Assembly: GCA_029259185.1 (NCBI GenBank)
Contig: JAPDJF010000037.1
Coordinates: 1 to 51,903 of the forward strand
Reading direction: 5' to 3'
Length of the DNA: 51,903 nucleotides
Source of the DNA: Hadesarchaea archaeon
GTDB lineage: Archaea; Hadarchaeota; Hadarchaeia; Hadarchaeales; WYZ-LMO6
A program made the position numbers and the translations under genes. Shown here piece by piece: positions 1 to 51,903 of the stretch; positions within the stretch are counted from its first letter, which is position 1, and each line of letters begins with the position of its first letter. The notes under the pieces were generated by a model that worked only from the letters and a program-made list of their open reading frames with translations, ran no database searches and was not told where the DNA came from.

Positions 1-572
1 ACTCCCTCTCCCTTGAAAGCTGTTCCATCGGAATCCACGGCGAGGTTGACTATGCCCAAGTCGACACCGAGAACGCCAACTGGGTCGTATGGCGATGGCT
101 CGGGAGCATCTACGACAACGGCGAGGTAGAACACGCCGTTTCTGAGGATGAGGTCCGCCTGACCGCGAATTCTGTCCATCCGTGCCTTCTGGTATTCTCC
201 GATTCGGATCGGAACTTTTATCCTTCCCTTGAGGGTCAGGATGGATGCCTGCTCAAGTCCTTTCCAAGAGAGAATACGCTGGTCGTAAACCATCGCTCCG
301 TAGGGTTTGAACTTCGGCATCTTGGATTTGTCCCGCTTGTATGCCTCGCAGACCTTGGCGATTGCGCGGATTGCCATCTGGGCGGAGAGGCCGAAGCGCT
401 CCCTGAGCCTCAGGTAGACGAGTTGCTGGAGCCTCATCTTGTTCGCCGTGCGGTGCTTGAAGGCGATGGAGGCGACGAAGTTGCAGGCTTGGTTGAACCG
501 GCGCATGGTTTCCTTGAGCGCATCGAACTGCTCTCTCGTGGGGTTCAGCCTGACCAAGAGCGTCTGCTTCAC
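1..572 (-). CDS. tnpB: RNA-guided endonuclease TnpB (IS200/IS605 family), 5' part; runs off the window start
   Basis: Manual translation from GTG at 572: MKQTLLVRLNPTREQFDALKETMRRFNQACN...FGLSAQMAIRAIAKV...YLAVVVDAPEP...VLGVDLGIVNLAVDSDG. This is a typical TnpB N-terminus with the RuvC-I GVDLG motif. Absent from the ORF track because it has no stop in the window. Confidence 0.9.
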   Translation of the reverse strand, partial: MKQTLLVRLNPTREQFDALKETMRRFNQACNFVASIAFKHRTANKMRLQQLVYLRLRERFGLSAQMAIRAIAKVCEAYKRDKSKMPKFKPYGAMVYDQRILSWKGLEQASILTLKGRIKVPIRIGEYQKARMDRIRGQADLILRNGVFYLAVVVDAPEPSPYDPVGVLGVDLGIVNLAVDSDGTAFKGEG

Positions 573-611
573 GGTAGGGATTATTTCCTTCAATACATAA
601 AAAGTTTTCAC

Positions 612-647
612 CAATTCCTCCCCGCCCTCTCGGACGGGGCCTCCTTG
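612..647 (-). mobile_element. IS200/IS605-type left-end subterminal hairpin of the tnpB element
   Basis: caattcctCCCCGCCCtctcGGACGGGGcctccttgg: imperfect GC hairpin ~45 nt upstream of tnpB, resembling archaeal IS605/IS1341 ends. No tnpA lies between it and tnpB. Confidence 0.65.
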
Positions 648-658
648 GTGGTGGTAAG

Positions 659-1036
659 GTGAAACGAGTTCTGGTGTGGTTCCTCCCTGTGGTGGATGTC
701 TTAGCCCTTCCGAGGGTCGTGAGGTACTACAGCTCCCTAGGAGTAAAGGTTCCGCGTGCCCACGTGAGGCTCGCGATGCTTGAGAGATGGGCGGGATACA
801 TCCCAGTGGGTTTCTTCGCTTGCAGGGTACTTGGTTTTTCCATTTCCCTTCTGATCTTCTTCGGGGTTCTCTCGATCTTCGGTCCCATCGAACTCTTTGT
901 CATGATGAAGGGATTCGGTCCGTGGCGGTTCATGTCGAAGAAACCACCAAGGACGGTGGTAAAGGTGTTCGCGCTGGAGAGCTACAACACCCTCGGTTAC
1001 TTCCTTCTCGGTTCCACCTTGGCCCTGTTCTGGTAA
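659..1036 (+). CDS. hypothetical membrane protein
   Basis: 125-aa ORF with several hydrophobic segments. Its stop abuts the stop of the convergent gene at 1037. Confidence 0.6.
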   Translation: MKRVLVWFLPVVDVLALPRVVRYYSSLGVKVPRAHVRLAMLERWAGYIPVGFFACRVLGFSISLLIFFGVLSIFGPIELFVMMKGFGPWRFMSKKPPRTVVKVFALESYNTLGYFLLGSTLALFW

Positions 1037-1462
1037 CTAAGCTTCCGTCTCGACATCCTTCAAGCCTATCTCCACTATAGCTCTTCCTTCTCGTGTCTTC
1101 GGAGCCAGGTAATCGATCACCAAGTCCGGGCTCCGGGTTTCTATCGTCACTTTTATAGGCCCCAGGGGTGTTTCCCCCTCCGTAAAGCTAACCTTTCCCA
1201 CGAACGCCACCTGTTTGTTCAGCATGAAGTGGATGGAGTTCTCTCTTTTTCCTTTGAGCATAGCACTCCTTGCAGAATCCCTGATAGCTTGGATGCGGAG
1301 GAGCTGTCGGAGATGCGTTAGAGCCCTCGGCTCCTCAGACTCCCCCACGATCGAGTTTTCTGAGACCTTAAACGTGAGATCAGGAAAGATGTTTTCCACT
1401 GCGGCCTTGACTTTGGAACAGTCCTCACTCGGCTTCACTTCAGCTTCGACCAGCAACCTCAT
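1037..1462 (-). CDS. UPF0201/DUF54-type archaeal RNA-binding protein
   Basis: VEAEVKPSED..KVKAAVENIFP, IRDSAR, LNKQVAFVGKVSF, PLGPIKVTI motifs; usual neighbour of UPF0200. Confidence 0.8.
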   Translation of the reverse strand: MRLLVEAEVKPSEDCSKVKAAVENIFPDLTFKVSENSIVGESEEPRALTHLRQLLRIQAIRDSARSAMLKGKRENSIHFMLNKQVAFVGKVSFTEGETPLGPIKVTIETRSPDLVIDYLAPKTREGRAIVEIGLKDVETEA

Positions 1463-2012
1463 TTCCCGCTATCCTCCTCAGAATTCTCGCGGCTTTCTCC
1501 CTCAGTTCCTCGAGCGTGCCATCGTTTATTATCATGTGATCTGCCAGTGAGAGGGCTTCGCCCGCCCCCCACTTCAGTTCACGCATGTCTTTCTCCCTGA
1601 ACCGTTTGTAGTCCTCAGCGTCATCGACCCTCTTCCTCGACGAGACACGGGAGTATCGCTGGGAGGGATTTGCCCACACACCCACTAGGCAGAAATCCGA
1701 GCCGAACACTTTTTTCAGCTCTTCAACTTCCGCCATTCCCCTTATGCCGTCAACGACAACTATTCCTTTCATCTTCAGCTCGTTTTCGATAATCGGAATA
1801 CAGCGTTTCGCTATCGCTCCTGCTCCTTCTCTCTCCCTCAGCTCGGTAGCTATCCTTCCCACGTTCTGCTCATTGACCTCAAGACCCAAGGCTTTGACCT
1901 CCCCCACAACGATGTCCCCCATCCGCACGCACGGGATACCCAGCGCTGTCGCGACTTTGGCAATCTCGGTTTTTCCCGCACCTTGAAGCCCGGTCAGTCC
2001 TATGATCCTCAA
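1440..2012 (-). CDS. UPF0200 P-loop kinase (dephospho-CoA kinase-like)
   Basis: IIGLTGLQGAGKT Walker A, VVDGIRG, RKRVDD, REL.WG, IINDGTLEEL. Confidence 0.8.
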   Translation of the reverse strand: MRIIGLTGLQGAGKTEIAKVATALGIPCVRMGDIVVGEVKALGLEVNEQNVGRIATELREREGAGAIAKRCIPIIENELKMKGIVVVDGIRGMAEVEELKKVFGSDFCLVGVWANPSQRYSRVSSRKRVDDAEDYKRFREKDMRELKWGAGEALSLADHMIINDGTLEELREKAARILRRIAGNEVAGRS

Positions 2013-2242
2013 ACCTCTATCACTATCAGAGTGGTCGTGCTGGTAACACCTTTGGTAGTCCTGACTTTGCCGAATACTATCTTGCTCAGCTCCTCCAGGG
2101 AATCGACTTCGGCCCTCACCACGAGATCGTAGGGTCCAGCAACAGCTTCAACACTTTTTATACCTGGAGTGGACTTCAGCGTTTTAACCACCTCAGAAGT
2201 CTTTCCAGGCTCGACGAGCACCAAGCAGTACGCTTTTATCAT
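2009..2242 (-). CDS. stand-alone Lrp/AsnC ligand-binding (RAM) domain protein
   Basis: KAYCLVLVEPGK...VAGPYDLVV...VRTTKGVTSTTTLI; probable ATG at 2242. Confidence 0.8.
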   Translation of the reverse strand: MIKAYCLVLVEPGKTSEVVKTLKSTPGIKSVEAVAGPYDLVVRAEVDSLEELSKIVFGKVRTTKGVTSTTTLIVIEV

Positions 2243-2310
2243 CCAAAACCCTTCCAATCACCCTTATTTAACTCTACCGGCGGTTAGTTCTATCAAGCAG
2301 CTCGGTAATT

Positions 2311-2598
2311 CTATGGTTCATTTCCCACGGGTGGGGCAATGGTTATTTCGTCCTTATGTTTCAGCTTTGTGTGGATCCCCTGCAGGCGTCGGATGGGCCT
2401 ACTGTTCAGGAGTATCTGGTACCTCTCGCTTAGTTCTCCCGTGGTGGGGTCGAGGACACGTTCAACGACGTTTGGATGGCGTCTTCCAAGTTTCATCAGG
2501 AGCGAGTCCAGCGTTTCGTCTTTGTCTATAGGCATCCTTACGGTCTCCGTTCCAGCTTTTCTGCTCAACTCTCCCTCAAGCATCACCACTACGTACAT
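2311..2598 (-). CDS. MoaD/ThiS/SAMP-like ubiquitin-fold protein lacking C-terminal GG
   Basis: TLDSLL..L...HP, ILLNSR.I..LQGI.TKL...DEITIAPPV; ends PPVGNEP*. Confidence 0.7.
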   Translation of the reverse strand: MYVVVMLEGELSRKAGTETVRMPIDKDETLDSLLMKLGRRHPNVVERVLDPTTGELSERYQILLNSRPIRRLQGIHTKLKHKDEITIAPPVGNEP

Positions 2599-2699
2599 TC
2601 GGTCTCCACTCGGTCTGAAGCGTTTCTTCGTCGAGATTCCCTCTCCCGTTTTTTTAAACCGTTTTTATGGTATTCAGCCCACAATAAAAGCTTTCACCT

Positions 2700-2875
2700 A
2701 GTGTGGTGCACGGAGTTTTCGGCTTTGCACAAAAATTAGCCCCCGAGGCCAATTTCCGTGCTTGGGGGCTCGGGGTCCCCTAAGGGCCGAAAGCCCTACG
2801 GCTTGAACCGGTGAGGCCGTAGAGTTCAGCCCTTATCGTCCTGGAGGCCAACATCGAACGTGGTCTGTCGGAACC
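2700..2875 (+). ncRNA. candidate structured non-coding RNA (multi-hairpin) in divergent intergenic region
   Basis: Four consecutive stems, with G-U pairs favouring the + strand (agcccccgag/cttgggggct; taagggc/gccctta enclosing ctacggc/gccgtag; aggcca/tggtct; gtgca/tgcac). No convincing ORF. Confidence 0.35.
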
Positions 2876-2954
2876 ATTTTAAGTTTTCCAGTATGCAAAG
2901 CGGGAGTTTTCAAAGGATATATTTGGTAAAAGGATTTAGAATGGTTTGTTCGGG

Positions 2955-4133
2955 ATGAGAGTTGTGTTGGGTTTCAGCGGCGGGTTGGACACATGCGTTA
3001 GTCTCAAGCTTCTTCAAGAGAGATACGATGCGGACGTGATCACGGTTACCGTCGATGTGGGACAGAGATCCAAGTTGTTCAAATCGGCCGAGCGGAGGGC
3101 GAGACAGCTCGGTGCAGTGAAACACGTTTATGTCAACGCTAAGCAGGAGTTCGTCCGGGAGTACGTATTCAGGAGCATCAAGGCCAACGGGTGTTACGAA
3201 GGATATCCCCTATCCATAGCTCTTGCGAGATATCCCACCGCTAGCTGGCTCGTGAAGGTGGCCTTGCGAGAGAGAGCGGATGCAATAGCCCACGGGTGCA
3301 CGGGTAAGGGCAACGATCAATTCAGGTTCGACATGACAATTTCCACCCTAGCCCCTCATTTACGTTTGATCGCTCCCGTGAGGGAGTTCGACTTGACGCG
3401 CGAGTGGGAGGTCACCTATGCTAAGAAGTATGGTATTGAAATCGAGAGGAGACCTTACAGCATAGATGAGAATCTGTGGGGAAGATCGATCGAGGGGAGC
3501 GTATTGGAGGACCCATCCAGACCTCCCCCTGAGGATGTCTTTGAGCTGACGCGCGATCCGAGCAAATCTCCTCGAAAGCCCCTCCTCATCTCTCTAAAGT
3601 TTGAGAGGGGGATTCCGGTGGCGTTGGACGGAAAACGGATGGATGGGGTGACGTTGATCGAAAAACTGAATGAGATGGCGGGGAAGTATGGGATCGGGCG
3701 CATAGACATAATAGAGGACAGGATACTCGGTCTCAAAGCGAGGGAAGTCTATGAGGCCCCAGCGGCCACCGTTCTTCTTGAGGCGCACGAAGCGCTCGAG
3801 GCACTGGTCCTCACGAAGGAGGAACTCGGGCTCAAGTCCAGAGTTGACCGGAAATGGTCTGAACTCGTTTACCACGGGCGCTGGTTCGATCCGCTACGGG
3901 ATAATCTGGAAGCGTTTATCGACTCGACCCAAAAAAGGGTTAACGGGGAGGTGGAGATGAGGTTCATCCCGGGCAAGGCTGAGGTGATAGGCAGGAAATC
4001 TCCCAGTTCCCTCTACGATGAAAAAATAGTTTCCTTCCACCGTAAGAGTTTCGATCAGAAGGCAGTGGCCTCGGTGACGAAATTTCATGGGATGAACGGA
4101 AAAATCTTCAGGCTGAGGGGCGATGTAGTTTGA
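2955..4133 (+). CDS. argG: argininosuccinate synthase
   Basis: VLGFSGGLDT PP-loop, HGCTGKGNDQFRF, YSIDENLWGRSIEG, KAREVYEAP; probable ATG at 2955. Confidence 0.95.
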   Translation: MRVVLGFSGGLDTCVSLKLLQERYDADVITVTVDVGQRSKLFKSAERRARQLGAVKHVYVNAKQEFVREYVFRSIKANGCYEGYPLSIALARYPTASWLVKVALRERADAIAHGCTGKGNDQFRFDMTISTLAPHLRLIAPVREFDLTREWEVTYAKKYGIEIERRPYSIDENLWGRSIEGSVLEDPSRPPPEDVFELTRDPSKSPRKPLLISLKFERGIPVALDGKRMDGVTLIEKLNEMAGKYGIGRIDIIEDRILGLKAREVYEAPAATVLLEAHEALEALVLTKEELGLKSRVDRKWSELVYHGRWFDPLRDNLEAFIDSTQKRVNGEVEMRFIPGKAEVIGRKSPSSLYDEKIVSFHRKSFDQKAVASVTKFHGMNGKIFRLRGDVV

Positions 4134-4160
4134 TACCGGATTTTAGGACGGTGGGATGAA

Positions 4161-5186
4161 GTGATAAGCGCATCGGTTGTGGGTGCTGCGGGCTATACGG
4201 GTGGGGAGCTGCTGAGGCTGCTGCTCAGGCATCCGGAGGTGAGGGTGGGGGGAATTTATGGTGCGGAGCACGCTGGGTGGTCTCTCGAGGAGCTCCATCC
4301 CAACCTCAGGGGATCGGGAAACTTCGTGGTAGAGAAACCGGATTACTCGAAGATAGGTAAGGAATCCGATGTGGTGTTCACGGCGACCCCCCACGGGGTG
4401 GCGATGAAGTTCGTTCCCGAGGTGCTGAAGGGGGGGGCCAGAGTGGTGGACTTGAGCGCCGATTACCGTTTCGACGATGTGGGGGTGTACGAGAGGTACT
4501 ATGTCAAGCACGAGAGTCCGGGGTTAAAAGCGGTTTATGGCATGCCCGAACTCTACAGGGAGGAGATCAGGCATGCGAAGCTCGTGGCCAACCCAGGATG
4601 TTACCCCACCGCGGTCATTTTGGCGCTCGCCCCCCTCTTGCGAATGAGGATGATCGATCCCCGGCGAGTAGTGGTGAACGCGATCAGCGGAACATCTGGA
4701 GCTGGCAGGAAGCCGAGTGAAAACCTTCACCATCCCGTTTGCGATTCGAACGTGAGTGCATATTCTGCTACGGATCATCGTCACCTGCCTGAGATAAAGC
4801 AGGAGCTGGACAAACTCGCCGGAGAAGAGGTAAGACTGTGTTTTACCCCCCATCTCGCCCCCTTGGTGAGAGGAATACTGGTCTCCGCCCACGTGTTTTT
4901 GAGGGAGAAGGGGTCGAAAGAAAAGGTGCTGGAGGTGTACAGGGAGTTCTACTCTGGAGAACCGTTTGTGAGAGTGGTCGAGAACTTGCCCCATACCAAT
5001 CACGTGGTGGGATCCAACTGCTGTGACATAGGGGTAGAGGTGCACGCGGGGGGAGAATGGGTCGTGGTGGTTTCGGTGATCGATAACTTGATCAAAGGTG
5101 CATCCGGACAGGCGATCCAAAATATGAACTTGATGTTCGGTATCGAGGAGACGAAAGGGCTTGATGCCTTACCCATGCGTCCGTAA
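4161..5186 (+). CDS. argC: N-acetyl-gamma-glutamyl-phosphate reductase
   Basis: GAAGYTGGELLRLL, DLSADYR, VANPGCYPT, SGTSGAG, DNLIKGASGQAIQNMN. Confidence 0.95.
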   Translation: MISASVVGAAGYTGGELLRLLLRHPEVRVGGIYGAEHAGWSLEELHPNLRGSGNFVVEKPDYSKIGKESDVVFTATPHGVAMKFVPEVLKGGARVVDLSADYRFDDVGVYERYYVKHESPGLKAVYGMPELYREEIRHAKLVANPGCYPTAVILALAPLLRMRMIDPRRVVVNAISGTSGAGRKPSENLHHPVCDSNVSAYSATDHRHLPEIKQELDKLAGEEVRLCFTPHLAPLVRGILVSAHVFLREKGSKEKVLEVYREFYSGEPFVRVVENLPHTNHVVGSNCCDIGVEVHAGGEWVVVVSVIDNLIKGASGQAIQNMNLMFGIEETKGLDALPMRP

Positions 5187-5195
5187 GGTGGGAGC

Positions 5196-6431
5196 ATGAG
5201 GATCGAGAGGCTGGATGGAGGAATAACCTCCGTCCCCGGTTTTCGGGCTTCAGGTGTCAGGAGTGGGGTGAAATCTAGAGGACTCGATCTGGCTTTGATC
5301 GTCAGCGACGTTGGGCCGGTTCCAGCGGCCGGAGCTTTCACGACCAACTCGGTGAGAGCAGCCCCCGTGCAGGTAACGATGAAACACCTGAGACGCGGGA
5401 GGAAGTTCGGAGCGGTGGTGATTAACTCCGGGTGCGCCAATTCCTTCACCGGTGAGAAGGGTCTCAGGGACGCCCGCAGGATGGCCGAGCTGGTGGCACA
5501 GGTGCTGGGACTGAGACCCCACGAGGTTGCGGTGGCGTCGACGGGGATGATCGGTACATATTTGCCGATGACCAAGATCGAGTCTGGGATCAGGAAGGCG
5601 GCGGAGGAGTTATCTCCTTCCCGGGAAGCAGCGGCGAAGGCTTCCAAGGCGATAATGACCACGGATCAAGTTCCGAAGGAGGTCGTGGCGCGCGTGAAGT
5701 GTGGGGATGGCACCTCCATCACCATAGCCGGGATGGCGAAAGGTGCGGGGATGATCCGCCCTAGGCTCAGAGCCGCGACGATGCTGGCCTTCGTAACCAC
5801 CGACGCCAGAGTGGATCCGACCGTGCTTCGCACTTCCCTTCAGTCAGCCGTGGACAAGAGCTTCAACATGATCACGGTAGATAACGAGACGAGCACGAAT
5901 GACACCGTGCTCGTGCTCGCGAATGGGATGGCGAGAAATGAACCGATCACCCACGAGAACCCGGATGTGAACTTTCAGATGGGTTTGGACTTCGTACTCA
6001 CCGAACTGGCGCGGATGATTGTCAAGGATGCAGAGGGGGCGACACGTATGATAGAAGTAAGGGTAACGCGGGCGCGGAAGGGGGATGCGCGGAAGGCAGC
6101 TCTTGCCGTTGCGGGTTCCAATCTCCTCAAAGCGGCAGTGTCGGGAGGAGATCCGAACTGGGGGAGGGTGATCGCTGCGTTGGGATATTCCGGTGCACGC
6201 TTCAATCCCCAAAGGGTGAACCTGAAGCTAGAAAGCGAGAATGGGAGGGTCGAATTGGTTAGGAGGGGAAAGCCCGTGCTTGGTGGGCTCTCCACCGCGG
6301 AGGGAATAATGAGGGCGAGAGAGGTACGTTTTGAGATCGACTTAGCCGCTGGAAGCGATTCTGCAACCGCATGGGGGTGTGACCTAACGTGCGAGTACGT
6401 TAGGTTAAACTCCCGTTACAGGAGTTCCTAG
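5196..6431 (+). CDS. argJ: ornithine acetyltransferase / N-acetylglutamate synthase
   Basis: FTTN.V.AAPV, NSGCAN, STGMIG, AIMTTD, AKGAGMI..ATML, TSTND, DAEGAT, DPNWGR, WGCDLT.EYV..N. Confidence 0.95.
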   Translation: MRIERLDGGITSVPGFRASGVRSGVKSRGLDLALIVSDVGPVPAAGAFTTNSVRAAPVQVTMKHLRRGRKFGAVVINSGCANSFTGEKGLRDARRMAELVAQVLGLRPHEVAVASTGMIGTYLPMTKIESGIRKAAEELSPSREAAAKASKAIMTTDQVPKEVVARVKCGDGTSITIAGMAKGAGMIRPRLRAATMLAFVTTDARVDPTVLRTSLQSAVDKSFNMITVDNETSTNDTVLVLANGMARNEPITHENPDVNFQMGLDFVLTELARMIVKDAEGATRMIEVRVTRARKGDARKAALAVAGSNLLKAAVSGGDPNWGRVIAALGYSGARFNPQRVNLKLESENGRVELVRRGKPVLGGLSTAEGIMRAREVRFEIDLAAGSDSATAWGCDLTCEYVRLNSRYRSS

Positions 6432-6436
6432 AAAAA

Positions 6437-6870
6437 CGTTGACTCTGCTAACATCGCCAACGCTTCCTAGTTTGACCCCTTCGCAAGGGGGAGGGTTAAC
6501 TCCATGCCCTCTAGCTCGCGGCTCATCTCCGCGACATCCACTCCTCGCGCGAGCTATTACATTTGACAACTCCTCGAGCAGCCTGCGGGAGCCGAACACC
6601 GCACGAGGCACGGTTCCTGCGGCGATGTGCTGTTCCACCTCGGCTTTCTTCCGTTCGAGCTCGGCGATGCGCGCCCGATAGCCAGCTTTCTTGAGCGGGT
6701 CTGCGACCGATCCATCTTCCTTTTGACCTCTGCGATCTTTTCATCGTGCACCTCGACGTAGAGTGGTAGGAGTTCGTGCTGCGATTTGACGATTCCGCGA
6801 GCCTGAGCGATCGCCCACTGGCACCATCGCCAGTTCTCGGCACCGTAGCGGGTTTGGAGCTGCCTCACGA
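6437..6870 (-). pseudogene. frameshifted, internally deleted TnpB-related (IS200/IS605 accessory) gene remnant with putative right-end hairpin
   Basis: Joining two frames at a 1-nt frameshift near 6705 gives LQTRYG..WRWCQWAIAQARGIVKSQHELLPLY...MDRVADPLKKAGYRARIAELE..HIAAGTVPRAVFGSRRL, resembling the N-terminus of long TnpB-related proteins. Hairpin cccctt-cgc-aagggg at 6476-6490. Confidence 0.6.
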
Positions 6871-7187
6871 TATTTTACATCGGCTCAAAGTACACCGAAA
6901 CTTTATGGGCGGGGCTGTACCTGAGCAAAAACGGATAAATTTAGCCGGCTTGGGGTTACCGAAGAGCCATGGACAGAGGTCGCCGGTGCCGTGATGAAAG
7001 GTATAATCCTGGGCCTGGTTTGCGGTCCTAGATGAAAAAGCCGATCGCTGTGGGGAAGGAAGAGCTGATGGGCAAAATAGGTTCCGCCGTTACGGAGCTG
7101 GTCCCGGAGGCTCAGAGACGGGCTAGCTCATCGATCTCACTTAACCCTCTTCTCATCATCGCCCACTCGAACCCAACCCACCATCGG

Positions 7188-8066
7188 TTAACTTCCTCTC
7201 TTCATCAGGGCCTCGACCACCACCGGGGCGACCGAAACCGTGCTCCATGGGGTTTCGATTGTATCCGTCCCCACTACCCGCTCCACCCCCACCGAGGCCA
7301 TCCGACCAAACGCGTTTTCCGCGAGTACGGCGTGGGTACACGCGGCGAAGATCCTCCCAACCCCCTTGTTCTTCAATATCTTCGCGGCTTCTACTATCGT
7401 CCCCCCAGTGCTTATTATGTCGTCAATTATTACCACATCCCGTCTCTCGACATCGAGACTCTTCTCGGAGGTAACCACTTGGTTTGGGGTAAGACGCTCC
7501 TTCTTCAGACAATCGAAAGAGGCCTCGAGTTCCTTGGCTGCCGAACTCGCCTGTTTCACCGCTTTTTCGTCGGGGCCCAAAAATAAGGGATTCGTTAGCC
7601 CCAACCCTTTGAAATACCGACCCAACAGAGGGGCGGCTGTGACGTTCCGAACGGGAATCGAGAAGTAAGAAACGGATTCCTCTTCGTGGATATCGACGAC
7701 GACCACATCCTGTGCCCCCGCCTCCTCTATAAACTTCGACACGAGCTTGAGGCTGACGGCTTCTCCCCGCTTGAAGAGCTTGTCCTGCCTCGCGTAGGCC
7801 AAGTAAGGTATCACCGCCGTCAGGTGCTTCACATCTTGTTCCTTGGCAGCCTCGAGCAGGAGAAAGAGTTCCATCAAGCGATCGTTCTGGGGATGGTGGG
7901 TAGACTGAACCACCACCACATCCTCTCCTCTCAGATCCTCTTGAATGCGTATGTAAAGCTCCCCATCGGGAAAGCGCTTTACCTCAGGATGGACGAGTTT
8001 ACATCCCAGCGACTTGGCAACACCCTCTGCGAGCCTTTGGGAAGCTGAACCCCCAACCACGATCAT
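7188..8066 (-). CDS. prs: ribose-phosphate pyrophosphokinase
   Basis: RFPDGELYIRI, PYLAYARQDK.F..GE, VDIH, IIDDIISTGGT, ACTH. Confidence 0.95.
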   Translation of the reverse strand: MIVVGGSASQRLAEGVAKSLGCKLVHPEVKRFPDGELYIRIQEDLRGEDVVVVQSTHHPQNDRLMELFLLLEAAKEQDVKHLTAVIPYLAYARQDKLFKRGEAVSLKLVSKFIEEAGAQDVVVVDIHEEESVSYFSIPVRNVTAAPLLGRYFKGLGLTNPLFLGPDEKAVKQASSAAKELEASFDCLKKERLTPNQVVTSEKSLDVERRDVVIIDDIISTGGTIVEAAKILKNKGVGRIFAACTHAVLAENAFGRMASVGVERVVGTDTIETPWSTVSVAPVVVEALMKRGS

Positions 8067-8130
8067 CCAGACCCTCGATGTTGCTCATCTGCCGATTAAA
8101 ATTTTACCCTCCAAAGAACTGAAGAATAGG

Positions 8131-9222
8131 ATGTGGAGAGTTCTCAGACCCGACGCCCTATCGGCCCTCAGAGATAAGAGAGCGAGAAAGTCACTCAAGA
8201 GGTATTTCGCAGTGATGGAAGGGAGGCTCCCGGCCAGGTTCCTAGTCTGCAGGAGGATACCCGTGAACTCCAGTCTTTCCGAAAGTGACGAGGAACTCTG
8301 GAGAGCCCACGACCTAGCCCACCGGGAGTTCAAAAGCGTCCTCGAAAGGATCGACAGGGGAAAATTAAAGCTAGCGGATCTTGAGGAGCCAGAGGTCTCG
8401 CTCTTGGACCTAAAAATTGAACTGGCGAAGCGCATACTGAAATCGTGCCATTTCTGTGAACACAGGTGCGGAGTAGACAGGACCTCGGGTGAGAGGGGGT
8501 TCTGCGGAGTAGGGGCTCATCCGAGGGTAGCATCGGAATTCATGCACTACGGCGAAGAGGGTGTACTCGTGCCCTCTTACACGATATTTTTCAGCGGGTG
8601 CACCTTCAAGTGCTGTTTCTGCCAAAACTGGGACATCTCCCAAGACCCGGAAGCTGGTGTGGAAATCAAACCCACCGAACTGGCCAAGCTGATCGCGGAT
8701 GCCAAGAAAAACGGGGCGAGAAACGTGAACTTCGTGGGAGGGAACCCCGATCCCAACCTCTGCACGATTTTAGAAACGCTACGGGAGTGTGAAGTGAACT
8801 TGAGCTCGGTATGGAACTCGAACATGTACTACAGCATCGAAACCGCTAAGCTCCTTTCGGGGACCCAAGATGTATACCTCACAGATTTCAAGTGGGGGAA
8901 CAATGGATGTGCCCTGAAGTACTCGAAGGTGCAGAGATATCTCGAAGTGGTCAAGCGCAACCACAAGCTAGCGTTCTCCGATTCGGAACTTATCATACGC
9001 CATCTGGTCATGCCAGGACATCTTGACTGTTGCACGAAGCCCATTCTAGAGTGGATAGCCGACGAACTCGATCCCATGGTGAGGGTAAACGTGATGGCCC
9101 AGTACAGACCGTGTTACAGGGCAGGAGAATACGAGGAGATAAACAGAGGAATAACCGCTGGCGAGTTCGCGAGAGCATTAGAGATCGCGAAAGAAGCCGG
9201 GTTAGAAAATCTCGAACCGTAA
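8131..9222 (+). CDS. radical SAM protein, PflX-like
   Basis: CHFCEHRCGVDR...GFC plus CTFKCCFCQNWDISQ (CxxxCxxC), NVNFVGG, IIRHLVMPGH, QYRP; probable ATG at 8131. Confidence 0.85.
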   Translation: MWRVLRPDALSALRDKRARKSLKRYFAVMEGRLPARFLVCRRIPVNSSLSESDEELWRAHDLAHREFKSVLERIDRGKLKLADLEEPEVSLLDLKIELAKRILKSCHFCEHRCGVDRTSGERGFCGVGAHPRVASEFMHYGEEGVLVPSYTIFFSGCTFKCCFCQNWDISQDPEAGVEIKPTELAKLIADAKKNGARNVNFVGGNPDPNLCTILETLRECEVNLSSVWNSNMYYSIETAKLLSGTQDVYLTDFKWGNNGCALKYSKVQRYLEVVKRNHKLAFSDSELIIRHLVMPGHLDCCTKPILEWIADELDPMVRVNVMAQYRPCYRAGEYEEINRGITAGEFARALEIAKEAGLENLEP

Positions 9223-9281
9223 GTAGCTCTTGAACTCCCTCGGTTTTATACCGATCTCGCCCGATTTTTTTCGGTGGAGCT

Positions 9282-9842
9282 GTGAGCAGGAGGTCGAGAT
9301 CCCATAGCAACGTGACCCAAGGGCTTATGGTGCTCCTACCCTGTATGCTCATCGAGCTATCGGCAGGGTCTATCTTTGGAAGGATGGAGGAATACTTGAA
9401 GATCCTGCCTGGTGTACTCGTGATGATCCCTCCCCTGCTAGCCCTGCGTGGAAACATCAACGGAGCCATGGCCTCCCGCATCGGAACTGCCTTGCACACG
9501 GGCGTGATCGATCCCGGGCTGAGATGGACACGTGAACTCAAAGTAAACGTGCTCTCTTCCATCGTGCTCACTTTGATCGCATCCGCCACCATAGGGATCC
9601 TAGCTTTCTTATCGTGCACGTTAACGGGTGTGAGGACGATCGGGTTCCTGAAATTCTTGGAAATCGCTACCCTCGGTGCCGTCTTGTCGGGGGTCATCCT
9701 CTCCCTCGTGACCGTGCTCGTGGCGGTGGAGAGCTATGTGAGGGGCTTAGATCCCGACAACGTGACCGCCCCTTTGATGGCCACGGTCGGTGACCTCGTG
9801 ACGATAGGCTGTATATTCTTCGTAGTGGTGCTGGTGGTGTGA
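9282..9842 (+). CDS. MgtE/SLC41-type magnesium transporter membrane domain
   Basis: P.LLALRGNING.MASRIGTALHTG and GLDPDNVTAPLMATVGD motifs. Confidence 0.85.
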   Translation: MSRRSRSHSNVTQGLMVLLPCMLIELSAGSIFGRMEEYLKILPGVLVMIPPLLALRGNINGAMASRIGTALHTGVIDPGLRWTRELKVNVLSSIVLTLIASATIGILAFLSCTLTGVRTIGFLKFLEIATLGAVLSGVILSLVTVLVAVESYVRGLDPDNVTAPLMATVGDLVTIGCIFFVVVLVV

Positions 9843-10400
9843 GTGAACTCGGATTTGAAGCGGATCGTCCTGGAAAGCTATCCCGTGCTCGTATCATGTA
9901 CCCTCCTATCCTTGATGGGAGGATATCTCATAAACGCCTATGTCGAAAAAATAGTGGAGGCATCTATCATCCTGATGATGATTCCCCCCGTCAATGGGCT
10001 TGGGGGAAACATAGGGAGCATTTTGGGCTCAAGATTGACCACCATGCTCCACTTGGGTGTCGTGGAGCCAAAGTTCGGCAAACAGGGAGAGATAACCGGG
10101 TGCCTGAAAGACTCCCTCCTCACCAGCCTCGGTACTTTCGCGTTCGGTGGCTTGATCTTCTTCGGGATAGCTAGGGCCCTGAGTGTGGGTGTGCTCGACT
10201 CGGTCAAGATGTCGACCGGGTTTCTTGTGGCCGGGATGTTGTCAAGCACTTTCGTCATGCTGACCACGATCCTAACCGCGTTCGCTTCATACAGAGGGGG
10301 GATGGATCCGGATAACGTCGTGATCCCCCTCATAACTTCCATCGGAGATATGTCAGGGGTGATAAGTTTAATTTTGGCCATGAGAATGTTAGGTGTATAG
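9843..10400 (+). CDS. MgtE/SLC41-type magnesium transporter membrane domain (second half/paralog)
   Basis: GGNIGSILGSRLTT.LHLG and GMDPDNVVIPLITSIGD motifs. Confidence 0.85.
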   Translation: MNSDLKRIVLESYPVLVSCTLLSLMGGYLINAYVEKIVEASIILMMIPPVNGLGGNIGSILGSRLTTMLHLGVVEPKFGKQGEITGCLKDSLLTSLGTFAFGGLIFFGIARALSVGVLDSVKMSTGFLVAGMLSSTFVMLTTILTAFASYRGGMDPDNVVIPLITSIGDMSGVISLILAMRMLGV

Positions 10401-10403
10401 GAA

Positions 10404-11582
10404 ATGAGCGAAGAGGGTCATGAACCGCATAGCGTGCGTGAACTCCTGACTGAAATGAAAAACACCTCCGACTGGATGATAGATCTCGCCAGAGCCGCAT
10501 TACTCTTCGAAAGCGAGGAAATCGCGGGACACGTCAGGAACTTCGAACGACGGATGGATGAGCTGATGTATCAGATAAGGACCATAGCCGCTGTGGCCGC
10601 ACGCAACGTGGAGGAAGCGAGGAGTATAACGAGTATCCTTCAAGTAGCGAGTGCCGCAGAAGCTATCTCGAACTCAGCGGGAGACATGGTGGATCTCGTC
10701 CTCAGGAGGATGGAGATCCATCCAACGATCAGGGAAGCCGCTCTGCTCACGGATGAGAAGCTGGCCAACCTAAGGGTCGAAGAGGGCTCGGCCCTCGCCA
10801 ACAGAACCCTGCTCGACCTCGAGCTACCCTCCAGAATAGGCGTTCGGATCCTGGCCGTGAAGAGGGGAAAAGAATGGATCGTTCCACCCATCGCCAGCAC
10901 CGAACTGAGAGCTGGCGATGAACTCGTAGTTAAAGGACCGAAGGATGGACTGGGAGTCCTATGCAAGATGACCGGGTGTCCGAAACTCGAATTCAGGGGC
11001 AAGGGACACCTGCCCAAGATAGGAAGGAAGTTATCGGAGATGTACGACTTCAGCGGCATGATGGTAGACATGGCATACTCGTCCATCCTTCTCCGCTCCA
11101 AGGAAATAGCCGAGGAGGTCAGGAAACTCGAGGAGAAATTCGATAAGTTGAACTACAGCCTCTGGCTTGAGACCCTCAAAGCAGCCAAAGTGGAGAGAAA
11201 CGTTAGGAGGCTCAACAGCTTGCTCCAAGTGATCAAATGCTTGGAGAGGATATCCGATGCCGCCGACTCGATGGCGGATGTGGTCTTGAGGGGAATGGAA
11301 CTCCACCCCGTTTTCGCGGAGGCGATAGCCGAAGCGGATGAACAGGTAGCTAGGGTCAAAGTCTCAGAGAGATCAAGGCTCGTCGGGAAAACCCTAAGAG
11401 AGCTGAACTTGGAAATGAGCATAGGGGTTGATGTGATAATGATCGAGAGGGGAAAACGGTACATATTCAACCCAAGCGGGATGAAAAAGCTGAGGGCTGG
11501 GGACTCCCTCGTGGTGCGGGGGACATACTTTGGGATCCAGAGGCTGAGAGAAGCGTGTGGAAACGGAGGAGGGAAGAGCTGA
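10404..11582 (+). CDS. tandem PhoU-TrkA_C (RCK_C) domain protein
   Basis: Two repeats of MKN.S..M.DLA..ALL....IA..V..LE...ISD.A..M.D.VLR..E.HP, each followed by S.L...TL..L.L....GV..I.RG. Confidence 0.85.
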   Translation: MSEEGHEPHSVRELLTEMKNTSDWMIDLARAALLFESEEIAGHVRNFERRMDELMYQIRTIAAVAARNVEEARSITSILQVASAAEAISNSAGDMVDLVLRRMEIHPTIREAALLTDEKLANLRVEEGSALANRTLLDLELPSRIGVRILAVKRGKEWIVPPIASTELRAGDELVVKGPKDGLGVLCKMTGCPKLEFRGKGHLPKIGRKLSEMYDFSGMMVDMAYSSILLRSKEIAEEVRKLEEKFDKLNYSLWLETLKAAKVERNVRRLNSLLQVIKCLERISDAADSMADVVLRGMELHPVFAEAIAEADEQVARVKVSERSRLVGKTLRELNLEMSIGVDVIMIERGKRYIFNPSGMKKLRAGDSLVVRGTYFGIQRLREACGNGGGKS

Positions 11583-11592
11583 GCAATAGACT

Positions 11593-12156
11593 TCACCTCT
11601 TCAAGGCTAGAAGCGCCACCCTCTCGAGCACGAGTTTCTTGACGCCGAACATTTCAACCATCGTTCGTGGAAGGCCAAAGACTTTCGCGATGTGAAGGGT
11701 TTTGGAAGGGGTGAGGTCAAGTACTTCCTCATCCACTCCAATCACCAGTTCGTGGAGAATCGCGCGGATGGCTGCACTCACCTCAGCGGCCCCGTGTCCT
11801 ATCGAAACGACGGCCACCTCCTCGGAATCTCGCCTTATACCCACTTTGTCGAAAGCCTTCCTTATCTGCCTCTCCGCTGCCGCCCAGCATAGGAGCTCTA
11901 TGCTCAGAGATTCTGCGAAGTTGAATCCACCCGAGTGGGCCAAGATGGCCAATCTCGAAGCATGGGCTAGATGCTCCTTGCCAGCTATACCTCTGGCGTC
12001 GAATACTTGACTCACCGTCCCCATTTTCCTATCGATCTCCCTTACCCTCTCCAGTTTCTCATCCACGGGGCCGGCGGGGGCCCTCCCCGCGGTCATCCCC
12101 ACGACCCGACGAACTGGGGAGCTGATCTCAAACAGCCAGAACTTCTCCACAAGCAT
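11593..12156 (-). CDS. cgi121: KEOPS complex subunit Cgi121
   Basis: QVFDA..IAGKEHL.HA, AESLSIELL.WAA.ERQI..A...VGI, LVLERVALL. Confidence 0.85.
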   Translation of the reverse strand: MLVEKFWLFEISSPVRRVVGMTAGRAPAGPVDEKLERVREIDRKMGTVSQVFDARGIAGKEHLAHASRLAILAHSGGFNFAESLSIELLCWAAAERQIRKAFDKVGIRRDSEEVAVVSIGHGAAEVSAAIRAILHELVIGVDEEVLDLTPSKTLHIAKVFGLPRTMVEMFGVKKLVLERVALLALKR

Positions 12157-12184
12157 ATTTTAACTAAGGGTCAAAATTAAGAAG

Positions 12185-12898
12185 ATGTTTGCCTGCAAAC
12201 TGAAAGTGGAGGACCTCCTAGACGGGGAGTATGTCCCCCCCTCCGAGGAGGAACCCGCTCACTTGATCACGCCTTGGGGACAAAAGGTCTTCCGAGGGAG
12301 GGTGATGGGGACGGTGGTCGAAAAATGGATCAGGGACGACCAGAGCTATGGAATCATCTACCTGGATGATGGGAGCGGGGTGATAAGCGTTCGGAACTGG
12401 AGAGAGGGTGTTCCTAAGCTCGCTGAATTCGAGGTCGGAGCTCTGGTGGACGTTATCGGAAGGATTCGGCAGTACTCTGGGGAGATATACTTGGTGCCGG
12501 ATCTCATCGTGAGAGTAGAAGATCCGAACTGGGAGCTCGTTCGAGAACTGGAGATACTGATCGCCAGACGAGAGGCCCTGAGGGGAGGGGTGAAACCGAA
12601 GAAAAAGGCACTGGAGATGCGGGAGATAAAAATCGAGGCACCGGGTCCGAGAGAAGAAGGCGTGGAAGAGGAGATCGAAGTGGGGGTGGAAGACCTCCTC
12701 CCAGAAGTGCCCGAAGAGATGAAGAAGAAAGCTTTGCTCGTGTTCGAAAAATTGGATAGGGAAGAGGGAATAGGTCAAGAAGAGCTGGAGATGGAGCTGA
12801 AGGTTTCAGGATCAGAAGCCGAGGACATCTTAACCGTTTTGCTGGCCGAGGGGGAGATATTCGAAGTCATGACAGGAAGGTACAGGAAGGTGAAATGA
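12185..12898 (+). CDS. OB-fold replication protein A subunit (RPA32-like) with C-terminal winged helix
   Basis: RVMGTVVEK...LDDGSG.I.VR.W...G.LVDVIGRIRQY.GE.Y; C-terminal LL.EGEIFE...GRY. Confidence 0.75.
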   Translation: MFACKLKVEDLLDGEYVPPSEEEPAHLITPWGQKVFRGRVMGTVVEKWIRDDQSYGIIYLDDGSGVISVRNWREGVPKLAEFEVGALVDVIGRIRQYSGEIYLVPDLIVRVEDPNWELVRELEILIARREALRGGVKPKKKALEMREIKIEAPGPREEGVEEEIEVGVEDLLPEVPEEMKKKALLVFEKLDREEGIGQEELEMELKVSGSEAEDILTVLLAEGEIFEVMTGRYRKVK

Positions 12899-13303
12899 TT
12901 GAACTACGAAGAGCTACTCGACAGGGCGCTAAGCCAAGTTCCGAAGGTAGAGTTCGACCGAAGCAGGTTCAAGATACCAGACCCAGAAATCGTGATGATC
13001 GGAAACAGGACCGTGCTCAAAAACCTAAAGGGGATAGCCTCCGCCCTCAACCGCGACCCCGAACACTTGATGAAGTATCTCCTCCGGGAACTCGGGGCCG
13101 CGGGGAGCGTGGATGGCTCTCAAGCGATATTCCAGGGCAAATTCAATTCCTCCCTCATGAAAGGAAGGATAGAGCGCTACGCCGACGAGTTCGTTTTCTG
13201 TAGAGAGTGTAATAGACCAGACACGAAGCTCGTTAAACAAGGTAGGATCCTCATGATGAGGTGCGAAGCATGCGGTGCTAGGGTAGCCGTGAGGAGCATC
13301 TGA
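12899..13303 (+). CDS. eif2b: translation initiation factor aIF2 beta subunit
   Basis: YEELLDRA, RFKIP, GNRT, LNRDPEHLMKYLLRELG, CRECNRPDT, CEACGA zinc ribbon. Confidence 0.95.
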   Translation: MNYEELLDRALSQVPKVEFDRSRFKIPDPEIVMIGNRTVLKNLKGIASALNRDPEHLMKYLLRELGAAGSVDGSQAIFQGKFNSSLMKGRIERYADEFVFCRECNRPDTKLVKQGRILMMRCEACGARVAVRSI

Positions 13304-13593
13304 TGTTGGAATTGAACATCCGAAGGATTGGAGAGGAGATACTGGTCACCGTGTGTGATAAGGAACTGCTCGGGAAGGAATTCAGAGAGGGGGAGTTGAA
13401 GTTGAAGGTGAGTGAGAGCTTCTACAAGGGCAGGAGTGCAAACGTTTCGGATTGCCTGAAGGCGATGAGGGAAGCCACGATAGGAAATCTCGTTGGTTCT
13501 ATCGTTGAGGAGGCGATCAAAGCGGGATTTGTGGACCCTAGGAACGTTCTGAAGATTCAAGGGGTAGCCCACGCACAGTTCGTCAGGATTTGA
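13303..13593 (+). CDS. DUF424 family protein
   Basis: VCDKELLGK.FREG.L.L.VSE.FY.G, ATI.NLVG, I.GV.HAQ. Confidence 0.85.
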   Translation: MLELNIRRIGEEILVTVCDKELLGKEFREGELKLKVSESFYKGRSANVSDCLKAMREATIGNLVGSIVEEAIKAGFVDPRNVLKIQGVAHAQFVRI

Positions 13594-13637
13594 GGAGGAG
13601 TAAAACCTTTTTTATAGACTCGGTAAAAGGTGAAAAT

Positions 13638-15323
13638 ATGGGCGAACTGACTGGTGCGGAAGCACTGATCGAATCCCTCAAGGCCGAGGGTGCGAAACAC
13701 ATCTTCGGGATCCCCGGAGGGGCTATAATCCCTGTGTACGATGTGCTCCACCGAGAATCCGCCATTCGCCACATCCTCGTAAGACACGAACAAGCTGCTG
13801 CCCACGCGGCTGATGGATATGCGCGCGTGCTCGGAAGATGTGGGGTATGCATGGCCACCTCCGGCCCTGGGGCTTGTAACCTGACCACGGGTATACTCAA
13901 CGCTTACATGGACAGCTCCCCCGTGATAGCGATAACCGGACAAGTTCCAACTCCAGCTCTCGGCACCGATGCTTTTCAGGAAGCAGATCTCCTGAGCATA
14001 ATGATGCCCATAACCAAACACAATTTCTTAGTCAAGAGCGTCGATGAGCTGGCCAAGGTGGTGAGACTAGCGTTCAAAATAGCGATCTCCGGCAGACCCG
14101 GTCCGGTGCACATCGATTTGCCCAAAGACGTGCAGGTATCCAGGGCTGAGGTCAAGATCCCCCCCGACGTCTTCCATCGGGAGAAGGTGAAACCAGACCC
14201 GGACCCCAAACGCATCGCGGAGGCTACGAGCCTCATCGAAAGAGCTGAGCGTCCGGTCATCCTGAGCGGGGGGGGAGTCATTTGGTCGGGTGCGTCCCCC
14301 GAGCTCGTAGAGCTTGCCGAGCTCATAGGGGCACCGGTGGTGACGTCGTTGATGGGGAAGGGGAGCATTCCAGAGGATCACCCCCTAGCGCTAGGAATGT
14401 TGGGGATGCATGGGAGGAAGGCTGCGAACATCGCGGTCACCGAGTGTGATCTGTTGCTCGCGATAGGAACGAGGTTCAGCGATAGGTCAACAGGGGATGT
14501 CCGATACTTCGCGCCCAAAGCTAAAATCATTCACATAGATGTTGACCCCGTGGAGATAGAGAAGCTCGTAAAGGCGGATGTGTTCATAATCGCCGACGCG
14601 AAGCGCGCGCTGAGGGCTCTGCTGGAAGCTCTCAAATCAAAAATCAAACGTGGAGTTGAAAGTGAGTGGCTAAAGCGCGTCGCCCAAATGCGGAAAGATT
14701 TTGCCCCCCAGATGGACTACGACAGCGTTCCGATCAAACCTCAGCGCCTCATGAAAGAACTCACGGGGGTTCTAGACGAAAACTCGATAGTGGTGACCGA
14801 AGTTGGACAGTGTCAGATGTGGGCTGCTCACTTCTACACCGTCCGGAAGCCAAGACACTTCATCTCCTCCGGTGGACTGGGAACGATGGGATTCGGCTTC
14901 CCCGCGTCCATAGGAGCCAAAGTCGCGGCGCCCGAACAAAAGGTCGTGGACGTGGCGGGAGATGGGAGCTTCTTGATGAACTCCCAAGAACTGGCAACGG
15001 CGGTTGAAAACAAGATAAATGTGGTGGTCTGTATACTCAACAATTCTTATTTGGGGATGGTGAAACAATGGCAGGACCTCTTCTACGAAAAGCGGAGATC
15101 CCAGACCTACCTCGGGAAGACGCCCAACTTCGTCAAGCTGGCGGAGGCATACGGGGCGTGGGGGGATCAAGTAACCAGACCCGGTGAGATAGCCTCCAAA
15201 CTACGTGATGCGCTGGAGTGTGGCAAACCGGCGGTTTTGGACGTGGTGATAGATCCTGATGAACACGTGTTGCCTATGGTGCCCGCTGGGGGGAGATTGG
15301 ATCGCATGATCACGGAGGCATAA
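13638..15323 (+). CDS. ilvB: acetolactate synthase large subunit
   Basis: FGIPGG, RHEQAAAHAADGYAR, TSGPGA.N, GDGSFLMN TPP motif, LGMVKQWQ; probable ATG at 13638. Confidence 0.95.
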   Translation: MGELTGAEALIESLKAEGAKHIFGIPGGAIIPVYDVLHRESAIRHILVRHEQAAAHAADGYARVLGRCGVCMATSGPGACNLTTGILNAYMDSSPVIAITGQVPTPALGTDAFQEADLLSIMMPITKHNFLVKSVDELAKVVRLAFKIAISGRPGPVHIDLPKDVQVSRAEVKIPPDVFHREKVKPDPDPKRIAEATSLIERAERPVILSGGGVIWSGASPELVELAELIGAPVVTSLMGKGSIPEDHPLALGMLGMHGRKAANIAVTECDLLLAIGTRFSDRSTGDVRYFAPKAKIIHIDVDPVEIEKLVKADVFIIADAKRALRALLEALKSKIKRGVESEWLKRVAQMRKDFAPQMDYDSVPIKPQRLMKELTGVLDENSIVVTEVGQCQMWAAHFYTVRKPRHFISSGGLGTMGFGFPASIGAKVAAPEQKVVDVAGDGSFLMNSQELATAVENKINVVVCILNNSYLGMVKQWQDLFYEKRRSQTYLGKTPNFVKLAEAYGAWGDQVTRPGEIASKLRDALECGKPAVLDVVIDPDEHVLPMVPAGGRLDRMITEA

Positions 15324-15325
15324 CG

Positions 15326-15805
15326 ATGAAAACTAGGGTTTTCTCCGTGCTTTGTGAAAACGTCGCTGGGGTGATGATGAGGGTCTCGCGCTGCTTCACC
15401 CGGAGACAGATAAACATGGATTCGGTCACCGTGGGTATCGAGCCGTCCGGCTTGGCCCGAATGATAATCCTATTCAAAGCCGATGACCAAATGACTGAAT
15501 TCATGCGCAGGATCATCTCCCGACTTGAGCCCATAATCGATGTCCAAATCCTAGAGCCGAAAGAGAGCATTGTGAGGGAGGTAAGTCTGCTCAAAACCCG
15601 AAGACTGACCGAAGTCGAGATGTCAAACGTGATAAAGCGGGTCCAATCGGCGGGAGGAAGGATCCTAGAACTCAAAGACGGAGCGATCATAGCGGAGGTC
15701 AGTGGGGACCACGAGGAGGTGGAGCAGCTCATCTCCTCGCTTGGAAACGATATACTGAAGGAAGTGGCCCGCTCTGGACAGGTGTACATATCGAAGGAGA
15801 TCTGA
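15326..15805 (+). CDS. ilvN: acetolactate synthase small (ACT) subunit
   Basis: EN.AGV..RV...F.RR.IN..S.TVG, EVARSG; lies between ilvB and ilvC. Confidence 0.85.
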
Positions 15806-15818
15806 AAGGAGGAATACT

Positions 15819-16805
15819 GTGGGAAAGGTCTACCGGGATGAGGATGCTGATCTGAGCTGGGTTCGGGATAAGACCATAGCGGTGATAGGTTACGGTAACC
15901 AAGGCCACGCCCAAGCCAATAATCTGCGCGACTCCGGATGTAACGTCGTGATAGGTGCTAGGGAGGGGCCCAGCTACGAGAGGGCTAGGGCCGATGGTTT
16001 TGAGGTCCTCAGCGTGCCGGAGGCTTCGAAGAAAGGTGATGTGATCCAAGTGCTGATACCCGACGAATATCAAGCTGAGGTCTACCGGGGCTCGATAGAG
16101 CCTCAACTCAGGAAAGGGAAAACCCTCTGCTTCAGCCACGGATTCAACATTCACTTCAAGCAAATAATCCCACCCCCAGAGGTTGACGTGATCATGGTGG
16201 CTCCGAAAGCACCCGGGGCGATGCTCCGTAAGATGTACCAGCGGGGTTCTGGCACCCCTGGACTCGTGGCCGTGGCCCAAGATGCCAGCGGTGACGCGTT
16301 GAAGACCGCGCTGGCGCTGGCGAAGGGGATGGGACTGACTCGAATAGGGGTACTCCAGACAACTTTTAAGGAAGAAACCGAAACGGATCTCTTCGGTGAA
16401 CAAGCGGTGCTCGTGGGGGGAGTATCTGAACTCATAAAAGCTGGATTCGAGACACTCATCGAGGCCGGCTACCAGCCCGAAAACGCTTATTTCGAATGTC
16501 TTCACGAGCTCAAACTCATAGTGGACCTCATTTATGAGGGGGGAATCGAGGGGATGATGGCAGCCGTGAGCAACACGGCCGAGTACGGGGGAAGGACCAG
16601 GGGGCCGAAGCTGATAGGGGATCGAGAGAAAAAAATCATGAAAGAGTTGCTGGCCGATATCCAGAGCGGGAAATTCGCTGAGGAATGGATTTCGGAGACC
16701 AAAAAAGGATTGCCGAACCTCAAGCGGATGAGGAAAGAAGCGAAAGAACATACCATCGAAAGGATCGGGCGCGAGTTGCGAAAGTGGGCGGGAATAGAGG
16801 GGTAA
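15819..16805 (+). CDS. ilvC: ketol-acid reductoisomerase
   Basis: [50 protein letters not shown]. Confidence 0.95.
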
Positions 16806-16818
16806 TTCAGGATTTCCG

Positions 16819-16984
16819 AACTTCATCCCTTCACCTAGGGACAAGCCCTTCCTTTAGGGTGGTCGACACTCAGGTTTGGGTTCGGATGTATGTCTATCTC
16901 CCGCTGGTGCGGCCCCCAGATGTGTCACCAAGGTCTCCCTCCCCGACACGAACTCCTGGATCCCGCTTTCCAGCGGTGAAGTTA
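16819..16984 (-). ncRNA. candidate structured RNA or small non-autonomous element between ilvC and ilvD
   Basis: Minus strand folds into nested stems ccgctgg/ccagcgg, gcgg/ccgc, ccag/ctgg, gtgtc/gacac, agg-GAGA-cct. Flanked by the inverted 7-mer aacttca/tgaagtt. Confidence 0.35.
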
Positions 16985-17014
16985 AAAATAAAGAGGAGAA
17001 ATTTTCCAGACCCC

Positions 17015-18673
17015 ATGAAGCTGAGAAGCAAAGAGGTGGTGGAAGGAATAGAGGGAATGCCCAAGCGAGCACTGCTGAAGGCCTCCGGATACACGGATGC
17101 CGAGCTGAGGCGCCCTCTTGTGGCGATAGCCTCCTCGTGGAACCAGATAGTGCCGGGCCACGTGCACTTAAAGATGCTCGCCCGGGATGTCGCGGAGGGA
17201 ATAAGGAACGCCGGAGGAACCCCGGTGGAGTTCAACACCATCGCGATATGCGATGGGGTGGCGATGGGAACCAAAGGGATGCACTACTCCCTCCCCTCAA
17301 GGGAAGTCATAGCAGATAGTGTTGAGTTGATGCTCGAAGCCCACAGATTTGATGCGGTGGTGGGAATCGCCAGCTGTGACAAGATAGAACCGGGGATGCT
17401 CATGGCGATAGCTCGGGTTGATATCCCCGCCATAATGCTTACAGGCGGGCCCATGCTCCCCGGGGAGTGGAGGGGAAAAAGGATAGATGTGATAAGTGCG
17501 TTCGAGGCCATCGGTGCCCTCAAATCGGGGAGGTTGAAAAAACACGAAGCCCTGGAGATCGAGGAGAGATGTTGTCCGACTCCCGGATCGTGCGCAGGGA
17601 TGTTCACCGCCAACACCATGGCGTGCATCATAGAAGCCCTCGGAATGTCCCTCCCCGGTGTGGCCACCGCCCCAGCGGTGAGTTCGAAGAAGAGGAGGCT
17701 AGCCAGGAAAACCGGCGAACAAGTGATGGAACTCCTGAAACGGGGGATAACTCCCAGCAAAATAATGACGAGGAGCGCCTTCGAGAATGCCGTGGTGGTG
17801 GACATGGCCCTAGGAGGATCAACGAACACCGTACTCCATCTCCCAGCCATAGCTCGCGAGTTGGGGATAAATCTCACCCTTGACACGTTTGACAGATTGA
17901 GCAAGCGAACGCCTCAACTATGTAACCTCAGACCGGGAGGTGAACACATGATGACCGATCTCGATGAAGCGGGGGGTATCCCAGCTCTCATGAAGAGACT
18001 CGGGAAAATGATAAAGGGCACGCCGCTCACGGTCACCGGAAGAACTGTCGCATCCAACCTGAAGATGGTGAAAGTCACTGAAAACGATATCATAAGACCT
18101 CCCACGAGACCGTACAGACGAGGCGGGGGAATAGCTGTCCTCTATGGAACACTGGCGCCAAAGGGGGCCGTGCTGAAGACCGCGGGTATCCCCCAAAAGT
18201 CCCTCCGATTCATCGGAAAGGCGAGGGTCTTCGATCGTGAGGAAGATGCCGTGACGGCGATCCAAGATAGAACCGTGAAAGGGGGGGATGTGGTGGTCAT
18301 AAGGTATGAGGGGCCGAAGGGAGGGCCCGGAATGAGGGAAATGCTCACGGCCACGGCTCTGTTGGCCGGCATGGGTATGACGGCCTCGGTAGCCCTCATC
18401 ACCGATGGAAGGTTTTCGGGGGGAACGCGGGGGATATGTGTGGGACACGTTTCACCCGAAGCTGCCGAGGGTGGGCCGATAGGGGTGGTCAAAGACGGGG
18501 ACGGAATCCTCATCGACGTGAGGCGAGGGAGACTGGATTTACTGGTGAAAGAGACTGAACTCAAAGAAAGGCTAGCAAGGTTCAAACCCAAAAAGAGCCG
18601 TGTTGAGAAAGGATACCTGAAAACGTATGCTGAGCATGCCAGCTCAGCGGCGGAAGGCGCTGTGAGGAGGTAA
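17015..18673 (+). CDS. ilvD: dihydroxy-acid dehydratase
   Basis: [64 protein letters not shown]; ATG at 17015. Confidence 0.95.
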
Positions 18674-18677
18674 GTGG

Positions 18678-19925
18678 ATGGGGATGACGCTGGTCCAGAA
18701 GATCTTGGCCAGGAAAGCTGGTAGGAGAAGAGTCGAGGCTGGGGAAATCGTGGAGGCGAAAGTAGATGTGGTGATGATGCATGACCTCACGGCCCCCATG
18801 GCTATCGAGAGTTTCAAACACATCTCCGATAGGGTGTGGGATCCCAAGCGGATCGTGATGATCCTCGACCACCAGATGCCGGCGGACTCGATAGACATCG
18901 CAAAAGATCACGCGATGATGCGCGAGTTCGCGACCGAGCAAGGGATAGAGAATTTTTTTTCAGAAGGGGTCTGCCACCAAGTGTTACCTGAAAAAGGATT
19001 CGCACTACCGGGATTCCTCATCGCCGGCGCGGATTCCCACACGTGCACCTACGGGGCCCTGGGGTGTTTTGCCACAGGGGTTGGCTCCACCGACATGGCA
19101 GCAGTTCTGGCATCGGGGAAACTGTGGTTCAGGGTACCCGAGACGATCAAAGTCGAACTGAGAGGAAAATTGAAACGGAGGGTCACCCCCAAGGATGTGA
19201 TCCTCCACATCATCGGAGACATAGGTGTGGACGGAGCCACATACGATGCCGTGGAATTCGTCGGAAAAGGTGTTCGCGACATGAGTGTTGGGGGAAGGAT
19301 GACCATGTGCAACATGGGGGTCGAGATGGGGGCGAAGACCGCCGTGGTACCTCCCGATGTCAAAACCAGGAGATACTTGAGGGGGAGGGCGAGGATGCCA
19401 TTCGAGGAGGTTCGAAGCGACCCGGATGCAGAGTACAAGGAAGAAAGGGTTTACGACCTCTCAGGACTTGAGCCCCAAGTCGCTTGCCCTCATAGTGTGG
19501 GAAACGTGCGACCCGTCCGTGAAATCCAGAACGTGGAGATCGACCAAGCATTCCTGGGAAGTTGTACGAATGGCAGGGTGGAGGACCTCGCGGAAGCGGT
19601 GAGGATCTTGAAGGGAAAAAAAATTCATCCCGATGTCCGGATGATCGTTGTCCCAGCGTCCCGCGAGACCTACCTCCAAGCCCTCAAGCTGGGAATAATC
19701 GAGAGACTCGTCGATGCGGGAGCGATCGTAGGGGCACCGAACTGTGGGGCATGCATGGGGAGTTACATCGGAGTACTCGGTCCCGGGGAGGTATGCGTCT
19801 CGTCCTCTAATCGGAACTTCAAAGGTAGGATGGGGAGCCCGGAGGCCGAGATATACCTGGCCTCCCCCGCAACCGTGGCAGCATCGGCCCTGAGGGGGGA
19901 GTTGACCGACCCGAGGGATGTGTGA
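18678..19925 (+). CDS. leuC: 3-isopropylmalate dehydratase/homoaconitase large subunit
   Basis: GVCHQV, GADSHTCTYGALG, GSCTNGR, CGACMG, NRNF.GRMG. Confidence 0.9.
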   Translation: MGMTLVQKILARKAGRRRVEAGEIVEAKVDVVMMHDLTAPMAIESFKHISDRVWDPKRIVMILDHQMPADSIDIAKDHAMMREFATEQGIENFFSEGVCHQVLPEKGFALPGFLIAGADSHTCTYGALGCFATGVGSTDMAAVLASGKLWFRVPETIKVELRGKLKRRVTPKDVILHIIGDIGVDGATYDAVEFVGKGVRDMSVGGRMTMCNMGVEMGAKTAVVPPDVKTRRYLRGRARMPFEEVRSDPDAEYKEERVYDLSGLEPQVACPHSVGNVRPVREIQNVEIDQAFLGSCTNGRVEDLAEAVRILKGKKIHPDVRMIVVPASRETYLQALKLGIIERLVDAGAIVGAPNCGACMGSYIGVLGPGEVCVSSSNRNFKGRMGSPEAEIYLASPATVAASALRGELTDPRDV

Positions 19926-20416
19926 TGGCGAGGGTGTGGATCTTCGGAGACGATGTTTCCACGGACGACATCATAGCGGGAAGGTATTTGGTGAGTAGGA
20001 CCCCTGAGGAACTGGGAAAACACGTGATGGAGAACTTGGATCCAGAATTCGCCTCCAAGGTGGGGAAAGGAGATGTCATCGTGGCCGGGAAGAACTTCGG
20101 GTGCGGGTCGAGTCGGGAACAAGCACCGGTAGCGCTGAAGGGGGCTGGAATCGGTGCGATCATAGCCGAGTCATTCGCCAGGATATTTTACAGGAACTCC
20201 GTCAATCAAGGGCTACCCGTGTTGATCTGCAAGGGGGTGAGATCTAGATTCAGAGAAGGCGACGAGGTGGAGTACGACCTGGAGAGGGGGATCGTCAAGA
20301 ACCTCACGAGCGGGGAAGAAATTCAGGCCGAACCCCTTCCCGCTTTCATCATTTCCATCCTGCGGGCTGGAGGGCTCATCCCCTACTTGAAATCCAAGTC
20401 GGGTCAACGTCTTTAG
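19925..20416 (+). CDS. leuD: 3-isopropylmalate dehydratase small subunit
   Basis: [31 protein letters not shown]. Confidence 0.9.
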
Positions 20417-20442
20417 CCTCCCCGCTGAATGATTTTGGGGAT

Positions 20443-21576
20443 GTGATGAGGCACAAAGTAGCGGTGATCCCGGGGGACGGAGTCGGTCCCGAGGTAGTGC
20501 GTGAGGGGATGAAAGTACTCAAGGCCACCATGGAGACCACTAATGGACTCGATCTCGTGTTCGAAGAGTTCCCATATGGGGGGGAGTACTACCTGAAAAC
20601 GGGTAGACTGATATCGGAAGACGAACTGGAGGAACTCTCGGAATTCGATGCGATATACTTGGGGGCGGTAGGGGACCCGAGGGTCCCACCCGGGATTTTG
20701 GAGAAAGGGGTCCTGCTGGCGATAAGATTTCACTTCGACCAATACGTGAACCTACGCCCAGTCAAGCTTTACCCGGGAGTTCCCTGCCCCCTCAAGGGGA
20801 AAAAACCCGAAGACATCGATTTCTACGTGGTGAGGGAGAACACGGAGGATTTCTATATAGATATGGGGGGAAGGGCTGGCAAACGTGTGGAGGCCGAGCA
20901 CCAGCTCAAGCGTGAGCTATATCGAACGAAGTTCGGTCTGGACATCGAGGTGAGTGGGGATGAGATAGCATACCAGATAGGAGTTATGAGCAGGAAGGGG
21001 GCAGAGCGCGTGATAAAATACGCCTTCGAACTCGCCCGTGCAGAAAATAGAAAGCGTGTAACGGCTGTGGACAAGGCGAACGTGTTGACCCACATCTACG
21101 GCCTTTGGCGTGAAGCCTTTGAGGAAGTGGCAAGAGGATACCCTGACATCGAAACCGAGTTCGCTTTCATCGACGCGATCACGATGTGGATCGTGAAGAA
21201 TCCGGAGTGGTATGAAGTCGTGGTCACCCCTAACATGTTCGGAGACATAATAACCGATTTGGGTGCAATGATCCAAGGCGGGATGGGCTTGGCCCCGGGA
21301 GGCAATATTAATCCCGGGGGAGTCAGTATGTTTGAGCCTATCCATGGCTCTGCTCCAAAACACGCGGGGAAAAACGTGGCGAACCCCATAGCGTCGATCT
21401 TGGCTGGGAAGATGATGCTCGAGGAACTCGGAGAGCGTGAAGCGGCGGCCAAGATCGAAAAAGCTGTGAAGGAGATCCTGAGAGAGGGGAAGTTGCGGAC
21501 CTACGACTTGGGGGGAAAATCGAAGACCTCCGAAGTAGGCGATGCCATAGCGAATAAGATAAGGAGGATGGAATGA
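20443..21576 (+). CDS. leuB: 3-isopropylmalate (isocitrate/isopropylmalate family) dehydrogenase
   Basis: [41 protein letters not shown]. Confidence 0.85.
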
Positions 21577-23087
21577 CCGGAACCGCTGAAGGAATCTACA
21601 GGGGCAGGGTGTCGAAGGGGCTGAGCGAGAGGGCTAAGAAGTTCGTCTCTTCAATCAATGTGGATGGGGGGATCTTAGAAGATGACCTTGACGGGACGGA
21701 AGCTCACGAGTTGATGCTGTATGAGCAAGGCATTCTCTCGAGGGAGGAACTAAGCAAGATCCTCACAGCCCTGGAGAAAATCAGGGAGGAGCACAAGAAA
21801 GGGAAAATCAAGCTCGATCCCAAGTTCGAGGATGTGCACGAGTTCGTGGAGTCAAAAGTGATAAGCGAGGTGGGGGTGGAAATCGGTGGAAAGATCCACA
21901 CCGGAAGATCGAGAAACGATCAAGTCGCACTTGACATAAGGATGAGACTACGGAGGGAGTTGAACGAGCTGTCCTCTTCCCTCCTGAGACTGATCGAGAC
22001 CATCTTGAAACTAGCCGAGCGCAACATCGAAACTCCCATGCCGCTGTTCACCCACATCCAGCACGCCCAGATCGGAACTTTCGGGCACTACCTCCTCGCC
22101 CAAGTGGATATCCTGATGAGAGACTTCGATAGGTTAGATGAATGCTACTGCAGGGTAAACTTGAGCCCGCTTGGAGGATGTGCGATAGGCGGGTCGAGCT
22201 TCGAGCTCGACAGGAAGAGGACGGCTGATATCCTCGGGTTCGATGGTGTGGTCGAGAACTCACTCGACGCCGTGAGTTCCAGGGATGTGGTACTCGAAGC
22301 TGCCGCGATCATCAGCATCCTCATGGCGGATCTTAGCAGGATGGCAGAAGACCTTATCCTCTGGTCCACTCCGGAGTTCGGATACATCGAGCTCTCTGAC
22401 GAGTACTCCTCCACTTCCAGTGCCATGCCCCAGAAGAAAAACCCCTGTACCCTCGAGCTGATCAGGGGAAAGACGGGGGGGGTCTACGGGAGTTTGTTCT
22501 CCTTACTGACCACGATGAAAGGACTCGCAAGCGGGTACAACCGCGACTTACAAGAAACCAAACCCCCCATTTGGAGGTGTGTGGATGAAGCCAAGGGTTG
22601 TGTGGATGTCCTGGAGGGGGTAATAGGAACAATGCTGGTACGGCGTGAGAGAATGCTCGGCGTGTCCTCGGAGAGTTATGCCCTCGCATGGGATCTCGCC
22701 GAGGGTCTTGTGAAGGAAACGGGGCTCTCGTTCAGAGAATCCCACGCGGTTGTGGGGGAGGTCGTGAAGGACGCCCTGTCGTCCGGACTCACCGTGAGAG
22801 AGATCACGGGTGAACTCATCGAAGCGGCGGCGGAAAAGGTGTTGGGGAAGAAGATAAAAGTGGACCAGCGGGTGGTCAACACGTACCTAGATCCCATCTC
22901 ATCCCTCAAGCAGAGGAAAACCCTAGGTAGCCCCTCCCCCGAAGAAGTCTCAAGGATGCTCAAGCGGAGGAGAGGTGAGCTGAAAGAGCGTGAGGGGAAA
23001 CTCAACAAGCGGGTGAAGAAGGTGGAGAAAGCTAGGGGAGAACTTGAGAAGAAGGTAAAAGGTTATATATCGGGGCGGGGAAGGTGA
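21573..23087 (+). CDS. argH: argininosuccinate lyase
   Basis: [41 protein letters not shown]. Confidence 0.95.
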
Positions 23088-23092
23088 GGAAA

Positions 23093-24274
23093 ATGGCTGG
23101 GAAAAAAGTGGCGTTGGCGTACTCAGGCGGTTTGGACTCAACCCTCATCATCGCCCTCCTCCGAGAGCGGTACGGGTATGATGAGGTTATCCCAGTCCTG
23201 GTCGATGTGGGACAAGGGGAGGAAGAAATAAGAATAGCCGAGGAGAGGGCCGCAAAACTCGGGGCAGACATTGAGTTCGTGGATGCGAAGCGGGAGTTCG
23301 TCACCGAATACATTCACCGATGTATAAAAGCCAACGGGAGCTACGAAGGATACCCGGTCGGGACTTCGATGTCGCGCGTGCTGGTAGCCACCAAAGTGGC
23401 AGAGGTGGCGAGCAGGGTGGGCGCCGAGGCTGTGGCTCACGGATGCACGGGTAAGGGTAACGACCAGTTCAGGGTGGAGTCCGTCTTCAGGTACTATCTG
23501 AGGGGAATACGGATAATCGCCCCAGTTAGGGAACTCAATCTCTCCCGTGCCGAGGAGGAAGAAATGCTGAAGAAGTACGGGATAGAGCCGAAGAGACCCA
23601 GAGGCAAGCTCGGGGGGGATGTAAACATGTGGTCCCATTCGATAGGGAGCGGACAGGTGGAGGATCTCGTCTCCCAATTTCCCGAAGATTATATCTGGGT
23701 CGTGCCCCCCGAGCGTGCTCCCGACAAACCCAAAGTCATTTCGATAACCTATGAAAGGGGTGTTCCGGTGGAGGTCGATGGGATCAAGGATCCTGTCGAG
23801 ATGATATTCTACCTGAACGAAATCGGAGGGGAGAACGGGGTGGGGATGATCGATATACTGGAAGACGGCATGCTCGGACTGAAGTCTAGAGAGCTATACG
23901 AGGCCCCGGCTGCGACCATCCTTTTAAATACCCACGCCGATTTGGAACACCTGACGCTGACCAAAGAGCAACTCCGCCTGAAGAGAGAGGTCGATAGATT
24001 ATGGGCTGACTTGGTGTACCACGCAAGCTGGCTCCATCCGCTCAGGAGAGATCTCGATGCGCTCATTGACTCCACCCAAATGGTGGTCAACGGGAGGGTG
24101 GAAGTGGAGCTGTACAAGGGAAACATTCGGATTCTCAAGAGGGAGTCTCCGAATTCACTCTTCCTCCCTGAACTCAGGTCCGTCAAGCAAAAAGGTTTGG
24201 ACCAGCGAGAGGCGGAGGGGATGGTCAAGATATTCTCGTTGCCGTTCCAGATATTCGGAGAGCGTAAGGTCTAA
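23093..24274 (+). CDS. argG: argininosuccinate synthase paralog (divergent substrate-binding motif)
   Basis: ALAYSGGLDS, HGCTGKGNDQFR, KSRELYEAP; the S.D.NLWGRS.E motif is replaced by GGDVNMWSHSIG. Confidence 0.8.
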   Translation: MAGKKVALAYSGGLDSTLIIALLRERYGYDEVIPVLVDVGQGEEEIRIAEERAAKLGADIEFVDAKREFVTEYIHRCIKANGSYEGYPVGTSMSRVLVATKVAEVASRVGAEAVAHGCTGKGNDQFRVESVFRYYLRGIRIIAPVRELNLSRAEEEEMLKKYGIEPKRPRGKLGGDVNMWSHSIGSGQVEDLVSQFPEDYIWVVPPERAPDKPKVISITYERGVPVEVDGIKDPVEMIFYLNEIGGENGVGMIDILEDGMLGLKSRELYEAPAATILLNTHADLEHLTLTKEQLRLKREVDRLWADLVYHASWLHPLRRDLDALIDSTQMVVNGRVEVELYKGNIRILKRESPNSLFLPELRSVKQKGLDQREAEGMVKIFSLPFQIFGERKV

Positions 24275-24304
24275 ATCTAACATGGTAGGAAAAAAGCTGT
24301 ATTC

Positions 24305-25213
24305 ATGATTAAAATACTGGTCACGGATCCGGTTTCAGATGAGTCCATTCAGATGCTGCAGGAGATAGGAGAAGTGGTGCTCAAACCCGGTCTCTCCGAA
24401 AAAGCACTTTGTGAAGAAATAAGGGATTGTGATGTATTGGTGGTCAGGAGCTCCACCAAGGTAACGAGGAACGTCATAAACTCCGGGAAAAAGCTGAAAC
24501 TCATAGCGAGAACCGGAGTTGGGCTGGACAACATCGACGTGAAGGCTGCAGAAGAGCGGGGAATAAAGGTGGTGAACTCTCCAGAGGCATCGAGTGCTTC
24601 GGTGGCCGAATTCGTTCTAGGTCTGATGCTCTGCTGGGTTAGACATATCCCAGAGGCTCACTTCAGCCTAAGGGAAGGGAGGTGGGAGAAGACGAAATTC
24701 ATGGGGAAAGAGTTGAAGGGAAAAACCCTAGGGATAATAGGGGTTGGGAGGATTGGAGGGGAAGTGGCCGTCAGGGGTATAGCGTTAGGCATGAGGGTGC
24801 TAGGCTACGACATCGTGGAAAGAAAAGAGATGGAAGAGAAGGGGGTGAGATACGTGGATTTTCCGACCCTCTTACGCGAGTCTGACTTCGTTACCCTCCA
24901 TGTCCCACTCACCCCCGAGACGAAGCACATGATAAGCAAGCGGGAGATAGAGATGATGAAACCCACCGCCGTGATAATAAACGCTTCAAGGGGAAAGGTG
25001 GTGGACGAACGAGCCTTGATCGATGCCCTCCAGCAGAAAAGGATAGCCGGAGCCTGTCTGGATGTCTTTGAGAGCGAACCCCCAAGGGAAAGTCCGCTAC
25101 TGAAGCTCGACAACGTGATCCTGACCCCCCACATCGGGGCATCCACCGTGGAGGCCCAGAGGAATGCCACAATTATAATAGTCCAGAAGATAAAGGAGAT
25201 GCTCCAACGATGA
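24305..25213 (+). CDS. serA: D-3-phosphoglycerate dehydrogenase-like D-2-hydroxyacid dehydrogenase (no ACT domain)
   Basis: [42 protein letters not shown]. Confidence 0.75.
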
Positions 25214-25731
25214 AGATGAAGGGGGCGAAAATGTTCCGATCTGAGGTCGCCAAGATCACGCGCTCTAGGATGAGGGGATGGGGGAGAGGACCGGCGATCG
25301 TTCGTGTCCCCAAGCCCACGAAACCGAGCAGAGCGAGGGCACTCGGGTACAAGGCTAAACAAGGAGTAGTCGTGGTCCGGGTCAGGGTGAGGAAGGGTGG
25401 ACGGAGGAAGCCACGTCCGGTGAGGGGCCGAAAACCCAAGCGAATGGGCGTCACCAAATTCACTCCGGCCAAGAGCCTCCAATGGATAGCCGAGGAGAGA
25501 GCAGCCAGAAAATATCCGAATCTGGAAGTGTTGAATTCCTACCGACTGGGATCCGATGGAAAGCATGAGTATTTTGAAGTCATAATGGTGGACCCCCACC
25601 ATCCGGTGGTGGGAAGTGACCCAGAGCTCTCAAGGATCGGGCTCTGTGGGAGGGGGAGGGTGTATCGGGGGCTCACGATGGCGGGAAAGAAATCTAGGGG
25701 ATTGCTCCGCAAGAGAAAAGGCCACCCCTGA
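25210..25731 (+). CDS. rpl15e: 50S ribosomal protein L15e
   Basis: [53 protein letters not shown]. Confidence 0.95.
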
Positions 25732-25850
25732 GCCCCTAAGGCTTCTCTCACCCACCGAGCGTGACCCCACCCGGCGGTAGAGTTAAACGCTCAGCATCCA
25801 TCGTTGGTGGGTCAGCCCCCCCAAAGGAAGGGGCTTGCATGGTGATCATC

Positions 25851-26315
25851 ATGTCCGAAGACGCTCAGACCCGCACGAAACTGCCTCTTAGGGAGATCGA
25901 GGTGAGAACGTTCATTCACGCCACTGAAGATGAAGGAAAAATAAGCAGAGCGTTGGAGCTGATCTTGCCGGCTGGAATCGGGGTACGGAGGATGAAGCTC
26001 CAGGGACACTATGGAAATCCAATAGTCCTCCTAGAGGCTAAAATCAGGCAAAAGAAGAAGGTTGAGGAAACCGTCTCAAAATTGCTTTCCAATCTAGAGG
26101 GGGGTGTGAACGCATTCCTCTCGGGGCTTCACCGTAGGATTGACGAGAGGGGCTGGGTATACCTCAGGCTCGACAAACAAGAAGCGTGCCGGGGGAGGCT
26201 CGTGCCTGGGGAGTGGGACGATGTGATCCACTTAAAATTTAGAACCAACGTGTTTCCTCCAGACCTCAAACTCATAACCGAGCGGATTGTAGAATCCCTT
26301 TCACGAGTCCGGTGA
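25851..26315 (+). CDS. exosome-superoperon RNA-binding protein (COG1325-like)
   Basis: F.HATEDE.K...AL, GHYGNPI, YLRLDKQ; canonical position after rpl15e. GGTGA RBS precedes ATG 25851. Confidence 0.8.
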   Translation: MSEDAQTRTKLPLREIEVRTFIHATEDEGKISRALELILPAGIGVRRMKLQGHYGNPIVLLEAKIRQKKKVEETVSKLLSNLEGGVNAFLSGLHRRIDERGWVYLRLDKQEACRGRLVPGEWDDVIHLKFRTNVFPPDLKLITERIVESLSRVR

Positions 26316-26319
26316 TACG

Positions 26320-26652
26320 ATGGTGCTGAAGCGGAAGTTCCGGAGAAGATACATAGCTTTTGAACTCAAGAGGAAAGTGGAGCGAAAACCCCTGCTGGAG
26401 GAGCTGAGGGGGTTTCTGGCCTCCACCCACCCGAACTTCGATCAGTCCACCCTCAAACTCATCCACGCTAGCGATGGATCGAACCGAGGGTTGATACGGT
26501 GTGGACATTTACAGGTTGGAGTGTTGAAAGACTCTCTCCAAAGAGCTTGGCGGAAGCATGGGGTGAAAATCCTAGGGGTCTCGGGAACTATAAAGAAGGC
26601 TAAGAAAAAGTTTTGCAGAACGTCTGAGGCTCGGACATCAGCGCAAAGTTAA
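26320..26652 (+). CDS. rnp2: RNase P protein Pop5/Rpp14
   Basis: RRRYIAF, G.IRC.H, LGVSGTIKKA; lies upstream of psmA. Confidence 0.85.
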   Translation: MVLKRKFRRRYIAFELKRKVERKPLLEELRGFLASTHPNFDQSTLKLIHASDGSNRGLIRCGHLQVGVLKDSLQRAWRKHGVKILGVSGTIKKAKKKFCRTSEARTSAQS

Positions 26653-26685
26653 ATATACGTAATCACCACGGTAGTTAGGACCGAC

Positions 26686-27438
26686 ATGGTTTTCGCACCA
26701 CCGGGAGCGGGATATGACAGGGCGATAACCGTCTTCAGTCCAGATGGGAAGCTATTCCAAGTTCAGTACGCACAGGAGGCCGTCAAGAAAGGACTGACCG
26801 CTCTCGGAATCAAAGCCAAAGACGGGATCGTTCTAGCCGCTGAAAAGAGATTGAAAAACAAGCTCGCCGAGGAGTATTCGATAGAGAAGATATTCCAAAT
26901 CGACGACCACATAGGGGCCGCCGCTTCTGGACTCATAGCTGATGCTCGCGTGCTGATCGATAATGCTAGGATCGAAGCACAAGTCAATCGATTGAGATAC
27001 GATGAACCTATAAGCGTCCGGTCGATCGCGAAACACATAGGAGATCTCAAGCAACTCTACACCCAGCATGGTGGCGTCAGACCATTCGGAGCTAGGCTTC
27101 TCATAGGGGGGGTCGACACTGACGGACCACATCTCTTTGAAACCGATCCGAGTGGAGTGGTAGCCGCATACAAAGCCCAAACCATAGGGGGAGGAGCTCC
27201 AACCGTAGCTGAGTTTTTGGAAAAGGAATACGACGAAAAAATAGACCTCGAGGAGGCGATCCTCCTCGCACTCAGGGCCGTAAACGTAGTTATGGAGGGA
27301 GAACTGGAGCCGGCAAGGCTGGAAATGGCGATCGTCCCCGTCAAGACCAAGAGGTTCGAAAAATTAGATCATGGGAGGATAGCGAGTTACATCGCCAAAC
27401 TGGGATCCGGCAAATCCTCGGCTAAATCCGAGGAGTGA
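26686..27438 (+). CDS. psmA: proteasome alpha subunit
   Basis: GYDRAITVFSPDG.LFQV.YA, TQHGGVRPFG, ETDPSG. Confidence 0.97.
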   Translation: MVFAPPGAGYDRAITVFSPDGKLFQVQYAQEAVKKGLTALGIKAKDGIVLAAEKRLKNKLAEEYSIEKIFQIDDHIGAAASGLIADARVLIDNARIEAQVNRLRYDEPISVRSIAKHIGDLKQLYTQHGGVRPFGARLLIGGVDTDGPHLFETDPSGVVAAYKAQTIGGGAPTVAEFLEKEYDEKIDLEEAILLALRAVNVVMEGELEPARLEMAIVPVKTKRFEKLDHGRIASYIAKLGSGKSSAKSEE

Positions 27439-27441
27439 GGT

Positions 27442-28134
27442 ATGGTAAAGCTCGAAGACGCCGTGATAGCGAGGTTCTCCAGCCAAGGGATGGACTTCGA
27501 GGTGCTAGTGGACCCAGAACTCGTGATGGCGCTAAAAGAAGGTCGTGAGGTGGATCTGAGGAGTCTCCTGGCGGTGGAGAAGATCTTCAAGGACGCCCGT
27601 AAAGGAGAAACGGCTTCCGGGGAATCTCTGCTCAAAGTCTTTGGAACCGAAGACACTCTGAAAATAGCCGAAACGATCGTGAAGAGGGGGAAAGTCCAGC
27701 TGACGATCGAGCAAAGGAGAAAGATGCGAGAGGAGCGACTGAAGCAAATCGTCGCGCTGATTTCGAGGAGGGCGATAAACCCCCAAACGGGCTTACCCCA
27801 TCCTCCCGCTCGGGTGGAAGAGGCCATCAAAAACGCGAAAGTTGGGATAGATGAGTTCAAAAAACCGGAGGAACAGCTTCCCACCGTAGTAAAAGCCATC
27901 CAGCCCATCCTTCCATTGAAGTTTGAAATGAGAAGGATAGCCATCAAGGTTCCCGCGGCGTACACGGGCAAAGTCTCACACGTGGTGAGAAACATGGCCG
28001 AGCTCAAAAAGGAGGAGTGGCTGGACGATGGTTCGTGGATAGCCCTAGTTGAGATTCCGGCCGGTTTTCAGCCGGAGTTCTTCGAAAAACTTAACGACTT
28101 GACCAAGGGAGAGGCCCAGACGAAGGTGCTCTAA
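27442..28134 (+). CDS. ribosome maturation protein SBDS/SDO1
   Basis: FEVLVDP, IFKDA.KGE, FGT.D, QLT.EQR, INPQT..PHPP.R. Confidence 0.95.
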   Translation: MVKLEDAVIARFSSQGMDFEVLVDPELVMALKEGREVDLRSLLAVEKIFKDARKGETASGESLLKVFGTEDTLKIAETIVKRGKVQLTIEQRRKMREERLKQIVALISRRAINPQTGLPHPPARVEEAIKNAKVGIDEFKKPEEQLPTVVKAIQPILPLKFEMRRIAIKVPAAYTGKVSHVVRNMAELKKEEWLDDGSWIALVEIPAGFQPEFFEKLNDLTKGEAQTKVL

Positions 28135-28814
28135 TGCTACACGTTAAAAACAGGGAGCTCGTGGTGCCCGGGAGATTGCTGGCAGAAGGGAAATATTTGC
28201 TCGGGGAGGGAACGTTTAGGGAAGGAAATGGGATCTTCTCCTCCGTAGTGGGGCTGGCCGAGGTGCGGGAGAAGAGAGTGAGCGTGATATCGTTACAAGG
28301 GAGATACATCCCCCGAGAAAAGGATTTCGTGATCGGAATAGTAACGGATACCCACCCTTTCGGATGGATAGTTGATTTGAATTCCCCCTACACCGGAAAC
28401 CTCATGGTATCCGATTTGGTCGGGAGAAAGATCGATGTGTTCAAAGAAGACATAAGCAAGTTTTTGAGGATAGGAGACGCGATCGCCGCTGAAGTGAAGA
28501 TGGTGGACGAAAGACACAGAGTCCAGCTGTTGGCACGCGGTCGGGGGCTGGGAAGGATCGAGAGAGGAAGACTGATAGAGATAAGCCCAGCGAAGGTGCC
28601 GAGGGTGATAGGCAAACGCGGATCCATGCTAAAGGTCCTCCAAGATTCGAGTGGATGCAGGTTGCAGGTTGGGCTGAACGGTAGGATAGTGATAAAGGGA
28701 GGGGATCCCAAGATGATAAACTCCGTGGTGGAGGCGATATTGTTAATAGAACGTGAAGCACATTTATCTGGACTCACGGACAGAATTAAAGCAAAACTCG
28801 AAGGTATGAGGTGA
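28134..28814 (+). CDS. rrp4: exosome RNA-binding subunit Rrp4
   Basis: VVPG..LA, Y.P...[30 protein letters not shown]. Confidence 0.92.
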
Positions 28815-28818
28815 CGAG

Positions 28819-29547
28819 ATGGAGAGACCCGAGAGGTTGATAGTAGACGGGAGAAGATTGGACGGGAGAAGGCCCGACGAGCTCAGACCCCTGCAGATAA
28901 AAGCGGGGGTACTGAAACGTGCTGACGGATCAGCCTACGTGGAACTCGGGAAGAACAAAGTTCTCGTCGCGGTTTATGGACCGAAGGAGATGCACCCCCG
29001 ACACCTCCAGCAGTCGGATGTGGCCGTCCTGCGGTGCAGGTACAACATGGCCCCCTTCTCCGTGGAAGAGCGAAAGAGACCCGGGCCCGACAGGAGATCG
29101 ATAGAGATATCAAAAGTCGTGAGAGAAGCCCTGGAGCCCGTGCTCTTCCTCCACCTGTACCCGAGAGCGGCGATAGACGTTTTCATAGAGATCCTCCAAG
29201 CCGACGCTGGAACTCGGACGACCGGAATAACGGCGGCGGCGGTAGCGTTGGCAGACGCAGGTATTCCCATGAGAGACCTCGTGGCCGGTATTTCGGTGGG
29301 GAAGGCCGACGGAACGGTGTTGCTCGATCTGATGAAGGAAGAAGATCAGTGGGGCGAAGCCGATATGCCGATCGCCGTGATGCCTAGACGGAAACTCGTC
29401 ACGCTTCTCCAAATGGATGGCAATTTCACCCCCGACGAATTCAGGCAGGCGTTGGATCTCGCTTTCAAGGGAATCGAACGAGTGTACGAGGCCCAGAAAC
29501 GTGCCCTGAGGGAGAAGTACGTTCCCGCTTCGGAGGAAGAGAGATGA
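28819..29547 (+). CDS. rrp41: exosome RNase PH subunit Rrp41
   Basis: [46 protein letters not shown]. Confidence 0.95.
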
Positions 29548-30305
29548 AAGAGATGGTCTCGAGTGTGAAAAGAGATTATATCGTGAACCTCGCGAGTCAG
29601 GGAAAGAGGTTGGACGGGAGGACTCTGGACCAGCTTAGAGAGATCGAGGTCCGAAGAGGGGTAATAGGAACCGCCCAGGGTTCTGCCCTCGTGAAGCTAG
29701 GAAACACCCAGGTTATGGTGGGGGTCAAAATCGAACATGGAGAACCTTTCCCCGATACGCCCACCTCCGGCATACTCGTGGTGAATGCTGAACTCCTCCC
29801 ATTGGCGTCACCCCTGTTCGAACCAGGACCTCCGAACGAAGATGCTATCGAACTCGCACGGGTGGTGGATCGGACCATAAGGGAATCCCAGGCCATAGAC
29901 CTTGAAAAGCTGTGTATCAAAGAGGGTGAGGATGTCTGGGCAGTTTTCATCGACATTTACGTGCTTGACCACGATGGAAACCTCATAGACTCCTCCGTGA
30001 TGGCTTCCGTAGCGGCTCTCCACGACATCAAGCCCCCCAAAGATCCGGAGTGGACGCTTCCCACGTTTCCGATAAGGAGGAAACCTGTAGCCGTGACCGT
30101 AGCCAAGGTGAACGGGGTATTGATGGTGGATGCTGGACTCGAAGAGGAGAATGTAATGGACGCTAGGCTGACCATCTCGACCCTGGAGGATGGGACGATA
30201 TGTGCCATGCAAAAGGGGGGGAGTGGATTCCTCGAACGCAGGGAGATAGAGGAGGCCTACGAGCTGGCGAGAAAATGCGGTGAAGAGATCAGGAAAAAAC
30301 TGTGA
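29544..30305 (+). CDS. rrp42: exosome RNase PH subunit Rrp42
   Basis: [43 protein letters not shown]. Confidence 0.95.
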
Positions 30306-30311
30306 AGACCT

Positions 30312-30548
30312 ATGGGAAGAACTAAGAAAGTCGGGGCGGCTGGAAAGTACGGACCGCGGTACGGAACCAAGGATCGGAAGCTTGTCGCGAAGATAGAAGC
30401 CGAAAAGTCCGGGCGAAAACCTTGCCCGAGTTGCGGGGCGGAAAAACTTAAGCGGACGAGTACGGGAATATGGGAGTGCCGGAGGTGCGGAGCCAAATTC
30501 GCAGGACAGGCCTACTCCCCACCGTCCAAGGAGTACTCGGAGAGGTGA
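30312..30548 (+). CDS. rpl37ae: 50S ribosomal protein L37Ae
   Basis: TKKVG.AGKYGPRYG, CPSC, TGIWECRRC..KFAG.AY. Confidence 0.95.
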   Translation: MGRTKKVGAAGKYGPRYGTKDRKLVAKIEAEKSGRKPCPSCGAEKLKRTSTGIWECRRCGAKFAGQAYSPPSKEYSER

Positions 30549-30550
30549 AG

Positions 30551-30688
30551 ATGTACAAGTGTTACAAGTGTGGAGAAGTGATAAAGGATACCCAAAAGCT
30601 TGAGGGACTCGTGAGGTGCCCGCGATGTGGTTTCAGGATCATGTATAAGCTACGCCAACCCGCAGTCAGAAGGATTAAAGCCTTGTAG
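30551..30688 (+). CDS. rpoP: DNA-directed RNA polymerase subunit P (Rpo12)
   Basis: MYKCYKCG...RCPRCGFRIMYK.R; ATG at 30551 after a GAGGTG RBS. Confidence 0.9.
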   Translation: MYKCYKCGEVIKDTQKLEGLVRCPRCGFRIMYKLRQPAVRRIKAL

Positions 30689-30704
30689 TCGGGAGGGATT
30701 AATA

Positions 30705-30962
30705 ATGTCAAACCACGCCACGGCGAACGTCGAATTCGTGTTTTCCAGTCGGAGTGAGGCGAGGTCGGTGTATGAAGCGTTGAAACCCGAGGAGGAACTA
30801 CCCGAAAACAGCAGGTGTACAGCCCGGATCGAACTGAGGGAAAAAGCTCTTCGCTTAGAGATAGATGCTAAGGATACTGCAGCGCTCCGGGCTGCGGTGA
30901 ACTCATTTCTCCGGTTAGTCATCGTGGCTCGAGATATGACCGAACTCGGGAGGGAAACATGA
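30705..30962 (+). CDS. pcc1: KEOPS complex subunit Pcc1
   Basis: A..VYEAL.PE, L.I.AKD.AALRAAVNS.LRL. Confidence 0.9.
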   Translation: MSNHATANVEFVFSSRSEARSVYEALKPEEELPENSRCTARIELREKALRLEIDAKDTAALRAAVNSFLRLVIVARDMTELGRET

Positions 30963-31324
30963 TGGAAGAACTTCCACCTCAGTTGAAGCACATGGTGGCC
31001 CAATATCAGCAAACCCAACAACAGGCCCAGGCCCTAGCCACCCAGAGACAGCATTTGGAACTCACCATGCTCGAAACCAAGAAAGCGATCGAAGAACTCG
31101 AAAAAACATCACCCGAAACCCCCGTGTATCGGAGCGTCGGGTCGATTTTGGTGAGAGCGAACAGGGATGAACTGAAAAAGGAGCTGGAGGAACAGAGAGA
31201 GACACTTGAGCTGAGGGTCAAGACAATCCAGCGACAGGAGGAGAGGGTGGTGGAGAGACTCAAGGAACTCCAGCAAAAATTGAGCGAAGCACTCAGAACG
31301 AGACAATCTGACTTCCAAAGCTGA
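30959..31324 (+). CDS. pfdB: prefoldin beta subunit
   Basis: ELPPQ, coiled coils flanking VYRSVG.ILV, ETLELRVKT. Confidence 0.93.
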   Translation: MMEELPPQLKHMVAQYQQTQQQAQALATQRQHLELTMLETKKAIEELEKTSPETPVYRSVGSILVRANRDELKKELEEQRETLELRVKTIQRQEERVVERLKELQQKLSEALRTRQSDFQS

Positions 31325-31330
31325 GAGCTC

Positions 31331-32308
31331 ATGAAAGAAATAGCGGACCTGCTCACCCGATACGCCAGCGAGGGGAAGAGGATCCTCGTTCTCTCCCACT
31401 TCCAAGCTGACCCGGACGGGGTTGGAAGTTCCGTCGTTCTCTCCGAAGTCCTGCGAAAGCTTGGAGCGAAGGCAGAGGCCGGCGCTCCGGAGGGAATAAG
31501 CAAGCTTACCCAGCTCTTGCTCGAAGGGGTTAAGAAAGAGGTGAACACCTCACCCTCCTTGAATGCCGATCTCGTGGTGATGGTAGACACCTCGAGTTTC
31601 GGTCATTTGGGAAAGCTGGGAGAAGAATTAGAAAGGCGTAAGAGCGAAGTGGTTCTTTTGGACCACCACAAGGAGGTGGAAGGGATGAGGAACAAAGTCC
31701 GGCTCTTCTACGTGGACGAAAACACGACCTCGTCTGCCGAGCTCGTACTCAGGTTGACGCGGGAGATGGGGGTGGAACTCACCCCGGACCAGGCATTCCT
31801 CCTCCTCGCCGGAATAGTCACGGACACAGGGGGGTTAAAATTCGCACGGAACTCCACATTCGAAGCCATCTACGAGTTGATCAAAGCCGGTGCAGACTAT
31901 CCAAGAGTTGTGGAAGCCACAAAGCTTCCGGAAGATCGGCCCAAACGGATCGCGATGATCAAGGCCGCCCAGCGAGCGGAGCTCCGCATCGTTCACGACC
32001 ATATCGTGGTCTTCTCTGATCTAAGTTCGTTCGAAGGGGACGCTGCTGCCATGTTCGTTAAAATGGGGGCTGACGTGGCCCTCGTGGGCTCGGAGGAAAA
32101 GGGCACGTTCAGGATCTCGGGGAGGGCCAGACCCGAGGTATGTGAGAATACGAGACTCCACCTAGGGGCCCTGATGCAGGAAGTAGCGAAGCGATTCGGG
32201 GGCACGGGGGGAGGGCACCCGGGAGCTGCAAGCGCCACCGGCAGGGGAGACCTGGGCAGGGTGAAGAAATTCGTGGCTCTTGAACTCAAGAAAACGCTGG
32301 AACCCTAA
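31331..32308 (+). CDS. DHH family phosphoesterase (NrnA-like)
   Basis: H..ADPD, VDT, DHH, GIVTDTG, GGGHPGAA. Confidence 0.9.
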   Translation: MKEIADLLTRYASEGKRILVLSHFQADPDGVGSSVVLSEVLRKLGAKAEAGAPEGISKLTQLLLEGVKKEVNTSPSLNADLVVMVDTSSFGHLGKLGEELERRKSEVVLLDHHKEVEGMRNKVRLFYVDENTTSSAELVLRLTREMGVELTPDQAFLLLAGIVTDTGGLKFARNSTFEAIYELIKAGADYPRVVEATKLPEDRPKRIAMIKAAQRAELRIVHDHIVVFSDLSSFEGDAAAMFVKMGADVALVGSEEKGTFRISGRARPEVCENTRLHLGALMQEVAKRFGGTGGGHPGAASATGRGDLGRVKKFVALELKKTLEP

Positions 32309-32414
32309 AAAAATACTCCTTCTCACGAAAAGGACGAGATCGAGAGGAGTTCCTAGAAAACGTCTCGCCGAGGAGGTGAGTAACAGTTGCCGGTTTCGGT
32401 AACCAGGACGAGAC

Positions 32415-33335
32415 TTACACGTAATCCAACCATTCCTCGTATCCCCTCTCCTCCCCCCTGACGATCCGAAAGTACATCGCTTGAAGTTCAGCCGTGATTT
32501 TTCCCTTCTTTCCATTCCCTATCGGATGCCCATCCACCTCCCTTATGGGAGTCACCTCCGCCGCTGTCCCCGTGAAAAATGCCTCATCCGCTGCATAGAG
32601 TTTTTCTTTCGAGATGTAGTCCTCTTTGAAAGGAATGCCCCTGTCCTCGGCTATTCGAATAATGGAATCTCTCGTTATGCCGGCGAGGGCTCCCGCGGAT
32701 ATCGGGGGTGTGACCAACGTTCCGCTCTCCACTATGAAGATATTTTCGCCTGGACCTTCCGAAACACTCCCCTCAAGGTTGAGGAGGATGGCCTCATCGT
32801 ATCCAGAATCAAGAGCATCGAGCTTAGCCAGGATGGAATTCGCATAGTTCGCCACGAGCTTCGCCGTGGGGGGGAGGATACTCGAGTGAACCCTCCTCCA
32901 AGGTGATATTTTGACCCTGACCCCATGCTCCAACCCTTCTTCACCGAGATACGTTCCCCAAGGCCAGACAGCGATCGCTACGCTCAACGGAGACCCCCGG
33001 GGATTGAGACCCATCGCCCCGTATCCATAATATGCGATAGGACGGATGTAGCACTCTTCCACCCCATTTGCCCTGATGGTTTGCTTCGTCGCTTCAATCA
33101 ACTCTTCAACGGAGTAAGGAAGCTTCATTCCCACCGTCTCTGCCGAGCGTTGAAGTCTGAGTATGTGGTCCCTCAGTCTAAAAACCGCTGCCCCCCTGGG
33201 GGTTCGATAACACCTTATTCCCTCGAAAACACCGTATCCGTAGTGGAGGGTGTGGGTGAGCACGTGCACCTTGGCTTCGCCCCAAGGAACGAGTTTTCCG
33301 TCCATCCAGATGAATCTTGTTGGGTTTAGATTCAT
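32415..33335 (-). CDS. ilvE: branched-chain amino acid aminotransferase
   Basis: LHYG.GVFEGIR.Y, YIRP, AK...NY.NS, EGPGEN, GITR, FFTGTAAEVTPI. Confidence 0.95.
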   Translation of the reverse strand: MNLNPTRFIWMDGKLVPWGEAKVHVLTHTLHYGYGVFEGIRCYRTPRGAAVFRLRDHILRLQRSAETVGMKLPYSVEELIEATKQTIRANGVEECYIRPIAYYGYGAMGLNPRGSPLSVAIAVWPWGTYLGEEGLEHGVRVKISPWRRVHSSILPPTAKLVANYANSILAKLDALDSGYDEAILLNLEGSVSEGPGENIFIVESGTLVTPPISAGALAGITRDSIIRIAEDRGIPFKEDYISKEKLYAADEAFFTGTAAEVTPIREVDGHPIGNGKKGKITAELQAMYFRIVRGEERGYEEWLDYV

Positions 33336-33392
33336 TCAGTCCAAGATAATCTTTTGGCTTAAAATGAGTTTTGTGCAGTCCACCTTTGCAAG

Positions 33393-33842
33393 TCATACGT
33401 ACTCCTCCTCTATTTCGGCTGACCTGTCGAGCAGCAAAAAACTAGTAGGTCTGTGCTTCACGACCACCCGGTACCACTTTCCGCTGCTTATCTCCGAACC
33501 ATCAGAAGTATAGGTGATCCTCACCGACTCCCCCCTAACAAAAAAGTTGTCCCCGTCATCCGCGGCTAAACTTCCACTGGGGCTCAAGGGATGATCCGGA
33601 GACGTTGGATCGACGAAAACGGGGGGAGAGCTTTTACCCTCGGTGACCGAAATTTCTAACTCACTCCAACGGAGATCAGATCCTCCGCGGTGGGATAGAA
33701 CCAAAGTCGTGTCCTCCACCTTTAACCGGAGGTCGACCCTCGGTCTGACGGCGTAAACGAAAACGCTCATGACCACAAAAGTCACTAGAAAGGCCGTCAC
33801 CAAGGCTACCAGACTTCGGTTCCCCCCTAACACAGCTTTCAC
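33393..33842 (-). CDS. archaeal type IV pilin-like protein (atypical N-terminus)
   Basis: One N-terminal TM helix, then L.HRGG..L, F..GE.V.I and Y.VVV.H.PT, typical of archaeal pilin globular domains; directly downstream of arlJ. Confidence 0.5.
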   Translation of the reverse strand: MKAVLGGNRSLVALVTAFLVTFVVMSVFVYAVRPRVDLRLKVEDTTLVLSHRGGSDLRWSELEISVTEGKSSPPVFVDPTSPDHPLSPSGSLAADDGDNFFVRGESVRITYTSDGSEISSGKWYRVVVKHRPTSFLLLDRSAEIEEEYV

Positions 33843-33857
33843 CTTATTCCCCAGATT

Positions 33858-35540
33858 TCAAATCGCGACGATCGGTCTTATGAAATTCTCTACAACGAGT
33901 TCTCCAACGACACCCGCCCAGAGGAGAAGGACAGCATGGGCATAAACTCCTCTCGCATCGCAAGAGCTTACCGTCCTTATGTAAAACGCTATCAAGAGGG
34001 CATTCAGCAGGACCAAGCCCACCAACATGAAGTGAACGCCAGGGGGATCGTAAATCCTCACCCAGAACACCTGCTCGATGGTTTTGAATCCCGTTTGTCC
34101 TACTTCCTCTATCATCTCACTGGCGAAGCTGAATCCCATGAAGAAAGTCACGGCCGCTATGACCGTTATACCGTAGAGCACCCCCCTCAAGCTACTTGCG
34201 AAATCGTACCGCCTCTCTCTGATCCTGAGGATCCGCTTGAAGTTCTCGGTGATCACGTCTGCCACCGTTTTCGGATCTCCACCCTTGGTGACTCCCTCTG
34301 AATACATCTCGCCGAACCTCTGAACGAGGTTACTCCCACTCTCCGCGAAAAAGTAATCCCACGCCAATTTTTCGTCTATCCTCATCTTCAACCTCTTGTG
34401 TAGGTTCTGGATGTCCAGAGTCAAGGCACCGAATTCTTTTTCCTTCAAAGTTTCCAACACGTTAGCAGCCGCTGCACGCTTGGCGGATGCTGAGGCGGCA
34501 AGTGTGCGGAGGAAGCTCGGAAAGTTTTCATCTTTATTCCTTATCTTCACCTCCTCCCTCCAGACCATAAGACCGGGGATGATCAAGGGGGTCAGGGGGA
34601 GAGCTAGATAAATGGAAATCGGGAGAAAGGGGGTGGAAAAAACTCCGAAAAACAAGTGAGCACTCAGAAGTCCGAGAGTGAGTCCGAAAAGGAGGAGGGA
34701 AAAAATCTCCGCCCTCCCTATCCTAGCTTCCCTCGAGGTGAATAATTTTGGTCTAAACCAAATGGGATCGTCGGGCAGAATAAATTCCGTCCCCAAGATA
34801 AAACCGATCTCACTCACCACGAACACCAAGATGGCTATACCTATCATCAGGAATGGGGAAAATCCCGTAAGGAATGGCATTATGATGCTGAAGACCACGA
34901 GGAAGACCGTAGCGAGGATCATCGACAAGAAAAGATCCCGGAGGTCTCTGGCTCGATGGATGGAATCTTCGTACATCGACTCATAATCCGAGATGACTAC
35001 CTCCTGCTCGTCGATCAGGAACCTCCTCACATCCTCCCCGGCCTCCGTGGTGTGGGACAACCTCTCAAGAAAATCCGAAAGGATATCACTAGGGGTCCTC
35101 TCAGAAACGTAGCGGCATGCCTCCTCCAAACTCAGGCGCCAAGTATCGACGAGGGTGACAACTTTTTCGATTTCATCCGCGAGTGGACCGTATAACTCCT
35201 TTTCCCCAGCCAGAGATCTGAATATCTCCATCCTTTCCACGTTCGCAGCCGCGAGTACTCCGGCATTCGTGATGAACTGATGAATGTTCTGCTCGATCTC
35301 CCTTCTCCTTCGGTCCACCCATATCTTCGGATAGAAAACTCCGACGAGGGGAAAGAAGACCGCCATCACGTACATCATGAACCTCATGGGACCGAAGAGA
35401 TCCGCAAAAATCACGGAGAGCGAAAAGGTCAAAACACCAAGTGCTGTGAAGGGAAGCACCAAACGAAGGAAGTACCTAGAAAAGGTATATCCCATCAAGT
35501 AGTAAGCTCGATGCCAGCTCCTGCGATCTTTCTTAGCCAT
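33858..35540 (-). CDS. arlJ: archaellum assembly membrane platform ArlJ (FlaJ)
   Basis: Polytopic protein with W..SL.EACR, DFLERL, FP.FLR.L, FG.LT.DI.NL.KRL, GS.L...F..MY; follows arlI. Confidence 0.9.
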   Translation of the reverse strand: MAKKDRRSWHRAYYLMGYTFSRYFLRLVLPFTALGVLTFSLSVIFADLFGPMRFMMYVMAVFFPLVGVFYPKIWVDRRRREIEQNIHQFITNAGVLAAANVERMEIFRSLAGEKELYGPLADEIEKVVTLVDTWRLSLEEACRYVSERTPSDILSDFLERLSHTTEAGEDVRRFLIDEQEVVISDYESMYEDSIHRARDLRDLFLSMILATVFLVVFSIIMPFLTGFSPFLMIGIAILVFVVSEIGFILGTEFILPDDPIWFRPKLFTSREARIGRAEIFSLLLFGLTLGLLSAHLFFGVFSTPFLPISIYLALPLTPLIIPGLMVWREEVKIRNKDENFPSFLRTLAASASAKRAAAANVLETLKEKEFGALTLDIQNLHKRLKMRIDEKLAWDYFFAESGSNLVQRFGEMYSEGVTKGGDPKTVADVITENFKRILRIRERRYDFASSLRGVLYGITVIAAVTFFMGFSFASEMIEEVGQTGFKTIEQVFWVRIYDPPGVHFMLVGLVLLNALLIAFYIRTVSSCDARGVYAHAVLLLWAGVVGELVVENFIRPIVAI

Positions 35541-35547
35541 GATCTCC

Positions 35548-37245
35548 CTAGAAGGCCCACTCCACCCTAGGTGCGTGGATCTTGAAAGGCAGGCCCTCCA
35601 CTCCCTTCTGCCGATAAGCCTTTATTATCTCAAATGTCTCGAAGAATCCTGTCCTCCCCTCCGCAACCGCTCTCTCGATTATCTTAGCCCTCAGCTTCAG
35701 CTCATCATAGATATCGGTGGGGTCTTTAAACCCCAGCGTGGAGGCACATTTCTCCTCGAGTATGTACGAATTGCCCATTCCCGTAAAGATGAGCTTGTCC
35801 ACCACCGGATTCCTGACAAAAACTTGGCGGGTGACTATTCCACCCATCTCCTTCGAATACCCCTCTATCTCGTGGACCTCCGTAACCCTCCTCAACTGCT
35901 TTTTCCCGGCTTGAATGAAGTTCAGGAACACGCACACGTTGAGGTTCCCGAAGAAAGCCTCTGGAACGTTTAGTGGCTCTCCCGTGAAGCGGTGGACGAG
36001 CGACACGATATTACCCGCGTGGAAGGTGAAGAGGGTGGGGTGACCCGTCTGCATCGCTTGGAAGACGCTGAACGCCTCTTCACCCCTTATCTCCCCCACC
36101 ACTATGTAATCCGGCCTGGACCTAAGAGAGGTCCTCACGAGGTCGAAGAGGTTTATGCTGCCCCTGCTACTTCCACCCCTAGTCAGGAGCCTTTGCCACC
36201 TCCGGTGGGGAACCCGGAGTTCCGGGGTCTCTTCGGCAGTGTATATCTTTGCTTCGCTATCGATGAAGGCCGTTGAAGCGTTTAGAGCCGTGGTCTTTCC
36301 CGCTGCAGTTTCACCACAGAAGACTATGGATAGGTTACTCTCCAAACAAAGCCAGAGATAGGCAGCGAACTCCGAGCTGAAGGTCCCCAACTCGACCAGT
36401 TTGAAGACCGAGATCGGGGTTTCCTCGAACTGTCGGATGGTAATCGAGGGGCCACCTATCGAGACATCATCGGGGAACACCACGTTGCACCTCGAACCGT
36501 CCGGAAGGTGGATGTCTGAAATCGGATTCAAGTCGCTCACGCGCCCTCCGAGCCGATCACTCACCTGCCTCACCCACTCCTCGTACTCCTTTTCGGAGCC
36601 AAAGTTGACATTCGTCTTCATCAATCGGAAGAGTTTATGGAAGATGTAAACTCGGTCGTGACCCAGTATGTGAATATCCTCATTCGATTTGTCCTTGAGG
36701 AGTGGATCGATGGGTCCCATCCCAGCCATGTCCCGCTTGAGGTGGTACAGGATTCGATCTCTCGCGGATTCGGAGAGGACGAACTTCCTGTTCTTCCGGA
36801 AGAGCCCCCCACGCTCCTCCCCGACCGAGACGAGCTGATTGAATAACTCCTCCAACCTGCCCCTATATTCTTCTTCCGAACTCACGGGCGGAAGATCCGC
36901 CGACACTCGAAGCATCTCATAGCGAATTTGCTTGTAGAGCTCCCTCTCCCCCTCGCTGAGAAAAGGCTCCACGACGAAATACATGTTTGTGGTTCTGGGC
37001 CTTGCGTACGCATGGGCAAAAACCAGATCATCTACTCGATAAATCACGTTCGCATCTTCTATGCCCGCGATTGTATACACCTTCGGCTTTGGGATCAGGC
37101 GTGGAAAGAATCCCGTTCTGCGGTGAAAATCCTCCAGGTGGAGCCGGAGGTGCTCGTACCTATCCGCGAGCTCCTTGAGCTCTCTCGATAGTTTCTTCGT
37201 CCCCTTGAACTGCAGTTCTTCCTCGATTTTCTCGGAGACCGCCAT
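35548..37245 (-). CDS. arlI: archaellum motor ATPase ArlI (FlaI), copy A
   Basis: Walker A GETAAGKTT, LRSRPDYIVVGEIRG, QAMQTGH..TFHA, GMGNSYILEEK; probable ATG at 37245 after GGAGGTG. Confidence 0.92.
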   Translation of the reverse strand: MAVSEKIEEELQFKGTKKLSRELKELADRYEHLRLHLEDFHRRTGFFPRLIPKPKVYTIAGIEDANVIYRVDDLVFAHAYARPRTTNMYFVVEPFLSEGERELYKQIRYEMLRVSADLPPVSSEEEYRGRLEELFNQLVSVGEERGGLFRKNRKFVLSESARDRILYHLKRDMAGMGPIDPLLKDKSNEDIHILGHDRVYIFHKLFRLMKTNVNFGSEKEYEEWVRQVSDRLGGRVSDLNPISDIHLPDGSRCNVVFPDDVSIGGPSITIRQFEETPISVFKLVELGTFSSEFAAYLWLCLESNLSIVFCGETAAGKTTALNASTAFIDSEAKIYTAEETPELRVPHRRWQRLLTRGGSSRGSINLFDLVRTSLRSRPDYIVVGEIRGEEAFSVFQAMQTGHPTLFTFHAGNIVSLVHRFTGEPLNVPEAFFGNLNVCVFLNFIQAGKKQLRRVTEVHEIEGYSKEMGGIVTRQVFVRNPVVDKLIFTGMGNSYILEEKCASTLGFKDPTDIYDELKLRAKIIERAVAEGRTGFFETFEIIKAYRQKGVEGLPFKIHAPRVEWAF

Positions 37246-37266
37246 ATGCGCCACCTCCAATTTAAT

Positions 37267-37674
37267 CTATTTCAAAACTTTCTTTAACTCGTTGTCAAGG
37301 TGGTCTTTCCCACGCTTTTTTATTTCTTTTATGAGTTCCCTCACAGGAGCGTCCAAGGGAACACCGTATGAAGCCAGTATGCTCACGATCTTCGATGGGT
37401 CGAGATAGGGTAAGCTCGAAACCTCTGCCCTCGATTCCTCGGCTTGCGATCCCGGCTCGTTCCCCTCAGCTCTAACCTCTTCCCTTTTCACATCTTTGCC
37501 CCTCTTGTGCTCGGGCTCCTTCGGAGGAATATCTGGCTCTGATTTTGGCTCGAACAAAACAACCATCCGATTGCCGCCCAGCCTTTTGATGTACCTCTCC
37601 TGCTCCGGAGTTATCCTAGCCTCCTCGCTTAGCTCACAGTAGTACTCCGATCCCGTTTCACTATCCTCCCCCAT
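37267..37674 (-). CDS. hypothetical protein between the two arlI genes
   Basis: ~135-aa charged ORF with a GGAGGTG RBS, tightly packed in the arl operon. Confidence 0.65.
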   Translation of the reverse strand: MGEDSETGSEYYCELSEEARITPEQERYIKRLGGNRMVVLFEPKSEPDIPPKEPEHKRGKDVKREEVRAEGNEPGSQAEESRAEVSSLPYLDPSKIVSILASYGVPLDAPVRELIKEIKKRGKDHLDNELKKVLK

Positions 37675-37692
37675 TTTTTTCACCTCCCTTTT

Positions 37693-39369
37693 TCAATCTA
37701 ACAATTTGAATGGTAACCCCCTCAACCCCTCCCGCTGGTATCTCCTTATTATGTTGAGGGTATCCGCATAGCTCACCATATCTTTCCTAACGGCCGTCCT
37801 GATGACCGAGGCCCTTCTCCCCAACTCCTCGTAGATCTCCCTAGGATCCGAGTATCCCATGGAGGGTGCGACCTTTTCCTCTAGGATGTAGGAGTTATAC
37901 TTTCCCAGAAATCTTATCACATCGTTTATCGGATCGAAGTCAAAGACCAGTCGAGTCACTATCCCCTGGAAGTGCTTTGAGTATCCTTCTATCTCGTGGA
38001 CCGAGGTAACCCTTCTCATCTCCCTCCCCCGCATCTTGACGAAATTCTGAAACACGCACACGTTGAGGTTCCCGAAGAAAGCCTCTGGAACGTTCAATGG
38101 TTTACCCGTGAAGCGGTGGACGAGCGACACGATATTACCCGCGTGGAAGGTGAAGAGGGTGGGGTGACCCGTCTGCATCGCTTGGAAGACGTTGAATCCC
38201 TCTCTCCCCCTCACCTCACCTACTATTATGTTGTCCGGGCGACACCTCAGCGATGCCACTATTAGATCGAAGAGCGCGACGCTTCCCTCCCCTCCCCTGT
38301 CCCGGGTGAGGAGCCTCTGCCATGCCTCGTGGGGTGGTCTTATTTCCAGCGTGTCCTCGACCGTAACGATCTTGTGATACTCAGGGATGAAAGCCGTTAT
38401 CGCGTTCAGGGTCGAAGTCTTCCCGGCCGCCGTCTCACCGCACACCGCGATCGACTGGTTATTCTCCACGCACAGCCAGAGATAAGCCGCCAGCTCCGGA
38501 CTCATCGTCCCGAACTTCACGAGTTGAAAGGCTGAGAGGGGAATTTTTTCGAACTGTCGGATGGTGATCGAGGGGCCACCTATCGAGACATCGTCTGAAT
38601 AAACCACGTTTAGCCTAGAACCATCTGGAAGAGTGGTATCCACGATCGGTGAAGCATCGCTCGCCGGTTTCCCCATGCGCTCGGTTATCGATCTCAGCCA
38701 CCGCTTGTACTCGTCTTCCGATTCGAAGCCAACGTTAGTGCTCATCATCCCATAGATCTTGTTGTCCACATGAACGTCATGCGGACCGAACACGTGGATG
38801 TCCTCGTTCGTCTTGTCTTTCAAGAGGGGGTCGAGGGGTCCCATTCCCACTATGTCCCTCTTGAGGTGATAGAGGAATCTGTGATAGGTCTCCTCGGAGA
38901 GGACGAACTTCCTGTTCTTCCGGAAGAGGCCCCCACGCTCCTCCCCGACCGAGACGACTTGGCTGAACAGCTCCTCCAGATCCGACTCTAACTTTTTCTT
39001 CACCGAGGTGGAAAATGCTCGCTCGAATATCTCGTCCCTTATCGCCCGATAGAGTTCCAAATCTTCGGCTCGCAGTCTGGGCTCTATGACGTAGTAGGTT
39101 GAATCTATTCCCCTCCCCTCCTTATGGAGGTGGGAAAACACCATTCCCTCCGTTCGATAGATTATGTCTGTTTTTTCGGATCTGTATCGCTTAAACTCCT
39201 CCTGCGTTTCAGGCTTCTTCACCAGTTCAGGATAAACTCCAGTCTTCCGATGGAACTCCTCTAGGTGGAGCCGGAGGTGCTCGTACCTATCCGCGAGCTC
39301 CTTGAGCTCTCTCGAGAGTCCCCTCATCTCCCCCAGTTCCATCGATCCACGGATCCCCCTCACGAACAT
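37693..39369 (-). CDS. arlI: archaellum motor ATPase ArlI (FlaI), copy B
   Basis: Walker A GETAAGKTS, VEDT.E Asp box, LRCRPDNIIVGEVRG, QAMQTGH..TFHA, NSYILEEK. Confidence 0.92.
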   Translation of the reverse strand: MFVRGIRGSMELGEMRGLSRELKELADRYEHLRLHLEEFHRKTGVYPELVKKPETQEEFKRYRSEKTDIIYRTEGMVFSHLHKEGRGIDSTYYVIEPRLRAEDLELYRAIRDEIFERAFSTSVKKKLESDLEELFSQVVSVGEERGGLFRKNRKFVLSEETYHRFLYHLKRDIVGMGPLDPLLKDKTNEDIHVFGPHDVHVDNKIYGMMSTNVGFESEDEYKRWLRSITERMGKPASDASPIVDTTLPDGSRLNVVYSDDVSIGGPSITIRQFEKIPLSAFQLVKFGTMSPELAAYLWLCVENNQSIAVCGETAAGKTSTLNAITAFIPEYHKIVTVEDTLEIRPPHEAWQRLLTRDRGGEGSVALFDLIVASLRCRPDNIIVGEVRGREGFNVFQAMQTGHPTLFTFHAGNIVSLVHRFTGKPLNVPEAFFGNLNVCVFQNFVKMRGREMRRVTSVHEIEGYSKHFQGIVTRLVFDFDPINDVIRFLGKYNSYILEEKVAPSMGYSDPREIYEELGRRASVIRTAVRKDMVSYADTLNIIRRYQREGLRGLPFKLLD

Positions 39370-39377
39370 TCAACCAC

Positions 39378-40100
39378 CTAGATGACCGCCCTGGCTTCAA
39401 TTATGATGCCCACATCCGCCCTCACGGAGTACCCGATGGAATCCCCGACTTGCTTGCCCATACCCGAGAATCTCCTCACTTCCATCATCCTCCGGATCTC
39501 CCCACCCACGTCGAACATCTTCAGTTGGAGGTACACGTCGGCCACAGATCTGAATGGCGAGAGCGCATCCTCACTCAAGTTTGTGGGATCTATCGTCATG
39601 ACCACGGTTTTCTCTTTACGGATCAAATTCCTCAAGAAACTCACTATCTGAATCGAGATATCCTCCTCCTTGTCTTGCCTGAAGAGAGTTTCGAACTTCT
39701 CATCGTTCCGCAAGATCTGGTCGAACGCATCTATGATCGTCACGTCTCCGTTCCACATCCTATCTGCATTCAAGAGTTTCTCTACGTAGCTTCCCCCGGG
39801 TTGGGGGACGAACGTTATGAACGCGAACCTGTGAGCAAGGATGTGGTCAGTCATGTCGTAATTCAGAGATTTCATCTGTCTCAGGAAGCTCATCAAATCA
39901 AGCTCTGGAGTCACATAACACACGTAGTTGCCCATCTCACACAGCCCGTAGGCGAACCTCTGGCAGAGGACACTTTTCCCGGCGCCGTATTTCCCCTCGA
40001 TCAAAACTATGCTTCCCTGGGGCAATCCACCGCCGAGCTTCCTATTCAGACCGTCCCTTTCTTCCAACCCGAGTGAGAAGAGTTTCTTTCCACCCCTCAT
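39378..40100 (-). CDS. arlH: archaellum RecA/KaiC-like ATP-binding protein ArlH (FlaH)
   Basis: LGGGLP.GSIVLIEG.YGAGKS.LCQRF.YG, IID, GII.E.R.V C-terminus. Confidence 0.92.
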   Translation of the reverse strand: MRGGKKLFSLGLEERDGLNRKLGGGLPQGSIVLIEGKYGAGKSVLCQRFAYGLCEMGNYVCYVTPELDLMSFLRQMKSLNYDMTDHILAHRFAFITFVPQPGGSYVEKLLNADRMWNGDVTIIDAFDQILRNDEKFETLFRQDKEEDISIQIVSFLRNLIRKEKTVVMTIDPTNLSEDALSPFRSVADVYLQLKMFDVGGEIRRMMEVRRFSGMGKQVGDSIGYSVRADVGIIIEARAVI

Positions 40101-40113
40101 TTCACCCTCTCCC

Positions 40114-40578
40114 TTACAATCTAAATTTTATCGAGTCTTCCGTATTAAACGTCACAACCTTGGCCTTGTGATCTCCCGCTCCGAGATAATCCTGGCTATA
40201 ACTCGTCACTATTCTTAAGACGCTGTGAGGCACCCAGCGGTTCTCCCCAATAACCTCCATCGACCATATGTTCTCTTCCGCAACATACTCCCCGTCCAGG
40301 AACACGTCCACGTACTTCTTTTCGTTCTCAAGGGTGATTGACCCGATGTTCTTCACGTAAAGTACGACAACGTTCTCCCCATTGACATTTTCGATCATGT
40401 ACTCGGGATCGTTTATGATCGAGATATCGGCATCGAGCTGGGTGGATAACCGGTAGCCTTTATCCCTGATCGAATTTGAAATCATGTCCGCACTTTGGAG
40501 GACCACTCCCCCGATACCAACGGCTATGCCCAGCGACACTATGAGCACTATCAAATTCGTTATAGAAGTTTCGGCCAT
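40114..40578 (-). CDS. arlG: archaellum stator protein ArlG (FlaG)
   Basis: N-terminal TM helix, DISIINDP, LYVKNIG, DVFLDG, W.P. Confidence 0.85.
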   Translation of the reverse strand: MAETSITNLIVLIVSLGIAVGIGGVVLQSADMISNSIRDKGYRLSTQLDADISIINDPEYMIENVNGENVVVLYVKNIGSITLENEKKYVDVFLDGEYVAEENIWSMEVIGENRWVPHSVLRIVTSYSQDYLGAGDHKAKVVTFNTEDSIKFRL

Positions 40579-40582
40579 TTCC

Positions 40583-41044
40583 TCACCCCAGCGTGATTTC
40601 AGTGGTTGAATCCGAGATCCCGTACTCGGTCACTACTTTGACCGCGTTCGGCGGGGTCGGAAAGATGTTTTCGGTGGTGATGGTCAGATTCTCGTCGGGG
40701 AGCCAAACGCTCGTCTGGAGCCCGTCCACCGTCCTGCTCCTCAGGTTCTCCTCCACTATCAGCTTCCCATCCACAAGCAGATCCGTTTTGGATGCGTCCA
40801 ACTCCACGGACCCCGTGTTTCTGACCACTACTACCAAGTTGTTCTCGACCGAACTGTGAACCACGTTCTCGATCTCGATATCCGTTTGAATCCTGTTCAC
40901 CACCCTCTCGTCCCGCTTCTCTTGGGCCACCGCGAGCTGATCGTAAACCCTATCCAACACGTCGACTAGGATGGTGACGGAAGCCAGTAGCGCCAGCACC
41001 ACTATCCCAAGCGCGATCGGCGCACCGTAACCCCTTTCCTCCAT
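40583..41044 (-). CDS. arlF: archaellum stator protein ArlF (FlaF)
   Basis: N-terminal TM helix, TDIEI, V.NTG, LLVDG, W.P.E.L.I, VKVVTEYG. Confidence 0.85.
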   Translation of the reverse strand: MEERGYGAPIALGIVVLALLASVTILVDVLDRVYDQLAVAQEKRDERVVNRIQTDIEIENVVHSSVENNLVVVVRNTGSVELDASKTDLLVDGKLIVEENLRSRTVDGLQTSVWLPDENLTITTENIFPTPPNAVKVVTEYGISDSTTEITLG

Positions 41045-41132
41045 ATTCCCACCTTGTAAACTCTATTTTACTATAAGTAAATTCAACTTAATAAAACTGA
41101 GGGTAAGCTTGCTTGTGGTATGGGGGGTATGG

Positions 41133-41612
41133 CTAGGCCCTCTTCAAGCCAGCTTTCTTCATCACTTCCTCTTTTACCCCTTCGCCTATCCGTTCCGAAA
41201 GCTCTAAGATGTAGCTGAGGGAACGGAGGTGATCCTCCACGTCGAGCCTCCGAACCCCCACTTCCTGCGCCGCTTGGGGCTCACCCACCTTGTATTCTCT
41301 GTCCCCCACCCTTATCTCAGCCGAAAACTTCTTCCGGCCCATGAAGAAACTCTTCCCGTAGGTGAGCAGGCGATCCCTGACAGCTTGGTCTATCCAACCC
41401 AGCTCCACGTAACTGGAAAGGGCGTCCAGAACCCCGTCTAAGTTCGTCCTTGAGAACATGAAATCCATCCACTCGATGATCACCACTTCCTTCCTCGGGT
41501 CACCCTCGATGTCGGAGAGACGCAGGTAGGGCTTTTCCACACGGCCTTCCACGGGTCGACTCTCTTCCTCCCCCAAAGGTGAAAGTTGTCCTTCCAAATA
41601 CTCGGGCATCAT
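41133..41612 (-). CDS. archaellum accessory protein ArlD/E (FlaD/E domain)
   Basis: KPYL, IEWMDF, LDAL..YV.LGWI, L.VEDHLRSL.YI. Confidence 0.85.
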   Translation of the reverse strand: MMPEYLEGQLSPLGEEESRPVEGRVEKPYLRLSDIEGDPRKEVVIIEWMDFMFSRTNLDGVLDALSSYVELGWIDQAVRDRLLTYGKSFFMGRKKFSAEIRVGDREYKVGEPQAAQEVGVRRLDVEDHLRSLSYILELSERIGEGVKEEVMKKAGLKRA

Positions 41613-42382
41613 GACCCCTCCTCTACGAATTTACAATTATACCTCCACTGCTTATGGGTAGGATCCCACTTCCTCTCCAATATCTCCACCACCTTCCCTT
41701 CGGGCGACAGGGCCCTTTCTCCCACCCCCCACTTGGGTTCTGGTCTCTCTTCAATTTTTTCACCCTCCTCGACTTTTTCGCCCTCATGGAAAGCCTTCAT
41801 GTACTCCTCCACTATTTCCTCTTCCATCCTTTTTTCCTCAGGTTTTCCAGCGACTGGCACCCCTGTCCTCACCAGTCTCTCCAGCTCGGCTATCTTGTTC
41901 TCCAGTTCTTCGATTTTCTTGTAAGGTACCCCCTCCCCGCCAACGAACTCCTTGAAGATCTCAAACACATCCTCCCCGAGCAAATCTTTGTCTATCTCCT
42001 TGATACCCTCATCGAACGGATTGATCCCCCGAAAAACTATTTCATACACCTTGAACAGTTTTTGCATCCTTTCCCCGAACTTGGAAACCTCATCTCGCAA
42101 CTCCCGGTTCTCGGTCTCGAGCATCGACACGCTAGAAGTCAGCCTCTCGATCCGCTCGCTCAGCTCTCTTATCTCCCCCTTCCAACTCGGTTCTGGGCCT
42201 TCTTCTGTTTCTCCCCTCCCCCCCTCAGCCACCGAGACCTCTGGCTCCTCCTCAAGCTCGAGCAACCCCGTTTCCGACTCATCCTCCACCGTTTCCTCAA
42301 GCAACCCGGATTCTTCCTCGGTGGGACCTATCTCCGGACCTTTGCTCACTTTCTTCAGAATTTTGTCTAGCAGGGGGGCCAT
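41609..42382 (-). CDS. arlC: archaellum accessory protein ArlC (FlaC-like) with acidic and coiled-coil regions
   Basis: Coiled coil followed by L...YE.V..GINPF; first gene of the arl operon. Confidence 0.75.
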   Translation of the reverse strand: MAPLLDKILKKVSKGPEIGPTEEESGLLEETVEDESETGLLELEEEPEVSVAEGGRGETEEGPEPSWKGEIRELSERIERLTSSVSMLETENRELRDEVSKFGERMQKLFKVYEIVFRGINPFDEGIKEIDKDLLGEDVFEIFKEFVGGEGVPYKKIEELENKIAELERLVRTGVPVAGKPEEKRMEEEIVEEYMKAFHEGEKVEEGEKIEERPEPKWGVGERALSPEGKVVEILERKWDPTHKQWRYNCKFVEEGS

Positions 42383-42504
42383 GGGTCTTCCGTTTCAAGT
42401 TTTGCCTTCATCCTTTATAAATGTTAGGTATAATTCACAAAAATGATATTTTTTTTTAATAGAAATTTATAAACCATTAGTAAAATATAATTTAGTGAAA
42501 CCTG
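42383..42504. promoter_or_regulatory. AT-rich divergent promoter region between arlC and the archaellin gene
   Basis: Strongly AT-rich, with TTTATAAA TATA-like boxes (e.g. 42414-42421, 42466-42473). Confidence 0.6.
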
Positions 42505-43134
42505 ATGGACATTCGCGGGGTAGTGGGCATTGGCACCCTCATCATCTTCATAGCGATGATCTTGGTAGCCAGTACTGCGGCTGGAGTAATAATAAGAATA
42601 AGCGGGAGTCTGCAAGCCCAGGCCAGAGCCACGGGGAGGGAGGCCATCCAACAAGTTTCCACCGGAATAAGGATTTTGAGCGCGGTGGGGAGGGTATCGA
42701 CCGATTACGAAAACATTGATAACATCGAGTTCATAGCCAAACTTTGGGTAGGGAGTCCCCCCATCGATCTCACCGAGATGACCATAAGCTACCTCTCCGA
42801 GACAACCCAGATCTACCTCACCATTGGGAAGTACGACAACACCCTCATGGTATTTGAAAACCTCGAGGCACTAGAAAACCACTGGAACGATCTAGATGCC
42901 AACGAGTTCGCGATAGTTAAAATCCAGAACATCAGCGGGACGGATCCCGGGATATTGGGAAAAGGGGATGTGGTGGGGATATGGATCAACGTTCAAAAGA
43001 TCGAAGAGCCCCAAGCCCTTCAATCCCAAGACTCGGCAGTTTTAACTTTTGTGCCCGAAATCGGGTTTGAAACGAGAATAAGGGTGAGCGTTCCTACCCT
43101 GATCCCTGGAGATAAGGTGGTGTCATTGTACTGA
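42505..43134 (+). CDS. arlB: archaellin
   Basis: Class III signal peptide [32 protein letters not shown]....QVSTG, GS.PIDL. Confidence 0.95.
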
Positions 43135-43255
43135 AAACCATTTCTGATTCTAAATAAACAGATTATCTCACTTCAGGTTTATAAATTTTTCTTAACTAAA
43201 TTTGAAATGACTAAAGTTTAAATACTTTTAGTTAATTGATATTTACTTAGAGAAT

Positions 43256-43675
43256 ATGAACAAGACAAAAAACGTATTTGAGCACTGGACTGAAAAGAAA
43301 AACGGTGGCGAAAACAAAGAATTCACTGAGGAGATTTCGGTGCTCGAACCCCCCCAGAGTGTAGAACTGGGGAGCCTCATAAAGAAGACACTCGGGCCGC
43401 TGGCTGATGACTATTCGATTCGTATCCTATCGGCTACCCAGGGCAAGGGCAAGACCATCCGCGAACTCAGCAGGGAACTGGACATTCCCATAGCCACGTG
43501 TTACAGGAGGATAACCGAACTGCTGGAGGCATCCCTCCTCACGACGGTGGGGAGAAAGCTAACCCAAGAGGGTAAGCGGGCTAGCGTCCTCAAATCGAAC
43601 ATCGCAAATATCGAAGTTTCATTCAGTGCTGAGGACGGGAAGTTGAAAGTGGTCATCAAACACTCCCGGACGTAA
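43256..43675 (+). CDS. winged helix-turn-helix transcriptional regulator (ArsR-like)
   Basis: LADDYSIRILSAT...KTIRELSRELDIPIATCYRRI.EL...LL. Confidence 0.8.
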   Translation: MNKTKNVFEHWTEKKNGGENKEFTEEISVLEPPQSVELGSLIKKTLGPLADDYSIRILSATQGKGKTIRELSRELDIPIATCYRRITELLEASLLTTVGRKLTQEGKRASVLKSNIANIEVSFSAEDGKLKVVIKHSRT

Positions 43676-43718
43676 ACATTGATAGACTTCGAGGACAATA
43701 GGCGAACTGGGGGGTTCG

Positions 43719-45632
43719 ATGAAGCGAGTTCTTAAGCCAGGCTCAGGTGGAGCTAGCCGAGAGAAAGTGAAGGATGCTATAACCGCTATAATAGTGGGAT
43801 TGAGTCAAGACGGTAAAATCGTGTTCATCAATCGGAGGTGCGAGGAACTCCTAGGTTACAGGGAAGAAGAGATACTCGGGCGCTTCTTCTGGGATTTCTC
43901 TCCGGAGCACAGCAAGAAAAGGGTGGAGGAGGACTTCTCGAACATCGGAGGTGCTGTCGCTTCTTATGAGACCCCCTGGAACACGTGTGGGGGTGAGGAG
44001 CACCTCATCAGGTGGGAATTCATTCAATTCAAGGGATCTGAGGGACACGTACGGATGATCATCGCAGTGGGAAATGACCTCACCGCGAGCGAGATGATCG
44101 AGAGGAAACTTGGAGAGCTCGAACTCCTCTACCATGGCCTGACCAGCGAATCATGGATGGGGATTTGTGCCGTCCACCAGACCTCGGAGGGGACAGTTCT
44201 GAGATCCGTCAACCCGAGGATGGAAGAGATATTCGGCTACGGGAGGGGGGAGCTGGAAGGGAAAAAGTTGGAGGACCTAATTCACCCCCAAGACATCTCC
44301 CTGGTGGAGTCACAGATCCAAGACGCTTGGCGTGGGGTCGGGAAAACCGTCCAAACGAGGGGCAGGAAGAAAAATGGTGAAATCGTGTGGATCGAAAACC
44401 GGATGATCCAAGTCCCCCAGGGGGAGCAGCGTGCGCTCATTTGGATGGTTCAAGATGTACATTCCCTTAAAGTGGCTGAAGAGCAGCTGAAAGAGAAGAA
44501 AATTTACGAAAACATCGTTGCCCGCGCCAAAATCGGGATCGGCGTGCTTCAGAACGGGAAAGTCCTCTACATGAACGAAGGGTTGGCTGAAATCTTCGAG
44601 TGCTCGAAACGAGAACTCGAGAAACTCGGTTTCGCCCACTTCGTTCACCCGGAGGACAAGGGGGAGATAGAGACCGCGAGGGAAATGGTGAAGAAGGGGA
44701 TCCCGTACACCTCAAGCTACCGAGCGATCACCAAAGAGGGGAAAGTGAAGTACATCCATCTCCACGTGTCACCAGTGGAGTCCGACGGGGGACAAGCTGT
44801 CTTGTTAATCGTGGAGGACATAACGGAACAGAAGGAAACAGAGAGAAAACTTCAAGATAGGGAGGCTGAGCTGCGGCGAGCATACACCTACCTGAGGGAG
44901 GCCGAGATCGAGCTGAGGAAGAAAACCGAAGAACTGAGGAGAGCAAATGAGATGCGGGCCGAATTCTTGGATCTCCTAGCCCACGAGATAAAATCCTATC
45001 TGACCCCGATAGAGGTGTACGTGGACTCGATCAAAGAGGGGGAATTCGGGGAAGTATCTCTCACCCAGCGGAGGAGGCTCCAAGAGATAACTGATAAGAT
45101 AAAGAAAATCGATAGGGTAATAGAAGACACGCTCGATCTGTCTAGGATCGAAGCCGACATCGTGAAGATCTCAAGGGAATCCGTGTTCCTCCCGGATATA
45201 ATCGAATCTATAATCGAGGAATTCAGGCCCCAGATAGAGGACAAGAACCAGGAGGTAACCATGAGGGCTCCGGAGAAACTCCCGGTGGTGGAGGGGGACC
45301 CTCGCCTCTTAGAGAAGGTTTTCAGGAACCTCATTTCCAACGCTATTGCGTATACACCCGCTGGGGGCAAGATCACGATCGAATTGTCCGAAGAGAGGGA
45401 GTGTGTGCTCACCAAGGTCTCTGATACGGGCGTGGGAATTCCGGCGGATGAACTTGATAAAATATTCCAGAAGTTCTACCGCGGGAGGGACAGGAAAACT
45501 CGGGGCTTGGGAATAGGATTGGCCCTAGCTAGGCATTTCGTCGAACTCCATGGCGGCCGGATATGGGCTGAAAGTGCACTTGGGGTGGGGAGCACCTTTT
45601 ACGTGAAACTCCCGAAAAACCCCCAGCGGTAA
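43719..45632 (+). CDS. cytoplasmic sensor histidine kinase with three PAS domains
   Basis: Three PAS repeats (FINRR.EELLGY, VNPRMEEIFGY..IHPQD, MNEG...FVHPED), H-box AHEIKSYL, NLISNA, DTGVGI, FQKFY, GLGIGL; no TM segments. Confidence 0.92.
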   Translation: MKRVLKPGSGGASREKVKDAITAIIVGLSQDGKIVFINRRCEELLGYREEEILGRFFWDFSPEHSKKRVEEDFSNIGGAVASYETPWNTCGGEEHLIRWEFIQFKGSEGHVRMIIAVGNDLTASEMIERKLGELELLYHGLTSESWMGICAVHQTSEGTVLRSVNPRMEEIFGYGRGELEGKKLEDLIHPQDISLVESQIQDAWRGVGKTVQTRGRKKNGEIVWIENRMIQVPQGEQRALIWMVQDVHSLKVAEEQLKEKKIYENIVARAKIGIGVLQNGKVLYMNEGLAEIFECSKRELEKLGFAHFVHPEDKGEIETAREMVKKGIPYTSSYRAITKEGKVKYIHLHVSPVESDGGQAVLLIVEDITEQKETERKLQDREAELRRAYTYLREAEIELRKKTEELRRANEMRAEFLDLLAHEIKSYLTPIEVYVDSIKEGEFGEVSLTQRRRLQEITDKIKKIDRVIEDTLDLSRIEADIVKISRESVFLPDIIESIIEEFRPQIEDKNQEVTMRAPEKLPVVEGDPRLLEKVFRNLISNAIAYTPAGGKITIELSEERECVLTKVSDTGVGIPADELDKIFQKFYRGRDRKTRGLGIGLALARHFVELHGGRIWAESALGVGSTFYVKLPKNPQR

Positions 45633-45699
45633 TCCTCAAACCCTTCCACGACACCTTCCAGGAGCGACCTCCTCCCCTCGCTTTTGCAGGGGGGGCTCG

Positions 45700-45807
45700 T
45701 CGGTTTTCCAAGGCGTTGGGTTCGGGGTGGCCCCCTCCCCACCTCCCGGGAGATTTTCGGCTCTCATCCCCAGCTCTCGCAGGGAACTTCCCGCCGACAG
45801 AGTTAAA
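45700..45807 (+). repeat. intergenic direct repeat, copy 1
   Basis: 45700-45730 is identical to 51538-51568 (31 nt), and 45754-45796 is identical to 51612-51654 (43 nt). Confidence 0.9.
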
Positions 45808-45831
45808 GCCCCCCTCTCCATTCTTAAATGT

Positions 45832-46299
45832 ATGGCACTGCCCCTAACCCGGGAGTGGTTTGAATCGATTTTGAGAGAACTGGACTCGAAATCGTGCCTC
45901 GGATTCGGAGACGAGTCTGTGTGGGCGTCCATCACGGGGCTGTTATCCAGACTTTCGAAAGATGCGGTGGCGAGGATCGAGGACGAACTCACGAGGGAGG
46001 GGATGAACAAAGAAAATTTTCGGAGAATGAGGGAAGAGGACAGGCTGGATCTGGTGGTTAACTTCAAAGGAGGAAAGATCGAGGAGTTTAGATTAGCTCA
46101 ACCCTCAGACACCCCGACCATTAGGATAAGCTGTGACTACGAGTCCCTTGAGAAACTATGGAGGGGGGAAGAAGATATCGTCTGGATGGTGTTGATGGCT
46201 AGGATCAAGATCAGGGGAAAGCTCAAGAACTTCACGAGACGCATAGATGAATACACTAATTTAATATCTGCTCTCGTGTCTAATACTGATGTAAATTGA
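45832..46299 (+). CDS. SCP2 sterol/lipid-binding domain protein
   Basis: C-terminal ISCDYESLEKLWRGEEDIVWMVLMARIKIRGKL matches the SCP2 pattern; probable ATG at 45832. Confidence 0.65.
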   Translation: MALPLTREWFESILRELDSKSCLGFGDESVWASITGLLSRLSKDAVARIEDELTREGMNKENFRRMREEDRLDLVVNFKGGKIEEFRLAQPSDTPTIRISCDYESLEKLWRGEEDIVWMVLMARIKIRGKLKNFTRRIDEYTNLISALVSNTDVN

Positions 46300-46309
46300 A
46301 GGGAACCCG

Positions 46310-47788
46310 ATGGAAGAGGGATTCTCCAAAGAAGAAAGCTTACGGAAAAGAACCGCATGGGAAAAACGGTTCAACGAGCTAGGGATAAACATAGCTTGGA
46401 AAAGGGTGGAAAAATTCATCAGCCCTTACAAAGGCATCGTCCCGATGAATGCTGAGATATTCATGGTTTTCCCGGCTTGGGCAACGATTTTCAGGGAGAT
46501 AGGCATGACCCCTGAGGCTTGGGAGAGACTGAAATATGAGAACTTCGTCGAATGGGCCTACCGGGTAGACCAAGCTGTCAAAACTACGAACCGCGTTCTC
46601 AAGGAACCCCCTCCCCCCCAAGAGATGTACGAGGTTCATAACCTCTGCTACCTCAGCCACCCCCCTGCATACCTTTGTACTCCGGAGGTCGGTAAACACA
46701 CATGCGAGATGCTTTACGGGAAGTATGCCACCGTGGAGTACGTGCACGTAGACGATTTCTCGAGGGAGATATACTGGATAAACGGATACCATAACGACGA
46801 GGGGTTTCCCGTTCACCAATGGACGGTGGCCGTAGACGAGAAGCTGTGCGATCACTTCGACGAAGAAGACGAAAAAGCTTTCCTCACGAGCAATAGCGCT
46901 TGGACGGGAGGGACTAGGGAAGAACTGAACGAGCGCTTGGATCGAATGGAGTTCACGATAAGGGAACGCCTGAGGGACCTCCCAAAAGTTCTCTGGGACC
47001 CGCCCGAATGGGGACGCGCGACGTGGGGGATGATCAGGGATTTCCGAATAGACGAACTCTCAAGATGGGCATACGGAACTTTGTACGCGTCTTGCGTTTC
47101 GACTTATATCAGCTCCATAGCTCAGAGCGCCCTGATGAGCGCGGAGTTCTTCACCTACCTATATTATGGATTAAAAACGACCGAAGTGCTGGGGCTTGAT
47201 TACCTCCTCTTCTCTTATGTCCCCATGCCCAACATGCTCACCGAGATGCTCACCCTTCCCCAAGAAACGTTCGTCAAACGAATGAGTGAGTTCTTCCTCG
47301 GAGGATACAACGCCATACACAAACATGCGTGTGGAGAACGAAAGATCCCCCTCCTCTTCAGGATAAAGAAGTCGCTGTTCAAGTACGGTCAGTTCTATCC
47401 CCACTACAAGGGGATAGTCCCCCCCATGGTGATGGCCAGAACGATTCCTCCAAGCTTCACGACCACCAATGTGAACATGTTCCTGGAAACCCCCCCGAGC
47501 AAGGAGTTCTGGGAGTTGCTTGAGAGCGAGGCCGATGCGGACAGAAAAACTGGTGAGATACCGTCCGTGGAGGAAACGAGCAGATTCAAATTCCTCCTCG
47601 ATCCATCGGTGGAGCCACTCAAACCCAGCGATTTCCCACCGATAGACTGGAACGTCGGACAAATATGGCCTTTCGACATCACGAGGGAGAAGATGGAGAT
47701 AATGGTGGAGGAGGGGTACGACGGGTCGGGCAAAGACATCGAGTATTACAGCGAACTGGCGGATAAAAAAATGGGTAAAAGGAACTAA
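46310..47788 (+). CDS. hypothetical protein (492 aa, aromatic-rich)
   Basis: Long ORF 10 nt downstream of the SCP2 gene; no family recognised. Confidence 0.85.
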   Translation: MEEGFSKEESLRKRTAWEKRFNELGINIAWKRVEKFISPYKGIVPMNAEIFMVFPAWATIFREIGMTPEAWERLKYENFVEWAYRVDQAVKTTNRVLKEPPPPQEMYEVHNLCYLSHPPAYLCTPEVGKHTCEMLYGKYATVEYVHVDDFSREIYWINGYHNDEGFPVHQWTVAVDEKLCDHFDEEDEKAFLTSNSAWTGGTREELNERLDRMEFTIRERLRDLPKVLWDPPEWGRATWGMIRDFRIDELSRWAYGTLYASCVSTYISSIAQSALMSAEFFTYLYYGLKTTEVLGLDYLLFSYVPMPNMLTEMLTLPQETFVKRMSEFFLGGYNAIHKHACGERKIPLLFRIKKSLFKYGQFYPHYKGIVPPMVMARTIPPSFTTTNVNMFLETPPSKEFWELLESEADADRKTGEIPSVEETSRFKFLLDPSVEPLKPSDFPPIDWNVGQIWPFDITREKMEIMVEEGYDGSGKDIEYYSELADKKMGKRN

Positions 47789-49395
47789 CGCGTCGACGCG
47801 CGCATACGCTCTTTCTTGAGGAGTTTTTTCCTCTGAAGCATCCCTTCAGGACTCCGGGGGATGTAATCAACCAACTCTATTTCCCGGATCTTTTTATATC
47901 CTGCAACATTGCTCCCCACGAGCCTGTAGAGCTCCTCCTCCTTGATCTCTGCCCCCTCCCTGAGCTTCACGAAAGCTTTGGGGATCTCCCCAGCCACGGG
48001 ATCCGGCTTACCCACTACCGCACAGTCATCCACCGCTGGATGTCCTCTGAGCACGGACTCCAGCTCTGCGGGTGAAACGGTGAACCCCATGTACTTAATG
48101 ATTTCCTTCTTCCGGTCGACGAAGTATAGGTATCCATTCGCATCCCTTCTCCCCAGATCCCCGGTGTAGAGCCATCCACCTCGGAGCACCTTCGCGGTTT
48201 CCTTGGGCCTCCTCCAGTAACCCTTCATCACTTGAGGTCCCCTGACGATGATTTCTCCGACCACAGCGGTGGGGAGTTCTCTCGTGCCCGTTTCGGGATC
48301 GACTATTTTGATTTGAGTATCGGGCAATGGGGGACCGATCGAATCTACGATGGACTGGCTCAACGGATTGACTGCGACGAAGGGCGAGGCCTCTGAAAGA
48401 CCATAAGCTTGGATCACCTGAATGCCCGTGAGCTTTTGGAACTTTCTGACGATCTCGGGTATGCTAGGCATGGCGGCCTGCTGGATGAAACGGACGGAAG
48501 AGAGGTCACGCCTCTGGAGGAGCTCAGGGTAGCTTGAGAGGAAAGTTATCACAGGCATCACGGTTGAAGAGAAAGTACACCTGAACCTCTCGACGAGTTC
48601 CAAGAACTTCTCTATCTCAAATCTCTTCTGGATGACTATAGACATCCCCATCCGAACTGGTGTGCAGACGTTTGCCATCAACCCGTAGATGTGATAAAAG
48701 GGGAGGTGAGCCAGAACAACGTCGGTGGAAGTGAACTCAAGCCCCGGCATGCTGGAGTATTGGATGGTGTTGCTGACCAAGTTAGAGTGAGTAAGCATAC
48801 AACCCTTAACGCCCTCAGAGGTACCGGTGTACTGGATGACCGCTAGATCCTCGGATGGATTTATTTTGAGTTCCGGCAAATTCGGTGGAGTTTTGAGAAG
48901 CTCCTCGAAAGAACGAGTATCCGGGTACCTCCCACCGACCACGATCACATCCCTCAGCCCCCGGAGTTCTCCCCTCACCGTCTTCAAGACCATATAACTT
49001 TCCTCATCCACGATCACCGCCACGGCCCCCGAATCCTCCAGCTGATACCTCACCTCCCGGCCCTTGTAAGTCGGGTTCATCGGTGTAACCGTGGCTCCCG
49101 TTTTCAGAATGGCGAAAAAGGAGATTATCCACTCAGGAGTGTTCCACATCTGCAACCCCACAACATCTCCTTTTTTTACCCCCTGATGAAGCAAGGCCGT
49201 AGCGAGGCGGTCGACGAGCGCATTCAGCTCCCCGAAGGTTAGCCTCTTCGGGTAGAGGATGAATGGTTTATTCGGGTGCGCCCCCGCGGTGTCATCCAAC
49301 ATCTGGAAGAGGGGAATTTCTGGATATGGCCAGAACGAAGGCTGGTAATATTTACCGTATCGCCTGCCGCCCACGGAACCAAAACTTGCTCCCAA
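47785..49395 (-). CDS. long-chain-fatty-acid--CoA ligase-like protein (ANL superfamily) with degenerate catalytic motifs
   Basis: LPFYHIYG, YGLSE, GEI.VRGPQVMKGYW, TGDLG, VDRKKE and P.ELE.VL..HPAV present. The P-loop reads YTGTSEGVKG and A10 reads PRSPEGM. Confidence 0.9.
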   Translation of the reverse strand: MGASFGSVGGRRYGKYYQPSFWPYPEIPLFQMLDDTAGAHPNKPFILYPKRLTFGELNALVDRLATALLHQGVKKGDVVGLQMWNTPEWIISFFAILKTGATVTPMNPTYKGREVRYQLEDSGAVAVIVDEESYMVLKTVRGELRGLRDVIVVGGRYPDTRSFEELLKTPPNLPELKINPSEDLAVIQYTGTSEGVKGCMLTHSNLVSNTIQYSSMPGLEFTSTDVVLAHLPFYHIYGLMANVCTPVRMGMSIVIQKRFEIEKFLELVERFRCTFSSTVMPVITFLSSYPELLQRRDLSSVRFIQQAAMPSIPEIVRKFQKLTGIQVIQAYGLSEASPFVAVNPLSQSIVDSIGPPLPDTQIKIVDPETGTRELPTAVVGEIIVRGPQVMKGYWRRPKETAKVLRGGWLYTGDLGRRDANGYLYFVDRKKEIIKYMGFTVSPAELESVLRGHPAVDDCAVVGKPDPVAGEIPKAFVKLREGAEIKEEELYRLVGSNVAGYKKIREIELVDYIPRSPEGMLQRKKLLKKERMRASTR

Positions 49396-49417
49396 ATGTC
49401 TTCAACCCGTTAGAAAA

Positions 49418-50320
49418 TTGCCCACGATTTTTATACACTTTTTGATACGACCATCGATCAACTCTGATAACGATGCCCCAAAGCTCAATAATAGGACATT
49501 CCATATCTTCGTATGGGGGAACTTGATCCTAGATCTGAGAGAAGAGTTGCCGATCATCCTTTCTTCAGCATCTGTGCTCGTTGCCTTCATCGCCATTACA
49601 TTCTTCACTTCTTCTCCCCCACCCGAGATCATGCTCGTGGTGTTCGCATCCTTGGCGTGCACCATATTGGTTTTCTTCCTCGTCCTGTGGAAGCAAGAAG
49701 AAGAAACCGTGGAGTCTGGAGGAAGCGAAGAAGAATGGACTCGTATACTCGCTGAGCTCAGGACCGGGAAGAAAAAAGCTAGGAAACCTGGGACGGGAGC
49801 CGAAGTGGAGGAGTCCAAACCCACAGACGATCCTCGAGAGCTGATCCGAGGAGTAGAGCTAGAAGGATGGAGAGTCGTTGAAGAGGACGAAGTGCCCCCA
49901 GAGGATGTGATATGGGGAAGGATAAGCCTTTCCGAATCAGTGACCATCCCGGACTTAGGATTCGAGAAGGGATTCATGAAAATCCTTGAGAAAGAGGGGA
50001 GAAGAACCGCTTTCTGTATCCTCAAGTTCTCCTCCCACGAAAGAGCGAAAGCCGCGTTCGCGGGCATCACCGAAGAATGGAGGAAAGAAAGCAAGTATCC
50101 GGTATCCGCTGGTGAGGAGGCCGTTGGGGTGTACTTGGAATCCGAGGGGGTGGATGGAGTCTTCTTCAGGCAGGCGAATCTATTGGTGTTGATCTTGGTG
50201 GGTGACCCTCGGGGAGTGTCTCAGGGGGACTCAACCCAGTTCGTCCAGCTCCTGAAGAGGCTTCCTCCTCCGAGAGAAGAATCCATGAAGGAAGAGATTG
50301 AAACGCTCCTTAAAGAGTGA
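49418..50320 (+). CDS. hypothetical membrane protein (two N-terminal TM helices plus soluble domain); true start probably downstream of 49418
   Basis: Hydrophobic segments IILSSASVLVAFIAITFF and IMLVVFASLACTILVFFLVLW, followed by a charged domain. Confidence 0.7.
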   Translation: MPTIFIHFLIRPSINSDNDAPKLNNRTFHIFVWGNLILDLREELPIILSSASVLVAFIAITFFTSSPPPEIMLVVFASLACTILVFFLVLWKQEEETVESGGSEEEWTRILAELRTGKKKARKPGTGAEVEESKPTDDPRELIRGVELEGWRVVEEDEVPPEDVIWGRISLSESVTIPDLGFEKGFMKILEKEGRRTAFCILKFSSHERAKAAFAGITEEWRKESKYPVSAGEEAVGVYLESEGVDGVFFRQANLLVLILVGDPRGVSQGDSTQFVQLLKRLPPPREESMKEEIETLLKE

Positions 50321-50327
50321 AAGGTTC

Positions 50328-51452
50328 TCATCGGGGGATCCACACAACCTTCCCCCACTTACCCGCGTGTTGCCTCTTGATTTGTTCTAGAATCCTCGCC
50401 GCATTTCTGCCCATTTCAGTTAGGAAATACTTTTTCTCCTCATCCTTTCTGATCAACCCGCCAGACTCAAGCTTCTGGAGGTGGAAACTGAGCTTCGGGG
50501 AATCGCTTATCCCTATTCGCCGAGCCAACGTGGTGAAACTTATCCCATCCTCGAAACTCAGCTGGGAGATTATTTTCCTCCTCAGCTGGTTGGAGAGTGA
50601 ACTCGAGATGATCCCCACCGGTACCTCGGATATTAAGTGATGGAGTTCCTCCAGTTCGACCCGGTCCATGTTCTTGGGATCCCCGGATAGGATGAGAACG
50701 ACATTCGAAGACGCGAGCCCTTCCTCAACACCCTCCAAAAAATCCCTCACCAAAGGGAGGGGGTTTTTGTCCAGTAGATAATCGATGTCGCCCATCAAGA
50801 TCACCGAGTCTGGATTGTTCGAAGCGAATCCAAGGATGAGCTCACGGAGTTCATCGAGCCTCTGAGGGTGGTGTCCCCCCTCCTCCTCCGAAAGCAAAAC
50901 GTAGGTTACACCATCTAACCCATACCTCTCTCGGAGCTCCCTCGCATTTCTCCTCGACACGACCAACCCCCGCCTCCCACCTTTCATCAAGTTTTTGAAC
51001 TCCTCAAACGCATCCTTCATTTCCTCCTCCGCCGGTGCCGAAACGAGAGCCCCCCGCCGTTTCTCAAACTCGATATCCTCGAGGGCCCCCAGGACGGTAG
51101 ATTTTATGTCTTTCAATTCGAACGGTTTCCGTATGTAGTCGGCCGCGCCCTCCTTCATTGCCTCAACCGCGGTATCCACCGACGCATAGGCGGTTAGCAT
51201 TATGACATAGGTATCAGGGCTCATCTTCTTGGTCCTTTTCAGAAGCTCCACACCATCCATCCCAGGCATCTTCACGTCAAAAAATGCTATATCTATCCTC
51301 TTCTCCCTGAGTTTTTTCAGTGCATCTTCTCCCGAGAAGGAGGTGATCACTTCATAGCCTTCTCCCTCGAGTGCTGCCTTTATGGCCTCCGCTATGGAGG
51401 GGTCATCGTCTACGACCAGTATCTTGGGTTTCCCTAATCCCTTACTCAACAT
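50328..51452 (-). CDS. response regulator: receiver + DUF835-like domain + winged HTH
   Basis: ILVVDDD, D.KMPGMDG (phospho-Asp), MLTAY, KPF. Central GLVVSR.N...VI...IDYL...N segment is DUF835-like; C-terminal LRRKII..L...SFT.L......LSFHL.KL...GLI. Probable ATG at 51452. Confidence 0.85.
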   Translation of the reverse strand: MLSKGLGKPKILVVDDDPSIAEAIKAALEGEGYEVITSFSGEDALKKLREKRIDIAFFDVKMPGMDGVELLKRTKKMSPDTYVIMLTAYASVDTAVEAMKEGAADYIRKPFELKDIKSTVLGALEDIEFEKRRGALVSAPAEEEMKDAFEEFKNLMKGGRRGLVVSRRNARELRERYGLDGVTYVLLSEEEGGHHPQRLDELRELILGFASNNPDSVILMGDIDYLLDKNPLPLVRDFLEGVEEGLASSNVVLILSGDPKNMDRVELEELHHLISEVPVGIISSSLSNQLRRKIISQLSFEDGISFTTLARRIGISDSPKLSFHLQKLESGGLIRKDEEKKYFLTEMGRNAARILEQIKRQHAGKWGKVVWIPR

Positions 51453-51537
51453 TTCTTTAGTTAAGGTTGTTTTCCTTTTATAAAAATCTACCCTTTCCAT
51501 CCCTAAAAACCATAGAAAAGAGATAGCTGAAAAGTCA

Positions 51538-51670
51538 TCGGTTTTCCAAGGCGTTGGGTTCGGGGTGGTCCTCTCCACCTCCCGGAAGAAATTGGAGGGG
51601 AAATAACGTGGTTTTCGGCTCTCATCCCCAGCTCTCGCAGGGAACTTCCCGCCGGGAGAGTTAGAGTTAA
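51538..51670 (+). repeat. intergenic direct repeat, copy 2 (with ~20-nt insertion)
   Basis: Matches 45700-45807 in two identical blocks of 31 and 43 nt. Confidence 0.9.
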
Positions 51671-51697
51671 AAAAGGAGGGAGTGACTTAGACTCCCC
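51669..51697 (-). terminator. hairpin plus T-tract after the second archaellin gene
   Basis: Minus strand gggagt-ctaagtc-actccc, then tcc and TTTTTT, right after the TGA stop. Confidence 0.5.
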
Positions 51698-51700
51698 TCA

Positions 51701-51903
51701 TCAGAGCTCCGTCACAGCCAGCCCATCGAGAGCCGCGGGTACGAGGAGGACCTCCCGGGTTTCTATCCCGACCTTGGGGATTATCTTCACCCAGGCCTTC
51801 TCGTCCTCTTGAAGGGCACCGCCCACGTCATCCTCTATTATCTTGATGTTGATCCATATCTCCGCCATCGCCCCCGTGGTGGAGAGGATGTATGGCTTCG
51901 CCC
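51701..51903 (-). CDS. arlB: archaellin, 3' part (second copy); start lies beyond the window end
   Basis: Manual translation AKPYILSTTGAMAEIWINIKIIEDDVGGALQEDEKAWVKIIPKVGIETREVLLVPAALDGLAVTEL* aligns with the C-terminus of the 42505 archaellin ([12 protein letters not shown]......[10 protein letters not shown]...VP). Confidence 0.8.
   Translation of the reverse strand, partial: AKPYILSTTGAMAEIWINIKIIEDDVGGALQEDEKAWVKIIPKVGIETREVLLVPAALDGLAVTEL

Follow-up and report, generated by a model that had tools for sequence, protein, structure and literature searches.

The region between the two archaellin genes of this contig is probably a composite, in which a two-component module of the archaellum (arl) locus is interrupted by an unrelated, inserted catabolic module. 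The window, i.e. the whole stretch of 51,903 nt analysed here, is one entire contig of a 1.27-Mb Hadarchaeales-type genome (94.9% complete), whose host is a small alkane-oxidising archaeon. It contains the following features:

33858–42382, minus strand: arl operon, with arlC, arlD/E, arlF, arlG, arlH, arlI, a gene for a 138-aa unknown protein, a second arlI and arlJ
42477–42498, plus strand: operator-like 22-bp palindrome, between a TATA box (42466–42473) and the arlB1 start codon
42505–43134, plus strand: archaellin gene arlB1 (PF01917, E 1.7e-31, 110.1 bits)
43256–43675, plus strand: small wHTH (HTH_20) regulator of 139 aa, first gene of the conserved block (HTH_20, E 6.3e-10)
43719–45632, plus strand: soluble 3xPAS-HisKA-HATPase histidine kinase (HisKA 8.5e-9, HATPase_c 5.5e-30)
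45693–45809, plus strand: dispersed repeat copy A, left boundary of the rearranged block
45832–46299, plus strand: putative SCP2-fold protein of 155 aa, inserted module (language-model neighbours, AF2 model, Foldseek, VIA)
46310–47788, plus strand: protein of 492 aa from an undescribed family associated with Acr archaea, inserted module
47785–49395, minus strand: ANL-superfamily ligase-like protein of 536 aa, inserted module (AMP-binding 3.7e-88)
49418–50320, plus strand: 2-TM protein with a soluble C-terminal domain, member of the conserved block
50328–51500, minus strand: response regulator, REC-DUF835(iKaiC)-DUF7347/HTH_20 (REC 1.5e-31)
51531–51670, plus strand: dispersed repeat copy B, right boundary of the rearranged block
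51701–51903, minus strand: second archaellin gene, of which the contig end leaves only the 3' part

Archaellum genes and the absence of Che components

The arl operon was assigned from Pfam matches to FlaC_arch, Arch_fla_DE, Arch_flagellin, a KaiC-type ATPase, T2SSE (twice) and T2SSF. Both ArlI copies score above the NCBIfam FlaI cut-off of 550 (657.6 and 634.3 bits). The gene fragment at the contig end encodes a 66-aa ORF (51701–51901, minus strand), for which the Pfam search gave no match and which aligns with 46–54% identity to archaellin C-termini of the relatives G017 and G023. Both flanking genes are thus archaellins, arlB1 by its PF01917 match and the fragment by alignment, as a first-pass annotation made from the sequence alone had stated, and every gene listed there is present among the ORFs and the Pfam and NCBIfam matches. 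The window is also free of che genes, as had been noted, and the rest-of-genome search agrees: neither CheW (PF01584) nor MCPsignal (PF00015) has a match across the whole 94.9%-complete genome, while control genomes were positive. CheW is present in 3 of 66 genomes of the phylum. Profile searches of the whole genome identified one REC domain and one HisKA-type kinase, carried by the regulator and the kinase of the window.

A conserved two-component module

The wHTH protein has copies at the equivalent position in G017 (57% identical) and G023 (75%); its NCBIfam matches are weak and all below threshold. The kinase contains three PAS stretches, and a search for hydrophobic segments in it found none. 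Its H-box (AHEIKS) and N and G boxes are present when the translation is read by eye, and orthologues with 48–50% identity immediately precede the regulator gene in G017, G023 and G025. In the regulator, the REC match spans 110 of 111 profile positions, and the acidic pocket (DD), the phospho-acceptor Asp (D in FFDVKMPG), Thr (T in MLTAY) and Lys (K in IRKPF) expected of a receiver were all located by eye. DUF835 (PF05763) covers residues 189–312 with 55.8 bits against a cut-off of 33.1; it is above cut-off in five orthologues and below it in the G008 copy (26.7 bits). A word-index search found the REC-DUF835-wHTH architecture in only five other 90%-identity clusters. The 2-TM protein has two hydrophobic segments, as do its orthologues in G017 and G023. 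The ORF begins with an AT-rich, promoter-like stretch and the stored gene call has 248 aa; the true start is probably later than the ORF start. A paralogue of its soluble domain is found on contig C16, away from arl operon genes.

ArlI exceeds the curated cut-off in 5 of 66 genomes of the phylum. All five carry a full-length regulator orthologue, always on the contig with arl genes, compared with three of the 61 ArlI-negative genomes (G025, G016 and G050). G025 is 65% complete and has HK-RR-2TM on a 3.9-kb contig. The gene order is arlC..I(−), wHTH HK RR(+), 2TM(−), arlB(+) in G017 and arlC(−), arlB arlB wHTH HK RR(+), 2TM(−), arlB(+) in G023, so that wHTH-HK-RR-2TM is contiguous between arlC and arlB in both. 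G014 and G008 have arlF-G-H-I-(unknown)-I-J-RR on a single strand; the ORF intervening between the ArlI copies of G008 gave no tblastn match. As one genus accounts for four of the five arl-positive genomes, this synteny represents roughly two lineages in three arrangements. In the five genomes of the sister genus, kinase and regulator are unmatched and no ArlI is above cut-off. An AMP-forming acetyl-CoA synthetase gene is located 3–4 kb from the regulator in G017 and G008.

Judged by gene order, the wHTH protein, the 3xPAS kinase, the REC-DUF835-wHTH regulator and the 2-TM protein are a conserved archaellum-locus module. Kinase and regulator qualify as a cognate pair, being the only such pair in the genome, with orthologues adjacent and co-directional in G017, G023 and G025.

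A candidate operator

The palindrome, TTAGTAAAAT-NN-ATTTTACTAA (22 bp), occurs in arlB promoters and in promoters of the kinase operon, ahead of the wHTH gene. Its pattern was derived from the very promoters that were then searched. The window has one match at three or fewer mismatches, in the arlB1 promoter (0 of 100 shuffles had any), the G023 locus has three matches, one being the source of the pattern (0 of 200 shuffles reached three), and the G017 locus has two (0 of 200 reached two). The sites in G017 and G023 lie in arlB, arlC/wHTH and wHTH promoters. Genome-wide, three sites are found at four or fewer mismatches, which is no more than in shuffles (1–5); two of the three lie within the arl locus, and at this scale it is the placement of the sites that is informative, not their number. 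The window's palindrome is weaker, with three mismatches at arlB1 and, by eye, only a five-mismatch site ahead of the wHTH gene.

Gene content, synteny, phyletic pattern, the common motif and the degenerate ligase motifs are observations; phosphotransfer, the motif-binding protein, the sign of regulation, the order of the rearrangement events and what the inserted module does biochemically are what we infer. In the most likely scheme, a cytoplasmic cue sensed by the PAS domains, and possibly relayed via the 2-TM protein, leads the kinase to phosphorylate the regulator. Either the regulator, the small wHTH protein or both would then bind the palindrome, which would overlap the transcription start region both for the archaellin genes and for the operon of the module itself, and binding would turn archaellum synthesis on or off in this Che-less organism.

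An alternative is that the two-component system is a general regulator (of energy or redox state, or of other surface structures), placed at arl by historical accident and with no regulatory meaning there. General redox or energy cues are common inputs of PAS kinases, and the soluble-domain paralogue on C16 is compatible with a wider role. In addition, the regulators of G016 and G050 (43% identical) have no arl gene within the 11–13 kb fetched and no ArlI is above cut-off in these genomes; the regulator family is therefore not strictly archaellum-bound. However, the linkage persists through three gene orders, and the palindrome is common to arlB promoters and the promoter of the module itself. 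Moreover, in a genus with 5–15 REC matches per genome, it is this regulator that lies within the arl locus in four of the seven genomes searched. We consider such a general role unlikely.

A probably inserted module

Three genes, encoding the SCP2-like, 492-aa and ligase-like proteins, interrupt the kinase-regulator pair that is contiguous in relatives. The 155-aa frame of the SCP2-like gene was preferred over an alternative 190-aa GTG frame that extends into the repeat. For its assignment to SCP2 in the first-pass annotation, the Foldseek, VIA and language-model lines on the fold agree, though each is modest, and the PF02036 sequence profile has no match. No Pfam match (PF02036 included) was obtained at E≤0.01 and no NCBIfam match; a profile search against PDB sequences was negative, and hhalign against Pfam-positive SCP2 neighbours gave a probability of 0.2. 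Among 30 language-model neighbours, 26 are SCP2 clusters, at 0.92. The AF2 model is of moderate quality (pLDDT 65.9) and matches four chains at Foldseek E≤1e-3: 8af2, human SCP2, and three from alkylsulfatase-family proteins, 4axh A, 4axh B and 7tl5 (E 6e-4 to 9e-4, TM ∼0.36). In these alkylsulfatases the SCP2 fold is that of the C-terminal domain. The VIA rows with Z of 4.1–5.4 comprise SCP2 proteins as well as the C-terminal regions of YjcS and of Eis/GNAT-type acetyltransferases. These comparisons of models and embeddings lend modest support to an SCP2 fold.

The 492-aa protein matches no Pfam or NCBIfam family, and comparison with the PDB gave no clear fold match. Its family is confined to Acr-bearing archaea: all six genomes of the host's taxonomic family have it, with 5–8 matches per genome, whereas it is found in 0 of 35 further genomes from the order, among them 0 of 9 from the family of the arl-positive relatives. 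The host genome has five paralogous loci of the module, four of them far from the arl locus. Contexts of the 492-aa family (X) include acrB-acrG-X-acrA (own contig C38 and G001:C4), acrA..ADP-forming acyl-CoA synthetase-SCP2-like-X-SCP2-AOR (own C13 and G001:C1) and enoyl-CoA hydratase..ABC-ligase-like-X (own C7 and the end of G001:C1). Other copies of the module thus adjoin genes of alkyl-CoM reductase, aldehyde:ferredoxin oxidoreductase (AOR) and β-oxidation, and the sister genus, where kinase and regulator were not found, likewise has the module beside Acr, AOR and β-oxidation genes. The copy in the window, inside the arl locus, is the only paralogue that is not near Acr genes; in the family tree it sits on a long branch (0.38) at an open fork.

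SCP2-like genes form paralogue/orthologue pairs with genes of the 492-aa family. Complex modelling of this pair, as the first-pass annotation had proposed, returned a predicted complex, with a score of 0.85 compared to 0.33 for the best of three controls. Of 157 solved complexes, 116 attain that mark, as do 2 of 215 mismatched pairs; these counts hold only roughly for a model built on custom alignments. At least 94% of the contacts agree between runs, and the pLDDT of the partner is at least 84. The SCP2-like protein is therefore predicted to bind the 492-aa protein.

The ligase-like protein scores 296.3 bits for AMP-binding and 66.1 bits for AMP-binding_C; its best NCBIfam model gives 407.6 bits, below the cut-off of 476. 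Alignment with six paralogues and relatives reveals a one-residue deletion in the P-loop (A3, YTGTSEGV-KG) and Met replacing the catalytic Lys of motif A10 (PEGMLQR). In-genome paralogues are canonical (FTGGTTGVPKG/TEKVFKR and HTSGTTAKPKG/SGKIMRR), and the earlier description of an acyl-CoA ligase with broken catalytic motifs therefore stands. A second 492-aa subfamily is constantly paired with degenerate ligase-like genes. With its predicted SCP2-like partner and its constant degenerate ligase-like neighbour, the 492-aa family is a candidate for alkyl-CoM to acyl-CoA conversion.

By paralogy, the SCP2-like, 492-aa and degenerate ligase genes are one copy of a family-specific module. In seven regulator-centred loci of relatives (L117–L123), the SCP2-like protein, the 492-aa protein and a close ligase had no tblastn match. 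The first-pass annotation had held that its proposal of lipid sensing would fall if these genes were never linked to arl or two-component genes in relatives; in the fetched loci, which include the arl-TCS loci of G017, G023, G014 and G008, the trio is absent. The 'lipid' genes look like a later insertion of alkane-metabolism genes into the arl locus, and parsimony favors insertion here over loss elsewhere. This negative outcome matters in that these genes are better interpreted alongside Acr, AOR and β-oxidation genes. In the order of events that we infer, the module would have landed between kinase and regulator in a rearrangement whose breakpoints carry the dispersed-repeat copies. The repeat is 115–140 nt long and copies A and B are in direct orientation; direct repeats alone do not explain the 2TM-RR inversion. 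Elsewhere the repeat precedes unrelated genes, and one copy lies directly upstream of the SCP2-like gene, whose promoter it may carry. The inserted module probably acts on long hydrophobic chains during the oxidation of alkanes or fatty acids, with the SCP2-like protein bound to the 492-aa protein, and would not be a sensor.

It is quite unlikely that, after a secondary insertion, this species has its inserted copy of the alkane module under archaellum-regulon control and thereby regulates motility jointly with part of its alkane catabolism. The module does sit among genes that form one block in relatives, next to the only two-component system available to the cell, and a divergent, AT-rich, promoter-like region lies between the ligase-like and 2-TM genes. 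However, 45633–49500 contains no palindrome at three or fewer mismatches, the four other copies in the genome lie far from the locus, and the repeat may bring a promoter of its own. We likewise give little credence to a two-level, Che-free phosphorelay. Here the wHTH of the regulator, with the small wHTH protein, would set archaellin transcription via the palindrome, while DUF835 would dock in a phosphorylation-dependent manner on the KaiC-like ArlH/ArlI motor complex and thereby control its assembly or rotation. Expression of the captured alkane module would, in this species alone, fall within the archaellum regulon.

That the trio serves as ligand-binding input, with lipid or acyl-CoA availability setting archaellum expression or activity, is very unlikely: SCP2 folds bind acyl chains, the trio is interleaved with the genome's sole two-component system, the ligase-like protein lacks adenylation motifs, as a binding-only protein might, and the acetyl-CoA synthetase gene near the regulator in G017 and G008 could hint at a link to acyl metabolism, but in relatives the kinase gene directly adjoins the regulator gene and no input genes intervene, the 492-aa family is found in 0 of 9 genomes of the relatives' taxonomic family, the trio has no tblastn match in the arl-TCS loci fetched from G017, G023, G014 and G008, all other copies keep catabolic company, also where kinase and regulator were not found, and the degenerate ligase and 492-aa genes are paired in six of six family genomes irrespective of signalling genes. 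The proposal of a non-Che system coupling lipids to the archaellum thus divides. Synteny in five of five arl-positive genomes and the common promoter palindrome support a Che-independent phosphorelay tied to the archaellum, and, with the trio unmatched in the loci fetched from relatives, lipid sensing is not supported.

Comparison with known systems

To our knowledge, archaellum switching is understood in few model archaea, through EarA, the Arn network and, more recently, Haloferax Qar and CsmR, and we know of nothing on it in Hadarchaeota. Two culture papers on alkane-oxidising Hadarchaeota mention neither archaella nor flagella, and one of them does not mention two-component systems either. 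With one kinase, one regulator of rare architecture and a candidate operator, this compact module, the genome's sole two-component system, offers a directly testable model for Che-independent motility control.

The closest parallel is QarABC of Haloferax volcanii, described as a non-Che histidine kinase/regulator system that governs motility, with deletion of the Qar regulator altering motility-gene transcription (PMC13464002). Both are classical kinase/regulator pairs outside Che that act, or would act, on archaeal motility. The input of Qar is a quorum signal, and its host is a halophile with Che as well (PMC13464002), whereas the present system lies within the arl locus of a host that lacks Che; as far as the descriptions go, it also differs in its REC-DUF835-wHTH regulator, small wHTH protein and 2-TM protein.

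In the relevant passages of a census of archaeal two-component systems, 36 REC-DUF835 ('iKaiC') regulators are reported from Methanomicrobia and Thermoplasmata, DUF835 being an inactivated KaiC-like domain (PMC5847659). The regulator of the window shares the order REC then DUF835. The census table gives REC-DUF835 and REC-PAS-PAS-DUF835 and lists none with a C-terminal wHTH (DUF7347/HTH_20), as the regulator of the window has, and those passages do not mention an archaellum link of REC-DUF835 regulators (PMC5847659).

EarA, as portrayed in the parts of the reports concerned, is a one-component activator with 6-bp sites upstream of the BRE (PMC5512572, PMC10665913). The likeness is a small DNA-binding protein at an archaellin operon promoter, next to the BRE/TATA (PMC5512572, PMC10665913); by description, the present case differs in its candidate 22-bp palindrome downstream of the TATA box and in the phosphorelay attached to it. 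None of 25 database relatives of the wHTH protein is named EarA.

The archaeal Che system (CheA/W/Y/F and MCPs, encoded beside arl genes) is likewise an archaellum-associated REC phosphorelay. In contrast, CheW and MCPs are absent here, the kinase is of HisKA type instead of CheA, and the regulator has a DNA-binding output.

Gene content of the archaellum locus

ORF listing and family scans confirmed the gene list of the first-pass annotation for the window, which spans contig C6 in full. The genome has 54 contigs totalling 1,267,874 bases and a completeness of 94.9%.

Features of the window (coordinates, strand, description)
33858–42382, −, arl operon arlC-D/E-F-G-H-I-(138 aa)-I-J
42505–43134, +, arlB1
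43256–43675, +, 139-aa HTH_20 (wHTH) protein
43719–45632, +, 637-aa kinase with three PAS stretches, HisKA and HATPase_c
45832–46299, +, 155-aa SCP2-like protein
46310–47788, +, 492-aa protein without family
47785–49395, −, AMP-binding (ligase-like) protein
49418–50320, +, 2-TM protein
50328–51500, −, REC-DUF835-DUF7347/HTH_20 regulator
contig end, −, final 66 codons of a gene running off C6 (archaellin-like C-terminus)

The 66-codon fragment has no Pfam match; it aligns at 46–54% with archaellin C-termini from relatives, and contig C4 begins with a fragment 94% identical to it. The assembly has evidently been broken by archaellin paralogues. Four contig ends (C6 end, C4 start, C35 end and C16 start) carry pieces of archaellin genes, implying at least three archaellin genes in a locus split by the assembly. 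C16, which could be the continuation of C6, carries a paralogue of the soluble domain of the 2-TM protein and an S26-type peptidase gene.

The arl operon contains a tandem pair of arlI genes, each scoring above the curated FlaI cut-off, separated by a 138-aa ORF without known family (35548–39369, −). Comparison of loci L117, L119 and L123 places the same trio in the relatives G017 and G014, and in G014 the intervening ORF matches the 138-aa protein by tblastn. In G008, a 193-aa ORF without a tblastn match lies between the two arlI genes. Two ArlI copies are present in each of the five ArlI-positive genomes among the 66 genomes of the phylum that were searched.

A single two-component system and no CheW or MCP match

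Response_reg has one match in the genome, the window regulator, and HATPase_c has two, the window kinase and a 528-aa frame on contig C12; tblastn with the kinase against its own genome returned no further copy. Thus, the cell appears to have no two-component system besides this module. Both the kinase and the receiver are complete, the only such pair in the genome, and the module has two wHTH outputs, the small wHTH protein and the wHTH of the regulator, which share no BLASTP similarity. Neither CheW nor MCPsignal has a match in the 94.9% complete genome, while control genomes do match; across the phylum, CheW was found in 3 of 66 genomes. For CheW and MCPsignal, the lack of che genes previously noted for the window is thus borne out across the whole genome, within its 95% completeness, which answers the concern that a che cluster lies just beyond the window.

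No hydrophobic segment is found in the kinase or the regulator, nor in the 492-aa protein; the 2-TM protein and its orthologues have two. Language-model neighbors of the 2-TM protein all score ≤0.85 and point to no informative family, and a word-index search returned its own cluster alone.

Linkage of the module to the archaellum genes

All 66 genomes were searched with the regulator. Full-length orthologues (43–56% identity) were found in G025, G017, G023, G014, G008, G016 and G050; the five sister-genus genomes gave none. The curated ArlI model scores over its cut-off in 5 of the 66 genomes (the Hadesarchaea genome studied here, G017, G014, G023 and G008). Loci of the relatives were reconstructed by tblastn with the window proteins and Pfam scans of the locus ORFs.

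Gene order around the regulator in relatives
G017: arlI-138aa-arlI-H-G-F-D/E-C (−), wHTH, kinase, regulator (+), 2-TM (−), arlB (+)
G023: arlD/E, arlC (−), two arlB, wHTH, kinase, regulator (+), 2-TM (−), arlB (+)
G025: kinase, regulator, 2-TM, on a 3.9-kb contig
G014 and G008: arlF-G-H-I-(unknown)-I-J, then regulator on the same strand, then a REC-only gene

The regulator lies in the arl locus of all five arl-positive genomes, in three gene orders; four of the five share one genus, so that this support is real without being five-fold. Among the 61 genomes in which no ArlI passes the cut-off, three carry it. One of these is 65% complete; in the other two, G016 and G050, the flanks fetched around the regulator contain no arl genes. 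Judged by gene neighborhood, the kinase/regulator module is part of the archaellum locus, and the earlier proposal of a non-Che signaling system tied to the archaellum is supported by the placement of the regulator in the arl-positive genomes.

A wider contig search with the regulator was uninformative on context: the 80 loci listed match the REC domain only (query residues ∼1–166), and all are bacterial MAGs or other bacterial records. In arl-positive relatives, REC-only and HD_3 genes follow the regulator/arlB region (L117, 13851–16896; L123, 9080–12622; L118, 10754–11926), and an acetyl-CoA synthetase gene comes next in G017 and G008.

A candidate operator

When the 130 bases preceding the archaellin genes, the arlC operon and the wHTH gene were aligned, a palindrome became apparent immediately downstream of the TATA box. 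The pattern TTAGTAAAAT-NN-ATTTTACTAA derives from the perfect copy that precedes the second arlB of G023 and was searched allowing up to three mismatches. The window contains one match, at 42477–42498, between the TATA box and the ATG of arlB1 (any match in 0 of 100 shuffles). The G023 locus has three, including the source copy (three in 0 of 200 shuffles), with a 1-mismatch copy preceding its wHTH gene, and the G017 locus has two in the intergenic region between arlC and the wHTH gene (two in 0 of 200 shuffles). With up to four mismatches, a 2-mismatch site was found in the G014 locus, and the entire 1.27-Mb genome contains three sites. The arl locus accounts for two of these; the second, which has 4 mismatches to the 22-bp palindrome, falls in the arlF–arlD/E gap within the arl operon (41053–41074). 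The total is not enriched (three sites, versus one to five in block-shuffled genomes); since shuffled genomes give as many sites, the placement alone is telling. The location of the palindrome over the start of archaellin genes and of the module's own operon resembles an autoregulated regulon, and we propose it as a candidate operator.

An exact 13-mer containing the TATA box of arlB1 (42463–42475, +) has one further copy just past the arlB1 stop codon on the opposite strand (43176–43188, −), pointing into arlB1. This second copy may be an antisense promoter.

Proposed mechanism and relation to known systems

In the mechanism we propose, the PAS kinase would sense a cytoplasmic signal, perhaps relayed by the 2-TM protein with its conserved soluble domain, and would phosphorylate the regulator. 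The regulator, the small wHTH protein or both would then bind the palindrome where it covers the archaellin start sites and at the promoter of the module itself. ArlH is KaiC-like by family scan and PMC5847659 treats DUF835 as an inactivated KaiC-like domain, so that a second, direct action of the regulator on the motor is conceivable.

QarABC of Haloferax offers a precedent for non-Che two-component control of motility (PMC13464002), and REC-DUF835 regulators as such have already been catalogued (PMC5847659). What appears to be new is the wHTH-bearing form of this regulator, its location inside an arl locus with small wHTH and 2-TM proteins in a Che-less lineage, and the candidate 22-bp operator. 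Our literature search found no paper describing the two-component module or the SCP2-like/492-aa module.

Rearrangement at a dispersed repeat

The regulator comes immediately after the kinase in G017, G023 and G025 and converges on the 2-TM gene; the latter diverges from arlB in G017 and G023, while the G025 contig stops earlier. The order in the window is kinase, repeat (45693–45809), the three inserted genes, an inverted 2-TM/regulator pair, repeat (51531–51670) and arlB2 (−). A repeat copy thus sits at each of the two rearrangement breakpoints. Since the two copies are directly oriented, two or more events are required, the order of which is a matter of inference.

The repeat is a dispersed intergenic element of 115–140 nt, with six strong copies and ∼8 weak ones.

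Strong copies of the repeat
Window (C6): 45693–45809 and 51531–51670
C2: 62808–62922 and 71783–71923
C9: 6744–6878
C29: 2710–2825

The copies fall into two length variants differing by a 22-nt insert and precede unrelated genes, with a gene start 11–89 nt downstream in four of the six strong copies. An Rfam scan of 42000–51903, covering the window copies alone, gave nothing for the repeat and one sub-threshold CRISPR-DR row. The genome-wide distribution rules out a block-specific att pair.

The inserted genes

The SCP2 label assigned previously to the 155-aa protein finds no support in sequence profiles: Pfam and NCBIfam profiles, a profile search of PDB sequences and hhalign against neighboring SCP2 proteins were all negative. 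Three modest lines favor it. SCP2 clusters make up 26 of 30 language-model neighbors. Foldseek with the predicted model (pLDDT 65.9) matches human SCP2 and three alkylsulfatase-family chains (E 6e-4 to 9e-4), whose C-terminal domain we take to have the SCP2 fold, followed further down by a long series of SCP2 entries. VIA-align gives Z of 4.1–5.4 to SCP2 proteins and to the C-terminal regions of Eis/GNAT-type acetyltransferases and YjcS. An SCP2-like fold is thus a plausible prediction.

The broken catalytic motifs reported for the ligase-like protein hold. Alignment with six paralogues and relatives shows a one-residue deletion in its P-loop (YTGTSEGV-KG) and replacement of the A10 lysine by Met, and two paralogues in the genome are canonical. 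Both defects are common to a clade with members on contig C7 and in the sister-genus genome G001 and G005; these sequenced members adjoin a gene of the 492-aa family. The gene has no sister-genus relative above 45% identity, and the best ligase match in all five sister-genus genomes also adjoins a 492-aa-family gene.

The 492-aa protein has five to eight matches per genome in all six genomes of its taxonomic family and none in the 35 other genomes of the order, including the nine of the arl-positive relatives' family. The “lipid” genes are a separate thing from the kinase/regulator module. The original idea that the SCP2-like, 492-aa and ligase-like proteins sense lipids for the archaellum is highly improbable, and its weaker form, co-regulation of the inserted genes after their capture into the locus, is unlikely.

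The 492-aa family and alkyl-CoM metabolism

Searched exhaustively with HMMER, a set of 1.84 billion representatives yielded 33 proteins at E≤1e-3, just seven of them at E≤1e-10, and none of the 18 relatives scanned has a Pfam family. Named relatives are hypothetical proteins, from Hadarchaeales and, at 39% identity, from Candidatus Methanoliparum; one remote relative (392 aa) comes from a Helarchaeota MAG. The AF2 model is confident (pLDDT 89.8, pTM 0.89) and has no clear PDB counterpart, with no Foldseek match to the PDB at E≤1e-3. A VIA-wide search gave nothing at Z≥5, its best eight rows being SCP2 proteins (Z 3.4–4.7, 101–118 residues aligned), a likeness that is at most a lead.

An SCP2-like gene lies upstream of a 492-aa subfamily of ∼60% identity in the window, on C13 and at seven sister-genus loci (L002–L005 and L009–L011, with weak matches in three). 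The predicted complex of the window pair passes with a score of 0.85, versus 0.33 for the best of three controls. Among 157 solved complexes, 116 reach that mark, against 2 among 215 mismatched pairs; these counts are approximate for our model because it used our own alignments. The runs share at least 94% of contacts, with a partner pLDDT of at least 84. The tree groups the window copy with the SCP2-linked subfamily; its branch is long (0.38) and arises at an open fork with the C13 copy and the two sister-genus lineages. By elimination, it may correspond to the second copy of the sister genus, which lies among acyl-CoA dehydrogenase genes, away from signaling genes.

Other paralogues (X) lie on four contigs.

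Contexts of 492-aa-family paralogues in the genome
C38: between mcrG- and mcrA-type genes (acrB-acrG-X-acrA)
C13: acrA..ADP-forming acyl-CoA synthetase-SCP2-like-X-SCP2-aldehyde:ferredoxin oxidoreductase
C7: after a ligase-like gene, ABC exporter, nitroreductase, enoyl-CoA hydratase and 3-hydroxyacyl-CoA dehydrogenase
C36: beside a carbon-nitrogen hydrolase and an ATP-grasp_5 gene

The sister-genus genome G001 matches these neighborhoods gene by gene. How these archaea convert alkyl-CoM to acyl-CoA is stated to be unknown in PMC10811742 and PMC11297162, which makes the 492-aa family a candidate for this chemistry or for handling its hydrophobic substrates. In both genera, X is located inside an alkyl-CoM reductase operon with mcrG/mcrA-type flanks (C38, L015, 1607–5901; contig C4 of G001, L023).
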